A stretch of DNA of 64,000 bases, taken from an uncultured Veillonellaceae bacterium. Its GTDB lineage: Bacteria > Bacillota > Negativicutes > JARBTT01. The translations under genes and the position numbers were made by a program. The notes below the pieces were generated by a model. It saw only the letters and a program-made list of their open reading frames with translations. It was not told where the DNA came from and made no database searches. Location: positions 224,001 to 288,000 of the forward strand of contig CAWDTA010000003.1 of assembly GCA_963805085.1 (NCBI GenBank). The letters are read 5' to 3'. This document shows positions 1 to 64,000 of this stretch, piece after piece (the first letter of the stretch is position 1; every line of letters starts with the position of its first letter).

Positions 1-2
1 CA

Positions 3-3000
3 GCGACAACATTAGGCATGAGTGCTGCAATACATCCACTATTGCAGCAAAATACATCAGACTTTTCCGAACAGCGCTTTACATCAACCTTTACTGGTCA
101 GGAGTTTTTCCTGGCGGATCATGTAGTGAAGGGGCAGCGGGTTTTACCTGGGGTGGCCTATCTTGAAATGGCCCGGGCCGCGGTGAAGCAAGCAACAGGA
201 GCTCTAGAAGAAGATCAGACAGGGATACGGCTGGAAAATGTAGTATGGGTTCGACCTGTTGTGGTGGGAGAACAGCCGATAAAGGTGCACATTGGGCTCT
301 TCCCTGAAGATAACGGCGAGATTACCTTTGAGATATATAGTGATTCAGAAGAGGCTGGCACCGAGCCTATAGTGCACAGCCAGGGTAGAGTCGTGCTGGG
401 ATCGGTTCGAAAAGCGCAGGTTTTGGATCTGCCAGCCTTACAAGCTCAGTGTAGCCAAAGTACTCTGTCATCCAGTCAATGCTACGAGGCTTTTAAGGTG
501 ATGGGGATCGGCTATGGATCAGCATACCGAGGAATTGAAATGGTTTATGTAGGTTCGGATCAGGTCTTGGCAAAATTATCTTTGCCTTTATCCGTTTCCA
601 ATACCCAGGAACAGTTTGTCCTCCATCCCAGTTTGATGGATTCGGCATTACAGGCGTCACTGGGACTGATCATGAGTTCTGGTGATGGAATCATCAGAAC
701 GGCTCCCCTCGAACCAGCCTTGCCCTTTGCTTTGCAGGAGATTGAGATTCTTGGCAATTGCACCTCTGCGATGTGGACGCTGATTCGTTATGCTGACGGC
801 AGTAAAGCTGGGGATAAGGTGCAGAAACTTGATATTGATTTGTATGACGTTCAAGGGAATGCTTGTGTGCGAATGAAGGGATTATCATTCAGAGTGCTGG
901 AGGGAGAGGTGGTTTCAGTAAGATCCTCGGCCATACCCGGGACGTTAATGCTGCACCCTTGCTGGAAAGAACAAGCAGTTATCCGAGAAATCATCGTTCC
1001 TGACTATGTTCAGCATGTGGTAGTGCTCTGTGAAATCAATAATATTTCTCCGGAAACTATCGAAACTCAAATAAACGGGGTGCGCTGCCTCACACCAGCG
1101 TCTAAATATAAAGGCATTGGGGAACGGTTCCAAGACTATGCCACCCAAGTGTTTGAAGAAATCCAGAGCATTCTTAAGGTCAAGCCTGCGGAACATGTGT
1201 TAGTACAGATTGTCACTTGCAATCAAGGAGAACAACAACTTTTCGCTGGAATTTTAGGACTATTGAAAACAGCCCAATTAGAAAATCCTAAGCTATTCGG
1301 GCAACTGGTTGAAATAGAACCAGATGAAGCTACGGAAGGAATCATCGAGAAACTGCAGGAGAACAGCCAGAAATCCATGGATAATCGTGTGCGCTACAAA
1401 GATGGCAAACGATATGTGGCCGTATTACGTGAATTGGAAACTTCCCGTGAAGCAGTAGGGATTCCTTGGAAAGACCAGGGTATCTACCTGATTACTGGCG
1501 GTGCCGGCAGGTTGGGACTCATTTTTGCTAAAGAAATTGCGCATCAAGTTGGGGATGCTACACTGGTTCTCACGGGCAGATCGCCCCTTGACGAGAAGAA
1601 GAAAGCTGAGCTAAAGGAGCTGCAGGATTTTGGTACTCGGATCGAATATAGGCAAGTGGACGTGACCAAAGAGAAGGCGGTTGTTAACTTAATCCAAAGC
1701 ATCCAGGCTGACTTTGGCGGTATCAACGGCATCATCCATAGTGCGGGCGTGATTCAGGACAACTTTATCATTAAAAAAACTAGGGAAGACCTACAAGAAG
1801 TGTTGGCTCCTAAAGTCACTGGTTTGGTGCATCTGGATCGGGCGAGCCGGGAGTTGAAGCTCGACTTTTTCATCCTCTTTTCCTCCATAGCAGGAAGACT
1901 AGGCAACCCAGCTCAGGCCGATTACGCGGCTGCCAATGCCTTTATGGATGCCTATGCCAAGTATCGCAATACTCTGGTGTCATCAAAACAATGCCACGGT
2001 CAAACCTTGTCAATTAACTGGCCTCTGTGGCAAGAGGGGGGGATGCGCGTTGATGCAGAAAATGAAAAGATGATGAGGCAAAGTACAGGTATGATTGCCA
2101 TGCAGACATCAACTGGCATCAGAACTTTGTATCAAAGCATAGCCTTTGCCAAAGATCAGGTGATGGTGCTGGAAGGCAATGTGGTGCAATTAAGGCACTG
2201 GCTAGAATTGAATTTGGCCTCCCGCAAGATCACAAACCCAAAAGAAAAAAACAGTGCAGTTGATGATTCCCTAGAAGTACAAACCTTGAATTTTGTTAAA
2301 GAAATTCTGGCGAATGAAATTAAACTATCCCAAGAAAGGATTCAGATAGATATTCCGTTTGAAAAATATGGAGTAGATTCTATTGTGCAAATGAATCTGA
2401 TCCGAGAGATAGAGAAGGTAACAGGTGAGCTTTCAAAAACCCTACTATTTGAATATAGCAATATTCAGGAACTAGTAGAATATCTTGTGAAAAATCATGG
2501 AAATAAGTTGATGGAATCGATTGCATTAGAAAACGATAAAGTTTTAAAGCAAGAGACAGCTATCCTCCCGGGATTTTCGGAAGATAAATCCCAAACTTTG
2601 CAAAAGAGGCACCGTTTTACAAACTTCACAAAAGCAGAATCTTCCTTAACAATACAAAAAACAGAAGATATTGCAATAATTGGCATTAGCGGACGCTATC
2701 CCTTATCAAATACGCTGGAAGAACTCTGGGAGCATTTGAAAGATGGAGATAATTGTATTACTGAAGCTCCCGCGGATCGATGGAATATTTCGTTAACCAC
2801 GGTATTGACCGAAGATCAATTACAGCATCAAAATCAAAGGTATTATGGTGGTTTCTTAGATCATATTAATCACTTTGACCATAATTTGTTTGAATTTGCT
2901 CAAGAGCAGGTGATAGAACTTTCCCCGGAACTTCGATTATTTCTGGAGATTGCCTGGGAAACCTTTGAGGATGCAGGTTATAGCAAAACGTTGTTGCAAG

Positions 3001-4604
3001 AGCTGCAAACTAGAAATCACAGCGGGGTTGGGGTATTTGTAGGAACCATGTATAATCAATATTCTTGGACGATTCCTTCGTTGGAACAAGCAGTGCTAAG
3101 CTCTAATTCAACTGACTGGCAAATTGCCAATCGTACTTCTCATTTCTTTAATCTCACCGGCCCAAGTATAGCAGTCAATTCCGCGTGTTCCAGTTCTTTA
3201 ACCGCAATTCATCTGGCTTGTGAAAGTCTAAAACAGAGGAGTTGTTCTATGGCCATAGCCGGTGGGGTTAATTTAACGTTAGATCCCTCTAAATATAAAG
3301 GGCTACAACAGATAAAATTTTTAGGGAGTGGCAACCAAAGTAAAAGTTTTGGAACTGGTAATGGATATATTCCAGGGGAAGGTGTAGGTGCAGTACTGCT
3401 AAAACCGCTTTCTCTAGCGATTAAAGATGGTGATCGGATTCATGCGGTAATTAAAAGCAGCTTTATCAATCACAGTGGGGGCCGACAGGCGTATACCGCT
3501 CCCGAGCCAAAGCAGCAGGCTCAATTGATTACAGAGTCAATGCGGCGTTCGGAAATTGATCCGCTAACCATTGGTTATGTTGAATCAGCGGCTAATGGTT
3601 CGGATTTGGGGGATCCCATTGAGATAGTTGCCCTCAATAATGCGTTCAAGCGATATACCGAAAAACAACAATTTTGTGCACTGGGGTCTGTTAAATCTAA
3701 TCTAGGACACTTGGAAGCAGCCTCCGGAATTTCTCAGCTTAGCAAAGTAATCTTACAAATGAAACACAAAACATTGGTACCAACGATCAATGCGAATCCT
3801 CAAAATCCCAATATCAAGTTGGAACACACTGCGTTTTATCTTCAAAAAGAAACCAGGCCATGGAATCAAACTATTGATGCTCACACTGGAAAAAAACTAC
3901 CCCGAAGGAGCATGATTAATTCCTTTGGCGCAGGAGGAGCTTACGCGAATTTGATTATCGAAGAATTCATGGGAGAAGTTCCAATGAAGGGGTTGAGTAT
4001 ATCTTTACCACCGGAGCAACTCATCATATTTTCAGCAAAAACGAAATGGAGTATGATGAGGTATATTGAAAAAATGCAAGAATTTTTGCAGAAAAACTCC
4101 TCTGTTGACATAGCCGATGTTGCTCGATTATTACAAAAAGTCAACCATAACCTGGAGTATAGGGCTACGATTATAGTGTCGTCTATCCGAGAGTTTGTTG
4201 AAAAACTAAATCTTCTCCAAGAATCAAGAGACAATTTGACAGATTCAAATATTTGTATCTCTTCAGGATTTGAAATGGATACTAATGATACAAAGTCATT
4301 AATTATACAGCAAGCATTGGAAAAAAAGGATGTAAGGCAATTAGCACAGCTTTGGATAGCCGGTGCAACAATAGATTTTGGGCAACTTAATGAGAATTCG
4401 GGGACTCCCGCGATAGATTTACCCAAATATGCTTTTGAACATCATATTACGTTTGATTTTAATAATAATTATCTGATAAATAAGGAAGATGAAACTGCAA
4501 AATGTGATGACGAGTTTTATCGAATTCTTTTAGAGAAAATAGCCAAAGGTGAATTATCAGAAGATGAGTTTGCAGATGCAATTAATCTGGCAATTATTGA
4601 ATAA
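3..4604 (+). CDS. trans-AT polyketide synthase, 5'-partial: DH-KR-ACP-KS0-C-terminal docking helices
   Basis: Frame is open from the window edge, so the true start lies upstream. DH: ADHVVKGQRVLPG/DSALQ. KR: GGAGRLG, HSAGVIQD, YAAAN. ACP: YGVDSI. KS has NSACSSS, but HGTGT is replaced by SAANGS (non-elongating). No AT domain. Confidence 0.95.
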   Translation, partial: ATTLGMSAAIHPLLQQNTSDFSEQRFTSTFTGQEFFLADHVVKGQRVLPGVAYLEMARAAVKQATGALEEDQTGIRLENVVWVRPVVVGEQPIKVHIGLFPEDNGEITFEIYSDSEEAGTEPIVHSQGRVVLGSVRKAQVLDLPALQAQCSQSTLSSSQCYEAFKVMGIGYGSAYRGIEMVYVGSDQVLAKLSLPLSVSNTQEQFVLHPSLMDSALQASLGLIMSSGDGIIRTAPLEPALPFALQEIEILGNCTSAMWTLIRYADGSKAGDKVQKLDIDLYDVQGNACVRMKGLSFRVLEGEVVSVRSSAIPGTLMLHPCWKEQAVIREIIVPDYVQHVVVLCEINNISPETIETQINGVRCLTPASKYKGIGERFQDYATQVFEEIQSILKVKPAEHVLVQIVTCNQGEQQLFAGILGLLKTAQLENPKLFGQLVEIEPDEATEGIIEKLQENSQKSMDNRVRYKDGKRYVAVLRELETSREAVGIPWKDQGIYLITGGAGRLGLIFAKEIAHQVGDATLVLTGRSPLDEKKKAELKELQDFGTRIEYRQVDVTKEKAVVNLIQSIQADFGGINGIIHSAGVIQDNFIIKKTREDLQEVLAPKVTGLVHLDRASRELKLDFFILFSSIAGRLGNPAQADYAAANAFMDAYAKYRNTLVSSKQCHGQTLSINWPLWQEGGMRVDAENEKMMRQSTGMIAMQTSTGIRTLYQSIAFAKDQVMVLEGNVVQLRHWLELNLASRKITNPKEKNSAVDDSLEVQTLNFVKEILANEIKLSQERIQIDIPFEKYGVDSIVQMNLIREIEKVTGELSKTLLFEYSNIQELVEYLVKNHGNKLMESIALENDKVLKQETAILPGFSEDKSQTLQKRHRFTNFTKAESSLTIQKTEDIAIIGISGRYPLSNTLEELWEHLKDGDNCITEAPADRWNISLTTVLTEDQLQHQNQRYYGGFLDHINHFDHNLFEFAQEQVIELSPELRLFLEIAWETFEDAGYSKTLLQELQTRNHSGVGVFVGTMYNQYSWTIPSLEQAVLSSNSTDWQIANRTSHFFNLTGPSIAVNSACSSSLTAIHLACESLKQRSCSMAIAGGVNLTLDPSKYKGLQQIKFLGSGNQSKSFGTGNGYIPGEGVGAVLLKPLSLAIKDGDRIHAVIKSSFINHSGGRQAYTAPEPKQQAQLITESMRRSEIDPLTIGYVESAANGSDLGDPIEIVALNNAFKRYTEKQQFCALGSVKSNLGHLEAASGISQLSKVILQMKHKTLVPTINANPQNPNIKLEHTAFYLQKETRPWNQTIDAHTGKKLPRRSMINSFGAGGAYANLIIEEFMGEVPMKGLSISLPPEQLIIFSAKTKWSMMRYIEKMQEFLQKNSSVDIADVARLLQKVNHNLEYRATIIVSSIREFVEKLNLLQESRDNLTDSNICISSGFEMDTNDTKSLIIQQALEKKDVRQLAQLWIAGATIDFGQLNENSGTPAIDLPKYAFEHHITFDFNNNYLINKEDETAKCDDEFYRILLEKIAKGELSEDEFADAINLAIIE

Positions 4605-4681
4605 CCTTTATAAAGATTCGACTGCCATTTTGCTGGGTAAAGTACCATGTCCAGCATGTGTTAGAAGGGGGAGAAATAGAA

Positions 4682-7600
4682 ATGGATAATCAACTTAGTT
4701 CTTTATATCAACAGATAAGAGAAAGAAAAATAAGTCAAGAAGAAGCTTTGCGGCAAATTAAGGGATTTACGGATCAGTATTGCCTCAAAACTACTATGTC
4801 ATCGAACCTTGGGAATGATCGTAATTTTGTTCCTGAAATTTATGTATATGAGGAACCTTATCTGAGAGATCATACAGTTTACAATGAACGAGTACTCCTC
4901 GGAGTGACTTATGGCAGCTTAGCAATCAATGCTTTTTTTCATATTTTCCCAAAAGAAAACAACGTTCATCTTCATCGTCTAAGTTTTACCAAAGCTGTTC
5001 AAGTACAAAAAAATCAATGCGTGGAAGTTCAAGTTGAAGCAGTTCCCAAAGGACCCATAATGGATTTTCAAGTTAGGTATCGTTATGCATTATCTGCGAC
5101 ATGGGTTTTGGCTGCTTCGGGCAATTTACAACAAGGTTCCTTTGAAATGAGAAAAATAGATATAGAAAATATCAAAGATTCTCTACTAGAATTGCACCAT
5201 TTTAGTCCGATTTATACAAGCAATCCAGCTATTGGATTGGGTGACAGCTTTAAACCTATCACTCATATTTTTACGGGAAAAGATCAGGTGCTTGCAAGGG
5301 TTGTATTAAGTCAAACAACACGAGCGGAAAAGCATGAGTATGTTTTGCATCCACTCATTATCAATAGTGCTTTTCTGGCAGTGAATTCTTTACTCAAAAA
5401 AGCAGATATGGAAGAAGGCTTTTTACCATTTGGAATTAAAGATATGTATTGCAAAAAAAACGGTAGGCTAGAACAATGTTGGGTGCTTGTAAGATTAGTC
5501 AAGAATTCAGGAGAAATGATTATTTTTGATGCAGAGGTAATTGATGATCAGTCGCAGGTTGTGGCCCATCTTGCAGGATGCTCTATAAAACGACTGCGTT
5601 CTGAAGGACAAGTTTCTTTACAAGATCATTTGATGGTCGATTTTCCAGAATTACAACAGCAAAAACGGATGGCTACAGAAGGAAATCAATTGGAAAAATT
5701 GACAAATACGACCGATCTTAAGAATAAAATAAAAAAATATTTAATTCATAAGGTAAGTAAGATTATACCTGAATTTTTAAACCTTCAGAACTTTACGGCG
5801 AACCTCATGGACTTGGGATTGCAATCTTCCCAGCTGATTGCAATGACTGATGAGATTAAACAGGAAACAAACGTTGAATTATATCCAACGTTATTTTTCG
5901 AATACCCTAGTATTGAAGAACTTGTGGAATACTTTGCGCAAGAGCACCAAGAATCATTCATTCAATTATTAGGAATTGATGAAAAAAAATCTCGGGTTTC
6001 TGAGAATATCCCTAAAGTTCAAACATTCATTCCCTCAAAGGACGCTCAGGAAAATTTACAATCCAAGCCTATATTGCAAATACCTACTAATACATACGCG
6101 GAGCCAAGTAGAGATGATATTGCGATAATTGGGATGCATGGTTTGTTTGCAGAGGCTTCTCATTTGAATCAGTTCTGGCAAAATCTATGTGATAAAAAAG
6201 ATTTAATAAAGGAAATCCCTATTGATCATTGGAATTATCAGCCTTGGTATGATAAGAACCCGGAAACAAAAGATAAAACCTATTGTAAATGGGGGAGCTT
6301 TATCGATGATGTCGATAAATTTGATGCCGATTTTTTTAATATTTCTCGCCGCGAAGCTGAGTGGATGGATCCCCAGCTTCGATTATTGTTGCAAAGTATT
6401 TACTCCACAGGAGAGGATGCCGGGTATATCAATCAATTGCGAGGGACGAATACAGGCGTATTTGTGGGGGTCTGTTTTCATGATTACGCGGATAAGATTG
6501 CGGAGATGAACATACCTGTGGATCCCTATATGGGAACAGGAAATGTACAAACGGTAATCGCTAATCGTGTTTCATTTTTATTTGACTTTACGGGTCCCAG
6601 CATTGCCGTAGATACGGCCTGTTCCTCTTCTTTGTTTGCTTTACATTATGCCTGTCAGGCTTTGCGCAATAAAGAATGTAATATGGCTTTTGTGGGAGGC
6701 GTAAATTTGCTTTTGGCTTCTGCTCATTATCGTTATTTTTCCAGTATTGGCGCTTTATCACCCACGGGACGTTGTCATACTTTTGATGAAGCGGCCGATG
6801 GCTATGTTCCGGGGGAATGCATTGCCAGTATCTTGTTGAAACCATTAGAGCAAGCCAGAAGAGATGGCGATCATATTTATGCAGTTATTAAAGGTTCAGC
6901 CGCTTTGCATGGGGGATATACCCCTTCTTTAACCGCACCGAGTGTTGAAGGTGAAGAAAATGTTATTTTGAAAGCATGGGAAGATGCTGGAATCAATCCT
7001 GAAACCCTAACTTATATCGAAGCCCATGGTACAGGCACAAAACTAGGCGATCCGATTGAAATTAACAGTCTAAAAAAAGCATTCAAGAGATTTACCGATA
7101 AAGAGCAATTCTGTGCAGTAGGATCTGCCAAGGCCCATATCGGTCATGCTGAAGGTGCAGCAGGAATTGCAGCAATTATAAAAGTTATTATGCAAATGAA
7201 ACAAAAGCAAATCCCTGCTATGCCGCAGTTTAAAAAGTTGAATCCGTACATTCAGTTGGCTAAATCAGCGCTTTATATTAATCATGAAATTGAAGAATGG
7301 AAAAGCTCGTCCGGCATACCAAGGCGGGCCGGAGTGAATTCTTTTGGCTTTTCAGGGGCCAATGCCCATGTTGTGATCGAAGAATACATACCTAAAGAAC
7401 AGGTACAATCTCCAATTACGGTCACTACCGGGAATCCGGCTATTATTGTACTGTCAGCCAAGAATAAAGAACGACTCCAAGAACAGGTGCAGCAATTATT
7501 GGCTGCAATCCAGACACAGCAGTTTACGGATAGCGATTTGACTGACATGGCTTACACTCTCCAAGTAGGGCGCGAGGCAATGGAAGAGCGCCTGGGATTA

Positions 7601-10600
7601 ATTGTAGGATCCATCGAAGAACTTGAAGAGAAATTACAGGGGTTTGTGGAAGGTAAGGATGGTATTGAAGATCTATACCAGGGACAGGTCAAACAGAATA
7701 AAGATACTGTTGCCCTGTTTGCGGCAGATGAAGATTTACAAAATGCAGTTGAGTTTTGGGTAAGCAAGGAAAAATATGAGAAACTTCTAACTTTCTGGGT
7801 TAAGGGTCTCGTTTTCGATTGGAACAAACTTTATGGCGACAACAAGCCTCAGCGTATCAGTCTGCCAACCTATCCTTTTGCTAGAGAACGTTATTGGATA
7901 CATGAGGCAGAAACGAAAGCAAGGCAAACCATATCTGCCGCTATTCATCCTTTGTTGCAGCAAAACACCTCCGACTTCTACGAACAGCGATTTAGTTCGA
8001 CATTTACAGGTCAGGAGTTTTTCCTAGCCGATCATGTTGTGAAAGGTCAACGGGTTTTGCCCGGAGTTACCTATCTTGAAATGGCTCGTGAGGCGGTGGA
8101 GCAGGCAGTAGGAGCCTTGGAAGAAAGGCAGACTGGGATACAGCTTAAAAAGGTGGTATGGGTTCGCCCCATTATTGTAGGGGAACAACCGAAGCAGGTA
8201 CACATCAGGCTGTTCCCGGAAGAAAACGGGGAAATTGTCTATGAAATCTATAGCGAGACGGAAGGAAACGATGCAGAAACTGTAATGCACAGCCAGGGCA
8301 AAGCGGTACTGATGAAGATCGGCGAGGTTCCAACCCTAGATATTCAGGCATTAATAGCCCAGTGCAGTCAAAGCACACTCTCCGTTGATCAATGCTACAA
8401 GCATATACTGTCAACAGGTCTTGATATCGGTTCACGTCTCCAGGGAATAGAGAAGCTTTATGTAGGTTCGGGGCAAGTGCTGGCCAAGCTCGTCCTGCAA
8501 CCCGACGTCTACGACACGCAATCCCAGTTTTTTTTGCATCCCAGTCTAATGGATTCAGCCTTGCAAGCTTCGGTAGGTTTTTTGTTTGGCCATTTAGATA
8601 CAGATAAACCGGTACTGCCTTTCTCTGTTGAAGAGCTTGAGATTTTTGGACGATGTACCCCTGTGATGTGGGCCTTGGTCCACCAACACGAGGAAAATGC
8701 AGCAGGGGATAAAGTACTAAAATTTGATATCGATTTATGCGACGACCGAGGGAATGTCTGCGTAAGAATGAGGAAACTTTTATTTAGAATACTGGAAGGC
8801 GAAGTGAGTTTGTCAGACACTGCGATAATCTCCGAGACACTGATGCTTGAGCCAAATTGGAAAGAAGAAGCCATCGTCCAGAAAGCCATAGTTTCTGATT
8901 TTACCCAACATCTGGTAATACTATGTGAGCTGGATGATGTGATTCGGGAAAGCATTGAAAATCGCATGAACGGAATACGCTGTCTTAGCCTTAATTCCCA
9001 ATGGATGGGCATTGAGGAACGATTTCAGATCTATACAGCAAAGGTGTTTGAAGAGATTCAAAACATTTTCAAGAGTAAGCCAGTGGGGAAGGTATTAGTC
9101 CAAATTGTCGTATGTAGCCATGAGGAGCAGCAACTTTTCTCTGGGCTTTCGGGACTTTTGAACACCGCCTGTCTGGAACATACAAAACTAATAGGACAGT
9201 TAATAGAAATAGAACTAGGTGAAAATGCAGAAAGCATCGTTGAAAAACTTAGAGAGAACAGCCAAAGTCAGAATGATAAGCAAATTCGGTATCAAGGTGG
9301 AAAGCGGTATGTTGTCGGTTGGCGCGAAATTGCAGCTACCCAGGCCGAAGCAAAAATCCCTTGGCAGGACCGGGGAATCTATTTAATTACAGGCGGCGCA
9401 GGTGGTTTAGGACTCATTTTTGCTAAAGAAATTGTGCATCAAGCTAAGGATGTGACTTTGATCCTCACGGGAAGATCTCCACTGCATGGTCTGAAAGAAG
9501 TTAAGTTGCAAGAATTGGAAGTCCTGGGTACCCGAGTTATATACAAGCAGGCTGACGTGACCCAAAGGCAAGTGGTCGCCGACTTAATTCAGAGTATCCA
9601 GAAAGAGTTCGGCAGTATCAATGGCATCATTCACGGAGCGGGAGTAATAAAAGACAACTTCATCCTAGGAAAAACTAAAGAAGAACTACAAGAGGTTTTG
9701 GCGCCTAAGGTTTCAGGATTGGTGAATCTGGATCAAGCCACCAAAGATATAAAACTCGATTTCTTCATACTCTTTTCCTCGTTGGCAGGAATCCTAGGAA
9801 ATCCGGGGCAAGCCGATTATGCAGCGGCCAACGCTTTTATGGACGCTTATGCAAGGTATCGAAATGCTCTGGTGGACGTAAAACAACGACAAGGTCAAAC
9901 CCTGTCAATTAATTGGCCGCTATGGAAAGAAGGCGGCATGTGTATTGATCTAGAAACCGAAACTATGATGCGACAAAGCATGGGGATGATCGCCATGCAG
10001 ACTTCGACTGGTATTTTGGCCTTGTATCAGGGCTTAGCCTCCGGTTTAGATCAATGTATGGTAACGGAAGGCAACCTTGCACGCATGAAGCAAAAACTGC
10101 TTTCGCCGATTCCTGTCAGTGTACAACCTGAGCCAGTTTATCAAGTGTCCGATTCCATAAAGAAAATTGATACTGACAGCCTGCTGGACAAAGTGCAAGC
10201 AACTTTAGTACAAGTAATTTCCAAGTTGGTCAAAGTGGAGAGTGGAGCTATTGATTTGGCTGCTGAGCTTAGTAATTATGGATTTGATTCGATTACCTTA
10301 ACTGAATTTGCTAATAAGCTCAACAAGGAATACAAGCTTGAACTGACCCCAGCTATATTTTTTGAACATTCAAACATCCATAGTTTTGCTGAATACTTGA
10401 TTAAAGAACATCAAGCTGTGTTTGCCACAAAATTTGCGGTTCAGAGCAGGGGTGAGATTTCTGAAAAAGTGATGAAAGACAAAGAGGAAAAAAGCCCATC
10501 TGACAAGGGGCGTCGTTCACGGTTTGAAAAAATGCTGGCATTATCCGCAGCAAAACCAAATGCAAGTACCCCTGAGCCCATTGCAATTGTAGGTATGAGT

Positions 10601-13600
10601 GGGAAATTTCCGATGGCCAGGGATATCGATGAATTTTGGCAAAACTTACGCGATGGTAAAGATTGTATCACCGAAATTCCTAGAGAGCGTTGGGATTGGC
10701 AGGAGTATTATGGTGATCCTACCAAAGAAGCGAATAAAACTAACATCAAATGGGGTGGATTTATTGATGGAATAGATGAGTTTGACCCGCTATTCTTCGG
10801 GATTTCACCCCGGGAAGCACAACTGATGGATCCGCAGCAGCGTCTGTTGATGACCTATGTCTGGAAGGCCATTGAAGATGCCGGCTATGCGGCACAAAGC
10901 CTCTCAGGAACTCAAACAGGCATTTTTGTGGGTACAGCAAGCTTGGGTTACAGCAGTTTGGTTTCCAAGGCGAATGTATCCATTGAAGGCTATACTTCGA
11001 CCGGTACAGCGCCTTCAGTAGGACCGAACCGAATGAGCTATTTACTCAATATTCATGGGCCCAGTGAACCTATTGAAACTGCTTGTTCTAGTTCATTAAT
11101 CGCGATTTATCGGGCAGTGAGCGCTATAGAGAATGGTAGCTGTGAGATGGCGATTGCTGGTGGAGTCAATACGATAGTGACACCAGAGCTTTACATCAGT
11201 TTCAACAAAGCTGGTATGCTCTGTGAAGATGGACGGTGCAAAACCTTTTCGAATCAAGCCAATGGTTATGTGCGAGGCGAAGGGGTCGGGATGATTTTGC
11301 TGAAAAAGCTAAAAGATGCGGAAGCAGCTGGGGATCATATTTATGGAATTATCCGGAGTAGTGCTGAAAACCATGGAGGTCGCGCCAATTCGCTAACAGC
11401 ACCCAATCCGAAGGCTCAGGCGGACTTATTGCAAGCTGCCTACACCAAGGCAGGAATTGATCCGAGGACCATCAGTTATATTGAAGCCCATGGAACAGGG
11501 ACTGAACTAGGTGATCCAATTGAGATCAATGGGTTAAAAATGGCTTTTCAAGAACTGTACCAGGCCACAGGAAAGACTCAGATAGTAAGCAGGCATTGCG
11601 GGGTAGGGTCAGTGAAGAGTAATATTGGGCATTTGGAACTGGCTGCGGGTATCGCGGGGGTAATAAAAGTTCTATTGCAGCTCAAACATAAGACCCTAGT
11701 TAAAAGTCTGCACTCTGATACTATTAATCCATATATTGAGCTTAACAATAGTCCCTTTTATATAGTCCAGGAAACAAAGGAATGGAAAGCATTACAAGAT
11801 CTTCAAGGTCAAGATCTTCCTCGGCGGGCTGGAGTAAGTGCGTTTGGGTTCGGGGGGGCCAATGCCCATGTTGTGATCGAAGAATATATACCTAAAGAAC
11901 AGGTACAATCTCCAATTATGGTCACTGCCGGGGATCCGGCTATTATTGTACTGTCAGCCAAGAATAAAGAACGACTCCAAGAACAGGTGCAGCAATTATT
12001 GGCTGCAATCCAGACACAGCAGTTTCCGGATAGCGATTTGACTGACATGGCTTACACTCTCCAAGTAGGGCGCGAGGCCATGGAAGAGCGCCTGGGATTA
12101 ATTGTAGGATCCATCGAAGAACTTGAAGAGAAATTACAGGGGTTTGTGGAAGGTAAGGATGGTATTGAAGATCTATACCAGGGACAGGTCAAACAGAATA
12201 AAGATACTGTTGCCCTGTTTGCGGCAGATGAAGATTTACAAAATGCAGTTGAGTTTTGGGTAAGCAAGGAAAAATATGAGAAACTTCTAACTTTCTGGGT
12301 TAAGGGTCTCGTTTTCGATTGGAACAAACTTTATGGCGGCAACAAGCCTCAGCGTATCAGTCTGCCAACCTATCCTTTTGCCAGAGAACGTTATTGGGTC
12401 CCCGAGAAAGACACCGACTCTGCCAGCAGCAGCAATATGCGAGTGCTGGAACCAGGAACGCTAGTTCTACATCCTTGCTGGAAAGAAGAAGCCGTTGCCT
12501 ATAAAGCCACAGCCCCTGACTATGTTCAGCGTGTAGTGATGTTCTGTGAGCCAAATGACATTTCTCTGAGAGTTATCGAAACCAAAATAAACGGGGTACG
12601 TTGCCTAACACTGGCATCCAAGCACAAAGGCATCGAGAAACGATTCCAAGACTATTCCATTCAAGTGTTTGAAGAAATCCAAGGTATCCTTAAAGCCAAG
12701 CTTACGGGACAGGTGTTGGTTCAGATTATCGTTGCCAATCAGGAGGAACAGCAATTGTTTACTGGCCTGTCCGGATTTTTGCAAACAGCTCAATTGGAGA
12801 ATCCAAAACTAAGCGGACAACTGATTGAGATAGAACCGGATAAAGATGAGGAAGAAATCATAGATAAACTGCAGGAAAACAGTCGGAATGCCGTGGATAA
12901 TCGTGTTCGGTATCAGGATGGCAAACGATATGTGGGTGTCTTAAGTGAACTGGAAACTTCCCGTGAAGCAGTAAGGATTCCTTGGAAAGACCGGGGTATC
13001 TACCTGATTAGCGGCGGTGCCGGTGGCTTGGGATTCATTTTTGCCAAAGAAATTGTGCAAAAAGTCAAAGATGCTACGCTGATCCTTACGGGCAGATCAC
13101 CGCTTAATGAGGATAAGGAAACCAGACTAAAGGAATTGCAAGCCTTAGGTGCTCGGATCGAATACAGGCAAGTGGATGTGACCCAAGAAAGGGCGGTTGT
13201 TAGCTTAATCCAAAGCATTCAGGTGAACTTTGGTAGTCTCCATGGCATCATCCATAGTGCGGGCGTGATAAAAGACAACTTCATCATTAAAAAAAACAGG
13301 GAAGAATTGCAAGAAGTGCTGGCTCCTAAGGTCGCCGGTCTGGTGCATTTGGATCAGGCGAGCCGGGAGTTGCCGCTCGACTTTTTCATCCTCTTTTCCT
13401 CCATAGCAGGAAGACTAGGCAACCTAGGTCAGGCCGATTACGCGGCTGCCAATGCCTTTATGGATGCCTATGCCAAGTATCGCAATACTCTGGTGGCATC
13501 AAACCAACGTCACGGTCAAACCTTGTCAATCAACTGGCCCCTTTGGCAAGAGGGCGGCATGCGCATCGACGCAGAAATCCAAAAGACGATGCGGCAAAAC

Positions 13601-16600
13601 ACGGGTATGACTGCCATGCAAACCTCAACTGGCATCTGGGCCTTTTACCAAGCTGTAGCCTCCGGTAAGGAGCAAGTAATGGTGACAAAAGGCGATCTGT
13701 CACGCAGGCAAGCACACCTGTTAGAAACTTCCCCAAAAGTTCATGAATATACAGAGGAGGCATCTACTCTCCATGTGGAACCATGGTTGCTGAGAGAAAA
13801 AACATTACATCAGCTCAAAGTACTATTTGGGGAAACTGCTAAAATGAGTGTTGTCGGGATTGATCCCGAAGAACTCCTGGAAAGCTATGGGATAGATTCA
13901 ATTATGATTACCCAGCTTAATCAAAAACTTGACGGCGTCTTTGGAGAATTGTCAAAAACTTTATTCTATGAATACCAAACTTTGAACGCGTTGGCAGAAT
14001 ATTTTACGGCAGAATATCCACAGAAATGTCTGCAGTGGACCGGACTTGGAGAGCAGGTTCAGCCAATACAGGATAAGTCAACAATATCAATGTCCGTTGG
14101 TGAATTTCCTGTACTGACATCATTGAAAAAAGACAAAACGCTAACTCGTGACTTTATGGAGAGGAATCCCGATAATGGCATTTGCGAACCGATTGCCATC
14201 ATTGGCATGAGTGGGCGCTATCCAAAAGCAAAAACATTAAAAGAGTATTGGGATATTTTAAAAACAGGCCAAGATTGTATTAGCGAAATTCCTCAAGAGC
14301 GTTGGTCAATAGAAGGATTTTATCATTCGGATTTCCAAGAAGCTGTGGCACAAGGAAAAAGCTATAGCAAATGGGGTGGCTTTGTTGAAGAATTTGCCGA
14401 TTTTGATCCGCTATTCTTCAATATTTCCCCCTTAGAAGCGATCAATATGGATCCTCAAGAACGATTGTTCATTGAAGCTTGTTGGACGGTATTAGAGGAT
14501 GCAGGATACACCAAAGAGCAACTTGGAGAACAATATGATAGGCGAGTTGGTGTTTTTGCAGGGATTACCAAAACAGGTTTTGAGTTATATGGCCCCGATT
14601 TGTGGAAACAGGGCGAACAAGTTTATCCTTGTACTTCATTTGGATCGGTTGCGAATAGAATCTCCTATCTGCTTAATTTGCAAGGTCCAAGCATGCCGAT
14701 TGATACGATGTGTTCTTCCTCGTTAACAGCCATTCATGAAGCATGTGAACATCTTTACCGTGGAGAATGTGAAATGGCGATTGCGGGTGGAGTGAATTTG
14801 TATCTGCATCCTTCAAGCTATATCAGACTTTGTAATAATCATATGTTATCTGTGGATGGAAAATGCAAAAGCTTTGGTCAAGGAGGTAACGGATTTGTAC
14901 CTGGAGAAGGAGTGGGCACTGTTTTACTGAAACGGTTATCGCAGGCGATTGCAGATGGTGATCATATTTATGCTGTAATTCGAGGGACAAGTATTAACCA
15001 CGGCGGAAAAACGAATGGATATACAGTACCTAATCCAATAGCCCAAGGGGATCTCATTCGAGCGGCGTTGGATAAAGCTGGAATTGATGCTCGGGCCGTC
15101 AGTTATATAGAAGCACATGGAACAGGGACAGCACTTGGTGATCCAATTGAAGTTGCAGGATTAAGCCAAGCATTCCAAAAGGATACCCAAGACACAGGAT
15201 TTTGTGCAATTGGTTCCGCAAAATCAAATATTGGACATTTGGAAGCAGCAGCAGGGATTGCAGGAGTTGCCAAAATCGTGCTGCAAATGAAAAATCAAGA
15301 GATTGTTCCCAGCCTGCATGCCAAAGAATTGAATCCCAATATTAATTTTGGAAAAACTCCTTTTGTAGTTCAGAGGGAACTGGCAGAATGGAAACGACCG
15401 GTGGTTGAGATTAACGGAGAAAGCAAGGAATATCCAAGAATTGCTGGTATTTCATCTTTTGGTGCTGGCGGATCAAACGCGCACATCGTGCTGGAAGAAT
15501 ACATTCCTAAAAATCAGGAACGGTGTTTAACAGCAATCATTCTACAAAACCCAGCTATTATCGTGCTGTCGGCAAAGAATGAAGAACGGCTCCAAGTGCA
15601 GGTACAGCAATTGTTGTCCGCGATTCAGGAACAGAAATTTGCGGATAGTGAATTGACCGACATGGCCTACACGCTGCAAGTAGGACGTGAAGCCATGGAA
15701 GAACGTCTGGCCATGATCGTAGGATCGGTCAAAGAATTGGCAGAAAAACTGCAGGGCTTTGTAGAAGAACGTGATGGTATAGAGAATCTATACCGGGGAC
15801 AGGTTAAACGCAATAAAAAGGCGTTAGCTGTTTTTGCAGCGGATGAAGATATGGAAAAAACGATTGAGGCTTGGGTAACCAAAGGAAAATATGTAAAACT
15901 TCTGGATCTTTGGGTCAAGGGACTTGTTTTTGATTGGAACAAGCTTTATGGCGATATTAAACCTCAACGCATCAGTCTACCTACGTATCCTTTTGCAAGG
16001 GAACGTTATTGGTTACCTGAAATTCATGCCAAATCTGCTGGTAGCCCGGTAGTAAACTCAGCCGTATTTGCCAAAATACACCCACTATTGCATCAAAATA
16101 CATCCGACCTTTCCGAACAGCGATTTACATCCACCTTTACTGGTCAGGAGTTTTTCCTGGCGGATCATGTAGTGAAGGGGCAAAGGATCTTACCTGGGGT
16201 GGCCTATCTTGAAATGGCTCGGGCCGCAGTGGAACAGGCAACGGGAGCTTTAGAAGAAGATCAGACAGGGATACAGCTCAAAAATGTAGTATGGGTTCGA
16301 CCAATCGCAGTAGGGGAAAAGCCGTCTAAGGTACACATCGGACTTTTCCCTGAAGATAGCGGAGAGATTGCCTTTGAAATATATAGCGATTCAGAAGAGG
16401 CTGGCGCCGAGCCCGTAGTGCACAGCCAGGGCAATGCCAAGCTGATTTCTGTGCTAAAAGCACCGGTTTTGGATCTGCCGGACTTACAAGCTCAGTGCAG
16501 CCAAAGCAATCTATCATCCAGTCAATACTACGAGGCATTTAAGGTGATGGGGATCGACTATGGACCGGCACACCAAGGAATTGAAATGGTATATGTAGGA

Positions 16601-19600
16601 CAGGAACAGGTACTGGCTAAGCTGACTTTACCTGCGACTGTCTCCGATACGAAAGACCAATTCATTCTGCATCCAAGTCTGATGGATGCGGCTTTACAGG
16701 CATCTTTAATGATAAGTGCCAGTGACGTTAAACTAGCCCTGCCATTTGCATTGCAAGAACTTAAAATTTTCGAGAAATGCACTTCCAGCATGTGGGCGCT
16801 AGTTCGCTACAATGAAGGCAGCAAAGCTAAAGACAAGTTGAAGAAAATGGATATTGATCTATGTGACGAGCAAGGGCGTGTTTGTGTACGGATGAAAGGC
16901 CTTTCATCACGGGTGTTGGAAGGAGAAGTGGACTCAATAGCAGATACGGAAGCGATTGGAACGCTGATGCTTCAACCTAGTTGGCAAGAACAACCCGTTG
17001 ATTCGGAAGCAACAATGCCTGAGTATGACCGACATCTAGTGATGTTATGTGAACCACATGACATTTCTCAAGAAGACATCGAAAATCAAATAAATGGAGT
17101 ACGTTGCCTCAACATGCAAGCAGAACAGGAAGGCATAGAATCACGATTTAACAACTATGCCGTTCAAGCCTTTGAGCAAATTAAAAATATTCTTAAAGAA
17201 AAGCATATGGGCAAAGTGTTGGTTCAAATTATCGTTACCAATCAAGGAGAACAACAACTTTTCGCTGGACTTTCAGGACTATTGAAAACAGCCCAACTAG
17301 AAAATCCGAAACTCATAGGACAATTAATTGAAATGGAATCAGGGAAAAAGATAGAAGAAATCATAGAAAAACTGAAGGAGAACAGCAGAAGACCAATTGA
17401 CAATCATATTAGCTACCAGGAAAATAAACGCTACGTTGCCAGTTGGAACAAAGTGGATGTTTCCAAAGAAACAGTAAAGATCCCCTGGAAAGACCAAGGG
17501 GTCTATTTAATTACTGGCGGTGCTGGCGGACTGGGACTTATATTTGCCAAAGAGATTGCGCATAAAGTCAAAGATGCGACGCTGATCCTTACAGGTCGAA
17601 CTTCACTTAAAAAAGACAAGCAAGTTAAACTTAAGGAATTGGAAGAGTTGGGCGCCAAAATCGTATACAAGCAAGTAGATATGACGCAAAAAGAAGCGGT
17701 TGTTGATTTAATTGAAAGTATCAGGAAGGACTTTAAAAATCTTAACGGCATCATCCATAGTGCAGGAGTGATTAAAGACAACTTTATTCTTAAAAAGACT
17801 AAGGAAGAACTGCAAGCAGTTTTAGCTCCTAAAGTCACTGGTTTGGTGCATTTGGATCAGGCGAGCAAGGAGTTGACACTCGACTTTTTCATCCTCTTTT
17901 CCTCCATAGCAGGAAGACTAGGCAACCCAGGTCAGGCCGATTACGCGGCTGCCAATGCCTTTGTGGATGGCTATGCCAAGTATCGCAATACTTTGGTGGC
18001 ATCAAAACAATGCCACGGTCAAACCTTGTCGATCAACTGGCCGTTGTGGCAAGAGGGGGGGATGCACGTTGATGCGGAAACTGAAAAGATGATGAGGCAA
18101 AGTACAGGGATGATTGCCATGCAGACATCAACTGGTATCAGAACTTTGTATCAAAGCATAGCCTTTGGGAAAGATCAGGTGATGGTGATGGAAGGGGAAC
18201 TCAAACGGCTTCAGACAGCATTTTTGAAACGACAGACCGGAACAAAAATCCAAAAAACACCTTATACTATAGAAGAAAATAAGGCAGTAACGGGCATTGA
18301 ACAAGACTTGTTCAAGGAAAAAGCTGCAAATTACTTCAAAAATTTGCTGACTTCACTTATCAGGCTACCAGCGCACCGCATTGAAACAGATGCTCCTCTG
18401 GAACAATACGGGATCGATTCGATTATGGTCATGCAAATGACCAATCAATTAGAAAAAGTATTTGGTTCATTACCAAAAACATTATTTTTTGAATACCAAA
18501 ACATTAAAGAGTTAACCGGATATTTCTTGGAAAACTATCGTGATCAGCTAACAGAAATATTAGAAATTGATGATAAAGCAGTGGTGCATGTTAATGATTT
18601 ACAATGCTCTACAGTTGAGACAACGATGGGAAAACCGGTATCCAGCACTCGCCGCCGCCCGCGTTTTGTATCGCTTCGTATGGAAAACAGGGAAGAAAAA
18701 GAGGCCTTGGACATTGCCATCATTGGTGTATCCGGGCGCTATCCTCAGGCGGGTAGTATTCAGGAATTTTGGCATAATCTAAGGGACGGCAAGGATTGTA
18801 TTACCGAAATACCTAAAGAACGCTGGGACCACAGTTTGTACTTCGATGAAGATAAAAATACGCCTGGAAAAACCTACAGTAAGTGGGGGGGGTTTTTAAA
18901 CGGTGTGGATCAATTCGATCCGCTATTTTTCAATATTTCACCGCGCGAAGCACAAATTATGGATCCTCAGGAGCGTTTGTTTCTGGAGTGTGTCTATGAA
19001 ACCTTAGAGGACGCGGGATATACCCGAAAAGCCCTTGGCTTACATCAGGATTTTGGTCTGGGAGGTAATGTGGGGGTCTATGTAGGGGTGATGTACGAAG
19101 AGTACCAACTCTACGGTGTTCAGGAACAGATTCAGGGTAGGCCGTTTGCTGTCCCCGCAAACCCAGCGTCCATAGCCAACCGGGTGTCATATTTTTGCAA
19201 CTTCCATGGACCCAGTATGGCGGTGGACACCATGTGTTCTTCCTCGTTGACGGCAATCCATTTGGCCTGTCAGAGCTTGCAACGCGGCGGATGCGAGGTG
19301 GCGATTGCGGGCGGCGTCAATGTCTCTGTGCACCCAAACAAATATCTGCTGCTTAGTCAGGGAAAGTTTGCATCAAGCAAGGGGCAGTGTGAAAGCTTTG
19401 GGCAGGGAGGCGACGGCTATGTACCGGGAGAAGGCGTAGGAGCAGTGTTACTTAAAACTCTATCTAAAGCCGTTGCCGACGGAGACCACATTTATGGCAT
19501 TATCAAAGGGACCGCCATAAATCATGGGGGGAAAACCAATGGCTACACAGTTCCCAATCCTAATGCCCAAGCCAGTGTCATTGGACGATCATTTAAAAAT

Positions 19601-22600
19601 GCAGGGATTGATCCTAGGACGATCAGCTATATTGAGGCGCATGGCACCGGAACTTCCTTAGGGGATCCGATTGAAATCGCGGGTTTGACGAAAACTTTTC
19701 AGGAATATACCCAAGATAAACAGTTTTGCGCCATCGGATCGGTTAAGTCAAACATCGGGCATTGTGAGAGTGCGGCAGGCATTGCCGGGTTAACGAAAAT
19801 ATTATTGCAACTCAAATATCGCCAATTAGTACCTTCGTTGCATTCTGAGATACTGAACCCCAACATTGATTTTGCTAATACTCCTTTTGTGGTTCAGCAA
19901 GAACTTACGGAATGGAAACGGCCGGTGATAGAAAAAGGTGGAGAATCCAAAGAATATCCGCGAATTGCCGGCATCTCGGCGTTTGGGGCGGGAGGAGCAA
20001 ATGCCCACATAGTGATCGAAGAATATATATCCAAAGACCTAGCACGACCTCCAATTACGATTAACGCGGGGAAACAGGCAATTATTTTGTCGGCAAAGAA
20101 TGAAGAACAACTCCGCGAGCAGGTGCAGCAAATGTTGACCGCGATTGGAGAACAGCAATTCACAGATAGCGAGTTAGTCGACATGGCTTACACACTCCAG
20201 GTGGGCCGGGAAGCCATGGAAGAGCGGCTGGCGATATTCGTTGGATCCATCAAGGAGCTTGAAGAAAAGCTGAAAAGTTATGTCGATGGCCAGGTAAGTA
20301 TAGGAAATCTGTACCGGGGACAAGTGAAGCGCAATAAAGCAACTATGGATTTTTTTGCTATGGATGAAGACATGACAAAAATCATTGATACCTGGATTAT
20401 CAAAGGAAAGTATGAAAAAATTCTTGAGCTTTGGGTCAGGGGTCTCGTTATTGATTGGAACCGTCTGTATGTCGATAGCAAGCCTCGACGCATCAGCATG
20501 CCTACCTATCCTTTTGCCAAAGAACGTTATTGGTTATTTGATGGGCAAAATGAGGCGGGTAGTATAGCAAGTCAGGCCACTCTTTCCTCTAGGTCTGAAG
20601 ATACTTCTGTACGGCGGGTAATGTGTTATTTACAAAAACAATGGGAGCTTTGCTTCGCAACTTCAACTCCAATATTGAATCGGACTATTGCAATATTAAC
20701 AACGCAAGAAACTATGGAATTGGCGATACAGGTCGCTCAGCATTTCCCCAAGAGCCAAATATTAGATCTCCATGATCTTGAATCACAACTTCAGCAATCG
20801 GAAAAACACTGGAAAGAGTATGGTGGCTGTGTGGATTTGATTGGTTGTGGAAAGGAAAAAAACGAATTGCCGAATTGGATGGCATGGCTTCAACAAATGA
20901 TTGAGTATGGCCATCGAGAGGGGTTGATGATGCTCTGTGTGACAAAAGGACTGGAATCTTATCAGAATATTGCTGTCAATTTATCCGGGGCTTCTCGGGC
21001 AGGATTGTATCGAATGCTGCAAAGTGAATATGGGCATCTGCGTTCACGACATATGGATGCGGATCCGTCCACTGGTGAGCAGGTGTTGGCTCAGCAAATT
21101 GTTTCCGAGTTTTTTATGGAAAGTGAGGACTCAGAAATTTGCTATCGGGATGAAAAGCGTTATCGATCTTATCTGGGAGAAACTGAAAAAGGTGATGATA
21201 GTGGTGAGACTTTAGTATTTCCAGATGGACATGTGTTATGGATTACTGGTGGAACACGAGGTATAGGATACTTATGCGCTCAGCATTTTGTAACAAATCA
21301 CGGTGTCAGACGCTTGGTGCTTACGGGACGGGAGACAATACCGCCTCGGGAAGAATGGGATGCTTATAAGCATCAAAATACCTCCATCGCCAAAAAAATT
21401 CAGGCCATACGGTCCTTAGAAGCCAAGGGAGCAGAAGTTGAGGTGTTGTCTGTTTCATTAACGGATGAGCATGCTGTACAAAAGAGCCTGCAAGAGATTA
21501 AAAGTACTATGGGACCCATTGGAGGAATCATTCATTGTGCGGGAACCGATGATATGAAAAATCCCGCATTTATTCGGAAATCTGTCAGAGAAATTCTAAA
21601 GGTATTGGATCCCAAGATTGCTGGACTCGATATACTATATCAAAGCTTTGACAAGGAGCCTTTGCAGTTCTTTGTCTTGTTTTCATCGGTATCGGCGATT
21701 ATTCCCGCTTTAGCTGCAGGACAAAGTGATTATGCCATGGCCAACGCCTATATGGATTATGTTGCCGAAACGAAAATTCATGCCTATCCAATCGTCAGCA
21801 TTCAGTGGCCTAGTTGGAAAGAGACAGGCATGGGCGAAGTCAAAAGCAGAGTCTATCAACAAACTGGTTTGCTGAATCTTACGAATGAAGAAGGCTTACA
21901 GCTATTGGATCAGATTATATCTAGGAAGATAGGTCCCGTAGTGCTGCCGGCAATGGTCGATCCAGAGTTGTGGAAGCCTTATCAACTAATGCAACGCAGA
22001 AAACAAGAAAGTTTTGCAGCGAATATTCAGCCTCGTGACTCTATCGCTACGGAATCGTTAAAGGCCTCCGATGTCCTTTTGACGGTAACTCAAAGCTGGT
22101 TAATTGATTTGTTTTCTCAAGAATTAAAGATGGATCCATCAAAGTTGGAGATAGATACACCGTTTCAAGATTATGGTGTAGATTCAATCTTATTGACCCA
22201 AATATGGCGATCCATTAAAGAATTGCTGACAAACGAACTAGATCCCTCAATTCTATTTGAATATTCAACCATTGAGTCTCTGGCAGCATGGCTTGTGAGT
22301 AATCACGCTTCTTCTTTATCCAAAATCTTGAATACCATGAGTTCGGAACAATATGGCCCTCCGACTCATCAAGATTCATCGCCTCCCGCACCCTCAATCA
22401 CATCAGACTCTTCAAAGAGCCAGAAATTGCAAAGGGGATCTCGCATTTATAGGAATTCCAAGCCATTGGATATTGCAGTGATTGGACTTTCTTGCCGTTT
22501 TCCGGGAGCAAATACTTTAGAGGAGTACTGGCAGTTATTATTGGAAGGGCGCTCGGCGATTCGTTCCGTGCCCCGGGAGCGCTGGGGCTACTTAAGTAAT

Positions 22601-23848
22601 TTTTTTGCAGGATTGATCGACAATAGTACGCAATTTGATGCAAAATTCTTTTTGATTCCGGAAAACGATGTTAGAGCAATGGATCCACAGGCATTGGTGG
22701 TACTGGAAGAAAGCCTGAAGCTATGGTATCATGCCGGGTATTCCCAGCAAGAATTAAAGGGAAAACAGGTAGGTGTTTATCTTGGTGGTCGCAGTCAGCA
22801 TCGCCCTGATCAATCCAGTCTTCGGCAAGCACTAAATCCCATTGTCACCGTAGGACAAAACTATTTAGCGGCAAATATCTCACGATTTTTTGATCTTCGG
22901 GGACCAAGTATTGTTGTGGATACTGCCTGTTCCTCAGCATTAGTGGCTATGAATATGGCTATTCAGGCCTTAAATAATGGTGAGATTGAATCTGCCCTCG
23001 TTGGCGGGGTGAGTCTGTTAAATACGGATGTATCCCATCGGTTATTTCAACAGCGAGGAATTTTAAATCCGAATCCATTCTTTCATATCTTTGATCAACG
23101 TTCCGATGGAGTCGTGTTGGGAGAAGGCGTGGGTATGGTTTTATTAAAAACAGTCGATCAGGCACTTGAAGATGGTGATCATATTTATGCCGTAATTAAA
23201 GGGGTAGCCATCAATAATGATGGGCGAACCGCAGGTCCGGCAACTCCTAATTTACATGCTCAGAAAGAAGTTCTGCAAACAGCGTTAGCGAGGAGTGGTA
23301 AGAAGCCGGAAGAAATTATCTATATTGAAGCAAACGGCTCTGGCTCTGAGGTTACGGATTTGCTTGAACTCAAGGCCATTCAATCCGTTTACCGATCCTC
23401 CAACACATCTCCCTTAGCATTAGGGTCGATAAAACCCAATATTGGACATCCGTTATGCGCCGAAGGTATTGCGAGTTTTATTAAAGTGGTGTTGATGCTT
23501 CAACATCAACAATTTGTTCCCTTTTTGTCAGGTCAACAATCCATGACACATTATAATATCGAAGCTTCTCCTTTTTATTTCAATCATAAGCCCGCCCAAT
23601 GGACAAATACTTCCCGGATTGCTGCGATAAACTGTTTTGCCGATGGCGGCACCAATGCCCATGTGATTTTGGAAGCCTGGGAGGATTCGGCTTCTCGACC
23701 AATCAAACGGCATCCTAACCCGTCTCCGGAAATAAATAGGCAACAGTTCGGACAAACAGACTTAAAAAAATCACCGTATGAAAATAAAACACAAGATCAC
23801 CAAACTAACAACGCTACAGAAAAAGTAATCTGGGAAATGTTTAATTAG
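4682..23848 (+). CDS. trans-AT polyketide synthase (~6390 aa): EI/DH*-ACP-KS-DH-KR-ACP-KS-KR-ACP-KS-DH-KR-ACP-KS-KR-ACP-KS0
   Basis: Four KS carry Cys (DTACSSS/ETACSSS/DTMCSSS) plus HGTGT; the last KS has EANGSGS. ACP motifs: GLQS, GFDS, GIDS, GIDS, GVDS. No AT domains. ATG at 4682 follows a GGAG RBS (the ORF track starts at GTG 4658). Confidence 0.95.
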   Translation: MDNQLSSLYQQIRERKISQEEALRQIKGFTDQYCLKTTMSSNLGNDRNFVPEIYVYEEPYLRDHTVYNERVLLGVTYGSLAINAFFHIFPKENNVHLHRLSFTKAVQVQKNQCVEVQVEAVPKGPIMDFQVRYRYALSATWVLAASGNLQQGSFEMRKIDIENIKDSLLELHHFSPIYTSNPAIGLGDSFKPITHIFTGKDQVLARVVLSQTTRAEKHEYVLHPLIINSAFLAVNSLLKKADMEEGFLPFGIKDMYCKKNGRLEQCWVLVRLVKNSGEMIIFDAEVIDDQSQVVAHLAGCSIKRLRSEGQVSLQDHLMVDFPELQQQKRMATEGNQLEKLTNTTDLKNKIKKYLIHKVSKIIPEFLNLQNFTANLMDLGLQSSQLIAMTDEIKQETNVELYPTLFFEYPSIEELVEYFAQEHQESFIQLLGIDEKKSRVSENIPKVQTFIPSKDAQENLQSKPILQIPTNTYAEPSRDDIAIIGMHGLFAEASHLNQFWQNLCDKKDLIKEIPIDHWNYQPWYDKNPETKDKTYCKWGSFIDDVDKFDADFFNISRREAEWMDPQLRLLLQSIYSTGEDAGYINQLRGTNTGVFVGVCFHDYADKIAEMNIPVDPYMGTGNVQTVIANRVSFLFDFTGPSIAVDTACSSSLFALHYACQALRNKECNMAFVGGVNLLLASAHYRYFSSIGALSPTGRCHTFDEAADGYVPGECIASILLKPLEQARRDGDHIYAVIKGSAALHGGYTPSLTAPSVEGEENVILKAWEDAGINPETLTYIEAHGTGTKLGDPIEINSLKKAFKRFTDKEQFCAVGSAKAHIGHAEGAAGIAAIIKVIMQMKQKQIPAMPQFKKLNPYIQLAKSALYINHEIEEWKSSSGIPRRAGVNSFGFSGANAHVVIEEYIPKEQVQSPITVTTGNPAIIVLSAKNKERLQEQVQQLLAAIQTQQFTDSDLTDMAYTLQVGREAMEERLGLIVGSIEELEEKLQGFVEGKDGIEDLYQGQVKQNKDTVALFAADEDLQNAVEFWVSKEKYEKLLTFWVKGLVFDWNKLYGDNKPQRISLPTYPFARERYWIHEAETKARQTISAAIHPLLQQNTSDFYEQRFSSTFTGQEFFLADHVVKGQRVLPGVTYLEMAREAVEQAVGALEERQTGIQLKKVVWVRPIIVGEQPKQVHIRLFPEENGEIVYEIYSETEGNDAETVMHSQGKAVLMKIGEVPTLDIQALIAQCSQSTLSVDQCYKHILSTGLDIGSRLQGIEKLYVGSGQVLAKLVLQPDVYDTQSQFFLHPSLMDSALQASVGFLFGHLDTDKPVLPFSVEELEIFGRCTPVMWALVHQHEENAAGDKVLKFDIDLCDDRGNVCVRMRKLLFRILEGEVSLSDTAIISETLMLEPNWKEEAIVQKAIVSDFTQHLVILCELDDVIRESIENRMNGIRCLSLNSQWMGIEERFQIYTAKVFEEIQNIFKSKPVGKVLVQIVVCSHEEQQLFSGLSGLLNTACLEHTKLIGQLIEIELGENAESIVEKLRENSQSQNDKQIRYQGGKRYVVGWREIAATQAEAKIPWQDRGIYLITGGAGGLGLIFAKEIVHQAKDVTLILTGRSPLHGLKEVKLQELEVLGTRVIYKQADVTQRQVVADLIQSIQKEFGSINGIIHGAGVIKDNFILGKTKEELQEVLAPKVSGLVNLDQATKDIKLDFFILFSSLAGILGNPGQADYAAANAFMDAYARYRNALVDVKQRQGQTLSINWPLWKEGGMCIDLETETMMRQSMGMIAMQTSTGILALYQGLASGLDQCMVTEGNLARMKQKLLSPIPVSVQPEPVYQVSDSIKKIDTDSLLDKVQATLVQVISKLVKVESGAIDLAAELSNYGFDSITLTEFANKLNKEYKLELTPAIFFEHSNIHSFAEYLIKEHQAVFATKFAVQSRGEISEKVMKDKEEKSPSDKGRRSRFEKMLALSAAKPNASTPEPIAIVGMSGKFPMARDIDEFWQNLRDGKDCITEIPRERWDWQEYYGDPTKEANKTNIKWGGFIDGIDEFDPLFFGISPREAQLMDPQQRLLMTYVWKAIEDAGYAAQSLSGTQTGIFVGTASLGYSSLVSKANVSIEGYTSTGTAPSVGPNRMSYLLNIHGPSEPIETACSSSLIAIYRAVSAIENGSCEMAIAGGVNTIVTPELYISFNKAGMLCEDGRCKTFSNQANGYVRGEGVGMILLKKLKDAEAAGDHIYGIIRSSAENHGGRANSLTAPNPKAQADLLQAAYTKAGIDPRTISYIEAHGTGTELGDPIEINGLKMAFQELYQATGKTQIVSRHCGVGSVKSNIGHLELAAGIAGVIKVLLQLKHKTLVKSLHSDTINPYIELNNSPFYIVQETKEWKALQDLQGQDLPRRAGVSAFGFGGANAHVVIEEYIPKEQVQSPIMVTAGDPAIIVLSAKNKERLQEQVQQLLAAIQTQQFPDSDLTDMAYTLQVGREAMEERLGLIVGSIEELEEKLQGFVEGKDGIEDLYQGQVKQNKDTVALFAADEDLQNAVEFWVSKEKYEKLLTFWVKGLVFDWNKLYGGNKPQRISLPTYPFARERYWVPEKDTDSASSSNMRVLEPGTLVLHPCWKEEAVAYKATAPDYVQRVVMFCEPNDISLRVIETKINGVRCLTLASKHKGIEKRFQDYSIQVFEEIQGILKAKLTGQVLVQIIVANQEEQQLFTGLSGFLQTAQLENPKLSGQLIEIEPDKDEEEIIDKLQENSRNAVDNRVRYQDGKRYVGVLSELETSREAVRIPWKDRGIYLISGGAGGLGFIFAKEIVQKVKDATLILTGRSPLNEDKETRLKELQALGARIEYRQVDVTQERAVVSLIQSIQVNFGSLHGIIHSAGVIKDNFIIKKNREELQEVLAPKVAGLVHLDQASRELPLDFFILFSSIAGRLGNLGQADYAAANAFMDAYAKYRNTLVASNQRHGQTLSINWPLWQEGGMRIDAEIQKTMRQNTGMTAMQTSTGIWAFYQAVASGKEQVMVTKGDLSRRQAHLLETSPKVHEYTEEASTLHVEPWLLREKTLHQLKVLFGETAKMSVVGIDPEELLESYGIDSIMITQLNQKLDGVFGELSKTLFYEYQTLNALAEYFTAEYPQKCLQWTGLGEQVQPIQDKSTISMSVGEFPVLTSLKKDKTLTRDFMERNPDNGICEPIAIIGMSGRYPKAKTLKEYWDILKTGQDCISEIPQERWSIEGFYHSDFQEAVAQGKSYSKWGGFVEEFADFDPLFFNISPLEAINMDPQERLFIEACWTVLEDAGYTKEQLGEQYDRRVGVFAGITKTGFELYGPDLWKQGEQVYPCTSFGSVANRISYLLNLQGPSMPIDTMCSSSLTAIHEACEHLYRGECEMAIAGGVNLYLHPSSYIRLCNNHMLSVDGKCKSFGQGGNGFVPGEGVGTVLLKRLSQAIADGDHIYAVIRGTSINHGGKTNGYTVPNPIAQGDLIRAALDKAGIDARAVSYIEAHGTGTALGDPIEVAGLSQAFQKDTQDTGFCAIGSAKSNIGHLEAAAGIAGVAKIVLQMKNQEIVPSLHAKELNPNINFGKTPFVVQRELAEWKRPVVEINGESKEYPRIAGISSFGAGGSNAHIVLEEYIPKNQERCLTAIILQNPAIIVLSAKNEERLQVQVQQLLSAIQEQKFADSELTDMAYTLQVGREAMEERLAMIVGSVKELAEKLQGFVEERDGIENLYRGQVKRNKKALAVFAADEDMEKTIEAWVTKGKYVKLLDLWVKGLVFDWNKLYGDIKPQRISLPTYPFARERYWLPEIHAKSAGSPVVNSAVFAKIHPLLHQNTSDLSEQRFTSTFTGQEFFLADHVVKGQRILPGVAYLEMARAAVEQATGALEEDQTGIQLKNVVWVRPIAVGEKPSKVHIGLFPEDSGEIAFEIYSDSEEAGAEPVVHSQGNAKLISVLKAPVLDLPDLQAQCSQSNLSSSQYYEAFKVMGIDYGPAHQGIEMVYVGQEQVLAKLTLPATVSDTKDQFILHPSLMDAALQASLMISASDVKLALPFALQELKIFEKCTSSMWALVRYNEGSKAKDKLKKMDIDLCDEQGRVCVRMKGLSSRVLEGEVDSIADTEAIGTLMLQPSWQEQPVDSEATMPEYDRHLVMLCEPHDISQEDIENQINGVRCLNMQAEQEGIESRFNNYAVQAFEQIKNILKEKHMGKVLVQIIVTNQGEQQLFAGLSGLLKTAQLENPKLIGQLIEMESGKKIEEIIEKLKENSRRPIDNHISYQENKRYVASWNKVDVSKETVKIPWKDQGVYLITGGAGGLGLIFAKEIAHKVKDATLILTGRTSLKKDKQVKLKELEELGAKIVYKQVDMTQKEAVVDLIESIRKDFKNLNGIIHSAGVIKDNFILKKTKEELQAVLAPKVTGLVHLDQASKELTLDFFILFSSIAGRLGNPGQADYAAANAFVDGYAKYRNTLVASKQCHGQTLSINWPLWQEGGMHVDAETEKMMRQSTGMIAMQTSTGIRTLYQSIAFGKDQVMVMEGELKRLQTAFLKRQTGTKIQKTPYTIEENKAVTGIEQDLFKEKAANYFKNLLTSLIRLPAHRIETDAPLEQYGIDSIMVMQMTNQLEKVFGSLPKTLFFEYQNIKELTGYFLENYRDQLTEILEIDDKAVVHVNDLQCSTVETTMGKPVSSTRRRPRFVSLRMENREEKEALDIAIIGVSGRYPQAGSIQEFWHNLRDGKDCITEIPKERWDHSLYFDEDKNTPGKTYSKWGGFLNGVDQFDPLFFNISPREAQIMDPQERLFLECVYETLEDAGYTRKALGLHQDFGLGGNVGVYVGVMYEEYQLYGVQEQIQGRPFAVPANPASIANRVSYFCNFHGPSMAVDTMCSSSLTAIHLACQSLQRGGCEVAIAGGVNVSVHPNKYLLLSQGKFASSKGQCESFGQGGDGYVPGEGVGAVLLKTLSKAVADGDHIYGIIKGTAINHGGKTNGYTVPNPNAQASVIGRSFKNAGIDPRTISYIEAHGTGTSLGDPIEIAGLTKTFQEYTQDKQFCAIGSVKSNIGHCESAAGIAGLTKILLQLKYRQLVPSLHSEILNPNIDFANTPFVVQQELTEWKRPVIEKGGESKEYPRIAGISAFGAGGANAHIVIEEYISKDLARPPITINAGKQAIILSAKNEEQLREQVQQMLTAIGEQQFTDSELVDMAYTLQVGREAMEERLAIFVGSIKELEEKLKSYVDGQVSIGNLYRGQVKRNKATMDFFAMDEDMTKIIDTWIIKGKYEKILELWVRGLVIDWNRLYVDSKPRRISMPTYPFAKERYWLFDGQNEAGSIASQATLSSRSEDTSVRRVMCYLQKQWELCFATSTPILNRTIAILTTQETMELAIQVAQHFPKSQILDLHDLESQLQQSEKHWKEYGGCVDLIGCGKEKNELPNWMAWLQQMIEYGHREGLMMLCVTKGLESYQNIAVNLSGASRAGLYRMLQSEYGHLRSRHMDADPSTGEQVLAQQIVSEFFMESEDSEICYRDEKRYRSYLGETEKGDDSGETLVFPDGHVLWITGGTRGIGYLCAQHFVTNHGVRRLVLTGRETIPPREEWDAYKHQNTSIAKKIQAIRSLEAKGAEVEVLSVSLTDEHAVQKSLQEIKSTMGPIGGIIHCAGTDDMKNPAFIRKSVREILKVLDPKIAGLDILYQSFDKEPLQFFVLFSSVSAIIPALAAGQSDYAMANAYMDYVAETKIHAYPIVSIQWPSWKETGMGEVKSRVYQQTGLLNLTNEEGLQLLDQIISRKIGPVVLPAMVDPELWKPYQLMQRRKQESFAANIQPRDSIATESLKASDVLLTVTQSWLIDLFSQELKMDPSKLEIDTPFQDYGVDSILLTQIWRSIKELLTNELDPSILFEYSTIESLAAWLVSNHASSLSKILNTMSSEQYGPPTHQDSSPPAPSITSDSSKSQKLQRGSRIYRNSKPLDIAVIGLSCRFPGANTLEEYWQLLLEGRSAIRSVPRERWGYLSNFFAGLIDNSTQFDAKFFLIPENDVRAMDPQALVVLEESLKLWYHAGYSQQELKGKQVGVYLGGRSQHRPDQSSLRQALNPIVTVGQNYLAANISRFFDLRGPSIVVDTACSSALVAMNMAIQALNNGEIESALVGGVSLLNTDVSHRLFQQRGILNPNPFFHIFDQRSDGVVLGEGVGMVLLKTVDQALEDGDHIYAVIKGVAINNDGRTAGPATPNLHAQKEVLQTALARSGKKPEEIIYIEANGSGSEVTDLLELKAIQSVYRSSNTSPLALGSIKPNIGHPLCAEGIASFIKVVLMLQHQQFVPFLSGQQSMTHYNIEASPFYFNHKPAQWTNTSRIAAINCFADGGTNAHVILEAWEDSASRPIKRHPNPSPEINRQQFGQTDLKKSPYENKTQDHQTNNATEKVIWEMFN
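7355..7897 (+). repeat. Near-identical internal duplication, copy 1 (KS C-terminus and flanking subdomain)
   Basis: Matches 11855-12397 almost base for base at an offset of exactly 4500 nt. Confidence 0.9.
11855..12397 (+). repeat. Near-identical internal duplication, copy 2
   Basis: Same sequence as 7355-7897 with only a few substitutions. Confidence 0.9.
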
Positions 23849-23860
23849 GAGGGAAAGTCA

Positions 23861-26800
23861 ATGATATATGAAACGTTTAATCTATCTACAAAAAACCCTA
23901 TTATAAGTAATCACAGTGCATATGGACAAGAGTTGTTGCCTGGTCTAGCTTATATCGATCTTATATTCCAATTCTTTAAAAAGCATTATTATTCTTATAA
24001 TGAGTTTGAACTGCGTAATTTGTCTATATATAACCCGTTAATTGTTGGAAAGAATTATGATGTTCTGCTTACCCTTCAGTGTTCGGAAATCAGAGAGGGG
24101 CAATGGCATATTGTTGTGGAGGGGCAAGAACGACGCAATGATGGAACCGTAGTCTTGAATAAAAAACGGTATGTTACTGCTGAAATGCATAAAATAGGTT
24201 CCGTAATATTTGGTGAAACCTTAGATCTTAATCAAATAGAACACTTGGCAAAGAGCGTTGGCAGCTTAGACGAAGTTTACGAGCAATGCCAGCTTCAAGA
24301 CTTGGTACATACTGGTTTGATGAAAGCAGAAGGTAAGATTTACGAGGGCGAGACAGCGAGCTTCATTGATATTTCACTAGGGCAGGAGGCGCAGCCCGGT
24401 GCAGAAAGTTTTCTGTTTCACCCGGCCCTTATTGATGGCAGTGCCATAGGATCGAGGACACTGTTGTCCGCCCTAGTCAAAGGGGAAGAACGCTTGTTTT
24501 TACCTCTTTTCTACGAATCCTTTCGTGCCTCAGAACTCATACAACAACGATGTTTAACGCGGATTCAAACGTCAGCGTTGGTGCGTAAAAAAGAGCTTTT
24601 GTATATGACGATGGAATTTTTTAATGAATCCGGCAAGAAAGTGGCGGAATTGAGAAATTTTATCAGTAAATTAGTTCGAGGCGCCGAATTAATTAATCCT
24701 AACCTAAAAAACACGTTTCAAATGGAGGCAGCGAATTTCAGCCGATCTTTATTGACCAGTTTCCAAGAGCCGAGCAATGTGGAGAATGACCTCAACCTAG
24801 TAACGACTGCTGAAACTGAATTTTTTTTACAGCAGTTGATGGCAGATCGATTAAAGAAACCAATAGAGCAAATCGAAACTCAGGTTGGATATTATGAAAT
24901 GGGATTGAATTCACCTGGATTATTGGAGATTGTCCAAGAGATAGAAACAAAAATTGGTGTTGCCTTATCCCCAACGTTATTGTTTGAATATACGACCATT
25001 GCTGAACTGTCAGCCTATCTTACCGAGAATTACCCCTCAAAGTTTAGACAATACTCTGCTGTGACGCGGGAGGTTGAACAGGAGATGCTGGGTAACGCAA
25101 CTGCGCAAGCTCCCAGTACGGATAGTGAGGTAGGGAATGGCGTGTTATCGAACGATAATACGGAAGAAGGACGAGCTGCAGCAATGCCTGCAATCGAGCA
25201 AGACATTGCCATTATAGGAATGGCGGGACGCTATCCAAAAGCAATAAACCTTCAGGAATTTTGGACTAATTTAAAAACGGGCAAAGACTGTATCAGTGAA
25301 ATTCCAAAATCACGTTGGGATTGGAAATTGTATGAAGGGGTAAAATCACCCTCAGGAAAAAACATCTCTAAATGGGGTGGCTTTATAGATGATCCGGACT
25401 GCTTTGATCCTCAATTCTTTCGAGTAACACCGCGGGAAGCAGAATTAATGGATCCTCAAGAGCGTTTGTTTTTGGAGAATTGTTGGGAAGCAATAGAAGA
25501 TGCTGGTTATACGCCTAAAACGCTGGTTATGCCGCAAGGTCCTAATAAAAGGCACCATGTAGGTGTATTTGTTGGTGTAATGCATAAAGATTATACCCAA
25601 ATCGGAGCCGAAGCTGCGTTACATGGTCAGGTAGTTCCGTTATCATTGAATTATGCGTCAATTGCCAATCGGGTCTCTTATTTCTGCAATTTTCATGGCC
25701 CTAGCATGGCGGTAGATACGGTGTGTTCTTCTTCGCTTACTGCCGTGCATTTGGCTTTAGAGAGTATCAGGCATGGTGAATGCGAGGTTGCTCTGGCAGG
25801 CGGAGTGAATTTATCCTTACATCCCAATAAATATCTAACCTATGGGTTAATGGATATGCATTCCAGCGATGGTTATTGTCATACCTTCGGCAAAGAAGGC
25901 GATGGTTTTGTTTCAGGAGAAGGCGTTGGTACGGTTCTGTTAAAGCCGCTACACAAAGCGGTTCAAGACGGGGATCACATTTATTCGGTCATTAAAGGCA
26001 GTACCATCAATCATGGGGGAACTGTGAGCGGGATGACGGTACCAAGTCCGATTGCTCAGGCAGATATGATTACGGCATGTATAAAAAAAGCCAAGGTTCA
26101 TCCACGGACGATCAGCTATGTCGAAGCCCAGGGGACAGGAACGTCATTAGGTGATCCTATTGAAATTGAAGGGTTAGCGAAAGCCTTTCGTCTATATACT
26201 CAGGATTTACAATATTGTTCAATTGGTTCCGTTAAGTCAAATATCGGGCATGCTGAGTCCGCTGGAGGCATTGGTGCTTTGACTAAGGTAGCACTCCAAC
26301 TTTACTATAAAACCTTGGTACCATCACTGCATTCAGAGAAATTAAATCCGCATATAGATTTTAAACAGTCCCCGTTTTTTGTACAGCAGGAAACCGAGGA
26401 ATGGAAGAAGCCAGTATTGGTGGAAGATGGTAGACAGGTCATCTATCCTCGTCGGGCTGGGCTAAATTCTTATGGTGCTACTGGATCAAACGCTCATGTC
26501 ATACTGGAGGAATACATCCCCAAACAAACGCGCCAACAAAATCTGGCAGTGCTCAGTAAAAATGACAGTCTCACAATCATTCCGCTTTCTGCTAAGGACA
26601 AAGAGCGGCTGCACGCGTATGTTAAGAAATTATTGGAGTATCTTAAAGAATTTCCGTCAGACAAGAATCTTTATCATGGAGAAATCAATATATCAGAATT
26701 AGCTTATACCTTGCAGGTGGGACGAGAATCCATGGAAGATCGGGTAGTATTTCTCGTAAAGGATATTCCACAGCTCATTGAAAAATTAGAAGCATATGGT

Positions 26801-29416
26801 GAAGGTAAGGAAGTGATCAATAATTGTTGGTGGGGAGATGGCAAGCACAGCAAAGAAACAATAGATCTCTTAAATGATCAAGAATCTCTGGATTTGATTA
26901 ATAAATGGATGATAAACGGCAAGACCCAAAAAATTGCGGAATTGTGGGTAAAAGGTTTTGCGATAGATTGGAATCTGTTTTATAGAGACACTAAGCCTTG
27001 CCGCATTAGTCTGCCTACTTATCCATTTGCTAGGGAGCGCTATTGGGTGACCGAGAACAGGAGTGGGTCTGACGGCAGCAACATAACTAGACTCAAGCAA
27101 CAGAACGGAACAGAAGCCCTAAAAACACTTGATACTCAAGAAGAAATCAAAGCAGTACCGGCTATTGAACAAGATGGGGTTCAGGAAAAAGCCGCCAATT
27201 ACTTCAAAAAGCTGCTGGCTCCCGTTTGCAAGCTGCCGATATACCGCATTGAAGCGGATGTGCAATTGGAACAATACGGGGTCGATTCTATCATGGGCAT
27301 GCAAATGATCAAGAAATTAGAAAAACTATTTGGATCATTACCTAAAACTTTAATATTTGAATACAAAACCATTAAAGATTTAACCGGATATTTTTTGGAG
27401 AACTATCGTGACCGATTGACAGAACTGTGGGGAATTGAGGATAAAGCAGCAGTCGCCGCCGAAGATTCTCAGGATTCAAAAAATTGGACAGAACCGGAAA
27501 AACTAGCCTTTGGCACTCGCCGACGTCCACTACGTTTTGCATCACTTCGTATGAAACCTCAGGATAAAAAAGCGTCCATGGATATTGCCATTATTGGTGT
27601 GTCCGGACGCTATCCCCAAGCGGGTAATATTCAGGAATTTTGGAACAACTTGCAAGGCGGTACTGATTGTATTACCGAAATCCCTAAAGACCGCTGGAAT
27701 CATAGCTTGTACTTCGATGAAGATAAGAACAAGCCAGGAAAAACTTCTTGTAAGTGGGGAGGCTTTATAGAAGATGTAGATCAATTTGATCCGCTTTTTT
27801 TCAATATCGCATTGCAGGAGGCAGAGATTATGGATCCTATGACTCGTCTTTTTTTGGAGACCGTTTGGAATTTATTTGAAGATTCAGGATATACGCGAGA
27901 GACTCTAGAGCGTGAATATCAATCCAGGGTTGGAGTTTATGTTGGTGCAATGTATCAGCAATATCATTGGTTTCATTCAGATATTATTAGAGAATCGGCA
28001 ATCTCTTTATCTTCTTATAGCTATCTTGCAAATAAAATTTCTCATTATTTTAATCTCCAAGGCCCTAGCATAGCTATTGATACCATGTGTTCATCTTCTG
28101 CCATTGCGATTCATATGGCTTGTGAGAGTTTGATAAAGGGAGATTGTCAGATGGCCATTGCCGGAGGCGTAAATCTTTCGATTCATCCGAAGAAATACTT
28201 GGCATTAAGCCCTACGCATCTACTTGCCAGCCAGATTAACAGCAGAAGTTTTGGAGATGGAGACGGGTATCTTCCTGCAGAAGGTGTTGGCGCCGTATTA
28301 TTAAAACCGCTTACGAATGCCATTCGAGATCGGGATTTAGTCCTGGCTGTAATAAAATCGACAGCAACTAATCATGGTGGGGCTAGCGCATATGGTGTCC
28401 CCAACCCGGATATACAAGCACGATTGATTGAGGAGAATTTTATAAAAGCGGAGATCAACCCTCGAACGATCAGTTATGTTGAAGCTTTTGCTGTTGGATC
28501 GCCATTAGGGGATCCGATTGAGGTCACCGCTTTAAATAAAGCCTTTCAGAAATTCACGACTGACCAGCAATTTTGTGCGATTGGCTCGGTAAAATCCAAT
28601 ATTGGTCACGCCGAAGCGGCTTCAGGGATTTCTCAATTGACTAAAGTGGTATTACAATTACAGAATAAAAAGTTAGTTCCTTCCATTAAAGCAGATCCTC
28701 TGAATCCCAATATAAATTTCGAGAATACTCCATTTTACCTACAGCGAGAACTCCAAGAATGGAAACGGCCTGTGGTAAAGATCGATGGCGAAGAACGTGA
28801 GTATCCTAGGCGGGCAACGGTGAGCTCCTTTGGGGGGGGCGGATCAAATGTGCATTTGATTGTCGAAGAATATATTTCAGGGCAAGAAAAAACAGTTCAT
28901 ACCAGCGCGGCAACCTCGCCTCAGATTGTGGTCTTTTCAGCAAAGAAACGTGATCAATTGCAGGTTGTTGTCGAGCAAATGCTTGAATTTATTAAACTGC
29001 AAAAGGAGCTTATTTTGCCTGATTTTGCTTATACCCTCCAAGTAGGGCGCGAAGCAATGGAATATCGGTTAGCAATGGTAGTGAATAACCGGGAAGAGCT
29101 AATTCAGGGGCTGAAGGAGTCTTTAGAATCATTTGAGGAAGGCAAGGAAACAGAAAAATTTATACCCAGTTTTACAGGAAATCTGGAAGTAGATCTTTTG
29201 AATATTAAGAGGCTGTTTTCCGGAAATTTAGGGGAGACCATGGTTAAAATGTTGGTGGAAGAAAAGAACCTTGAGAAAATCGCACTCTATTGGGCTCAAG
29301 GAGGTAAAATTCCATGGAAATCACTCCATGAAGGCCAGGAAGTCCGTAAGATATCCTTGCCAACCTATCCTTTTAAGAAACAACGCTGTTGGATCGAATC
29401 TCAGCCCGAGTTATAA
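23861..29416 (+). CDS. trans-AT polyketide synthase: DH-ACP-KS0-ACP-KS0, no thioesterase
   Basis: N-terminal DH (NHSAYGQELLPG), ACP GLNS, KS DTVCSSS with EAQGTGT, ACP GVDS, KS DTMCSSS with EAFAVGS. The protein ends right after LPTYPF..RCW. RBS GGAGGG upstream. Confidence 0.93.
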   Translation: MIYETFNLSTKNPIISNHSAYGQELLPGLAYIDLIFQFFKKHYYSYNEFELRNLSIYNPLIVGKNYDVLLTLQCSEIREGQWHIVVEGQERRNDGTVVLNKKRYVTAEMHKIGSVIFGETLDLNQIEHLAKSVGSLDEVYEQCQLQDLVHTGLMKAEGKIYEGETASFIDISLGQEAQPGAESFLFHPALIDGSAIGSRTLLSALVKGEERLFLPLFYESFRASELIQQRCLTRIQTSALVRKKELLYMTMEFFNESGKKVAELRNFISKLVRGAELINPNLKNTFQMEAANFSRSLLTSFQEPSNVENDLNLVTTAETEFFLQQLMADRLKKPIEQIETQVGYYEMGLNSPGLLEIVQEIETKIGVALSPTLLFEYTTIAELSAYLTENYPSKFRQYSAVTREVEQEMLGNATAQAPSTDSEVGNGVLSNDNTEEGRAAAMPAIEQDIAIIGMAGRYPKAINLQEFWTNLKTGKDCISEIPKSRWDWKLYEGVKSPSGKNISKWGGFIDDPDCFDPQFFRVTPREAELMDPQERLFLENCWEAIEDAGYTPKTLVMPQGPNKRHHVGVFVGVMHKDYTQIGAEAALHGQVVPLSLNYASIANRVSYFCNFHGPSMAVDTVCSSSLTAVHLALESIRHGECEVALAGGVNLSLHPNKYLTYGLMDMHSSDGYCHTFGKEGDGFVSGEGVGTVLLKPLHKAVQDGDHIYSVIKGSTINHGGTVSGMTVPSPIAQADMITACIKKAKVHPRTISYVEAQGTGTSLGDPIEIEGLAKAFRLYTQDLQYCSIGSVKSNIGHAESAGGIGALTKVALQLYYKTLVPSLHSEKLNPHIDFKQSPFFVQQETEEWKKPVLVEDGRQVIYPRRAGLNSYGATGSNAHVILEEYIPKQTRQQNLAVLSKNDSLTIIPLSAKDKERLHAYVKKLLEYLKEFPSDKNLYHGEINISELAYTLQVGRESMEDRVVFLVKDIPQLIEKLEAYGEGKEVINNCWWGDGKHSKETIDLLNDQESLDLINKWMINGKTQKIAELWVKGFAIDWNLFYRDTKPCRISLPTYPFARERYWVTENRSGSDGSNITRLKQQNGTEALKTLDTQEEIKAVPAIEQDGVQEKAANYFKKLLAPVCKLPIYRIEADVQLEQYGVDSIMGMQMIKKLEKLFGSLPKTLIFEYKTIKDLTGYFLENYRDRLTELWGIEDKAAVAAEDSQDSKNWTEPEKLAFGTRRRPLRFASLRMKPQDKKASMDIAIIGVSGRYPQAGNIQEFWNNLQGGTDCITEIPKDRWNHSLYFDEDKNKPGKTSCKWGGFIEDVDQFDPLFFNIALQEAEIMDPMTRLFLETVWNLFEDSGYTRETLEREYQSRVGVYVGAMYQQYHWFHSDIIRESAISLSSYSYLANKISHYFNLQGPSIAIDTMCSSSAIAIHMACESLIKGDCQMAIAGGVNLSIHPKKYLALSPTHLLASQINSRSFGDGDGYLPAEGVGAVLLKPLTNAIRDRDLVLAVIKSTATNHGGASAYGVPNPDIQARLIEENFIKAEINPRTISYVEAFAVGSPLGDPIEVTALNKAFQKFTTDQQFCAIGSVKSNIGHAEAASGISQLTKVVLQLQNKKLVPSIKADPLNPNINFENTPFYLQRELQEWKRPVVKIDGEEREYPRRATVSSFGGGGSNVHLIVEEYISGQEKTVHTSAATSPQIVVFSAKKRDQLQVVVEQMLEFIKLQKELILPDFAYTLQVGREAMEYRLAMVVNNREELIQGLKESLESFEEGKETEKFIPSFTGNLEVDLLNIKRLFSGNLGETMVKMLVEEKNLEKIALYWAQGGKIPWKSLHEGQEVRKISLPTYPFKKQRCWIESQPEL

Positions 29417-29549
29417 AAAATATATATTCCTAAAACCTATCCTTCAAAAATGATCCAACCCTAAAGAGAGAGGAGGTGAGGTTTTTTTATGGCCTCGTAA
29501 TCTTTCAAAACAAGTATTGTCTTTAAAACATTAGGAAGGGAGAGAAGCA

Positions 29550-30299
29550 ATGATGAAATCTGCAGTTGATTTACGTGAGGTCGAACCGGGCATTGTTCAA
29601 ATGACAATGCAAGACCGAGTTAATAAAAATACGTTGTCCTATGAATTGTCCATGGGCCTGATTGAAGCATTTAAATCTATTCAAGATAATTCAAGTTATA
29701 AGGTGGTGATCTTAACCGGATACGACAGCTACTTTTGTACCGGCGGAACTCAAGAAGGTTTATTATCCATATTTGAAAATAAAACAAGTTTTACCGATGT
29801 TAATCTCTATAGTCTTGCATTGGAGTGTAAAATACCTGTAATTGCTGCGATGCAAGGGCATGGAATTGGTGGTGGATTTGCTCTAGGCTTATATGCTGAT
29901 TTTGTGGTTTTGAGCAGGGAAAGTGTTTATAGCACTAATTTTATGAAATATGGCTTTACGCCAGGAATGGGGGCAACTTACATTGTGACTAAGAAACTAG
30001 GATTTAGTTTGGGAGAGGAAATGTTATTAAATGCTGGTACTTTCCGCGGAGCGGAACTTGAAAAACGGGGAATTTCATTTCCTGTATTACCACGGGAAAA
30101 AGTTATGGCTTATGCGCTTGAGTTGGCGCAACAGCTAGCTGAAAAACCAAGATTTTCATTAATCACATTAAAGGATCATCTGGTAGCTCCCCTTCGAAAA
30201 GAATTACCTGAAATTATTGAAAAAGAGATCATAATGCATGATAAGACGTTTCATCAGCCAGAGGTTAAAGATCGAATTAACACATTATTTGGAAAGTAG
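29550..30299 (+). CDS. pksI: Polyketide beta-branching enoyl-CoA hydratase/decarboxylase (PksI/BaeI-like)
   Basis: Crotonase fold motifs MQDRVNKN, ILTGYDSYFCTGG, AAMQGHGIGGG, FMKYGFTPGMG; lies next to the PKS. Confidence 0.88.
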   Translation: MMKSAVDLREVEPGIVQMTMQDRVNKNTLSYELSMGLIEAFKSIQDNSSYKVVILTGYDSYFCTGGTQEGLLSIFENKTSFTDVNLYSLALECKIPVIAAMQGHGIGGGFALGLYADFVVLSRESVYSTNFMKYGFTPGMGATYIVTKKLGFSLGEEMLLNAGTFRGAELEKRGISFPVLPREKVMAYALELAQQLAEKPRFSLITLKDHLVAPLRKELPEIIEKEIIMHDKTFHQPEVKDRINTLFGK

Positions 30300-30357
30300 T
30301 GGTGCGAATGAGAGATTTACAGTAAACTTCAATTTATTGAGGAAGGAGATTATACGT

Positions 30358-31212
30358 GTGCTTAATCTAAAAGCAAAAAATCAACCTGTCAAAGCGGCTC
30401 CTAAAAAGTATGCGCGTAGCATATGGTTAATTACATGTCTTTTTGGAGTAATCATGTTAGGGGCAGGTTGTGCTTCACGCGATGGCAAGGAGTACCAGAA
30501 AACCTTTTCTATAGAACCAGGAACTGTTCTGCAGATTTACAACAAAAATGGAGATATTGATGTAAGCAGTTGGGATCATGATTATGTTGAAGTAGCTCTC
30601 AAGCCCAACGATTGGTTTACTAGTTTCCTGAAGGGGTTCTTGAAAGAGCCAAGTATTGATGTTACAGAAGGTAATGAATTTGTTATCCGGACTCTTTATA
30701 ATACGGGATTATCCAAGATTATTCCCGTACGGTATCGGATCTCAGTGCCCAAAAAAATGTTGGTTACACATGTGGAAACCTCCATCGGGAAAATCAATGT
30801 AGAAAATGTGTCGGGGGATGTCGACGCCAAAACATCCATAGGTGAAATTCAAATCCATAAAGTGAGCGGTTTCGTTAAGGCCGTAACCAGTAATGGTAAC
30901 ATTGATATTACTGAGGTAGGCGGATTATACGAAGCATGTAATGATATAGGGGGGATTTCAGTAGAGGTTCCGGCTATTCGAGAAAACATGGAGATAAGAT
31001 CCCAAGTCGGCAGCGTTACAGTTTCCCTTTCTTCGGATATTGTTGCACAACTGGAGGCAAGTACCTCCATCGGAAGTATTGCTTATACCGATTTGCCGTT
31101 AAGTGTAAGCGAATCAGCTAAAACAAGGCTGACCGGGAGCCTTGGAGAAGGCAGTAATAGAATAAAAATTGAAAATTCTGTGGGCTCTATAACCTTGAAG
31201 AAGCTGTTATGA
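30358..31212 (+). CDS. Lipoprotein with DUF4097-like beta-strand repeats
   Basis: GTG start after an AGGAG RBS; hydrophobic signal with lipobox LGAG-C; repeated (T/S)S(I/N)GxI strands. Confidence 0.75.
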   Translation: MLNLKAKNQPVKAAPKKYARSIWLITCLFGVIMLGAGCASRDGKEYQKTFSIEPGTVLQIYNKNGDIDVSSWDHDYVEVALKPNDWFTSFLKGFLKEPSIDVTEGNEFVIRTLYNTGLSKIIPVRYRISVPKKMLVTHVETSIGKINVENVSGDVDAKTSIGEIQIHKVSGFVKAVTSNGNIDITEVGGLYEACNDIGGISVEVPAIRENMEIRSQVGSVTVSLSSDIVAQLEASTSIGSIAYTDLPLSVSESAKTRLTGSLGEGSNRIKIENSVGSITLKKLL

Positions 31213-31333
31213 TATGCAATTTTAGTAATTGGCTTGATGATCAAGGGGGATAATTCAGAAACAACAAGTCACTTGTACTTGGAAAAATTCCCAAAGTGCT
31301 ATGATTTGGATAGAACTAAAGGAGGATTAACCA

Positions 31334-32572
31334 ATGTGTAATATGAAAAATCAAGATCAGTCTGAGCTAGTTATTACTGGTATTGGGATTACTTCAGCTA
31401 TTGGTCAAGGAAAAAAAGCTTTTACCTCTGCTTTGATGCAAGGGCAGCACGCTTTTGGAGTAATGCAACGGCCCTATCGACAAAATGGAACAGCTTTTAT
31501 TGGTGCTGAGATACCTGATTTATCCTATCCGGAGAGTATTTCTAAAAAGGTACTGCGAACAGCATCATTTTCGAGTCAAGTGGCTTTGGCCACTATTCAT
31601 GAAGCTTGGGAAGAAGCAAATTTGGATGCAGTGGATCCAAAGCGTATTGGATTAATAGTTGGAGGATCCAACATACAGCAACGAGAGTTGATAAAAACCT
31701 ATGAAAGCTATAAAGATCGTCCTCACGTTATACGGCCAACTTATGGAATGACTTTTATGGACAGTGATTTATGTGGGCTTTGTACAGAACATTTTGGAAT
31801 TCGAGGTTGTGCATATACGTTGGGCGGCGCTTCGGCTAGTGGACAGCTGGCGATTCTACAAGCAGCACAAACCATTGAAACAGGTCAAGTGGATGTATGC
31901 ATTGCTGTGGGAGCCTTGATGGATATTTCTTACTTGGAATGCCAGGCATTAAGGTCTTTAGGTGCTATGGGGACAGATCAATATGCCAATGAGCCAGCGC
32001 TCGCTTGTCGACCATTTGATAAGCATCATGATGGATTTATTTATGGGGAAGCTTGTGGTGTAGTAGTGATTGAACGAGCTAATTTCGCCGTTAGGCACCA
32101 GACAAAGCCATACGCAATTCTTAAAGGCTGGGCTATGGGGATGGATGGAAATCGCAACCCAAACCCTTCGTATGATGGAGAGGTCGGGGTAATAAAAAAA
32201 GCATTGGAGCAGGCGAATTTATCTGCTAAGGATATTGATTATATTAATCCTCATGGGACAGGTTCAATAATCGGCGATGAAACAGAGATAAAGGCAATCT
32301 GTGATTGTCAATTAACTAATGCCTATATTAATGCGACAAAATCCATTACAGGGCATGGCTTGAGTGCGGCAGGTGCGGTGGAAGTCATTGCAACTCTTTT
32401 ACAGATGAAGGGATCACAGCTTCATCCTACACGCAACTTGGAAGATCCCATAGAATCTTCTTGTAACTGGGTGCGGAAAGAAGCTATTTCTCATGTAATT
32501 AAACATGCGTTAAGTTTAAGTATGGGATTTGGGGGGATGAACACGGCAATTTGTTTACAAAATACAAAATAA
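31334..32572 (+). CDS. pksF: Stand-alone malonyl-ACP decarboxylase ketosynthase (PksF-like)
   Basis: KS fold with active-site Cys replaced by Ser (GGASASG); NPHGTGS; GHGLSAAG; SMGFGG. Confidence 0.9.
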   Translation: MCNMKNQDQSELVITGIGITSAIGQGKKAFTSALMQGQHAFGVMQRPYRQNGTAFIGAEIPDLSYPESISKKVLRTASFSSQVALATIHEAWEEANLDAVDPKRIGLIVGGSNIQQRELIKTYESYKDRPHVIRPTYGMTFMDSDLCGLCTEHFGIRGCAYTLGGASASGQLAILQAAQTIETGQVDVCIAVGALMDISYLECQALRSLGAMGTDQYANEPALACRPFDKHHDGFIYGEACGVVVIERANFAVRHQTKPYAILKGWAMGMDGNRNPNPSYDGEVGVIKKALEQANLSAKDIDYINPHGTGSIIGDETEIKAICDCQLTNAYINATKSITGHGLSAAGAVEVIATLLQMKGSQLHPTRNLEDPIESSCNWVRKEAISHVIKHALSLSMGFGGMNTAICLQNTK

Positions 32573-32592
32573 ATTGTGAAAGGAGAAAGCTT

Positions 32593-32630
32593 TTGAGTTG
32601 TGTTGGATTGAAGCAATGAATGTTTTTTAG
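32593..32630 (+). pseudogene. 5' stub of a PksG-type HMG-CoA synthase gene
   Basis: AGGAG RBS at 32581, TTG start, then LSCVG / 1-nt frameshift / IEAMNVF-stop. This matches the (V/A)GIEAMNVF N-terminus of PksG/BaeG and sits in the expected position after pksF. Confidence 0.65.
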
Positions 32631-32702
32631 AAATTAAAATGAAAGTTAGTCGAGTTAGGTAAAACAAATAAAAATCTATTAAAAGGGAGATATTAATAAA
32701 TT

Positions 32703-33557
32703 ATGAGCGTATACATTTTTCCAGGACAAGGGTCTCAAAGTAAAGGAATGGGTGGAAGTTTTTTTGATGAATTTGAAGAATTAGTATCGCAAGCAGATGA
32801 GATTTTAGGATATTCAATAAAGGAACTATGCATGAATGATCCAAATTTAAATTTAAGTCAAACACAATATACTCAACCAGCTTTATATACAGTAAATGCG
32901 TTAAGTTATTTAAAAAAAATACAGGAAAATGAAAGAAAACCGGATTTTGTCGCTGGTCACAGTTTGGGAGAATATAATGCATTATTTGCGGCAGGGGCCT
33001 TTGATTTTGGAACAGGCTTAAAATTGGTGAAAAAGCGGGGAGAACTGATGAGCCATGCGATCGGAGGAGGTATGGCTGCGATTATTGGGCTAAATGAAGA
33101 ACAGATAATCGATGTTTTGAAAGAAAATAATTTACAGAGTATCGATTTAGCAAATTTTAATTCCCAAACACAAATTGTCATCTCCGGCTTAAAAGCAGAC
33201 ATAGTAAAGGCTCAGACTATTTTTGAGAAAATTAAGGATGTACAGTTGTTTATCGTTTTAAAAACAAGTGGAGCTTTCCATTCGCGTTATATGAAGGAAT
33301 CGCAAGAAGAATTTACGGTGTTTTTAAATGACTTTACATTTTCTAATTTAACGATTCCCGTAATTTCAAATGTTCATGCTAGACCATATAAACAATCTGA
33401 TGTGAAAAACAATCTGATTGAACAAATCACCCATCCGGTCAAATGGTCAGAGAGCATTCAATATCTAATGGGGGTTGGAGAAACGGAATTTTCAGAGATT
33501 GGCCCTGGTAATGTTTTAACAGGATTAGTCCGGAGAATAAAAAAAGAGGTGGAGTAG
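32703..33557 (+). CDS. Discrete malonyl-CoA:ACP acyltransferase (trans-AT, PksC/FabD-like)
   Basis: [26 protein letters not shown] and EIGPG motifs. Confidence 0.93.
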
Positions 33558-33656
33558 GTTTTTTTCAGATACACTACAGCAAGTAGAGCAAGGAATATTA
33601 AATATTGATCAAGCCGACCAATTACTACATAAATTTAATTTAATAGGAGGAGCAAA

Positions 33657-33905
33657 ATGAATAAAGAAGATATTTTTAAGATTATTGTACGTCATAGTTG
33701 TGAGGTGATTCCAGATTTAGAAGACCGTGAGATTCTGCCTAGTGATCGTTTAGTTGATTTAGGTGCAAATTCGGTGGATCGTGCCGAGATAGTAACAATG
33801 ACAATGGAGGTGTTAGAATTACAAATTCCTCGGGTGGAGTTATTTGGAGCAAAAAATATTGAAGGATTGGTTGAGATATTATATAAGAAAATACAATCAG
33901 CCTGA
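33657..33905 (+). CDS. acpK: Beta-branching donor acyl carrier protein (AcpK-like)
   Basis: DLGANSVDRAEIV signature; GGAGG RBS. Confidence 0.9.
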   Translation: MNKEDIFKIIVRHSCEVIPDLEDREILPSDRLVDLGANSVDRAEIVTMTMEVLELQIPRVELFGAKNIEGLVEILYKKIQSA

Positions 33906-34059
33906 GCTAAAAACGTCATTATAATGGCAACAGGCACCATACATTGCCATTTTAGAATGTGGGGTTTCCTTTGTGGAGATAGTTAATAACAAAGATAATT
34001 TGGGAGACAAGCCATCTAAAGATGATTCCGAATAGTACGTATAAGTGTTTTAATGCTTT

Positions 34060-34107
34060 AAAAAGTGCTGAACCCTTTTGATTTTAAAGGGTTTCGGCAC
34101 TTTTTTT
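34060..34107 (+). terminator. Rho-independent terminator at the end of the PKS cluster
   Basis: aaaaagtgctgaacccttt...aaagggtttcggcacttttttt hairpin with a T run. Confidence 0.65.
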
Positions 34108-34109
34108 GC

Positions 34110-34345
34110 TTGGATTGATAAAAAAGAGGTGATTATTGATGTGATTTTCAGCGAAGAGGAACATACCTATACGATTTCTGTAAAAGATAATGGCGTCGGA
34201 TTCGATATGGAGAATTATTCTAAGTTTTTTGGAGAATTAATCCTGTCGATGAATTTGAAGGAACTGGTATCTATAAAGCCTGGATGGCAGGAAAAGTTAA
34301 TGAAAAAGCCACTTTTTTCTTTAGTTTTCCAAAAGGGAATAGTAG
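34110..34345 (+). pseudogene. Fragment of a sensor histidine kinase ATPase (HATPase_c) domain
   Basis: VKDNGVGFDM G1 box in one frame; EFEGTGI and AWMAGKVNEKATFFFSFP in shifted frames; no N-terminal part. Confidence 0.7.
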
Positions 34346-34485
34346 ACTGTCCTCCAGAACCTTATCCGCTTTGCCGGATGTGGTTTGTTAGTACAAACTA
34401 TTTAGCCCCCAAAAATTTGATTCGTAAAAATTAGATCAAGATAAAATTTTTATTAAAACCACTATAATTTGTAATCGGCGTAACG

Positions 34486-34514
34486 TTGACAATGCATATA
34501 TATGATACTATACT
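34486..34514 (+). promoter_or_regulatory. Sigma-A promoter of the pxp operon
   Basis: TTGACA-17 bp-TATACT. Confidence 0.8.
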
Positions 34515-34541
34515 TATTCGTAGGTAATTAAATGAATTTTG

Positions 34542-34592
34542 AAGCAATGGCGCTTTAAACAGAGTAAATAGCTTTGTTCATTGCGCCTTTTT
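34542..34592 (+). promoter_or_regulatory. Leader terminator overlapped by an ANTAR-type hexaloop hairpin
   Basis: AAGC-AATGGC-GCTT hairpin overlaps the 5' arm of a GGCGC...GCGCC-TTTTT terminator between the promoter and pxpA. Confidence 0.55.
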
Positions 34593-34617
34593 GTTTATTA
34601 AAAATGAGGTGTAAGCA

Positions 34618-35394
34618 ATGTGTGTAATTGATTTAAACAGTGATTTAGGTGAAAGTTTTGGTGCCTATAAAATCGGTATGGATGAAAAGGTATTGTCATT
34701 TATTACTTCAGCAAATATTGCCTGTGGTTTTCATGCTGGTGATCCTAGTGTGATGCATAAGACCGTAAAACTCGCAATAGCGAATGGTGTAGCAATTGGT
34801 GCTCATCCAGGTGTGCCTGATTTGATTGGGTTTGGCCGCAGGGAAATGGTAATTTCAGCGCAAGAGGCTTATGATATGGTGGTGTATCAAGTAGGTGCTT
34901 TGTATGGATTTGTAAAAGCAGAGGGTGCGGCCATGCAACATGTAAAACCGCATGGTTCTCTTTATAACATGGCGGCAAGAAGGCCGGAACTTGCTGAAGC
35001 AATTGCTGAGGCAATTTATAAGGTTGATCCAGAACTTACTTTATTTGGACTATCGCACAGCGAGTTGACCAAAGCTGGCAGAAAAATTGGTTTGAAAACA
35101 GCAGAGGAAGTTTTTGCTGATCGAACTTATCAAAAAGATGGTTCACTTACACCACGGAAACTTGCAAATGCAATGATTACTGATCAAGATGAATCAATAA
35201 AGCAAGTATTGCGTATGATTAAAGCCGGTAAGGTCATGACCTGCCAAGGCGAAGAGGTTGCAATTAAAGCTGACACCGTTTGTATCCATGGCGATAGTGA
35301 ACATGCTTTGGCGTTTGCAAATCATATCAATGAAACATTAAAAAAAGAAAAAGTGACTGTCCAAGCAATTGGACGTAAATATATAGAGAAATAA
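34618..35394 (+). CDS. pxpA: 5-oxoprolinase subunit A (LamB/YcsF family)
   Basis: [29 protein letters not shown] and CIHGD motifs. Confidence 0.95.
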
Positions 35395-35409
35395 ATTTAA
35401 AATGGAGGG

Positions 35410-36639
35410 GTGCGTTTGAAACCTGTATCTGACATAAACAAGAAAAAAATTGTTACTAAATCTAATTGGAGTTTATTGATGGGTGCGGCCTTTTTAATGG
35501 CAACATCAGCTATCGGTCCAGGATTTTTAACGCAAACAACAGTATTCACACAACAATTAGCGGCGAGTTTTGGCTTTGTTATTTTAATGTCGATTTTTTT
35601 TGATGTTGGTGCGCAATTAAATGTATGGCGTATTATTGCCGTTGCCGAAAAACGTGGTCAAGATATTGCGAATATGGTTTTCCCGGGGCTTGGTTATTTT
35701 GTTACTTTATTGGTTGTTGCCGGCGGATTGGCGTTTAATATTGGTAATATCGCTGGAGCTGGTCTTGGCTTTAACGTATTGTTTGGAATTTCTCCGATTA
35801 CTGGGGCTGTTATCAGTGCTGTGATTGCAATTGCTATCTTCCTCAGTAAAGAAGCTGGTAAGGCGATGGATAGATTTACACAAATTGCTGGGATTGTCAT
35901 GATTGCTCTTACCGTTTATGTAGCTATCGTAGCTTCGCCACCAGTTGGTGAGGCTGTGGCAAAAAGTTTTATGCCTGATAAAATTGATATGATGTCGATT
36001 ATTACGTTAGTTGGTGGTACTGTTGGTGGATACATCACATTTGCCGGCGGACATCGCTTGCTTGATGCAGGGATAAAAGGGGTAGAAGCACTACCGGAAG
36101 TTACGCGTAGTTCGATTATTGGTGTCGTTGTTACAGGAATTATGCGTGTAGTATTATTCTTAGCAGCTTTAGGTGTAGTTGCGAATGGATTGCAAATTGA
36201 TATGGCAAATCCACCAGCATCAGTATTTAAATTGGCATCCGGTGAATTTGGTTATAAAATATTTGGTTTAGTAATGTGGGGGGCTTCAATTACTTCGGTT
36301 ATTGGTGCGGCCTATACTTCGGTGTCGTTTATTCGTACATTCCATATAAGTTTTGAGAAAAATTACAAATGGATTATCATTGGGTTTATAATTATATCAA
36401 CAGTGGTATTTGTAATCGTTGGTCAGCCAGTAAAAATATTGATTTTAGTTGGCGCTTTAAATGGTTTGATTTTACCCATTACGCTAGGAACTTTGTTAAT
36501 AGCGGTTTACAAAAAAAGTATCGTTGGGGATTATCATCATCCACTTTGGATGACAATCTTCGGTGTTATCGTAGTCGTACTGATGACCTATATGGGTGGC
36601 TTTACTTTAATCAATCAGTTGCCAAAATTATTTTCGTAG
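35410..36639 (+). CDS. NRAMP-family (YcsG-like) membrane transporter, probably for 5-oxoproline
   Basis: GAAFLMATSAIGPGFLTQT motif, many transmembrane helices, pxp operon context. Confidence 0.88.
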   Translation: MRLKPVSDINKKKIVTKSNWSLLMGAAFLMATSAIGPGFLTQTTVFTQQLAASFGFVILMSIFFDVGAQLNVWRIIAVAEKRGQDIANMVFPGLGYFVTLLVVAGGLAFNIGNIAGAGLGFNVLFGISPITGAVISAVIAIAIFLSKEAGKAMDRFTQIAGIVMIALTVYVAIVASPPVGEAVAKSFMPDKIDMMSIITLVGGTVGGYITFAGGHRLLDAGIKGVEALPEVTRSSIIGVVVTGIMRVVLFLAALGVVANGLQIDMANPPASVFKLASGEFGYKIFGLVMWGASITSVIGAAYTSVSFIRTFHISFEKNYKWIIIGFIIISTVVFVIVGQPVKILILVGALNGLILPITLGTLLIAVYKKSIVGDYHHPLWMTIFGVIVVVLMTYMGGFTLINQLPKLFS

Positions 36640-36666
36640 TTTGATAAAAATAGAGGGGATGTTTAA

Positions 36667-37458
36667 ATGGCAGATATTTTAAATTTGAGTCCTGAAGCGG
36701 CGCGCTTGATGATTCGTAACAATGAATGGTTAAACCCTACTTCTGGTATGGCAAAGGGGTATACACAAGCGAATTTGGCAATTATGAAGAAGGAGTTGGC
36801 CTTTGACTTTTTGTTATTCTGTCAGAGAAATCCGAAACCATGTCCGATTATTGATGTGACCGAACCAGGCTCACCAATTCCAGCCATGGTTGCACCAACG
36901 GCTGATATTCGCACGGATATTCCAAAATATCGCATCTATCGTCATGGGGTAATGACAGAAGAAGTAACTGATATTAAAAAATATTGGGAAGATGATATGG
37001 TAGCTTTTTTACTAGGGTGTAGCTTTACCTTTGAATTTCCGATGATGAACAACGGGATTAGTGTTCGTCATATTGAAGAAAAATGTAATGTACCAATGTT
37101 TAAAACCAATATAGAGTGTACAAAAGCAGGGCGTTTCTCTGGTCCAATGGTGGTGAGTATGCGCCCGATTCCTGAAAAGGATGTTGTGCGTGCTGTGCAA
37201 GTGACTTCTAGGTTCCCATCGGTTCACGGAGCGCCAGTACATATTGGTAATCCTAGCAGCATTGGAATTAAGGATATTTTTAAACCTGACTTTGGTGATC
37301 CAGTAACCGTAAATCCTGGTGAAGTTCCAGTGTTTTGGGCTTGCGGTGTGACACCACAGGCAGCGGCGATGCGTGTAAAACCAGAACTTATGATTACACA
37401 TGCACCGGGGTATATGTTTATCACAGATGTTCGTGATGAGCAATACGGTGTTTTGTAA
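36667..37458 (+). CDS. YcsI/DUF1445 putative hydro-lyase (D-glutamate cyclase family)
   Basis: [28 protein letters not shown] and THAPG motifs. Confidence 0.9.
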
Positions 37459-37529
37459 CAGTTAAAAGTAAATATAACTGACGGTGGAAAAGTTTCTATC
37501 GTCAGTTATTTTCATATGAAAGACGTGAG

Positions 37530-38285
37530 GTGACGATGGTGAGCGTAACAAAAGAGCTATCAGTAGACATGTATCCTTTAGGTGAAAATGCAATTATGGT
37601 CGAGTTTGGCAAGTGCATTCATCCCGATATCAATCGTAAAGTTATGGCCCTTGTGGAGTATCTTGAACAGCATCCATTTGAGGGAATGCTTGAATATATA
37701 TCAGCGTATAAAAATGTAACAATTTTTTATGATCCTTTATTGGTTAATGTAGTACCAATTGAAGTTGAAGCTGGCGAAATGCCGCTTTCTTATCGTAAGA
37801 TGGTGCAGTTTATCGAGGAAGTATTGAAAACGATTGATATGAACAAAGCGGGGCTGGCAAGTATTGTTGAGCTTCCAGTTTGTTACGGCGGTGAATTTGG
37901 CCCAGATCTTGCATTTGTTGCTAAGCATAATCAGTTATCCACACAAGAAGTGATCGATATCCACAGTAGTGGCGAGTATCTTGTGTATATGATCGGTTTT
38001 GCTCCGGGGTTTCCGTTCCTTGGCGGCATGTCGGAAAAGATTGCAACGCCAAGACGTTCCTCGCCACGCCTTGCTATTCCCGTTGGTAGTGTTGGGATTG
38101 CGGGCAGTCAAACGGGGGCGTATCCAATTGAAACACCGGGCGGGTGGCAGTTGATTGGTCGCACGCCGGTAGAACTGTTTTGTCCACAGAATAATCCACC
38201 AACCTTACTACACGCCGGCAATATTATAAAATTTAAGCCGATTACGCTGGAAGAATATCAAGCAATAAAGGGGGCTAACAAATGA
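37530..38285 (+). CDS. pxpB: 5-oxoprolinase subunit B (KipI family)
   Basis: PVCYGGEFGPDL, GFAPGFPFLGG and PGGWQLIGRTP motifs. Confidence 0.93.
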   Translation: MTMVSVTKELSVDMYPLGENAIMVEFGKCIHPDINRKVMALVEYLEQHPFEGMLEYISAYKNVTIFYDPLLVNVVPIEVEAGEMPLSYRKMVQFIEEVLKTIDMNKAGLASIVELPVCYGGEFGPDLAFVAKHNQLSTQEVIDIHSSGEYLVYMIGFAPGFPFLGGMSEKIATPRRSSPRLAIPVGSVGIAGSQTGAYPIETPGGWQLIGRTPVELFCPQNNPPTLLHAGNIIKFKPITLEEYQAIKGANK

Positions 38286-39289
38286 GCATCAAAGTCATTA
38301 GCCCAGGTCTTTTGACGACAATACAAGATTACGGTCGTACTGGCTATCAAAAACACGGGATCATTGCGAGTGGCGTTATGGATCGTTATTCCTTTCGAAT
38401 TGCTAATATTTTAGTAGACAATGATGAAAATGAAGGCGTCTTGGAAATAACCTTTATGGGTCCAGCGCTCTCTTTTCAAGCAGATACACTCATTACAATT
38501 ACCGGTGGTGACTTATCGCCAAATATCAATGGTGAATCAGTACCGATGTGGCGACCTGTCCTAGTGAAAAAGGATAGCGTGCTTAGCTTTGGAATGATGA
38601 AAGCTGGCGCAAGGGCGTATTTAGCAGTTGCTGGTGGCTTTGATATTCCTATTGTTATGGGCAGTAAGAGTACCTATATAAGGGCGGGGCTCGGTGGCTT
38701 CAAAGGGCGTGCGCTAGCCAAAGAAGATCTACTTTCAACACTGCAAACTAAGCCTCACCTAGATAAATTTAAAGCAGAGCTTAGCAAACAATCTGAACAG
38801 GGCTCTTTTGTTACCACATCGTGGTTCTTTGCCCCAACGCATATTCCAGCTACGAGTGAAAATATCGCCGTAAGGGTAACGCGGGGGAATCAAATCAATC
38901 ATTTTACGGATGAGTCTATCCATGAATTTTTCCGTAAATCGTATACCGTTACGCCGCAGTCAGATCGCATGGGATATCGCTTAACTGGAGAGGTAGTAAA
39001 ACTTAAGGCGCCACTGGAAATGATTTCGGAAGCAGTTTCCTTTGGTACGATTCAAGCGCCACCAGATGGCAACCCCATTATTTTGCTTGCCGATCGCCAA
39101 ACAGCCGGTGGTTATCCGAAATTTGCGCAAGTAACAGTCTTTGATCTAGCAGTGATTGCGCAGATTTGTCCCGGCAATACAATCGCATTTGTTGAAGTAT
39201 CTTTAAAAGAAGCGGAAGCTTTATATTTGCGAAGAGAAGCCGAGATGAAAGAAATAAAACAGGCAATCAAATTTTATTTAAAAGCGTAA
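38282..39289 (+). CDS. pxpC: 5-oxoprolinase subunit C (KipA family)
   Basis: PGLLTTIQDYGR, SDRMGYRL and DRQTAGGYPK motifs; start overlaps the pxpB stop. Confidence 0.93.
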   Translation: MSIKVISPGLLTTIQDYGRTGYQKHGIIASGVMDRYSFRIANILVDNDENEGVLEITFMGPALSFQADTLITITGGDLSPNINGESVPMWRPVLVKKDSVLSFGMMKAGARAYLAVAGGFDIPIVMGSKSTYIRAGLGGFKGRALAKEDLLSTLQTKPHLDKFKAELSKQSEQGSFVTTSWFFAPTHIPATSENIAVRVTRGNQINHFTDESIHEFFRKSYTVTPQSDRMGYRLTGEVVKLKAPLEMISEAVSFGTIQAPPDGNPIILLADRQTAGGYPKFAQVTVFDLAVIAQICPGNTIAFVEVSLKEAEALYLRREAEMKEIKQAIKFYLKA

Positions 39290-39309
39290 TGCAATATAGT
39301 TCGTTAAAT

Positions 39310-39347
39310 GAAAAGAGCAATCACCGGGCAGAGTGATTGCTCTTTTC
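39310..39347. terminator. Bidirectional terminator after pxpC
   Basis: Perfect inverted repeat gaaaagagcaatcac / gtgattgctcttttc. Confidence 0.8.
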
Positions 39348-39449
39348 TCTATACGAGGGGGTATATTATTTTTATCACAAAGCAGCGATAAGAGCAGGGG
39401 ATGCTCACGGGTTTGTGATAAATAATAATCAAAAAGGAATAAAAAATAA

Positions 39450-39500
39450 AAGATAAAAGATGCCATGAGAGTAGTCTCCCACAGCATCTTTGCTTTTATG
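39450..39500 (-). ncRNA. Candidate ~50-nt small RNA
   Basis: Minus-strand TTGACA-17-TATACT promoter (39535-39507), then a 13-bp hairpin with G-U pairs (GATGCTGTGGGAG/CTCTCATGGCATC) and a T tract. Confidence 0.45.
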
Positions 39501-39569
39501 AATATAAGTATAATAATCTATTGGAAAATTGTCAATGAATTCATTGTAAAGTTGTAAACTTTTAATGTG

Positions 39570-40160
39570 CTAACTAATTCGTTTACTCGCTAAAACTTTT
39601 TTGCAGAAATACTTGTGAAAAGATAGATCATCCGTCAATTCTGGATGAAAAGCAGTAACCAGCATATTGTCTTGTTCAGCAGCAACGATTTTATCAGCCA
39701 CTTTGGCAAGGATGGTTACATCACCTTTTATGCTTTTTACATAAGGAGCACGAATGAAGATGAGTGGAATTGGCGTAGCGGCAATCTCTGGTAGGTCAAT
39801 GGTGGTCTGAAAGCTATCAAGTTGACTGCCGTAAGCATTGCGTTTTACAACTGTATCCATCGCTTTAAAATACGTAGTGTCTTGGCCTACGATTTCTTTA
39901 GCGAGTAGAATCATCCCAGCGCAAGTACCCCAGACGGGTAAGCCTTTCTTGATTTTTTCGGCAAGTGGTTCTAACATCTGAAAGTAGTTTAGTATTTTTC
40001 CTATTGCCGTAGATTCGCCACCAGGGAGAATCAATCCATCAATTCGCTCGATTTCTTCCAAGGTTTTGACTTCAATCCCTTTTACATTTTCTATTTTATT
40101 GAGGGCAGCAACATGTTCGGCTACGGCTCCTTGAATTGCTAGTACGCCAACAGTAATCAT
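39570..40160 (-). CDS. pdxT: PLP synthase glutaminase subunit
   Basis: GVLAIQGAVAEH, LPGGEST, GTCAGMILL and FHPELT motifs. Confidence 0.96.
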   Translation of the reverse strand: MITVGVLAIQGAVAEHVAALNKIENVKGIEVKTLEEIERIDGLILPGGESTAIGKILNYFQMLEPLAEKIKKGLPVWGTCAGMILLAKEIVGQDTTYFKAMDTVVKRNAYGSQLDSFQTTIDLPEIAATPIPLIFIRAPYVKSIKGDVTILAKVADKIVAAEQDNMLVTAFHPELTDDLSFHKYFCKKVLASKRIS

Positions 40161-40163
40161 TGT

Positions 40164-41042
40164 TTACCAGCCTCTGCTTGCGAGTAATTCCGTTGGTGCT
40201 AATGTATCAATTTCAATACCGACCATTGCTTCCCCAAGGTCTTCGGATATTTTTGCAAGCTTAACAGGATCATTGTAGAATGTCGTTGCTTCGACAATTG
40301 CTTTTGCTCGTTTTACTGGATCGCCAGATTTAAAGATACCAGAGCCAACGAAAACGCCATCAACGCCAAGTTGCATCATAAGTGCTGCATCGGCAGGTGT
40401 TGCAATACCACCAGCGGCAAAATTTACGACTGGTAATTTACCATGTTCATGAATGTACTTGATTAAATCGTATGGTGCACCGTATTCTTTGGCAATTGTC
40501 ATAAGTTCCATTGCGGAAGCAGCTTGTACACGACGCATATCATTGACCATGGTGCGCATATGACGAACTGCTTCGACAACGTTGCCAGTGCCAGCTTCGC
40601 CTTTTGTACGGATCATTGAAGCACCTTCACCGATACGGCGTAAGGCTTCACCAAGATTTCTTGCTCCGCAAACGAAGGGAATTTTAAATTCAGCTTTATT
40701 GATATGATTTACATCATCAGCTGGCGTTAACACTTCGCTTTCATCAATATAATCGACGCTAATCGCTTCAAGAATTTGCGCTTCGACGAAATGACCGATG
40801 CGCACTTTTGCCATTACCGGAATCGATACGGCTGCTTGGATTTCACGAATCATTTTTGGATCAGACATGCGGGCAACGCCGCCTTCTTTACGGATATCAG
40901 CAGGAACGCGTTCTAGGGCCATTACAGCAACAGCACCAGCAGCTTCCGCAATTTTTGCTTGCTCAGCGTTCGTAACATCCATAATTACGCCACCTTTTAA
41001 CATTTGAGCCAAGTTCTTGTTTAATTCATATCTGTTTTCCAT
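40164..41042 (-). CDS. pdxS: PLP synthase lyase subunit
   Basis: [20 protein letters not shown] and [12 protein letters not shown] motifs; start MENRYE at 41042 with a GAGGT RBS. Confidence 0.97.
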
Positions 41043-41170
41043 GTAAAAATACCTCACTTTAATTTGTAATATTATCGTAAATTTGTTAAAATAAAAATTG
41101 TACCGATACACTTTTGGGTGTTTGGTATGAAATTTTTATTATTCTATCAAAGTCAAATGGAGATTACAAG

Positions 41171-42604
41171 ATGACAGAGCAATTTATCAATTTTGTATCG
41201 ATACAATTAAGCAAAGACAAACAAGAAGCATTATACGTGCAGCTTTATGATCAAATGCGTGAACTGATTGCTACAGGCAAACTCTCACATGGTTATTTAT
41301 TGCCGCCGGTAAGAAAGTTTGCTAAGTTTCTCGAAATTAATGCAGGAACGGTCATGAGCGCTTATAAGCAACTTGAAAAAAATGGCTATATCTTTTCGCG
41401 TGCTGGTAGTGGCAGTTATGTTGCTGAGCTTTCAAGTGTCGTTGACAATGAAGAGTGTGATGATAAAGAAGAAGAAATTGATGCAATCGAAATTCTATCG
41501 CCAAAGTTTGATGATAAATATATTAATTTGGCGAGTATTGCATTAAATCCTGATTTGATATCAGTAGAGGCTTTTAAACAAGTTTTGATTGAGGTACTTG
41601 ATCGGGATCAAGGCTATGCGTTTGGCTATCAAGAAAGTCAGGGCTTTTATCCACTACGCGAATCGATTGCGGAAGATTTAAAACGGTATGGCGTAAAAGC
41701 GGAAGCTAGTAATATGCAAATCATTTCTGGGGCGCAGCAGGGGATCGATATCGTAGCAAAGGCTTTACTCAATTACGGTGATTATGTTTTTACTGAGAAT
41801 CCTACTTATCCGGGGGCGATTGCAGCCTTTCGTTCACGTGGGGCAAAAATTGTGGAAATCGGCATGGAAGAAGACGGCATTCACATTGAAGAGCTCGAAG
41901 CGAAGTTGCGGAAATTTCGTCCGAAACTCATTTATGTTATGCCCAATATTCAAAATCCTACGGGTACTTCTTATTCTGTGGCCAAACGTAATCGTTTGAT
42001 GGGCTTGGCACGTTATTATAATGCGATCATTTTAGAAGATGATTACATCAGTGAACTAAACTATAGCAAAGAACCGATGGCACCGCTCAAGGCGATTGAT
42101 CGTGATGATCGTGTGATTTACTTAAAGAGTTTTTCAAAAATCTTTATGCCTGGGTTACGCTTGGCTTTCTTAACGATGCCACAACGTTTGATTGGTAAGT
42201 TACTTGCGATCAAGCATAACTCTGATATTTCTACCTCAGGACTCACGCAGCGCGCCTTTGATCTGTATTTGCGCAAAGGGATTTGGCATGAGCATATTAC
42301 AGCAATAAGAAAGATGTATTTAGAGCGTTTTCAATTAACAGTAGCAGCCATTGAGGAATTCCTGCCCAAAACGGTGCAGTACATCAAACCGCAGGGGGGC
42401 TTATCGATTTGGTTAACTTTGTCGGCAGGACTATCGGCGAAAGTAGTTGTTGAAGAGGCACGTAAAAGGCAAGTGCTAATCACAGAAGGCACGCCATTTT
42501 TCCCGCGGCAAGCGATTGACAGCCATATCAGAATTAGTTTTGCTACCGCGACATCAGTAGAAATTCATAATGGTGTTCATATTATCGGCAATATCTTAAA
42601 ATAA
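41171..42604 (+). CDS. pdxR: MocR/GabR-family regulator (GntR HTH + PLP aminotransferase domain), divergent from pdxST
   Basis: N-terminal GntR winged helix; QNPTG, EDDY and SFSKIFMPGLR motifs; divergent arrangement with pdxS. Confidence 0.85.
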   Translation: MTEQFINFVSIQLSKDKQEALYVQLYDQMRELIATGKLSHGYLLPPVRKFAKFLEINAGTVMSAYKQLEKNGYIFSRAGSGSYVAELSSVVDNEECDDKEEEIDAIEILSPKFDDKYINLASIALNPDLISVEAFKQVLIEVLDRDQGYAFGYQESQGFYPLRESIAEDLKRYGVKAEASNMQIISGAQQGIDIVAKALLNYGDYVFTENPTYPGAIAAFRSRGAKIVEIGMEEDGIHIEELEAKLRKFRPKLIYVMPNIQNPTGTSYSVAKRNRLMGLARYYNAIILEDDYISELNYSKEPMAPLKAIDRDDRVIYLKSFSKIFMPGLRLAFLTMPQRLIGKLLAIKHNSDISTSGLTQRAFDLYLRKGIWHEHITAIRKMYLERFQLTVAAIEEFLPKTVQYIKPQGGLSIWLTLSAGLSAKVVVEEARKRQVLITEGTPFFPRQAIDSHIRISFATATSVEIHNGVHIIGNILK

Positions 42605-42787
42605 AAACTCAAATTTAAAATAATTAGCTCTATAGCGGAATCGTGAGTTTTAACGAGCTAGGTAAAGCAAACATATTTTATTTTTTTACAAATGCATCAT
42701 TTTAAAGGTTTCCTGTTTTAGCGAACTAAAGTATAATCTTATGTATGAGATAGAAAAGGACTAAAATGTGAGTGGGGGATTTTTTAC

Positions 42788-43573
42788 ATGAAGAAATTAG
42801 TTGCATTGCTCTTATTGGTTGTTATGGCTGGGGCATTAGTTGCTGGTTGTGGCGCTGACACTGCTAAAAAAGAAACAGCAAAGAAAAAAATTGTTGTTGG
42901 GCTGGATGATAACTTCCCACCAATGGGCTTTAAAGATGAAAAAAATAACATCGTTGGTTTCGATATTGATATGGCAAAAGAAGTTGCAAAAAGACTTGGC
43001 AGAGAAGTTGAATTTAAAGCGATCGACTGGAGCAGTAAAGAAGCTGAGCTGAAAAGCGGTCGTATTGATGTACTTTGGAATGGCTTAAACATCACTGAAA
43101 AACGTAAAGAAAATATGTTGTTTAGTGAACCGTACATGGAAGCAAAACAATTGATTTTCGTAAAAGTAGATTCGCCTATCAAAGGTGAAGCTGATTTAAC
43201 AGGTAAAGTCATTGGTATGCAAAGTGCAAGTGTAGCAGAAGAAAACCTTGATGCTGATGCAAAATTAAAAGCAGCAATCAAAGAAGCAAAAAAATATCCT
43301 GATTGCATTTCGGCAATGATGGATCTAGAAAATGGTCGTGTGGATGCAATTATTACGGATGAAATCGTTGGTCGTTATTATATGAGTAAAAATAAAGATA
43401 AATTCGTTGCTTTGGAACAACCCGTTGGTCCTGTGGGTAACTTTGGAATCGGCTATCGTAAAGATGACACAGGTTTAAAGACCGAGATTCAAGATGTACT
43501 TAATGAAATGAAAAAAGATGGTACAGCAGCGAAGATTTCAACGCAATGGTTCGGTAAGGATATTACTAAATAA
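42788..43573 (+). CDS. Polar amino-acid ABC transporter substrate-binding lipoprotein
   Basis: Lipobox LVAGC; GLDDNFPPMGF and GFDIDMA (SBP family 3). Confidence 0.92.
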   Translation: MKKLVALLLLVVMAGALVAGCGADTAKKETAKKKIVVGLDDNFPPMGFKDEKNNIVGFDIDMAKEVAKRLGREVEFKAIDWSSKEAELKSGRIDVLWNGLNITEKRKENMLFSEPYMEAKQLIFVKVDSPIKGEADLTGKVIGMQSASVAEENLDADAKLKAAIKEAKKYPDCISAMMDLENGRVDAIITDEIVGRYYMSKNKDKFVALEQPVGPVGNFGIGYRKDDTGLKTEIQDVLNEMKKDGTAAKISTQWFGKDITK

Positions 43574-43690
43574 ACTAGTACGAAGATAGGTTGTCGGTTG
43601 GCGAGAAGTGCTCAGATGCTAGGCGCAGCAACTTGCTGCAACGACGCAGATGGGTGCTTATCGTCTGCCTGCGGCCTATCTGTCCCATAG
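43571..43690. repeat. Palindromic REP/MITE-like intergenic element, short copy
   Basis: taaactagtacgaagatagg...cagatgctaggc...aacgacgcagatg...cctatctgtc; homologous to 47091-47253. Confidence 0.75.
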
Positions 43691-43772
43691 TATGTCTACA
43701 ATTTGAGGCTGCCGCAATGTAATTGCGGCAGCCCCTCTTCGTATAGTAAACTGGGTTTTAAGGAGAATCATC

Positions 43773-44417
43773 ATGGAAAAAATAATAGGAATGATAGTGC
43801 CGATGTTAGATGGTATCACCGTTACCTTGCAAGTCTTTTTTATTACACTGGCATTATCTTTGCCATTAGGATTGTTCTTGGCGCTGGCAAGACTTTCTAA
43901 GTATCGCTCAGTAAGCTTTTTAGTAGAAACTTATATTTGGTTGATGCGTGGGACACCGCTTATGCTACAATTGTTATTTGTTTATTTTGCGTTGCCATCA
44001 ATGGGAATTTTATTGCCTGATTTTGCGGCTGCGCTTTTGGCCTTTACCCTCAACTATGCCGCTTACTTTGCTGAAATTTTCCGCGCGGGGATTCAGTCAA
44101 TTGAGCGTGGACAATATGAAGCGTCCAAAGCTTTGGGGATGACGTATATTCAAACGATGCGCCGGATTATCATTCCGCAAATGATCAAACGTGTATTGCC
44201 ACCAGTAAGCAATGAAACGATCACCTTGGTTAAAGATACTTCTCTCATTTATATTTTAGCGATGAATGACTTGCTTCGTGTTGCCAGAACGATTGTACAA
44301 CGCGAATTTGATATGACCCCATTTGTGATTGCTGGTGTTTTCTACCTAGCAATGACCTTTGTTTTAACGTGGATTTTTAACAAGTTAGAATCACATTATG
44401 CGAAGTATGATGAGTAG
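43773..44417 (+). CDS. Amino-acid ABC transporter permease (HisM/GlnP family)
   Basis: RGTPL motif and EAA loop GQYEASKALG. Confidence 0.93.
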   Translation: MEKIIGMIVPMLDGITVTLQVFFITLALSLPLGLFLALARLSKYRSVSFLVETYIWLMRGTPLMLQLLFVYFALPSMGILLPDFAAALLAFTLNYAAYFAEIFRAGIQSIERGQYEASKALGMTYIQTMRRIIIPQMIKRVLPPVSNETITLVKDTSLIYILAMNDLLRVARTIVQREFDMTPFVIAGVFYLAMTFVLTWIFNKLESHYAKYDE

Positions 44418-44432
44418 GAAGGAGGCGTTAGC

Positions 44433-45194
44433 ATGAGTGAAACGATGATTGTATTACAAGATATTCATAAAAGTTTTAATCAATTAGACGTATTGAAGGG
44501 AATTAATCTCGAAGTCAGACGCGGTGAGGTCGTTGCGATTATTGGACCATCTGGTTCTGGGAAAAGTACGCTTCTACGTTGCCTAAATCGTCTTGAAACC
44601 ATCGATAAAGGTACTATTACGGTGGAAGGTGAGACTTTAGCCGAAGATGTCAATGGCGCATGCCATTACACGAGCGATGTAAAATCACGAGAAATTTGTG
44701 GAAAGATGGGGATGGTTTTTCAACATTTTAATTTATTTCCCCATATGACTGTACTTGAAAATTTAATCGAAGCACCTATTATGGTAAAAGGTATGAAACG
44801 TGAAGAAATTATACCGGTTGCCGAAGAATTGCTTAAAAAAGTTGGTTTATTTGATAAAAAAGATTGCTACCCTTCTCGTTTATCTGGAGGACAAAAACAA
44901 CGGGTGGCGATTGCCAGAGCGCTTGCAATGAATCCAGCGATTATGCTCTTTGATGAACCAACTTCGGCGCTTGATCCGGAACTTACTGGGGAAGTTCTGA
45001 AAACGATGCGCGAGCTTGCTGAGGAACACATGACCATGATTGTTGTGACGCATGAGATGGCTTTTGCACGTGAAGTAGCGCAAAAAGTGATTTTTATGGC
45101 TGATGGAGATATTGTAGAAGCGGGCGCACCAGTGGAATTATTTACGAATCCAAAGCAAGTGAGAACACAATCTTTTTTAAAGAATATGTTATAA
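44433..45194 (+). CDS. Amino-acid ABC transporter ATP-binding protein (GlnQ family)
   Basis: Walker A GPSGSGKS, signature [18 protein letters not shown]. Confidence 0.95.
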
Positions 45195-45283
45195 TTATAA
45201 TTAAAAAAGAAGCCGAATTTGCTAAATGATAGATAAAAATCGAGCTGTTTTTCAAAAACAGTTCGATTTTTTGTCGAAAGGTA

Positions 45284-45312
45284 TTGCAATATGATGCAAC
45301 ATGTTTTATAAT
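45284..45312 (+). promoter_or_regulatory. Sigma-A promoter upstream of the glycine riboswitch
   Basis: TTGCAA-17 bp-TATAAT. Confidence 0.7.
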
Positions 45313-45351
45313 AGTGTCCATTCAAGTGTTTCAGACAATTACATATGTATA

Positions 45352-45536
45352 CCGAATGAAGTCTACGGAAGAGTGGCAATTTTGCCCGCCGAAGGAGTAA
45401 CACTCTCAGGCACTCAATATTTTTTTGAGTAGAACCGTAGATGGACGGGACTCTGGAGAGGACTCTTAAATGAGTCGCCGAAGGTGAAAACAGGTAATGA
45501 ACATTACTTGCAAATCTCTCAGGCAAAAGGACAGAG
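45352..45536 (+). ncRNA. Tandem glycine riboswitch
   Basis: Two aptamers, each with GGA(A)GAG...CGCCGAAGG...CTCTCAGG, ending CAAAAGGACAGAG. Confidence 0.92.
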
Positions 45537-45631
45537 ACAAACGATACTATCTTGATGGATGAAATATTGCGTGTATTTTGAATTCATTATTGTTTATGCT
45601 ATCGTTTTGCCAGTATGCTGCTTCTTAAATT

Positions 45632-45666
45632 CAGAGTCAAGTCATTATGATTTGACTCTTTTTTAT
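45632..45666 (+). terminator. Leader terminator upstream of the first livK-like gene
   Basis: agagtcaagtcat-t-atgatttgactct followed by a T tract. Confidence 0.7.
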
Positions 45667-45764
45667 TTTTAAGTTGTTTGACTGCCCCTCTTAAACGTAC
45701 CTGCATATGTGTTGTTTGGCAAAGAATAGGATTGTATTTATTTGAGAAGAGGGGATTTTTTTTT

Positions 45765-46928
45765 ATGGAAAATAAAAGTAAATTAGTCGCGGTAATGATG
45801 CTGGTCGTTATGTTAGTAATTGTACTCACTGGTTGTGGTGGGGCAGATTCCAATAAAATAAAAATTGGCCTGTTAAATGAAATGACTGGTGGGAATGCGA
45901 CACTCGGAACATCTTCGGCAAATGGCGCAAAATTAGCGTTTAAAGAAGCCAATGCGGATGGTGGTGTTCTAGGAAAGCAAATTGAAGCTGTAGTAGCTGA
46001 TAATAAATCCGAACCAGCCGAGGCTGCGAATGCAATGACGAAATTAATCAGCCAAGATAGAGTCGTTGCAGTTACTGGTACATTCTCAAGTTCCAATGCG
46101 ATTGCTGCTGCAAGTGTTGCGGAAGCAGCAAAAGTTCCGTATCTTGCTTCTGGAGCAACAAATCCAAAAGTAACTGTAGATGAAAAAACCGGTAAAGTAA
46201 ACGATTATGTTTTCCGTGTATGTTTCATCGATCCATTCCAAGGTACAGTTGCAGCAAATTTTGCAGTTGATAGCTTGAAATTAAAGAAAGCTGTTATGTT
46301 AATTGACAATAGCAGTGACTATAGTAAAGGTCTCGGTGATTTCTTCAAAAAAGCTTACACTGCAAAAGGCGGTGAAATTTTAGGCGAAGAAGCCTATTTA
46401 CAAAAAGATCAAGATTTTAAAACAATCTTAACAAAAATTAAAGGCTTAAATGCAGAAGTTATCTATGTTCCTGGTTATTATGAAGAAGTAGGTAAGATTG
46501 CCAAACAAGCGCGTGAACTTGGTATTGAAGCAGTGATCATCGGTGGTGATGGTTGGGATTCTCCTAAGTTAGCGGAAATCGCGGGTAGCGCTGCGCTTAA
46601 TAATACGTATTTTACCAATCATTATTCTGTAGAATCCAACGATCCAAAAGCAAAATCTTTCGTTGATGCTTATACGAAAGAATACGGTCAAAAACCAGAT
46701 GCACTAGCTGTACTTGGCTATGATGCAGCTCGTGTACTAATTGATGCGATCACTCGGGCAAATAGCATTGATCCTAACAAGATTCGTGAAGCATTGGCTG
46801 ATACGAAAAACTTCGATGCAATTAGCGGTGAAACTACCCTGAATGAAACACATGATGCTGTGAAGAATGCGGTTGTTATTGAAATGAAAGATGGCAAACA
46901 AACCTTCAAAACAAGTGTAAAACCTTAA
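45765..46928 (+). CDS. Branched-chain amino-acid-type ABC substrate-binding lipoprotein (LivJ/LivK family)
   Basis: Lipobox LTGC; FRVCFIDPFQG and GGDGWDS motifs; ATG at 45765 after AGGGG. Confidence 0.92.
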   Translation: MENKSKLVAVMMLVVMLVIVLTGCGGADSNKIKIGLLNEMTGGNATLGTSSANGAKLAFKEANADGGVLGKQIEAVVADNKSEPAEAANAMTKLISQDRVVAVTGTFSSSNAIAAASVAEAAKVPYLASGATNPKVTVDEKTGKVNDYVFRVCFIDPFQGTVAANFAVDSLKLKKAVMLIDNSSDYSKGLGDFFKKAYTAKGGEILGEEAYLQKDQDFKTILTKIKGLNAEVIYVPGYYEEVGKIAKQARELGIEAVIIGGDGWDSPKLAEIAGSAALNNTYFTNHYSVESNDPKAKSFVDAYTKEYGQKPDALAVLGYDAARVLIDAITRANSIDPNKIREALADTKNFDAISGETTLNETHDAVKNAVVIEMKDGKQTFKTSVKP

Positions 46929-47090
46929 CGAAACCTAGGATAAAGAATTATCTATGCACAAAGGATATTGCTTATTTTCAGGTATTTTTCTAACGAAAGA
47001 AGAGTGAACCTCTTGGTTCACTCTCAGGCTGTCGACAAAATAAAATATTTGAGTCGATGATTTAGAAAATATCTAAATCCGTTCCACTTA

Positions 47091-47253
47091 TAAACTAGTA
47101 CGAAGATAGGCTGCCGGCTGGTGAGAAGTACGCAGATGCTAGGCACAGTAAAGAGTTGCGAAGGAGTAGTACTTTCGTACGTCGACGAGCAGTACCTTGC
47201 TGTAACGACGCAGATGAGTGCTTCTCGTCGACTCGCGGCCTGTCTGTCCATAG
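47091..47253. repeat. Palindromic REP/MITE-like intergenic element, long copy
   Basis: Same ends as 43571-43690, plus a central ~45-bp segment containing gtactttcgtac. Confidence 0.75.
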
Positions 47254-47317
47254 CTTGTGTGTATTTATGCAGGAGTACATTGTACGTTGTATACATAATT
47301 TGTTTTACAGAAAAGTA

Positions 47318-47346
47318 TTGCATATTCAAATTACATGATTTATAAT
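47318..47346 (+). promoter_or_regulatory. Sigma-A promoter of the second livK-like gene
   Basis: TTGCAT-17 bp-TATAAT. Confidence 0.65.
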
Positions 47347-47574
47347 AACATTAGTCTAATAGATAGAAAAATAAATAAATAATTCCTGCAGGTTTATTTT
47401 CGACATCGAAAATAGCAATGTTAGCTATTAAGAGTCAAGTCATTTAAAATGATTTGGCTCTTTTTTATTTATTTTTATATCCTTTAGCTGTAGGAAAGTT
47501 CTAGGTTATATTGTCTGGTAACAGCCAGATGGGTCAAGATTCAATAACGGAAAGTAGAAGGGGGCATTTTGGTT

Positions 47575-48741
47575 ATGAAATTTAGTAAAAAGAGATTTTT
47601 AGCAATGGCTCTGGGCGTTTGTTTTAGCGCAACAGCATTGGTTGGTTGTGGTGGCGGTTCCGATTCGAAAGACATTAAAATCGGTATGGTAGCAGAACTA
47701 ACGGGCAGTAATGCTACTTATGGTACTTCACTTGTCAATGGTGCTAAATTGGCCATAAAAGAGAAAAATGCCAAAGGCGGGGTACTTGGTAAACAAGTGT
47801 CAACCGTAGTCGCTGATAATAAAAGCGAACCATCTGAATCAGCAAATGCAATGACGAAAATCATCAATCAAGATAAAGTTGTCGCAGTAACTGGCATTTT
47901 TACAAGTTCTAGTGCAATTGCTGCATCTAGTGTTGCAGAAGCAAGTAAAATACCATTCCTTACTGTTGGTGCTACCAATCCAAAAGTAACAGTAGGCGAT
48001 GATGGCAAAGTTAAAGATTATACATTCCGCGTGTGCTTCATCGATCCTTTCCAAGGAACAGTTGGTGCAAACTTCGTACTTGATGAATTGAAACTTAAGA
48101 AAACTGTTATGTTAATTGATAATAGCAGTGACTATAGTAAAGGATTGGCTTCATTCTTTAAGAAAGCTTACACTGCTAAAGGCGGTGAAATCGTAGGAGA
48201 AGAAGCTTATTTACAAAAAGACCAAGATTTTAAAACAATCTTAACAAAAATTAAAACTATGGGTGCTGAAGTAATTTATGTACCTGGTTATTATGAAGAA
48301 GTAGGTAAAATTGTAAAACAAGCGCGCGAAATTGGAATCACTGCTCCAATCGTTGGTGGTGATGGTTGGGATTCACCTAAACTAGTTGAAATCGCTGGTG
48401 GTGAAGCTCTTAACAATACGTTCTTCACAAATCACTATTCTGTAGATGATCCAAATCCATTATCAAAGACTTTCGTAGATGCTTATACGAAAGAATATGG
48501 TCAAAAACCAGATGCTCCAGCAGTTCTTGGTTATGACGCTATGAATGTAATGATGGATGCAATCGAAAGTGCAAAGAGCACTGATGCAAATAAGATTCGT
48601 GAAGCTTTAGCAGCTACAAAAGACTATAAAGCAGTCACTGGTTCTACTACATTAAATGATACACATGATGCTGTAAAAGGTGCTGCGATTATTGAATTCA
48701 AAGATGGTAAGCAATTATACCGTGCAACTGTTAACCCATGA
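47575..48741 (+). CDS. Second LivJ/LivK-family substrate-binding lipoprotein (tandem paralog)
   Basis: Lipobox LVGC; highly similar to 45765-46928. Confidence 0.92.
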   Translation: MKFSKKRFLAMALGVCFSATALVGCGGGSDSKDIKIGMVAELTGSNATYGTSLVNGAKLAIKEKNAKGGVLGKQVSTVVADNKSEPSESANAMTKIINQDKVVAVTGIFTSSSAIAASSVAEASKIPFLTVGATNPKVTVGDDGKVKDYTFRVCFIDPFQGTVGANFVLDELKLKKTVMLIDNSSDYSKGLASFFKKAYTAKGGEIVGEEAYLQKDQDFKTILTKIKTMGAEVIYVPGYYEEVGKIVKQAREIGITAPIVGGDGWDSPKLVEIAGGEALNNTFFTNHYSVDDPNPLSKTFVDAYTKEYGQKPDAPAVLGYDAMNVMMDAIESAKSTDANKIREALAATKDYKAVTGSTTLNDTHDAVKGAAIIEFKDGKQLYRATVNP

Positions 48742-48792
48742 ATGAATAAAACCTAATTTTATTCACCTCTCTCAAATATAAATATACACAAG

Positions 48793-48841
48793 GCAAAAGC
48801 CCCCAATCATAGGATATAAACCTAAGATTGGGGGCTTTTGC
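48793..48841 (+). terminator. Terminator after the second livK-like gene
   Basis: Inverted repeat gcaaaagcccccaatc / gattgggggcttttgc. Confidence 0.8.
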
Positions 48842-49553
48842 TATGCTCATTTGCATATTTAGATCTTAGTTTTTAAATGGTATATCAATAGGTGAGGAGT
48901 ATTCAAAAAATTAATATAAGCACCTATACTTTTTAGAGCTATACTGTACGGATAAATAATAGAAGGACAAGTATACTTAATGTAATAAAAATATATATAA
49001 TTGAAAATATGATAAATATTGACAGAAATTAATAAAATATTTACTCTTTATTTGTTGAGTATTTAATCATCGAGCAGAGTGAAGAAGAGAAAAATCATAT
49101 TTTAAAATGTGGAGGGAGTATATGAATTAAACAAGTGGTTAGTCTAATCTTTTGAAATTTACGGGCGAAGAATGAGGAAAGAGCTAAATTATTATTCTGG
49201 ATGTAAAGTTATGCCAATCGATACAATAAAAGAGAAAATTTCTCATCCTGATCGACGTAGGGAGCTGAAGGTAAAACCTTAGCTCCTTTGTTTTTTTACT
49301 GAACTTATTGAGAGAAAGGGGGCATTGGAACCAAACATCTTTATATTATTATAAGTACAAAATTTCTGACATAAATGACTGCTTGGTAGCAATTTTTTTT
49401 TATTGTCAAAAACGATTTTCGATTCCAGTACCAGACTAACTGAATTAGTCATCTGATTATATTGAATGCTGTTTTTTGGGGGGAATAATTGTTGTCCAAA
49501 GACTGATATGCATGTTTGGTCGGTGCTACCTGTAGTATTAAGGAGGTATTTGC

Positions 49554-49958
49554 ATGCGTAGTAAATCACAAGCAATATTAGATCAGAATTTAGCAGCGCA
49601 ATATGCTTTAAATGAAAATGAATATGACAGTCAAAAAATTTTGAATATTATCCGACGTTATTATGAGCTAAGAAGTTCAGCCGAAATTACTGCTGCACAA
49701 TATGGCTATGTTAGCAGCGGTAGCGATCCTGCTCATGGTAAAGATTATATTATGTGTGTTCTTGCCGATATTGATCAGGGGGTATCTATATTATCAGCAA
49801 GACAATTGGATGTTGTTAAACTTTTAAAAATGGGGTATCTGATTAAGGAAATTAGTAAAATTTTGGGTCTCAGACAGGTGACTGTAAACTTTCATATCCG
49901 TCAGGCGGGCTTACGGTTAGCCGCCTATCTTAATGACTTAAGGGAAGTGATAAGATGA
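49554..49958 (+). CDS. Phage-type transcriptional activator with sigma70 region-4/LuxR-like HTH
   Basis: LSARQLDVVKLLKMGYLIKEISKILGLRQVTVNFHI; AGGAGG RBS. Confidence 0.75.
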   Translation: MRSKSQAILDQNLAAQYALNENEYDSQKILNIIRRYYELRSSAEITAAQYGYVSSGSDPAHGKDYIMCVLADIDQGVSILSARQLDVVKLLKMGYLIKEISKILGLRQVTVNFHIRQAGLRLAAYLNDLREVIR

Positions 49959-50149
49959 GACAATATTATACATTGGAAATGCTAGAGGAGTTTTAGCGGT
50001 GTCAAGAACCAAGTATGTCTGAAGAAGTAGTAGAGAAAAAGGCAAAAAATTTAAAGAGGGTATTAAACACTCTGGAAATTAGCTGGTCGCGCAGTAATCA
50101 CCGGTTTTATGAGCACAACCAGCTTCAGGATTTTTCGCAAAAAATTTAA
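49955..50149 (+). pseudogene. Small phage-like ORF interrupted by an in-frame TAG
   Basis: ATG overlaps the upstream stop (ATGA). Reads MRQYYTLEMLEEF*RCQEPS...QDFSQKI*, with TAG at 49994. Confidence 0.45.
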
Positions 50150-50210
50150 TTGAGGAATCACTATCCTTAGTTGCTGTTTAATGTACGTATAAAAAGTAGG
50201 AGGTGAAAAT

Positions 50211-50378
50211 ATGATTTGTCCACTACTTTATATCAAACCCGATAATACCATGGTTTCAGTTGGTCAATGTATGGAGGAGGCCTGCGCCTGGTGGATTACC
50301 GATAGTAGTACAACAGGTACAAGTACAGGTAAATGTGCAATCTGCCAGCTGGGAGAGTCTGCTGCCAAGCAGGAATAA
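50211..50378 (+). CDS. Small Cys-rich hypothetical protein (55 aa)
   Basis: Strong AGGAGGTG RBS; MICPLL...QCMEEACAWW...KCAICQL; below the ORF-track size cutoff. Confidence 0.65.
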   Translation: MICPLLYIKPDNTMVSVGQCMEEACAWWITDSSTTGTSTGKCAICQLGESAAKQE

Positions 50379-50399
50379 TAGGAGAAAGGAGATGGCGAT

Positions 50400-50876
50400 A
50401 TGATTTCAACATTGAAATTAAGTGACATTACCAGTAAATGGCGGGATGCTTTAAAGGCAAGTACGGCGATTCAAAACTACTGCACGAGCAAGTACAATCA
50501 GATGCCAAAAATCTATGTTGGCATTAACGGTAAAAAATTGCCGGCAGATACCGACTGTCCATTGATCATCCTTTATCCCGGCGCGAAAACGGAAGGGCTC
50601 GAGCTAAAGGAATACACCTATAAACTTACAGTGGGCTGGATCATACTTCAAGACGCGACGACAACGACTAACAACGTAACAGAGTATTCGGGCGTTGCAG
50701 AATGTGATGAACTTGGCCAACTGATATATCAAGAACTGGCGGGACTGAGTACGGATAATCCGATCAGCGAAATGAAGTACAGTATTGAACCAGTGGCCTA
50801 TTATCCGCGTTTTCCCGGACGTATGGATATTACCATAAAATTAACGCCTGTCAATGGCTATAACATTGAATATTAA
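50400..50876 (+). CDS. Putative tail completion/terminator protein
   Basis: 158 aa directly before the tail tube gene; AGGAG RBS. Function is inferred from synteny. Confidence 0.55.
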   Translation: MISTLKLSDITSKWRDALKASTAIQNYCTSKYNQMPKIYVGINGKKLPADTDCPLIILYPGAKTEGLELKEYTYKLTVGWIILQDATTTTNNVTEYSGVAECDELGQLIYQELAGLSTDNPISEMKYSIEPVAYYPRFPGRMDITIKLTPVNGYNIEY

Positions 50877-50887
50877 GGAGGTACAAC

Positions 50888-51841
50888 ATGTCAAGAGCAA
50901 AAGGATATAATTCTCAATTAGCCATGGGGTATGAAACTACCTATGGCAAAACGCCAACGTCGATTAAGGGGTATAATATGCCGTTTAATCAGTCGAAAAT
51001 CGGAACTAAACAAAATTTAATCGAATCGAGCACTATTCGTGGACGCCGCGATAAAGAACAACCAGCGGTAGGGAGTATCGATGTATCCGGTAGTATCGTA
51101 GTGCCAATCGATCAGGTTGGCATTGGGTTTTGGTTAGCGGCTATGTTTGGCAGCCCGACGACTACTGGTACTGGTGATCCTTATACCCATGTTTTCAAAA
51201 TAAAAGATGGACAGCCCTCTTTAGTGCTGGAACAGCAATACCCAGATATTACAACCTATGAAATGTTTAACGGCTGCAAAGCAAATAAGTTTTCCTTTAC
51301 GTATGGTGGCGATACCGAGTTGACCGCCCAAATAGATTTAATGGGTGCTAAAAGAACGATTGGGGCAACGTCTTTTACCTCTGATTTGACCGATATCTCG
51401 CTATTAAGATACAGCAATTTTCAAGGGACGATCGAAGAAGGCGGTTCACAACTGGCTACTGTGACCGAAGCGAATCTAAACGTGGATTTTGGCCTAGATG
51501 GCAAGTCCTACACCATTGGTGGAGGCGGCTGTCGAACTGAACTCCCGGAAGGATACGTGCAAGCGTCCGGGAATATCAAGGCATTTTTCGAAGATACGGT
51601 GCTGCTGAATAAGGCGATAAATAACACCAAAACATCGCTGAATTTCAAGTTTGCAAATGGCATGCACAGCTTAGGATTTTTCATGGAAGAAGTAATGCTC
51701 CAGCAAACTTCACCCGGTATAGAAAATGAAAAAGGCATCATAATTAACCTACCGTTTAAGGCATATTACAACAGCGGCACAGGTGGCAGTATCCTTGTTG
51801 CGACACTGGTCAATGATCATGCTTCCTACGCAGTGTCCTAA
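50888..51841 (+). CDS. Phage tail tube (major tail) protein, non-contractile type
   Basis: GYETTYG N-terminal motif; G.IDVSGSI, YTHVF and GNIKAFFED segments typical of siphoviral tube proteins; AGGAGG RBS. Confidence 0.78.
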   Translation: MSRAKGYNSQLAMGYETTYGKTPTSIKGYNMPFNQSKIGTKQNLIESSTIRGRRDKEQPAVGSIDVSGSIVVPIDQVGIGFWLAAMFGSPTTTGTGDPYTHVFKIKDGQPSLVLEQQYPDITTYEMFNGCKANKFSFTYGGDTELTAQIDLMGAKRTIGATSFTSDLTDISLLRYSNFQGTIEEGGSQLATVTEANLNVDFGLDGKSYTIGGGGCRTELPEGYVQASGNIKAFFEDTVLLNKAINNTKTSLNFKFANGMHSLGFFMEEVMLQQTSPGIENEKGIIINLPFKAYYNSGTGGSILVATLVNDHASYAVS

Positions 51842-52193
51842 ACAAAAATAAAACCAAGTAACAGATTAGCGACAAGACTTTATAAAATGTAAACTATATC
51901 ATTCTTTACGCATTGTGCTTATGAAACAATGCGTAAAGAAACTTGGATTATTTTCAAAGCATAAAATTATATGGTACATATAACTTTAATTTTTCCGCGA
52001 GAAATAGAAAGAGATAACATAAAAAAGGCCTGTTGGCCTTTTTTTAATGGGATAGTATAAAGAAAATTATATAAATGTGCATTGGATAAATACCTGATAT
52101 TACTTAACCTTTGAATAAAAATTCAAAATGTTGTTGTAAAGAGCATCGTTAGTCCTGAAGGCAAGATAATATGCGGAGGGAGGGGATTGATGG

Positions 52194-53651
52194 GTGGATT
52201 GGAGTATAGATGGTTTAAAAGCTGCGATTATTAATGAGACTACTTATGTGAGTAATAAAATTGATAATGAGCTTACTTATGCGTCTAACCAATTAGATAA
52301 AGGGGAAGCTGCGGTTCTTAATGAGGTTACTTATGCAAAAAATGTAGTGGAGAAAGTCTTTTTTCCAGATGCTTCAAATGATCGTCAATCTGGACAAGAT
52401 GAGAGTGACGATACAGCCAGCGCTGCTTCAACGCAATCGGCAAATGGGGTGCCTGCTCCGAGTGGAGAAGAATGGTACTATCAAAAGGCGCAAGAAATAC
52501 AAAATGAGCATCCAGAAATGAGCCAAGAACAGATAACTAATAAAATGTCGGAGGAAATCTGGAACAACAATTATAATGCATTAATGGATGATATTGCCCA
52601 TAGTAAAACGCCGGAAGAACGGGATCAAAAGATTAAAGACTATCAGGCGGAATTAGATAATTATAAAGCATCTGGAATTAATGTTGATAATGATGTAGAA
52701 TATCTTAGAGATGTGCAAGGTATGCCAAAAGAAACTATTTCAAGTAAAATAATTTCTTTGATGAGTAATTATTCATTTAAAGTTGTAGAGTATCAATATA
52801 GTGTACCTCCTGACAGTTTTGCATTTATTGAAATCCCAAAAGACGGAATCAGTATAGAGAAATATACTGATTACCAAATACAAAAGAATGATGCTGAGAA
52901 TACAGTACATAATAGTTTGCAACAACAGGTTGAGGAGTTACTTGAAAAAGCAAAAAAATTACAGTTTATTAACGGTCGTCAATTAACGGACGCGGATCGT
53001 GAAGCGGGTTATCAACTGATGCCAACTCTTAATGGGCTAACCTACGTAAGAGCGAGATATGAGGATGGTAACTGGGTAATCCATCCTGATGACAGGCAAC
53101 TGGTCCAAGAAAGCAACCAAGATGTTGCTAAAGGTATGCTCTTAGGTGGAGTTTTACCAGGTGTAATTAAAGGAGTAAATGCAAGTGGAAAAAGTCTGCT
53201 TAAGGCTTTTACACAGGAGTCGAGTGAAAATTTTAGATTTAAAGAAGTTAATAGATTTACTGCGGAAGAAACAAATCAATGGTTTGTAGATAACATAAAA
53301 CCGGATTATAAACCACCATATAGACCAGGTACGGTCGTGAAAGAAATTGAGTTAAGCGAAAAAACAACATTTGTACGTGTATATGATAATAATCCGGGTG
53401 GATCTGGTAAGTATGGTAGCTGGGTAATGGATGCTAAAGAGATAGAGGGATTGACACCAAATCAGATTCAAGATAAATTTGCTCTGCCGAATATCCCTAA
53501 ATATGTTTGTGATGTTGAATTAGAGTCAGCTACTCGTATACGGGTAGGTGAAGTAAATCCACTTGATGGTTGGGGGGATGGTGGAGGTACACAATATGAT
53601 TTAATTGGACAAAGAATAGGTAAGTTTATAAATGAAAGATTATTAGAATAG
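52194..53651 (+). CDS. Polymorphic toxin 1: shared N-terminal domain plus putative TNT/ART-like C-terminal toxin
   Basis: Shares the APSGEE..NNNY..VDNDVEYL block with the other cassettes. C-terminus FVRVY...GSW...KFALP...GGGTQY. Followed by a small gene. Confidence 0.65.
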   Translation: MDWSIDGLKAAIINETTYVSNKIDNELTYASNQLDKGEAAVLNEVTYAKNVVEKVFFPDASNDRQSGQDESDDTASAASTQSANGVPAPSGEEWYYQKAQEIQNEHPEMSQEQITNKMSEEIWNNNYNALMDDIAHSKTPEERDQKIKDYQAELDNYKASGINVDNDVEYLRDVQGMPKETISSKIISLMSNYSFKVVEYQYSVPPDSFAFIEIPKDGISIEKYTDYQIQKNDAENTVHNSLQQQVEELLEKAKKLQFINGRQLTDADREAGYQLMPTLNGLTYVRARYEDGNWVIHPDDRQLVQESNQDVAKGMLLGGVLPGVIKGVNASGKSLLKAFTQESSENFRFKEVNRFTAEETNQWFVDNIKPDYKPPYRPGTVVKEIELSEKTTFVRVYDNNPGGSGKYGSWVMDAKEIEGLTPNQIQDKFALPNIPKYVCDVELESATRIRVGEVNPLDGWGDGGGTQYDLIGQRIGKFINERLLE

Positions 53652-53660
53652 GAGAAAACT

Positions 53661-53999
53661 ATGTATAGTATAAAAGATAATAATCTATTTATTAATTTAA
53701 AATGCGTAAAGTTTGATTTTGACATAAGAAATACGGTAGAATATTCGGGGCGTGTAGTTATTCTTTTGAGTATTCCATTTACAAGCAACGATATTAACAA
53801 TATTTATTGTGTAAGTGAGCTTGGAGAAATAATATGGCAGTCAGAAGATCTGAATTTGCTTTATCCTGACCTCAAAAATCTACCATATGAACAAATGGGA
53901 ATAAAAGATGGTATTTTGTATGCTTCTGATTTTTATGGTAGAAGTTATATGATTGATTTGGATACTGGAAGAATAAAAGGCTGTAACATTGTAAAATAA
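53661..53999 (+). CDS. Putative immunity protein for toxin 1
   Basis: 112 aa, 9 nt downstream with an AGGAG RBS; beta-rich NIYC...GEIIWQ...IDLDTG pattern. Confidence 0.6.
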   Translation: MYSIKDNNLFINLKCVKFDFDIRNTVEYSGRVVILLSIPFTSNDINNIYCVSELGEIIWQSEDLNLLYPDLKNLPYEQMGIKDGILYASDFYGRSYMIDLDTGRIKGCNIVK

Positions 54000-54226
54000 T
54001 CAGTGAGTTAACTTTAAAGGAAATGTTCACTTCAAAAATTTGAAAAAATTAGCCGCAAAATGGTGGAAGTAAATCATAATAATGAAAACGATTAGGATAG
54101 TAAAAATTAGAGACAAGAACATATTTATCAACAATAATGGCAGCATCTTACGCAGATGCTGCCATTTCCATTACGACTTATCTTTATAGAAGTTGCGGCA
54201 TCCGTCGCACATGACGCACATTAGAT

Positions 54227-54717
54227 CTAAATGTGAATTTCAAAAGTTATAAAAACAAAGGAGGAAAAAACAATGGCACAATTTCCAAATATTCAACAGC
54301 CAGTATACCCATTTACCACTAAAATCAAAGACCCTTCTCTGCAGTCCGAAATGGAAAACGGGATGGTTCTTTCCCGGGCTAAGTTTACTCGGGTACCGAA
54401 GATCTTTACTCTGAAATGGACGGCTTTACCTGCCGCTGATTATGCAAGCTTGCGTGATTTTTACTGCAATACGGTTTATGGCGGGAGTTTGGCGTTTGAC
54501 TGGTCTTATCCAACCGTTGCGGACGACTCGTATTCCGGTAAGCTGTTCTCCGTTCGCTTCAAAAGCGAAGACATTAGTTTCGATTTAGCAGCACCGGGCT
54601 ACTATTCCGGCAGTATAACAATTCAGGAGGTGTAATATGTTAAATTTATCAGTTGCCGGTATGCTGGAAAAAAGTCAGCTTTCCAGTGACGGTGTATGGC
54701 TTTTGCTAGTGGAAGTT
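54227..54717 (+). repeat. Direct repeat copy 1 (Dit gene plus 5' end of the gpL-like gene)
   Basis: Near-identical to 59058-59548 at an offset of 4831 nt. Confidence 0.9.
54273..54635 (+). CDS. Distal tail protein (lambda gpM/Dit-like), copy 1
   Basis: 120 aa; SEMENG..SRAKFTR, FDW.YP and VRF motifs; precedes a gpL-like start. Confidence 0.7.
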   Translation: MAQFPNIQQPVYPFTTKIKDPSLQSEMENGMVLSRAKFTRVPKIFTLKWTALPAADYASLRDFYCNTVYGGSLAFDWSYPTVADDSYSGKLFSVRFKSEDISFDLAAPGYYSGSITIQEV

Positions 54718-54768
54718 GCTATCCCGGATAAACATAATAAGAATAGATCGGTCATAACGACTGCATAA
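54637..54768 (+). pseudogene. Truncated 5' copy of the gpL/DUF1833-like gene
   Basis: First 27 codons are identical to 59468 (MLNLSVAGMLEKSQLSSDGVWLLLVEV), then the sequence diverges and stops. Confidence 0.8.
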
Positions 54769-54937
54769 GACAGAAATAATTCTTTTCGAAGTATAAACTT
54801 ATAATATATATAACTTTAAGTTTTCGCGCGAAGTACAAAACGATAAAAAAGGCCTGTTGGCCTTTTTTTATTTGCTGTCGTTTAAACAAAAAGTGTGATA
54901 TGAACTATTCTTATTTTGAGAAAGGATTTAGAGGTTA

Positions 54938-56221
54938 ATGAAGTATACATTACCTAATGGAATGACTGTAGATGAAAATGGGATACAAGTACTCCCTGAT
55001 AATAATCAGCAATCGTCAGAAACTACAGAAACAGTGTCGCAAGTAACTACTGCTAGTGGAATTGACATTGGTGAAGAAGCCAAGAAGGCAATGGCTAGAG
55101 ACAATGCAAACGATCAGGGGAGCGAGAAAGTAGAGGTCGGCTCTGCCTTCGCGCAATCGGGAAACGATGTTCATGCTCCAAGTGGAGAAGAATACTACTA
55201 TCGAAGGGCGCAAGAAATACAAAATGAACATCCCGATTGGACTACTGATCAGATAACGAATAAAATGTCGGAGGAAATTTGGAACAACAATTATCATGCA
55301 TTAATGGAGGATATTGCCCACAGTAAAACGCCCGCAGAGCGAGACGCAAAAATCGAACAGTATAAATCGCAGCTTCTAGAGTATTATGTTTCTGGAATTG
55401 ATGTTGATAATGATGTAGAATATCTTAGAGAAGTACAAGGTGTAGAACCTCAATACAGATTATCACCAGACAATCCCGCGTTTGTTGATGCAATATTAAG
55501 TTTTCAAGATAGGGCAAATGGTTATGATTTAGAGGATAATGAAAATCATATAAAATGGAGAATTAAACCTTCTGGTGCAGTGCATCCTGATGATTGGGAC
55601 AATTATCTGATACAGCAAGAATATAAACAGTCTATACAAACAGTTTCTGATAACAACGTGATAAATTCAGAAAATGTGCATAAATTATTAGATGTAGCAG
55701 GTCTTTTTCCTGCTGCTGGTGCTGTTCCAGATCTAGGAAACTCGGCTTTATATTTGTTTGAGGGTAATTATGAAGAATCGAGAAATAGTGCAATTGCAGC
55801 AGTACCATTTGCTGGAGATTATTTTGCCGTAGCAGTAAAAGGTAGTAAGCTTTTCAAAGGTGTAGATGAAACGCGTAATGCTGTTGTCGAAGCTGAGCGC
55901 ATAGTGTCTCAAGACGTTGGTAAAGCCCCGAATGCCAACAATTATAGAAAATTATTTTTGAAGGAAAACCCAGAGATGCCTAAAACATATCAAGTGCATC
56001 ATACTTTGCCGCAAAAGTACGAAGAAATTCTAAATTTCAAGGAAATTAACATTCATGAGGCGAAGTATCTAGAAGGAATTGATCCAGATATTCATAAACA
56101 GATAACAAAGGAATGGCAGAAGTGGGACAAATCTTTAGGAAGAACTCCCACCTCAGAGGAGGTATTTGACTTTACACAGAAAATAGATAGTAAATATGGT
56201 CAGTTTTGGTACAAAAAATGA
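54938..56221 (+). CDS. Polymorphic toxin 2: shared domain, pre-toxin TG-like segment, putative His-metal (HNH/AHH-like) nuclease
   Basis: LDVAGLFPAAGAVPDLGNSALYLFEG...AAVPFAG (PT-TG-like); C-terminus QVHHTLPQ...IH...GI...IHKQIT..W. Confidence 0.68.
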   Translation: MKYTLPNGMTVDENGIQVLPDNNQQSSETTETVSQVTTASGIDIGEEAKKAMARDNANDQGSEKVEVGSAFAQSGNDVHAPSGEEYYYRRAQEIQNEHPDWTTDQITNKMSEEIWNNNYHALMEDIAHSKTPAERDAKIEQYKSQLLEYYVSGIDVDNDVEYLREVQGVEPQYRLSPDNPAFVDAILSFQDRANGYDLEDNENHIKWRIKPSGAVHPDDWDNYLIQQEYKQSIQTVSDNNVINSENVHKLLDVAGLFPAAGAVPDLGNSALYLFEGNYEESRNSAIAAVPFAGDYFAVAVKGSKLFKGVDETRNAVVEAERIVSQDVGKAPNANNYRKLFLKENPEMPKTYQVHHTLPQKYEEILNFKEINIHEAKYLEGIDPDIHKQITKEWQKWDKSLGRTPTSEEVFDFTQKIDSKYGQFWYKK

Positions 56222-56228
56222 AAGGGGA

Positions 56229-56588
56229 ATGCAAATGGAAAAACAAAAATTACTTTTTGAAAATCTAAAACGTATAAAAGATTATTGGGTTACCAACGGG
56301 ATACGAGATATTGAGCCTGATGCTGATTTGAGATTTTCTGATGTTAAGGAGGCCATTCAAGAATTGCAAAAAATAATATCTACTCAAAGTCAAAAAGATG
56401 CCTATAAGAGAGTCTTAAATGATATTATTGAAGGGGTTTTTCACTCTACTTTAGTAATGATTGATGGTGGAGATGCTTTAGCTGATAATATGAAAATTGA
56501 TTTAGTGGATTTTGATACTGGTGAGTCGTTAAAGGGCAAAACAGCCTTGCATGAAGAGTTTTTCGGCTATTTGCTGGATAATGAATGA
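56229..56588 (+). CDS. Putative immunity protein for toxin 2
   Basis: Small acidic gene right after toxin 2 with an AGGGG RBS; HSTLVMIDGG and LHEEFF motifs. Confidence 0.6.
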   Translation: MQMEKQKLLFENLKRIKDYWVTNGIRDIEPDADLRFSDVKEAIQELQKIISTQSQKDAYKRVLNDIIEGVFHSTLVMIDGGDALADNMKIDLVDFDTGESLKGKTALHEEFFGYLLDNE

Positions 56589-56647
56589 AATTAAGATAAT
56601 TACTAACAACGTGGCAGCATCTCATGAGATGCTGCTATTTCCATTAC

Positions 56648-57586
56648 TGGACTACTGATCAGATAACGAATAAAATGTCGGAGAAAATCTGGAACAATAA
56701 TTATAATGCATTAATGGAGGAGATTGCCCACAGTAAAACGCCCGCAGAGCGAGACGAAAAAATCGAACAGTATAAATCGCAGCTTCTAGAGTATTATGTT
56801 TCTGGAATTGATGTTGATAATGATGTAGAATATCTTAGAGAAGTACAAGGCGTAGAACCTCAATACAGATTATCACCGGATAATCCCGCGTTTATTGATG
56901 CAATATTAAGTTTTCAAGATAGGGCGAATGATTATGATTTAAAGTATAATGAAAATTATGTAAAATGGAGAATTAAACCTTCAGGGGCAGTGCATCCTGA
57001 TGATTGGGACAACTATCTGATACAGCAAGAATATAAACAGTCTATTTCAGATAATATGGTAGCGAAAGCTAGTATGGTTGTTGGTGGCCCTATAGCAGGA
57101 AAGGCATCCCAAGAGGTTAGCGTAGTTACAAAAGAAATAGCTGAGACTGAAAGTACTTTTGTGCAGGAATCAAGTAATGCTGTTGCTCGTGATACATATG
57201 ATGGAGTAAAGGAAGCTTCAGAATATTTGAAGTCTCAGGGAGTTTCTAGGCAATTCCGCAAACAAATATTAGAATCATTTGATGCAGGGACTATTAAATT
57301 GCAAGTTGCAGATGAAAATACTTATGGATTAAGATTTTATGATGGAGTAAATGCTGAAGCTAGGGGGAGATATCTGTTTGAAAGTTTTAACAATTTAACT
57401 AATCGTCAAAATTTAGCACTTCCACCAGAATGGAATGAAATGAGTGGGATTAAACAGTGGCGAATTGAACCCGATACAACAATGATAACAGGAGAAGCTG
57501 CTTCACAGTTTCAATTTGGATTTCGATATGTCGGAGGTGAAAAACAATGGTATATAACGGATCTAAAAAATCTTCTAGAACCATAA
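56648..57586 (+). CDS. Orphan (5'-truncated) polymorphic toxin 3 with putative TNT/ART-like C-terminus
   Basis: 56648-57045 is near-identical to 55238-55635 of toxin 2 and has no proper start or RBS. The C-terminus differs: GLRFY...RGRYL...LALPPEWN...YVGGEKQWY. Confidence 0.62.
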   Translation, partial: WTTDQITNKMSEKIWNNNYNALMEEIAHSKTPAERDEKIEQYKSQLLEYYVSGIDVDNDVEYLREVQGVEPQYRLSPDNPAFIDAILSFQDRANDYDLKYNENYVKWRIKPSGAVHPDDWDNYLIQQEYKQSISDNMVAKASMVVGGPIAGKASQEVSVVTKEIAETESTFVQESSNAVARDTYDGVKEASEYLKSQGVSRQFRKQILESFDAGTIKLQVADENTYGLRFYDGVNAEARGRYLFESFNNLTNRQNLALPPEWNEMSGIKQWRIEPDTTMITGEAASQFQFGFRYVGGEKQWYITDLKNLLEP

Positions 57587-57852
57587 TTTTAAAAAATCAA
57601 GTATTAATACTTATGGATAAGGCTATAGAGGATATTCAAAGTGAGATAAATAAACATAAATGTGGGATAATGGCTAATGGAACGATTGCCCAACTAGAAC
57701 ATATATGTAAAGAAGTTGAAAAAATGAAATCTACACTAAATTCCAAAATATTTCTCCCATCATATCCAGTGATTATTGTAGATTCATGGGATTTCAAATC
57801 TACTTTAGGGAATGATTTATTAAACTTATTGGAAAAATATAAAGAACTGTGA
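57547..57852 (+). CDS. Putative immunity protein for toxin 3 (start uncertain, possibly ATG 57613)
   Basis: Small helical ORF overlapping or abutting the toxin 3 stop; IIVDSW...LG..L motif. Confidence 0.55.
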   Translation: MVYNGSKKSSRTIILKNQVLILMDKAIEDIQSEINKHKCGIMANGTIAQLEHICKEVEKMKSTLNSKIFLPSYPVIIVDSWDFKSTLGNDLLNLLEKYKEL

Positions 57853-57959
57853 GAAAAAATAAAAAATGATTATATCAAAAACTAATTGAGAAAAAGTGAC
57901 GCGTGTGCTTTTGTCTCAACTAAAATGTAATTAAAGAGCAAAATGGCTAGCAGAGATGC

Positions 57960-58908
57960 CAATGTCATTAAGTTAAGGGTAGAGGATAAATCTCTAAAAG
58001 AATTGAGTACAAAAAATGCGTACCCGGTTCTTTTTTTTGTAGAAAAAGGTTGACAAACAGACAAAAATATGTGGCGCAGCCCCTTGAATGAATACATTTT
58101 GGGAGGTTTCGCTTATGAATTTCTCTGAAAGCGTGAAACAGGTATTGTTGGGAAAAATACAGGAGATGGCAACTTGTCCTAGATCGTTTGTACGCAATCC
58201 CGACAGTGATTTTACAAGAAAGCGAAAGCTTGATCTTGAAACAACTATTCGGTGTCTGATTGCCATGGAAAGCGGTAGCCTGAAGAAAGAACTGTTGGAG
58301 CTTTTCCATTACAATCTTGACACCGCGACGGCATCGGCTTTTAATCAGCAACGGGAAAAGATACTGCCGGAAGCGTTGGAATTTCTTTTTCGTGAGTTCA
58401 GCAAAGCTTTTGCACAATATCAAACATATCGTGGATATCGATTGCTAGCCTGTGACGGCACTGCCTTGAACATAGCTCGAAATTCAACCGATCAGGAAAC
58501 TTATTTTCAGTCAATTCCCGGAGATAAGGGGTTTAATCAACTCCATCTAAATTCTCTATACGATTTATGCAGCAGACGCTACGTAGATGCCATAATCCAG
58601 CCGGAAAGAAAAAAGAATGAGTGCCGTGCCATGACGGACATGATCGACCGGTGCGTTTCCGAACACAAGACAATATTTATTGCCGATCGCGGTTATGAAG
58701 CTTACAACACCTTTGCCCACGCAGAGCAAAGAGATATGTATTATCTTATACGCGTAAGAGAATCCGGGCATAGCATGGTAGCTAGCTTTGGGTTGCCACT
58801 AACCAATTCATTCGATACACGAGTACAATTGACACTGACCCATAAACAGACAACTCAGGCAAGAGCCTGTCCCAGTTATAAATTCCTTCCCTTAACTTAA
58901 TGACATTG
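57960..58908 (+). mobile_element. Internally deleted IS4-family insertion sequence
   Basis: Perfect 20-bp terminal inverted repeats CAATGTCATTAAGTTAAGGG; 10-bp target duplication GCAGAGATGC at 57950-57959 and 58909-58918. Confidence 0.9.
58115..58900 (+). pseudogene. Truncated IS4-family DDE transposase
   Basis: DFTRKRKL, SAFNQQREK, LLACDGT and IADRGY motifs. The ORF runs into the right inverted repeat before the C-terminal catalytic Glu region. Confidence 0.85.
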
Positions 58909-59103
58909 GCAGAGATGCTAGTCATTTTTGTTGAGCTGAACAAGCAAATCCGAAAGCACAAGCGACAGCAAAACAATAGCTACCAAAGAAAATAATATGT
59001 GACCTTCGGGATGTTCCATGGATTGTTAGACAAGTTAACCATGACGTATAACAATCCCTAAATGTAAATTTCGAAAACCATAAAAACAAAGGAGGAAAAA
59101 ACA

Positions 59104-59466
59104 ATGGCACAATTTCCAGATATCCAACAGCCAGTATACCCATTTACCACTAAAATCAAAGACCCTTCTCTGCAGTCCGAAATGGAAAACGGGATGGTTC
59201 TTTCCCGGGCTAAGTTTACTCGGGTACCGAAGACTTTTACTCTGAAATGGACGGCCCTGCCTGCCGCTGATTACGCGAGTTTGCGTGATTTTTACTGTAA
59301 TACGGTTTATGGTGGGAGTTTGGCATTTGACTGGTATTATCCAACTGTTGCGGACGACTCGTATTCTGGTAAGCTGTTCTCCGTTCGCTTCAAAAGCGAA
59401 GACATTAGTTTCGATTTAGCAGCACCGGGCTACTATTCCGGCAGTATAACAATTCAGGAGGTGTAA
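59104..59466 (+). CDS. Distal tail protein (gpM/Dit-like), copy 2
   Basis: Three amino-acid differences from copy 1; heads the intact tip operon. Confidence 0.72.
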   Translation: MAQFPDIQQPVYPFTTKIKDPSLQSEMENGMVLSRAKFTRVPKTFTLKWTALPAADYASLRDFYCNTVYGGSLAFDWYYPTVADDSYSGKLFSVRFKSEDISFDLAAPGYYSGSITIQEV

Positions 59467-59467
59467 T

Positions 59468-60085
59468 ATGTTAAATTTATCAGTTGCCGGTATGCTGGAA
59501 AAAAGTCAGCTTTCCAGTGACGGTGTATGGCTTTTGCTAGTGGAAGTTACCATTCCAGAATCTGCTGAGCCTTTGCGACTTGTGCGCAATAATGAGGACA
59601 TCAGTTGGAATGGCTATACTTGGACAGCGTTTAATTTTAAACTCGGTGACATTACAGAGGATAGCAAAGGCAGGCCGCAGTCCGTACCGCTGCAGGTTTC
59701 AAACCTAACGCAAACTGTCCAGGCCTATGTAGAGGAAAATAGCGGTCTGACGGGTACGACGGTAGCACTGCGGGTGGTCCATTCCGAGCATTTGGACAAT
59801 GCTTCACCTGAATTGGAAGAAATCTTTACTGTGCAGTCTACGACCTGTGATAGTAAATGGATTACTTTTTACCTTGGCTGTGAAATATCCATTCAGCGGA
59901 GATTTCCTGCTCGGCGGGTACTGAAGAATTTCTGTGCTTGGCGCGATCAATACAAGGGAATCGAATGCGGGTATAACGGATCGCTCGCGGAGTGTGACGG
60001 CACGCTAGAGTCCTGCCGTGATCGAGGCAATGCGGCTCGCTACGGCGGCGAACCTAGCATTCCGGAAGGAGGTTTGTATGCCTAG
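59468..60085 (+). CDS. Tail tip protein, lambda gpL/DUF1833-like
   Basis: LRLVRNNEDISWNG motif; C-terminal four-Cys cluster (FCAW, ECGY, ECDGTLESC) as in gpL. Confidence 0.78.
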   Translation: MLNLSVAGMLEKSQLSSDGVWLLLVEVTIPESAEPLRLVRNNEDISWNGYTWTAFNFKLGDITEDSKGRPQSVPLQVSNLTQTVQAYVEENSGLTGTTVALRVVHSEHLDNASPELEEIFTVQSTTCDSKWITFYLGCEISIQRRFPARRVLKNFCAWRDQYKGIECGYNGSLAECDGTLESCRDRGNAARYGGEPSIPEGGLYA

Positions 60086-60482
60086 TATGAAGAGAACATT
60101 TACGGATATCATCGGCTTACCATTTGTTGATGGTGGGCGAGACCCAACTACTGGTTTTGATTGCTGGGGACTCTCTACTGAAGTTTTCCGACGCTACGGG
60201 CTTAAGCTGCCCGACTACAAAATATCTTGTGAAGAGGCTAGTTCGATTCACAGTGAAGTGCATAAGCAAAAACAATTTTGGCGCAGGTGTGAGGGAGAAA
60301 TCCCCGTTCCTGCGCTTGTTGTTATCCGCTTTACCGTGTACTGTGACCATACTGGGGTGTACATTGGTAACGGTCGGTTTATCCATACCCGCAAAGGAAT
60401 TGGTGTCAACATCGACCGCATTGACAGCCCCGCTTGGGCGAAACGTATTGAAGGATTCTATGTACCGGAGGTGATGGCATGA
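60078..60482 (+). CDS. NlpC/P60 (C40) tail assembly peptidase, gpK-like
   Basis: GFDCWGL, HTGVYIG and FIHT catalytic motifs; ATG at 60078 after AAGGAGG. Confidence 0.85.
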   Translation: MPSMKRTFTDIIGLPFVDGGRDPTTGFDCWGLSTEVFRRYGLKLPDYKISCEEASSIHSEVHKQKQFWRRCEGEIPVPALVVIRFTVYCDHTGVYIGNGRFIHTRKGIGVNIDRIDSPAWAKRIEGFYVPEVMA

Positions 60483-63400
60483 TTACAATAACGATTATAA
60501 AAAACCCGTTTGATCATAGTGAAAAAGAAGTCTATACGTTAGAATACATCCCTGAAAAAACGGCATTTGAGTATGTTCAGCCTTATATTATGGGATTGGA
60601 GGACTATATTGTCAGTATCAACGGCGACGTTGCGGAGGATGCAAAAGTACAGGTGGTAAATTGTGATGACTGGCTGGCCGTTTGTCCAATTGTCGGTAAA
60701 AGTGGCCGGGACTGGTTTAGAACTATTGGAACGATGGCAATGGGATACGCTGTTAGCGGGTTGGGAAATGCGAAGGCTTGGAGAGCCTTTTGGGGAGAAA
60801 GTAAATTCTGGGCTAATATGGCCGCTGGGGCTGTTGGCTTAGTCGGCGGAACATTAATCAACCATTGGTTCCCTGCGGCCAAAGCAGATCAGGTCGAAAC
60901 CAAATCATCCTACAACTGGAGCAACGCGCAATCACAAACCGGTCAGGGCAATGCTCTGGCCGTTACGTATGGTACCATGCGGACAGCGGGGCAGATACTT
61001 GCACAGCATGTGTCAAGTAATGACGAAGATCAGTATCTGAATATCCTGCTGTGCGGCGGCGAAGGGCCGATTGACAGTATTAACGATATTCGGATTAATG
61101 ACAATCCCATTTCTTACTATAAAGGCGTAACTGTTGAAACCAGACTAGGTGCTAATGATCAAGCAGCGATTGCCAATTTTAACGATACCTATGATGATCA
61201 GTCGTTAGCCTACGAACTCAATACCGACGGCAGTTGGGCCACGCAGCAAACTGAGGGGAATGCGGTAGAGGGACTGGAAATCACGTTGCAGTTTCCCGGC
61301 GGTTTATACTATGTCAATGATGACAGCGGCCTAGGAAATGCCTCTGTTACTGTAATCATGCAGTACCGTAAAGTCGGTGATACGGATTGGAATAGTGTTA
61401 CTACCGCCACCATTACGGCAGCGAAAAACACCGCTTTTTTCCGAACCTATCGCCTAGATAATTTTACTGCCAATCAATATGAAGTAAGAGCCCAGTGTAC
61501 ATCTAAAAGTGGTACAAGTACTCGGTATTCCACCCACGTGTATTGGACGCAGCTATCGAGCATCATGTATGACGATTTTGCCCGTCCCGGCAAGGTACTT
61601 GTCGGCATCAAGGCGCTCGCAACCAACCAGTTGAGTGGAGGCACGCCGAGTATAACCTGGCTGCAGACTCGCGATAAGGTTTGGGTCTGGAATTCTGAAA
61701 CCAGCAAATATGAACAAAAATCTGCTGCGAATCCGGCTTGGGCGGCCTATGATATGATTCACCGTTGCCGACAGATTAAAAATATCCACACCGGTGGCTA
61801 CGAGTTTGTTGTCCAAGGCGCTCCGGCATCGCGAGCAGTGTATCAGGATTTCGTCCGATGGGCGACGTTTTGCGATGATCGAAGTTTAACCTTCAATTAT
61901 ATCTTCGATACGGCGAATGATCTCTGGACATTGCTGCAGAAACCAGAGGGCGTTGGGCGGGGCAAAGTTATCATGCGGGGTACAAAGTTTGGTTGTGTCT
62001 GCGATGCTCCCGGTGATCCAGTGCAACTATTTACTGTTGGCAATATCCTTACCGATAAATTCAAGGAAAGCTTCGTCAGCCTGAAGGATCGGGCCAACGC
62101 GATAGAAGTTTCCTTTCCTAATAAAAACAAAGCCTATGAAAAGGAAGTTATTACGGTTTATGCTGACGATTATGACGAGTCGACAGAACCCAATATCACC
62201 CAGATTACCTTGGATGGCGCTACCACTGTCGAACAGGCTTACCGGGAAGCCAAATATCGGTTAAGGCTAAATCAATACCTAGTGCGGACGGTGGAACACA
62301 GCGCAGATATTGATGCAATCGCCTGCCAAATTAACGATGTTGTCCTATTGGCGCATGATGTGCCACAGTGGGGCTTTTCCGGACGCCTGCTTGCTGCAAC
62401 GGCGACGACACTGCAGCTTGATCGCGAGGTAACGCTCGAACCGGACAAATCCTACGCTGTGGCGCTTCAGATTACCAATTTGGCGGCAACGGCGAATCAA
62501 GACGTCCAAACTATTGTAACTGTCGGTGTGCAGGGGGTAACAGAGGAAACTACCACCGATACGATCACCGTTATTGATTCGTTGTCTACAGTTCCACTAA
62601 AGTGGGATCTCTATAGCTTTGGTGAAACGAACAAAGTTGTTAAGCCGTTTAGAGTACTCAATATCAGTCGTGATCAGGACCTAAGGCGCAAAATTTCTTG
62701 CCTTGAATATATTGAGGAAATCTACACGGAGGCAACAGATATACCTGAAATAAATTATAGCGAGCTGGATACGATGCCTGAGGCTAGTAGTCTAAGTGTC
62801 GCTGAAGAAACCTACCGACAAAAAGATGGCACTATGGTTTCTGATCTTAATGTTTCTTGGCGCATCCCGCGTACGAATGAGATCAGTGGTTATAAAGTAC
62901 TGTATAGTAGCGACAATGGCACGACCTGGACGGAGTGGTGCAGAGGTATAAAAGTGCTAAGTACTTCAATTGTCGGCGTAAAAACGGCGACTACGTATTT
63001 GGTAAAGGTTTGCACCATCAATATTCTTAACAACGTATCGAATGGAATTCAGGCTTCAATATATGTTACCGGGAAAGATCGTCCGCCATCCGATGTTGCC
63101 AGTTTGGCGGCCTCGTTTGATACTACAGATTTATCAAAAGTCATTCTGTCATGGTCAGCGGTTGATGATATTGATCTAGCTGGATACCGAATTCGAGAAG
63201 GTACGAAGATTATCGAAAATCTGGCTCAGATTACGACCTATACCTATGCTGCAACTGAAAGCCGTGCGCACACCTTCGCGGTTACGGCTGTCGATAATTC
63301 TGGCAATGAGTCTGCTGCGGCAGCTACGGTAACTGTAAAGGTAACCGTTGAGCCAGCCGATGTTCAAGATTTTGCTATTAAGCAGCGAGCGTCCGACCGT

Positions 63401-64000
63401 TGCTATGTGGACATGTCCTGGACGGCAATTGCCGATACCAGTCTATCGCACTACGAAATTCGTATGGCAACGAATGATGACTGGAGTTCAGCCACCGTTA
63501 TTGCCAGTCAACTAAAAGCCACTAGTTATAGTTATCAGCTGATGTCAGAAGGCTATATCTATTTCTTTATCAAGGCAGTAAATTCCGGTGGTTATTACAG
63601 CACAGCGGCGGCTGAAGATGCGCTGCAAGTAGTTTTGAAGCCGGATGCTGTTGCCAATCTCTCAGCTACTCAAAGCTCCAAAGATAAAAGTATCGTCATT
63701 TTAACCTGGGATGCGGTAAGTGGGGATGACATTGCCGGATATAAAGTTACGGTAGACGACGGCACATATATTACTAAAGAGCTTACCCATAGCTATGAGG
63801 CAAGTGAGAATAAGACGTATACTTTCTCGGTGCAGTCTATAACTACAGCGGGATATTGTTCTAAGGCCACAAGCTGCAGTATTGCTGTGACAATCTCGGC
63901 GATAGACGTTACCGGATTTTCCGTCAGACAATCCTCGACTGACCGGACGAAGATCATTTTAACGTGGGATACTCCGATAGAGCTTGATGTATCGTACTAT
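60479..64000 (+). CDS. Tail tip/host-specificity protein TipJ (gpI-gpJ-like) with multiple FN3 repeats, 3'-partial
   Basis: Open frame from ATG 60479 to the window end. Contains YGT, LCGGEGPID and NPAWAAYD, plus repeated P.DV....LSW......YRI FN3-like units. Absent from the ORF track because there is no stop in the window. Confidence 0.85.
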   Translation, partial: MITITIIKNPFDHSEKEVYTLEYIPEKTAFEYVQPYIMGLEDYIVSINGDVAEDAKVQVVNCDDWLAVCPIVGKSGRDWFRTIGTMAMGYAVSGLGNAKAWRAFWGESKFWANMAAGAVGLVGGTLINHWFPAAKADQVETKSSYNWSNAQSQTGQGNALAVTYGTMRTAGQILAQHVSSNDEDQYLNILLCGGEGPIDSINDIRINDNPISYYKGVTVETRLGANDQAAIANFNDTYDDQSLAYELNTDGSWATQQTEGNAVEGLEITLQFPGGLYYVNDDSGLGNASVTVIMQYRKVGDTDWNSVTTATITAAKNTAFFRTYRLDNFTANQYEVRAQCTSKSGTSTRYSTHVYWTQLSSIMYDDFARPGKVLVGIKALATNQLSGGTPSITWLQTRDKVWVWNSETSKYEQKSAANPAWAAYDMIHRCRQIKNIHTGGYEFVVQGAPASRAVYQDFVRWATFCDDRSLTFNYIFDTANDLWTLLQKPEGVGRGKVIMRGTKFGCVCDAPGDPVQLFTVGNILTDKFKESFVSLKDRANAIEVSFPNKNKAYEKEVITVYADDYDESTEPNITQITLDGATTVEQAYREAKYRLRLNQYLVRTVEHSADIDAIACQINDVVLLAHDVPQWGFSGRLLAATATTLQLDREVTLEPDKSYAVALQITNLAATANQDVQTIVTVGVQGVTEETTTDTITVIDSLSTVPLKWDLYSFGETNKVVKPFRVLNISRDQDLRRKISCLEYIEEIYTEATDIPEINYSELDTMPEASSLSVAEETYRQKDGTMVSDLNVSWRIPRTNEISGYKVLYSSDNGTTWTEWCRGIKVLSTSIVGVKTATTYLVKVCTINILNNVSNGIQASIYVTGKDRPPSDVASLAASFDTTDLSKVILSWSAVDDIDLAGYRIREGTKIIENLAQITTYTYAATESRAHTFAVTAVDNSGNESAAAATVTVKVTVEPADVQDFAIKQRASDRCYVDMSWTAIADTSLSHYEIRMATNDDWSSATVIASQLKATSYSYQLMSEGYIYFFIKAVNSGGYYSTAAAEDALQVVLKPDAVANLSATQSSKDKSIVILTWDAVSGDDIAGYKVTVDDGTYITKELTHSYEASENKTYTFSVQSITTAGYCSKATSCSIAVTISAIDVTGFSVRQSSTDRTKIILTWDTPIELDVSYY

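Follow-up and report, generated by a model that had tools for sequence, protein, structure and literature searches.

Gene content of the tail cluster

The 64,000-nt stretch of DNA analysed here (the window; positions are in its numbering unless prefixed G000:C3, G000 being the source genome) contains a headless lambda-type tail cluster that spans 49554–64000 and continues for about 10 kb past the window end (Table 1). The cluster encodes a LuxR-type regulator, a gpU-like terminator, the tube, gpM-like and gpL-like proteins, an NlpC/P60 protein and an I–J fusion, and the genes for a fibre, a holin-like protein and an amidase (Amidase_2) lie downstream of the I–J fusion gene. Core genes flank it on both sides, an ABC transporter and PdxST upstream and HAD/DeoR downstream. 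Between these flanks, Pfam searches and inspection of the ORFs found no gene for a capsid, portal, terminase, sheath, chaperone or tape-measure protein (TMP), and the slot in which chaperones and TMP belong is occupied by polymorphic toxin–immunity cassettes. The sequence-only reading of the window had described such an arrangement, which is confirmed by the Pfam matches, the structure matches and the flanking core genes.

Table 1. Features of the tail cluster within the window
Feature	Position	Strand	Evidence
LuxR/GerE-type HTH regulator, first gene of the element	49554–49958	+	Pfam GerE, E 1.4e-6
sm55, 55-aa Cys-rich small protein	50211–50378	+	Translation
p158, gpU-like tail terminator, 158 aa	50400–50876	+	AlphaFold model and Foldseek; PHROG phrog_17431
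Major tail tube protein	50888–51841	+	Pfam Phage_tube_2, E 1.8e-57
Bidirectional terminator-like hairpin upstream of toxin 1	52021–52044	.	
Polymorphic toxin 1, 485 aa: module A aa 89–176, weak Ntox10-like C-terminus	52194–53651	+	
Putative immunity protein 1, 112 aa	53661–53999	+	Position directly after toxin 1
gpM-like 120-aa protein, copy A	54273–54635	+	97–98% aa identity to copy B
5' fragment (~90 nt) of gpL-like gene, duplicated with gpM copy A	54637–54729	+	Alignment
Second copy of terminator-like hairpin, upstream of toxin 2	54845–54868	.	
Polymorphic toxin 2, 427 aa: module A aa 81–168, module B aa 176–232, variable C-terminus	54938–56221	+	
Putative immunity protein 2, 130 aa	56196–56588	+	Start overlaps toxin 2 end
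Toxin 3, 5'-truncated orphan, 320 aa	56624–57586	+	Starts inside module A, then module B, different C-terminus
Putative immunity protein 3, 101 aa	57547–57852	+	Position
Small IS, ~990 bp, 43-bp inverted ends	~57940–58928	+	DDE_Tnp_1 ORF 58088–58900, Pfam E 2e-11
gpM-like 120-aa protein, copy B	59104–59466	+	Synteny across all relatives; lambda M position, just before L
gpL-like tail tip protein	59468–60085	+	Pfam Phage_tail_L, E 3e-18
NlpC/P60 protein, lambda K position	60018–60482	+	Pfam NLPC_P60, E 5e-15
gpJ-like central tip protein with FN3 repeats	60479–64000 (runs past window end)	+	FNIII-A_GpJ, E 1.5e-25; Phage-tail_3; fn3

Homologues of the LuxR-type regulator head the headless clusters of relatives, and sm55, which matched nothing in family searches, is conserved only in headless loci. 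The gene for p158, previously read as a tail completion gene, is indeed a tail gene but encodes a terminator instead: its AlphaFold structure, with a pLDDT of 89, matches gpU, the tail terminator of lambda (3fzb; Foldseek E 1e-5, TM 0.55–0.68), and also T5 p142 and the monocin cap 9j1j. The tube protein matches the major tail protein 8xan_B in the PDB (E 2e-23). The gene formerly taken for a Dit is present as a gpM-like gene, though in two copies rather than one; copy B matches a PHROG virion structural protein (phrog_384, E 9e-10) and, by sequence, no solved structure. The gpL-like protein, in which the cysteines C156, C167, C176 and C183 are invariant, matches lambda gpL (8iyk_L, E 3.4e-14) and an F2-pyocin chain (E 1.8e-9). 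The full gpJ-like ORF of 1647 aa ends at G000:C3:289422, and G006 has a 1657-aa homologue of its product at 80% identity.

Toxin–immunity cassettes and rearrangements

The three toxin–immunity pairs named in the sequence-only reading stand. Toxin 1 matches the module A profile with an E value of 7.8e-46, and modules A and B are both confident in the AlphaFold model of toxin 2. The first ~98 codons of toxin 3 are missing, and its gene shares a 95% identical repeat (D1, 56648–56947) with that of toxin 2 (55238–55537). Putative immunity proteins 1 and 3 matched no Pfam family; a 73%-identical homologue of putative immunity protein 2 follows a toxin-2-like C-terminus in the metagenome locus L133. 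Direct toxin evidence within the window is weak, consisting of an Ntox10 match at E 0.003, below the cut-off. Homologues of the toxins have N-terminal modules in common but differ in their C-termini, which among 21 toxin-family proteins include Ntox10 (two proteins) and Colicin-DNase, EndoU, WHH and DUF6883 (one each), and genes downstream of them carry Imm42 (E 3e-33) and Tdi1_C (E 4e-9). Neither the known trafficking domains of polymorphic toxin systems nor a receptor-binding or translocation domain of known type was found in the toxins. The G+C content of the cassettes is 0.33–0.39 versus 0.42–0.50 for the tail genes, as expected of imported cassettes.

Several features of this copy had escaped the sequence-only reading, namely that the gpM-like gene is duplicated together with a gpL 5' fragment, that toxin 3 is 5'-truncated, that a small IS is present and that bidirectional terminator-like hairpins precede toxins 1 and 2. 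The duplicated gpM copy A (dS 0.18 and dN/dS 0.06 against copy B) and the gpL stub, which the gpL profile matches over profile positions 1–39 at G000:C3:278637–278753, are located between the first and second toxin pairs. Another copy of the IS, 90% identical, is present on contig C4. Since the two hairpins and the IS separate the tube from M-L-K-J in G000, this copy may be weakened. Rearranged or partial units also occur in G184, G208 and G160. Cassettes are swapped when the tail genes on either side of them recombine, which left behind the second gpM with the gpL stub, the truncated orphan toxin and tandem tube–toxin–M units.

Recurrence and conservation

In a survey of 401 genomes of the class, a tube at least 68% identical was found in 16 genomes (Negativicutes) that span nine families; cultured Sporomusa strains carry the element. 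None of the 16 has a TMP. A toxin-family gene lies directly downstream of the tube gene or a tube fragment in 14 of these 16 genomes. A TMP is likewise missing from each of the 11 IMG/VR loci whose tube is at least 70% identical, and nine of them have a toxin right after the tube; the order HTH–sm55–terminator–tube–toxin is also present in two of three metagenome loci found via toxin module A. The headless tube–toxin synteny noticed in the window therefore recurs elsewhere. The TMP-less tubes form a single clade with a support of 100/100 (17 tube sequences from 15 genomes). By contrast, loci with a tube at most 55% identical encode G/T-type chaperones and TMPs of 411–1158 aa and have no toxin-family match, and the toxin family was found beside TMP-bearing relatives at none of 12, none of 29 and none of four loci in three separate locus sets. 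Relatives with an intact TMP and toxins as morons, the arrangement set against the tail-cargo idea in the sequence-only reading, are thus the opposite of what was observed. The terminator, tube, M, L and J genes are under strong purifying selection, with dN/dS values of 0.04–0.13 at dS 0.2–2.6; J ORFs of ~1650 aa are intact in several genera, and the lysis and regulator genes are retained.

The linkage of the toxins to the tail differs between their modules. Among 14 strong module A matches in the 401 genomes, 12 are on tail-cluster contigs and two are at contig edges. Module B proteins, on the other hand, are found by themselves, surrounded by core genes, at several loci (flanks are visible at L053, L055, L056, L057 and L058) and are present in G010, G034 and G132, where the TMP-less cluster is absent; the prophages of G034 and G132 are all ordinary and TMP-bearing. 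The tube-adjacent toxins, which contain module A only, A and B, or B only, have no domain in common. The toxin also changes place: G090 has it between L and K, with a lysozyme-domain protein in the slot, and G051 has it after K, with the tube directly next to M. The toxins are 283–674 aa long, some with only ~55 aa before module B, and because of this variable length and short N-terminal part they could not serve as a length ruler.

Proposed function and alternative explanations

These data establish a conserved, domesticated headless lambda-type tail module of Sporomusa-group Negativicutes that is a relative of F-type tailocins, and an ancestral loss of the chaperone and TMP genes between tube and gpM, with toxin–immunity cassettes now in the slot. 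A possible mechanism of action can be proposed for this module. The LuxR-type regulator would turn the operon on, and the holin-like protein and the amidase could lyse the cell and free the products. Within the tube or tip, the toxin may physically stand in for the tape measure. Binding of the fibre and the J tip to a receptor would then expel the toxin into a neighbouring cell, where its nuclease or RNase domain may kill cells without the matching cytoplasmic immunity protein. In the contractile Afp, a toxin is reported to ride in the tube lumen and to take the place of the TMP in the mature particle (PMC8718954). Ejection of the TMP and internal proteins is the action proposed for an F-pyocin (bioRxiv 10.64898/2026.02.24.707460), and the N-terminus that a T6SS DNase needs for cell entry is described as homologous to TMP C-termini (PMC10240207).

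A TMP-less tail module with cassettes in the slot, in which the toxin would be both tape-measure substitute and cargo, is the best explanation overall, with a probability of roughly 0.45. The interpretation given in the sequence-only reading is partly supported; its central point, the toxin as cargo of the tail tube, is a hypothesis. The anatomy, the recurrence, the mutual exclusion of TMP and toxin, the single origin and the retained function count for this explanation, together with the absence of a TMP in trans as far as tested, the nature of the toxins, the linkage of module A and the precedents. Counting against it are the absence of toxin–TMP similarity, of a fused form and of a common domain, the variable toxin lengths, the unfixed position, the standalone module B, the G+C content of the cassettes, the hairpins and IS in G000, and again the single origin: the recurrence traces to one ancestral event, and the relatives are therefore not independent evidence for cargo.

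The main alternative, a serious though less probable one, is that the toxins are soluble bacteriocins of the colicin or S-pyocin kind that hitchhike on the regulator and lysis cassette of the tail operon. They would consist of a variable receptor part, conserved middle modules and a cytotoxic end, followed by an immunity gene, and would enter targets unaided, the role of the tail module being separate or unknown. The colicin-type architecture and domains (Colicin-DNase, WHH, EndoU) and the lysozyme-domain protein in the G090 slot are consistent with this, as are the solitary module B proteins, the varying position of the toxin within the operon, the lack of a visible common loading domain, the terminator-like hairpins that precede cassettes and the deviating G+C content. 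It also has a precedent in LlpA and colicin M-like "cargo" genes reported within Pseudomonas R-tailocin clusters (PMC4684702). However, hitchhiking leaves unexplained why chaperones and TMP are absent in every member while the other tail genes are under purifying selection, and why the toxins are restricted to the TMP-less clade. The almost exclusive occurrence of module A in tail clusters and the lack of known receptor-binding or translocation domains also argue against it.

An ordinary F-type tailocin whose ruler is an unrecognised gene, the N-terminal part of the toxin or a product of another prophage, with the toxins as morons, is unlikely. TMPs are very divergent and easily missed by sequence, G000 is only 83% complete, and the same class contains L050, L114 and L115, headless clusters of the canonical kind in which a LuxR regulator is accompanied by chaperones and a short TMP of 411–419 aa. 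Nevertheless, all ORFs between the flanking core genes can be accounted for, with no long, helical ORF left unassigned, and the chaperones and TMPs of related prophages had no blastp match (E<1e-3) among the locus ORFs in any of the 15 genomes from which a long locus was fetched. A profile of related TMPs matched nothing in G000, G006, G160 or G040, the last two being complete genomes, and gave only a marginal match in G216 (E 0.003); PF10145 found nothing in G000, although controls matched. The toxins and TMPs are unrelated by blastp and by profile–profile comparison (hhalign probability 0.2%), and a weak test among longer proteins yielded no fused TMP–toxin form.

That the tail genes are relics of a decaying prophage serving as a cassette hotspot, with only the toxin–immunity pairs of importance, is very improbable and, for the family, largely ruled out by the purifying selection, the intact long J ORFs, the kept lysis and regulator genes, the layout shared by the 16 genomes and 11 IMG/VR contigs, and the single clade, despite the rearrangements of this copy (duplicated M with L stub, truncated toxin, IS) and the partial units in G184, G208 and G160.

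Comparison with known systems

F-type tailocins, such as the F-pyocins of Pseudomonas aeruginosa and the Listeria monocin, are likewise headless chromosomal siphovirus-type tail clusters with their own regulator and lysis genes, a tube that the terminator caps and a lambda-type tip, and the matches of the gpL-like protein to the F2-pyocin chain and of the terminator model to the monocin cap agree with this kinship. In the accounts available, they retain both chaperones and a tape measure, and ejection of the latter is the presumed way in which they kill. In contrast, chaperones and TMP are absent across the clade described here, which has toxin–immunity cassettes in the slot; the canonical TMP-bearing version is represented in the same bacterial class by L050, L114 and L115.

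In the T6SS, small effectors ride in the Hcp lumen, and the tube protein of the cluster presumably has the same broad kind of structure as Hcp. The T6SS is nevertheless cell-bound and sheath-driven and lacks a TMP by design, and the cluster contains no T6SS genes.

Afp and PVC, which are extracellular contractile injection systems, are described as phage-tail-derived particles with a protein toxin, a property that the cluster may share. They are contractile, with sheath, baseplate and AAA ATPase, and have kept a tape-measure gene; the cluster is lambda-like, lacks sheath and baseplate genes, and carries antibacterial polymorphic toxins with immunity genes. The "cargo" of Pseudomonas R-tailocins consists of soluble bacteriocin genes embedded at several insertion sites, and LlpA was even detected in purified R-tailocin particle preparations (Ghequire et al. 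2015, PMC4684702). In the clusters described there, however, all structural genes including the tape measure are kept, and the cargo genes lie near the cluster ends or regulatory genes and are not of a polymorphic family, whereas here the cargo genes replace an essential structural gene. No description of a TMP-less tail cluster with toxin cassettes was found in print, and the cluster may represent a new kind of weapon between bacteria in soil anaerobes.

The MuF, CDI, Rhs and LXG systems, of which MuF toxins are reported to be encoded by temperate phages (PMC5576092), differ in that the toxins of the cluster are linked to a headless tube gene and not to a capsid protein or secretion system. 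Like the cluster, they combine a conserved N-terminal region with an exchangeable C-terminal toxin, have an immunity gene next to the toxin gene and are followed by truncated orphan cassettes.

Organization of the headless tail element

The element that begins at position 49554 is about 24 kb in size and is flanked by ABC transporter and PdxS/T genes upstream and by HAD and DeoR core genes downstream, with all of its main genes up to the window end on the plus strand. A scan of all ORFs between the core flanks found no capsid, portal, terminase, sheath, baseplate, chaperone, or tape-measure protein (TMP) genes. With its headless siphovirus-type tail genes (tube, terminator/cap, and tip), regulator, and lysis cassette, the element resembles an F-type tailocin but lacks the tail-assembly chaperones and TMP that such clusters encode between the tube and the distal tail protein. 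The features are listed in the table, in which M, L, K, and J denote the gpM-like, gpL-like, NlpC/P60, and gpJ-like genes, and sm55 denotes a 55-aa Cys-rich protein.

Features of the headless tail element (window, G000:C3:224001-288000 of the source genome; L002, locus of the same contig past the window)
Feature	Position	Strand	Evidence and remarks
GerE/LuxR-type HTH protein	first gene, followed by sm55	+	Pfam GerE
sm55	50211-50378	+	five cysteines; conservation limited to headless loci
Terminator, 158 aa	50400-50876, between sm55 and tube	+	AlphaFold model pLDDT 89; matches lambda gpU, T5 p142, monocin cap
Tube protein	after terminator	+	Phage_tube_2, E 1.8e-57
Toxin 1 and small ORF	toxin 52194-53651, next after tube	+
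gpM-like 120-aa protein, first copy, and first ~90 nt of gpL-like gene (L stub)	after toxin 1 pair	+
Toxin 2 and small ORF	toxin 54938-56221, after L stub	+
Toxin 3, 5'-truncated, and small ORF	toxin 56624-57586, after toxin 2 pair	+
Small IS, ~990 bp	57940-58928		43-bp inverted ends; 270-aa DDE_Tnp_1 ORF
gpM-like gene, second copy	after IS, before gpL-like gene	+
gpL-like gene	after second gpM-like gene	+	Phage_tail_L; lambda gpL E 3.4e-14; F2-pyocin chain E 1.8e-9; four invariant cysteines
NlpC/P60 gene	after gpL-like gene	+	NLPC_P60
gpJ-like gene	after NlpC/P60 gene, beyond window end	+	FNIII-A_GpJ; full ORF 1647 aa
Fibre-like protein, 438 aa	downstream of J, past window		PHROG tail fibre, E 1e-30; 92-aa ORF alongside
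Two DUF6734 paralogues	L002:5251-7016, past window, inside element
71-aa protein	past window		C-terminal membrane helix; overlaps Amidase_2 gene
Amidase_2 gene	past window		E 4.6e-5, below Pfam cut-off
283-aa protein and two membrane proteins	past window, after amidase
538-aa protein	far end of element; L002:9163-11779 including the two membrane ORFs before it		lipase-like GDSLGG motif, then toxin module B

Because the gpM-like profile matched no PDB sequence, the 120-aa protein is presumed to be Dit/gpM-like solely by its position and size. The two copies of its gene, compared together with the L stub, show about 95% DNA identity and have a dS of 0.18, and the extra copy therefore came from a diverged allele rather than from a fresh in-place duplication. 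The small IS separates the last of the immunity genes from the gpM-like gene and has a second copy (90% identity) on another contig of the same genome (G000:C4:330763-331715). Upstream of both toxin 1 and toxin 2 lies a conserved leader that contains a bidirectional terminator-like hairpin. In the source genome, these hairpins and the IS, which come between the tube and M-L-K-J, may weaken expression. Over positions 44000-64000, the G+C content is 0.37-0.41 in the core flanks, 0.33-0.39 in the toxin cassettes, and 0.42-0.50 in the tail genes; both tail module and cassettes are off the host average.

Polymorphic toxins and immunity genes

The toxins are built from a variable N-terminus that is largely disordered, a helical module A of 88 aa, module B of 57 aa with the consensus APxNPAFIDAxLS..NGYxL..WRV..G.PHPDD, and a variable C-terminus. 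Toxin 2 shows 83% identity to its homologue in G001, a genome of the same genus, across residues 1-343 and diverges beyond. Modules A and B are confident in the AlphaFold model of toxin 2 and the remainder is poor; a fold search with this model gave a best Z of 6.5 on module A, within helical-bundle noise, and a BFVD search gave no match at E<=0.001, with module B and the C-terminus barely covered. Pfam analysis of 21 family members gave two matches to Ntox10 (best E 2.5e-22) and a single match each to Colicin-DNase, EndoU, WHH, and DUF6883, and one database homologue carries both WHH and Colicin-DNase. Each toxin is followed by a small ORF; the three in the window had no Pfam match to an immunity family, and such genes in relatives include Imm42 (E 3e-33) and Tdi1_C (E 4e-9). 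Judged from these toxin domains and the immunity families encoded downstream, the toxin/small-ORF pairs are true polymorphic toxin-immunity pairs. Toxin 3, the start of which falls within module A, is by its gene structure a classical orphan cassette, and a cassette array is present in the metagenome locus L133.

The conserved N-terminal region, variable C-terminus, immunity gene, and orphan cassette are shared with polymorphic toxin systems, but the N-termini matched no known trafficking class (LXG, Rhs/PAAR, CDI, MuF, etc.) in Pfam, PHROGs, or NCBIfam. The toxin family also shows a trait of colicins and S-pyocins, namely a cytotoxic domain at the C-terminus whose immunity gene is tightly linked; no family of colicin-type receptor-binding or translocation domains was matched. 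NCBIfam and PHROGs gave nothing useful for the toxins, the gpM-like protein, sm55, or the DUF6734 proteins. A PT-TG pre-toxin domain, suggested by the Gly/Ala-rich stretch after module B, was rejected, the Atlas lead being weak (0.88) and Pfam giving none at E<=5. A glycine zipper, considered on the model of PMC10240207, was also rejected as a general mechanism, as GxxxG runs are limited to the toxin 1 type (GMLLGGVLPG at residue 314).

Recurrence of the tube-toxin arrangement

Among 401 genomes of the same class, the tube was found in 48, and its carriers are Negativicutes named as Massilibacillus, Pelosinus, Sporomusa, and Lucifera. In 16 genomes of nine families, the tube has at least 68% identity to that of the window. 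Among the long loci available for 15 of these, a recurrent gene order is HTH, sm55, terminator, tube, toxin-family gene, small ORF, M, L, K, J, and fibre. The toxin-family gene lies directly 3' of the tube gene or a tube fragment in 14/16 genomes, with G008, G192, and G208 counted by module B profile matches. As for the two exceptions, G184 is rearranged, and in G090 (uncultured Pelosinus; L045:9433-12628) the slot between tube and M is occupied by a protein of 643 aa that carries a Phage_lysozyme domain (E 1.5e-15) at its C-terminus and is set between ORFs of 233 and 177 aa, with the family toxin between L and K. In Sporomusa silvacetica DSM 10669 (L039/L040, NZ_CP155573.1 about 277-305 kb), three tandem terminator-tube-toxin-immunity-M units are present, with 95.6-96.2% identity among the tube copies and with toxins that agree over the first 135-180 residues only. 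IMG/VR contributed 11 loci with a tube at least 70% identical, nine of which carry a toxin right after the tube and none of which matched a TMP or chaperone. A metagenome scan with module A returned three further loci, two with HTH-sm55-terminator-tube-toxin and one on a short toxin/immunity cassette contig. The upstream flank is common only to the source genome and G001. The sequence-only reading of a headless tail with toxin cassettes in the TMP slot is confirmed and extended, and the tube-toxin synteny without head genes that it named as a check recurs among these loci.

Linkage of toxin homologues to tail genes, the lack of which was to count against the same reading, is tight for module A and looser for module B. 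Strong module A matches number 14 in the 401 genomes, of which 12 are on tail-cluster contigs and two at contig edges; module A is almost limited to tail clusters. Module B, on the other hand, was matched at E<1e-10 in 17 genomes, 14 of them with the tube, and also occurs in stand-alone loci: at least five such genes whose flanks are visible lie amid core genes (L053, L055, L056, L057, L058), and a TMP-less cluster is lacking in three genomes with module B genes, G010, G034, and G132, the last two of which have only ordinary TMP-bearing prophages.

The tape-measure divide

Tubes with at most 55% identity belong to two kinds of loci, namely ordinary prophages with portal, capsid, G/T-type chaperones, and a TMP of 896-1114 aa (L048, L049, L051), and headless clusters that combine a LuxR regulator and chaperones with a short TMP of 411-419 aa (L050, L114, L115). 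Of 12 further distant genome loci, 10 matched chaperones or TMP, one ended at the tube, and one holds a 777-aa ORF without assignment; the 29 distant IMG/VR loci comprise 21 with chaperone/TMP matches, five whose slot holds two small ORFs plus a single unassigned ORF (682-970 aa), and three ending at or just past the tube. Relatives that combine an intact TMP with toxins as unrelated morons, the case set against the sequence-only reading, were seen in 0/12 and 0/29 of these loci, respectively, none of which matched the toxin family. In a tree of the tubes built by maximum likelihood, the 17 TMP-less sequences group in a single clade (100/100) adjoining a TMP-bearing prophage, and TMP loss and toxin gain therefore look like a single ancestral event; the relatives show persistence and no repeated invention. 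The mosaic locus of G051 (L061, G051:C261) falls outside this clade with a tube only 50% identical: its tube directly adjoins M with no gene between, its M, L, and K are 76-80% identical to those of the window, and a module B toxin follows K, where J is expected, before the contig ends.

Possible role of the toxin as tail cargo

The best single explanation, unproven and with a probability of roughly 0.45, is that the toxin is a cargo of the tail. More tentatively, the element may encode a lambda-type non-contractile tail particle that injects polymorphic toxins, the TMP having been replaced by a swappable toxin. In the proposed mechanism, this toxin would stand in for the TMP, the protein that siphovirus tails expel first into the target envelope. 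The observed pattern favours such a functional replacement: the slot of an essential lumen protein and its chaperones, which have been lost, is taken by a toxin, the two states are mutually exclusive among relatives, and the remaining tail genes are under selection, with dN/dS values of 0.04-0.13 for terminator, tube, M, L, and J and of about 0.2 for the regulator (source genome versus G001, G006, G053, and G031; dS 0.23 to 2.6). Several genera retain an intact J ORF of about 1650 aa.

Replacement would be functional rather than by descent. By sequence, the toxins are not derived from the TMP; hhalign gave a probability of 0.2% for homology between the two, and no TMP-toxin fusion was found among longer proteins, which is weak evidence. 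The toxin lengths of 283-674 aa, together with the lack of any domain common to all tube-adjacent toxins, argue against a ruler role and a single loading signal. Complex prediction of the tube, gpM-like, and gpL-like proteins with toxin 2 residues 1-240 scored 0.01 (mark 0.32), which is neutral on binding. Precedents make functional replacement plausible: lambda tail assembly begins on a complex containing TMP and chaperones, the SPP1 tube protein is self-polymerising, the TMP is metastable in the tail lumen and first to be discharged, the toxin of Afp lies in the lumen and takes the place of the TMP in the mature particle (PMC8718954), ejection of TMP and internal proteins has been proposed for F-pyocin (bioRxiv 10.64898/2026.02.24.707460), and a T6SS DNase depends for cell entry on a glycine-zipper segment at its N-terminus, which is homologous to the C-termini of TMPs (PMC10240207).

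The strongest rival to the cargo explanation holds that the toxins act as soluble bacteriocins of the colicin type and have just the regulator and lysis genes in common with the tail; LlpA and colicin M-like cargo genes are described within Pseudomonas R-tailocin clusters (PMC4684702). This arrangement explains the stand-alone module B genes, the variable toxin positions, the separate, hairpin-bounded cassettes, and the lower G+C content of the latter (0.33-0.39 versus 0.42-0.50 for the tail), but it leaves the absence of the TMP unexplained in a tail module still under selection. A hidden or borrowed TMP is possible, but no support for it was found: the profile of related TMPs had no match in the genomes G000, G006, G160, and G040 and reached only E 0.003 in G216, PF10145 had none in the source genome (83% complete) although the controls matched, and the chaperones and TMPs of relatives had no blastp match at E<1e-3 among the ORFs of the headless toxin-bearing loci. 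The decaying prophage tail proposed earlier as the alternative is rejected for the whole family, as the low dN/dS values and intact J ORFs rule out a relic, only toxin 3 and the L stub are truncated, and both the relaxed selection and the broken structural genes of a cryptic remnant are absent here and in relatives.

Comparison with known systems

To our knowledge, a TMP underlies every non-contractile tail studied so far, and F-type tailocins are thought to kill by TMP expulsion. Polymorphic toxins are delivered by CDI, Rhs/T6SS, LXG/T7SS, MuF, and eCIS; of the latter, the Afp/PVC type differs from the present element, which has no sheath or baseplate genes. In its gene content, the element may be regarded as an F-type tailocin crossed with a polymorphic toxin system, and there is a real chance that it represents a new delivery route. 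Here a clade has discarded the TMP and chaperones, has kept every other tail gene under strong selection, and always carries toxin-immunity cassettes; either ruler-free tail assembly is possible, or the toxin took the place of the ruler. If the toxin is tail cargo, eCIS and T6SS would have a counterpart built on a flexible tail, and polymorphic toxins would have a new route of trafficking. Assembly of a lambda-type tail would then be possible without TMP or G/GT chaperones, and the particle would be a naturally modular, reprogrammable vehicle for protein delivery. Even with the toxins as co-regulated passengers, the element would be an undescribed competition island of Negativicutes. The cultured carriers Sporomusa silvacetica DSM 10669, Sporomusa rhizae DSM 16652, and Lucifera butyrica make it directly testable. 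The full texts searched, with most subscription journals outside coverage, describe neither a TMP-less tail cluster with toxins nor a Negativicutes tailocin.

The DUF6734 paralogues, which are also present in G006 and both contain a D-T-D motif, could be glycosyltransferase-like and may act to modify the receptor of the producer itself. The 538-aa GDSLGG/module B protein, whose gene follows two ORFs for multi-pass membrane proteins (84 and 188 aa), may represent another type of effector, with immunity at the membrane. The Cys-rich sm55, which may resemble phage Mu Com, could be a small zinc-binding regulator. Finally, the distant headless loci L050 (genome G068), L114, and L115 (both IMG/VR) each comprise a LuxR-type HTH, tube, G/T chaperones, short TMP, M-L-K-J, and fibre, with genes of 352, 224, and 776 aa adjoining the L050 cluster; from this gene content, they look like an undescribed F-type tailocin of Negativicutes.
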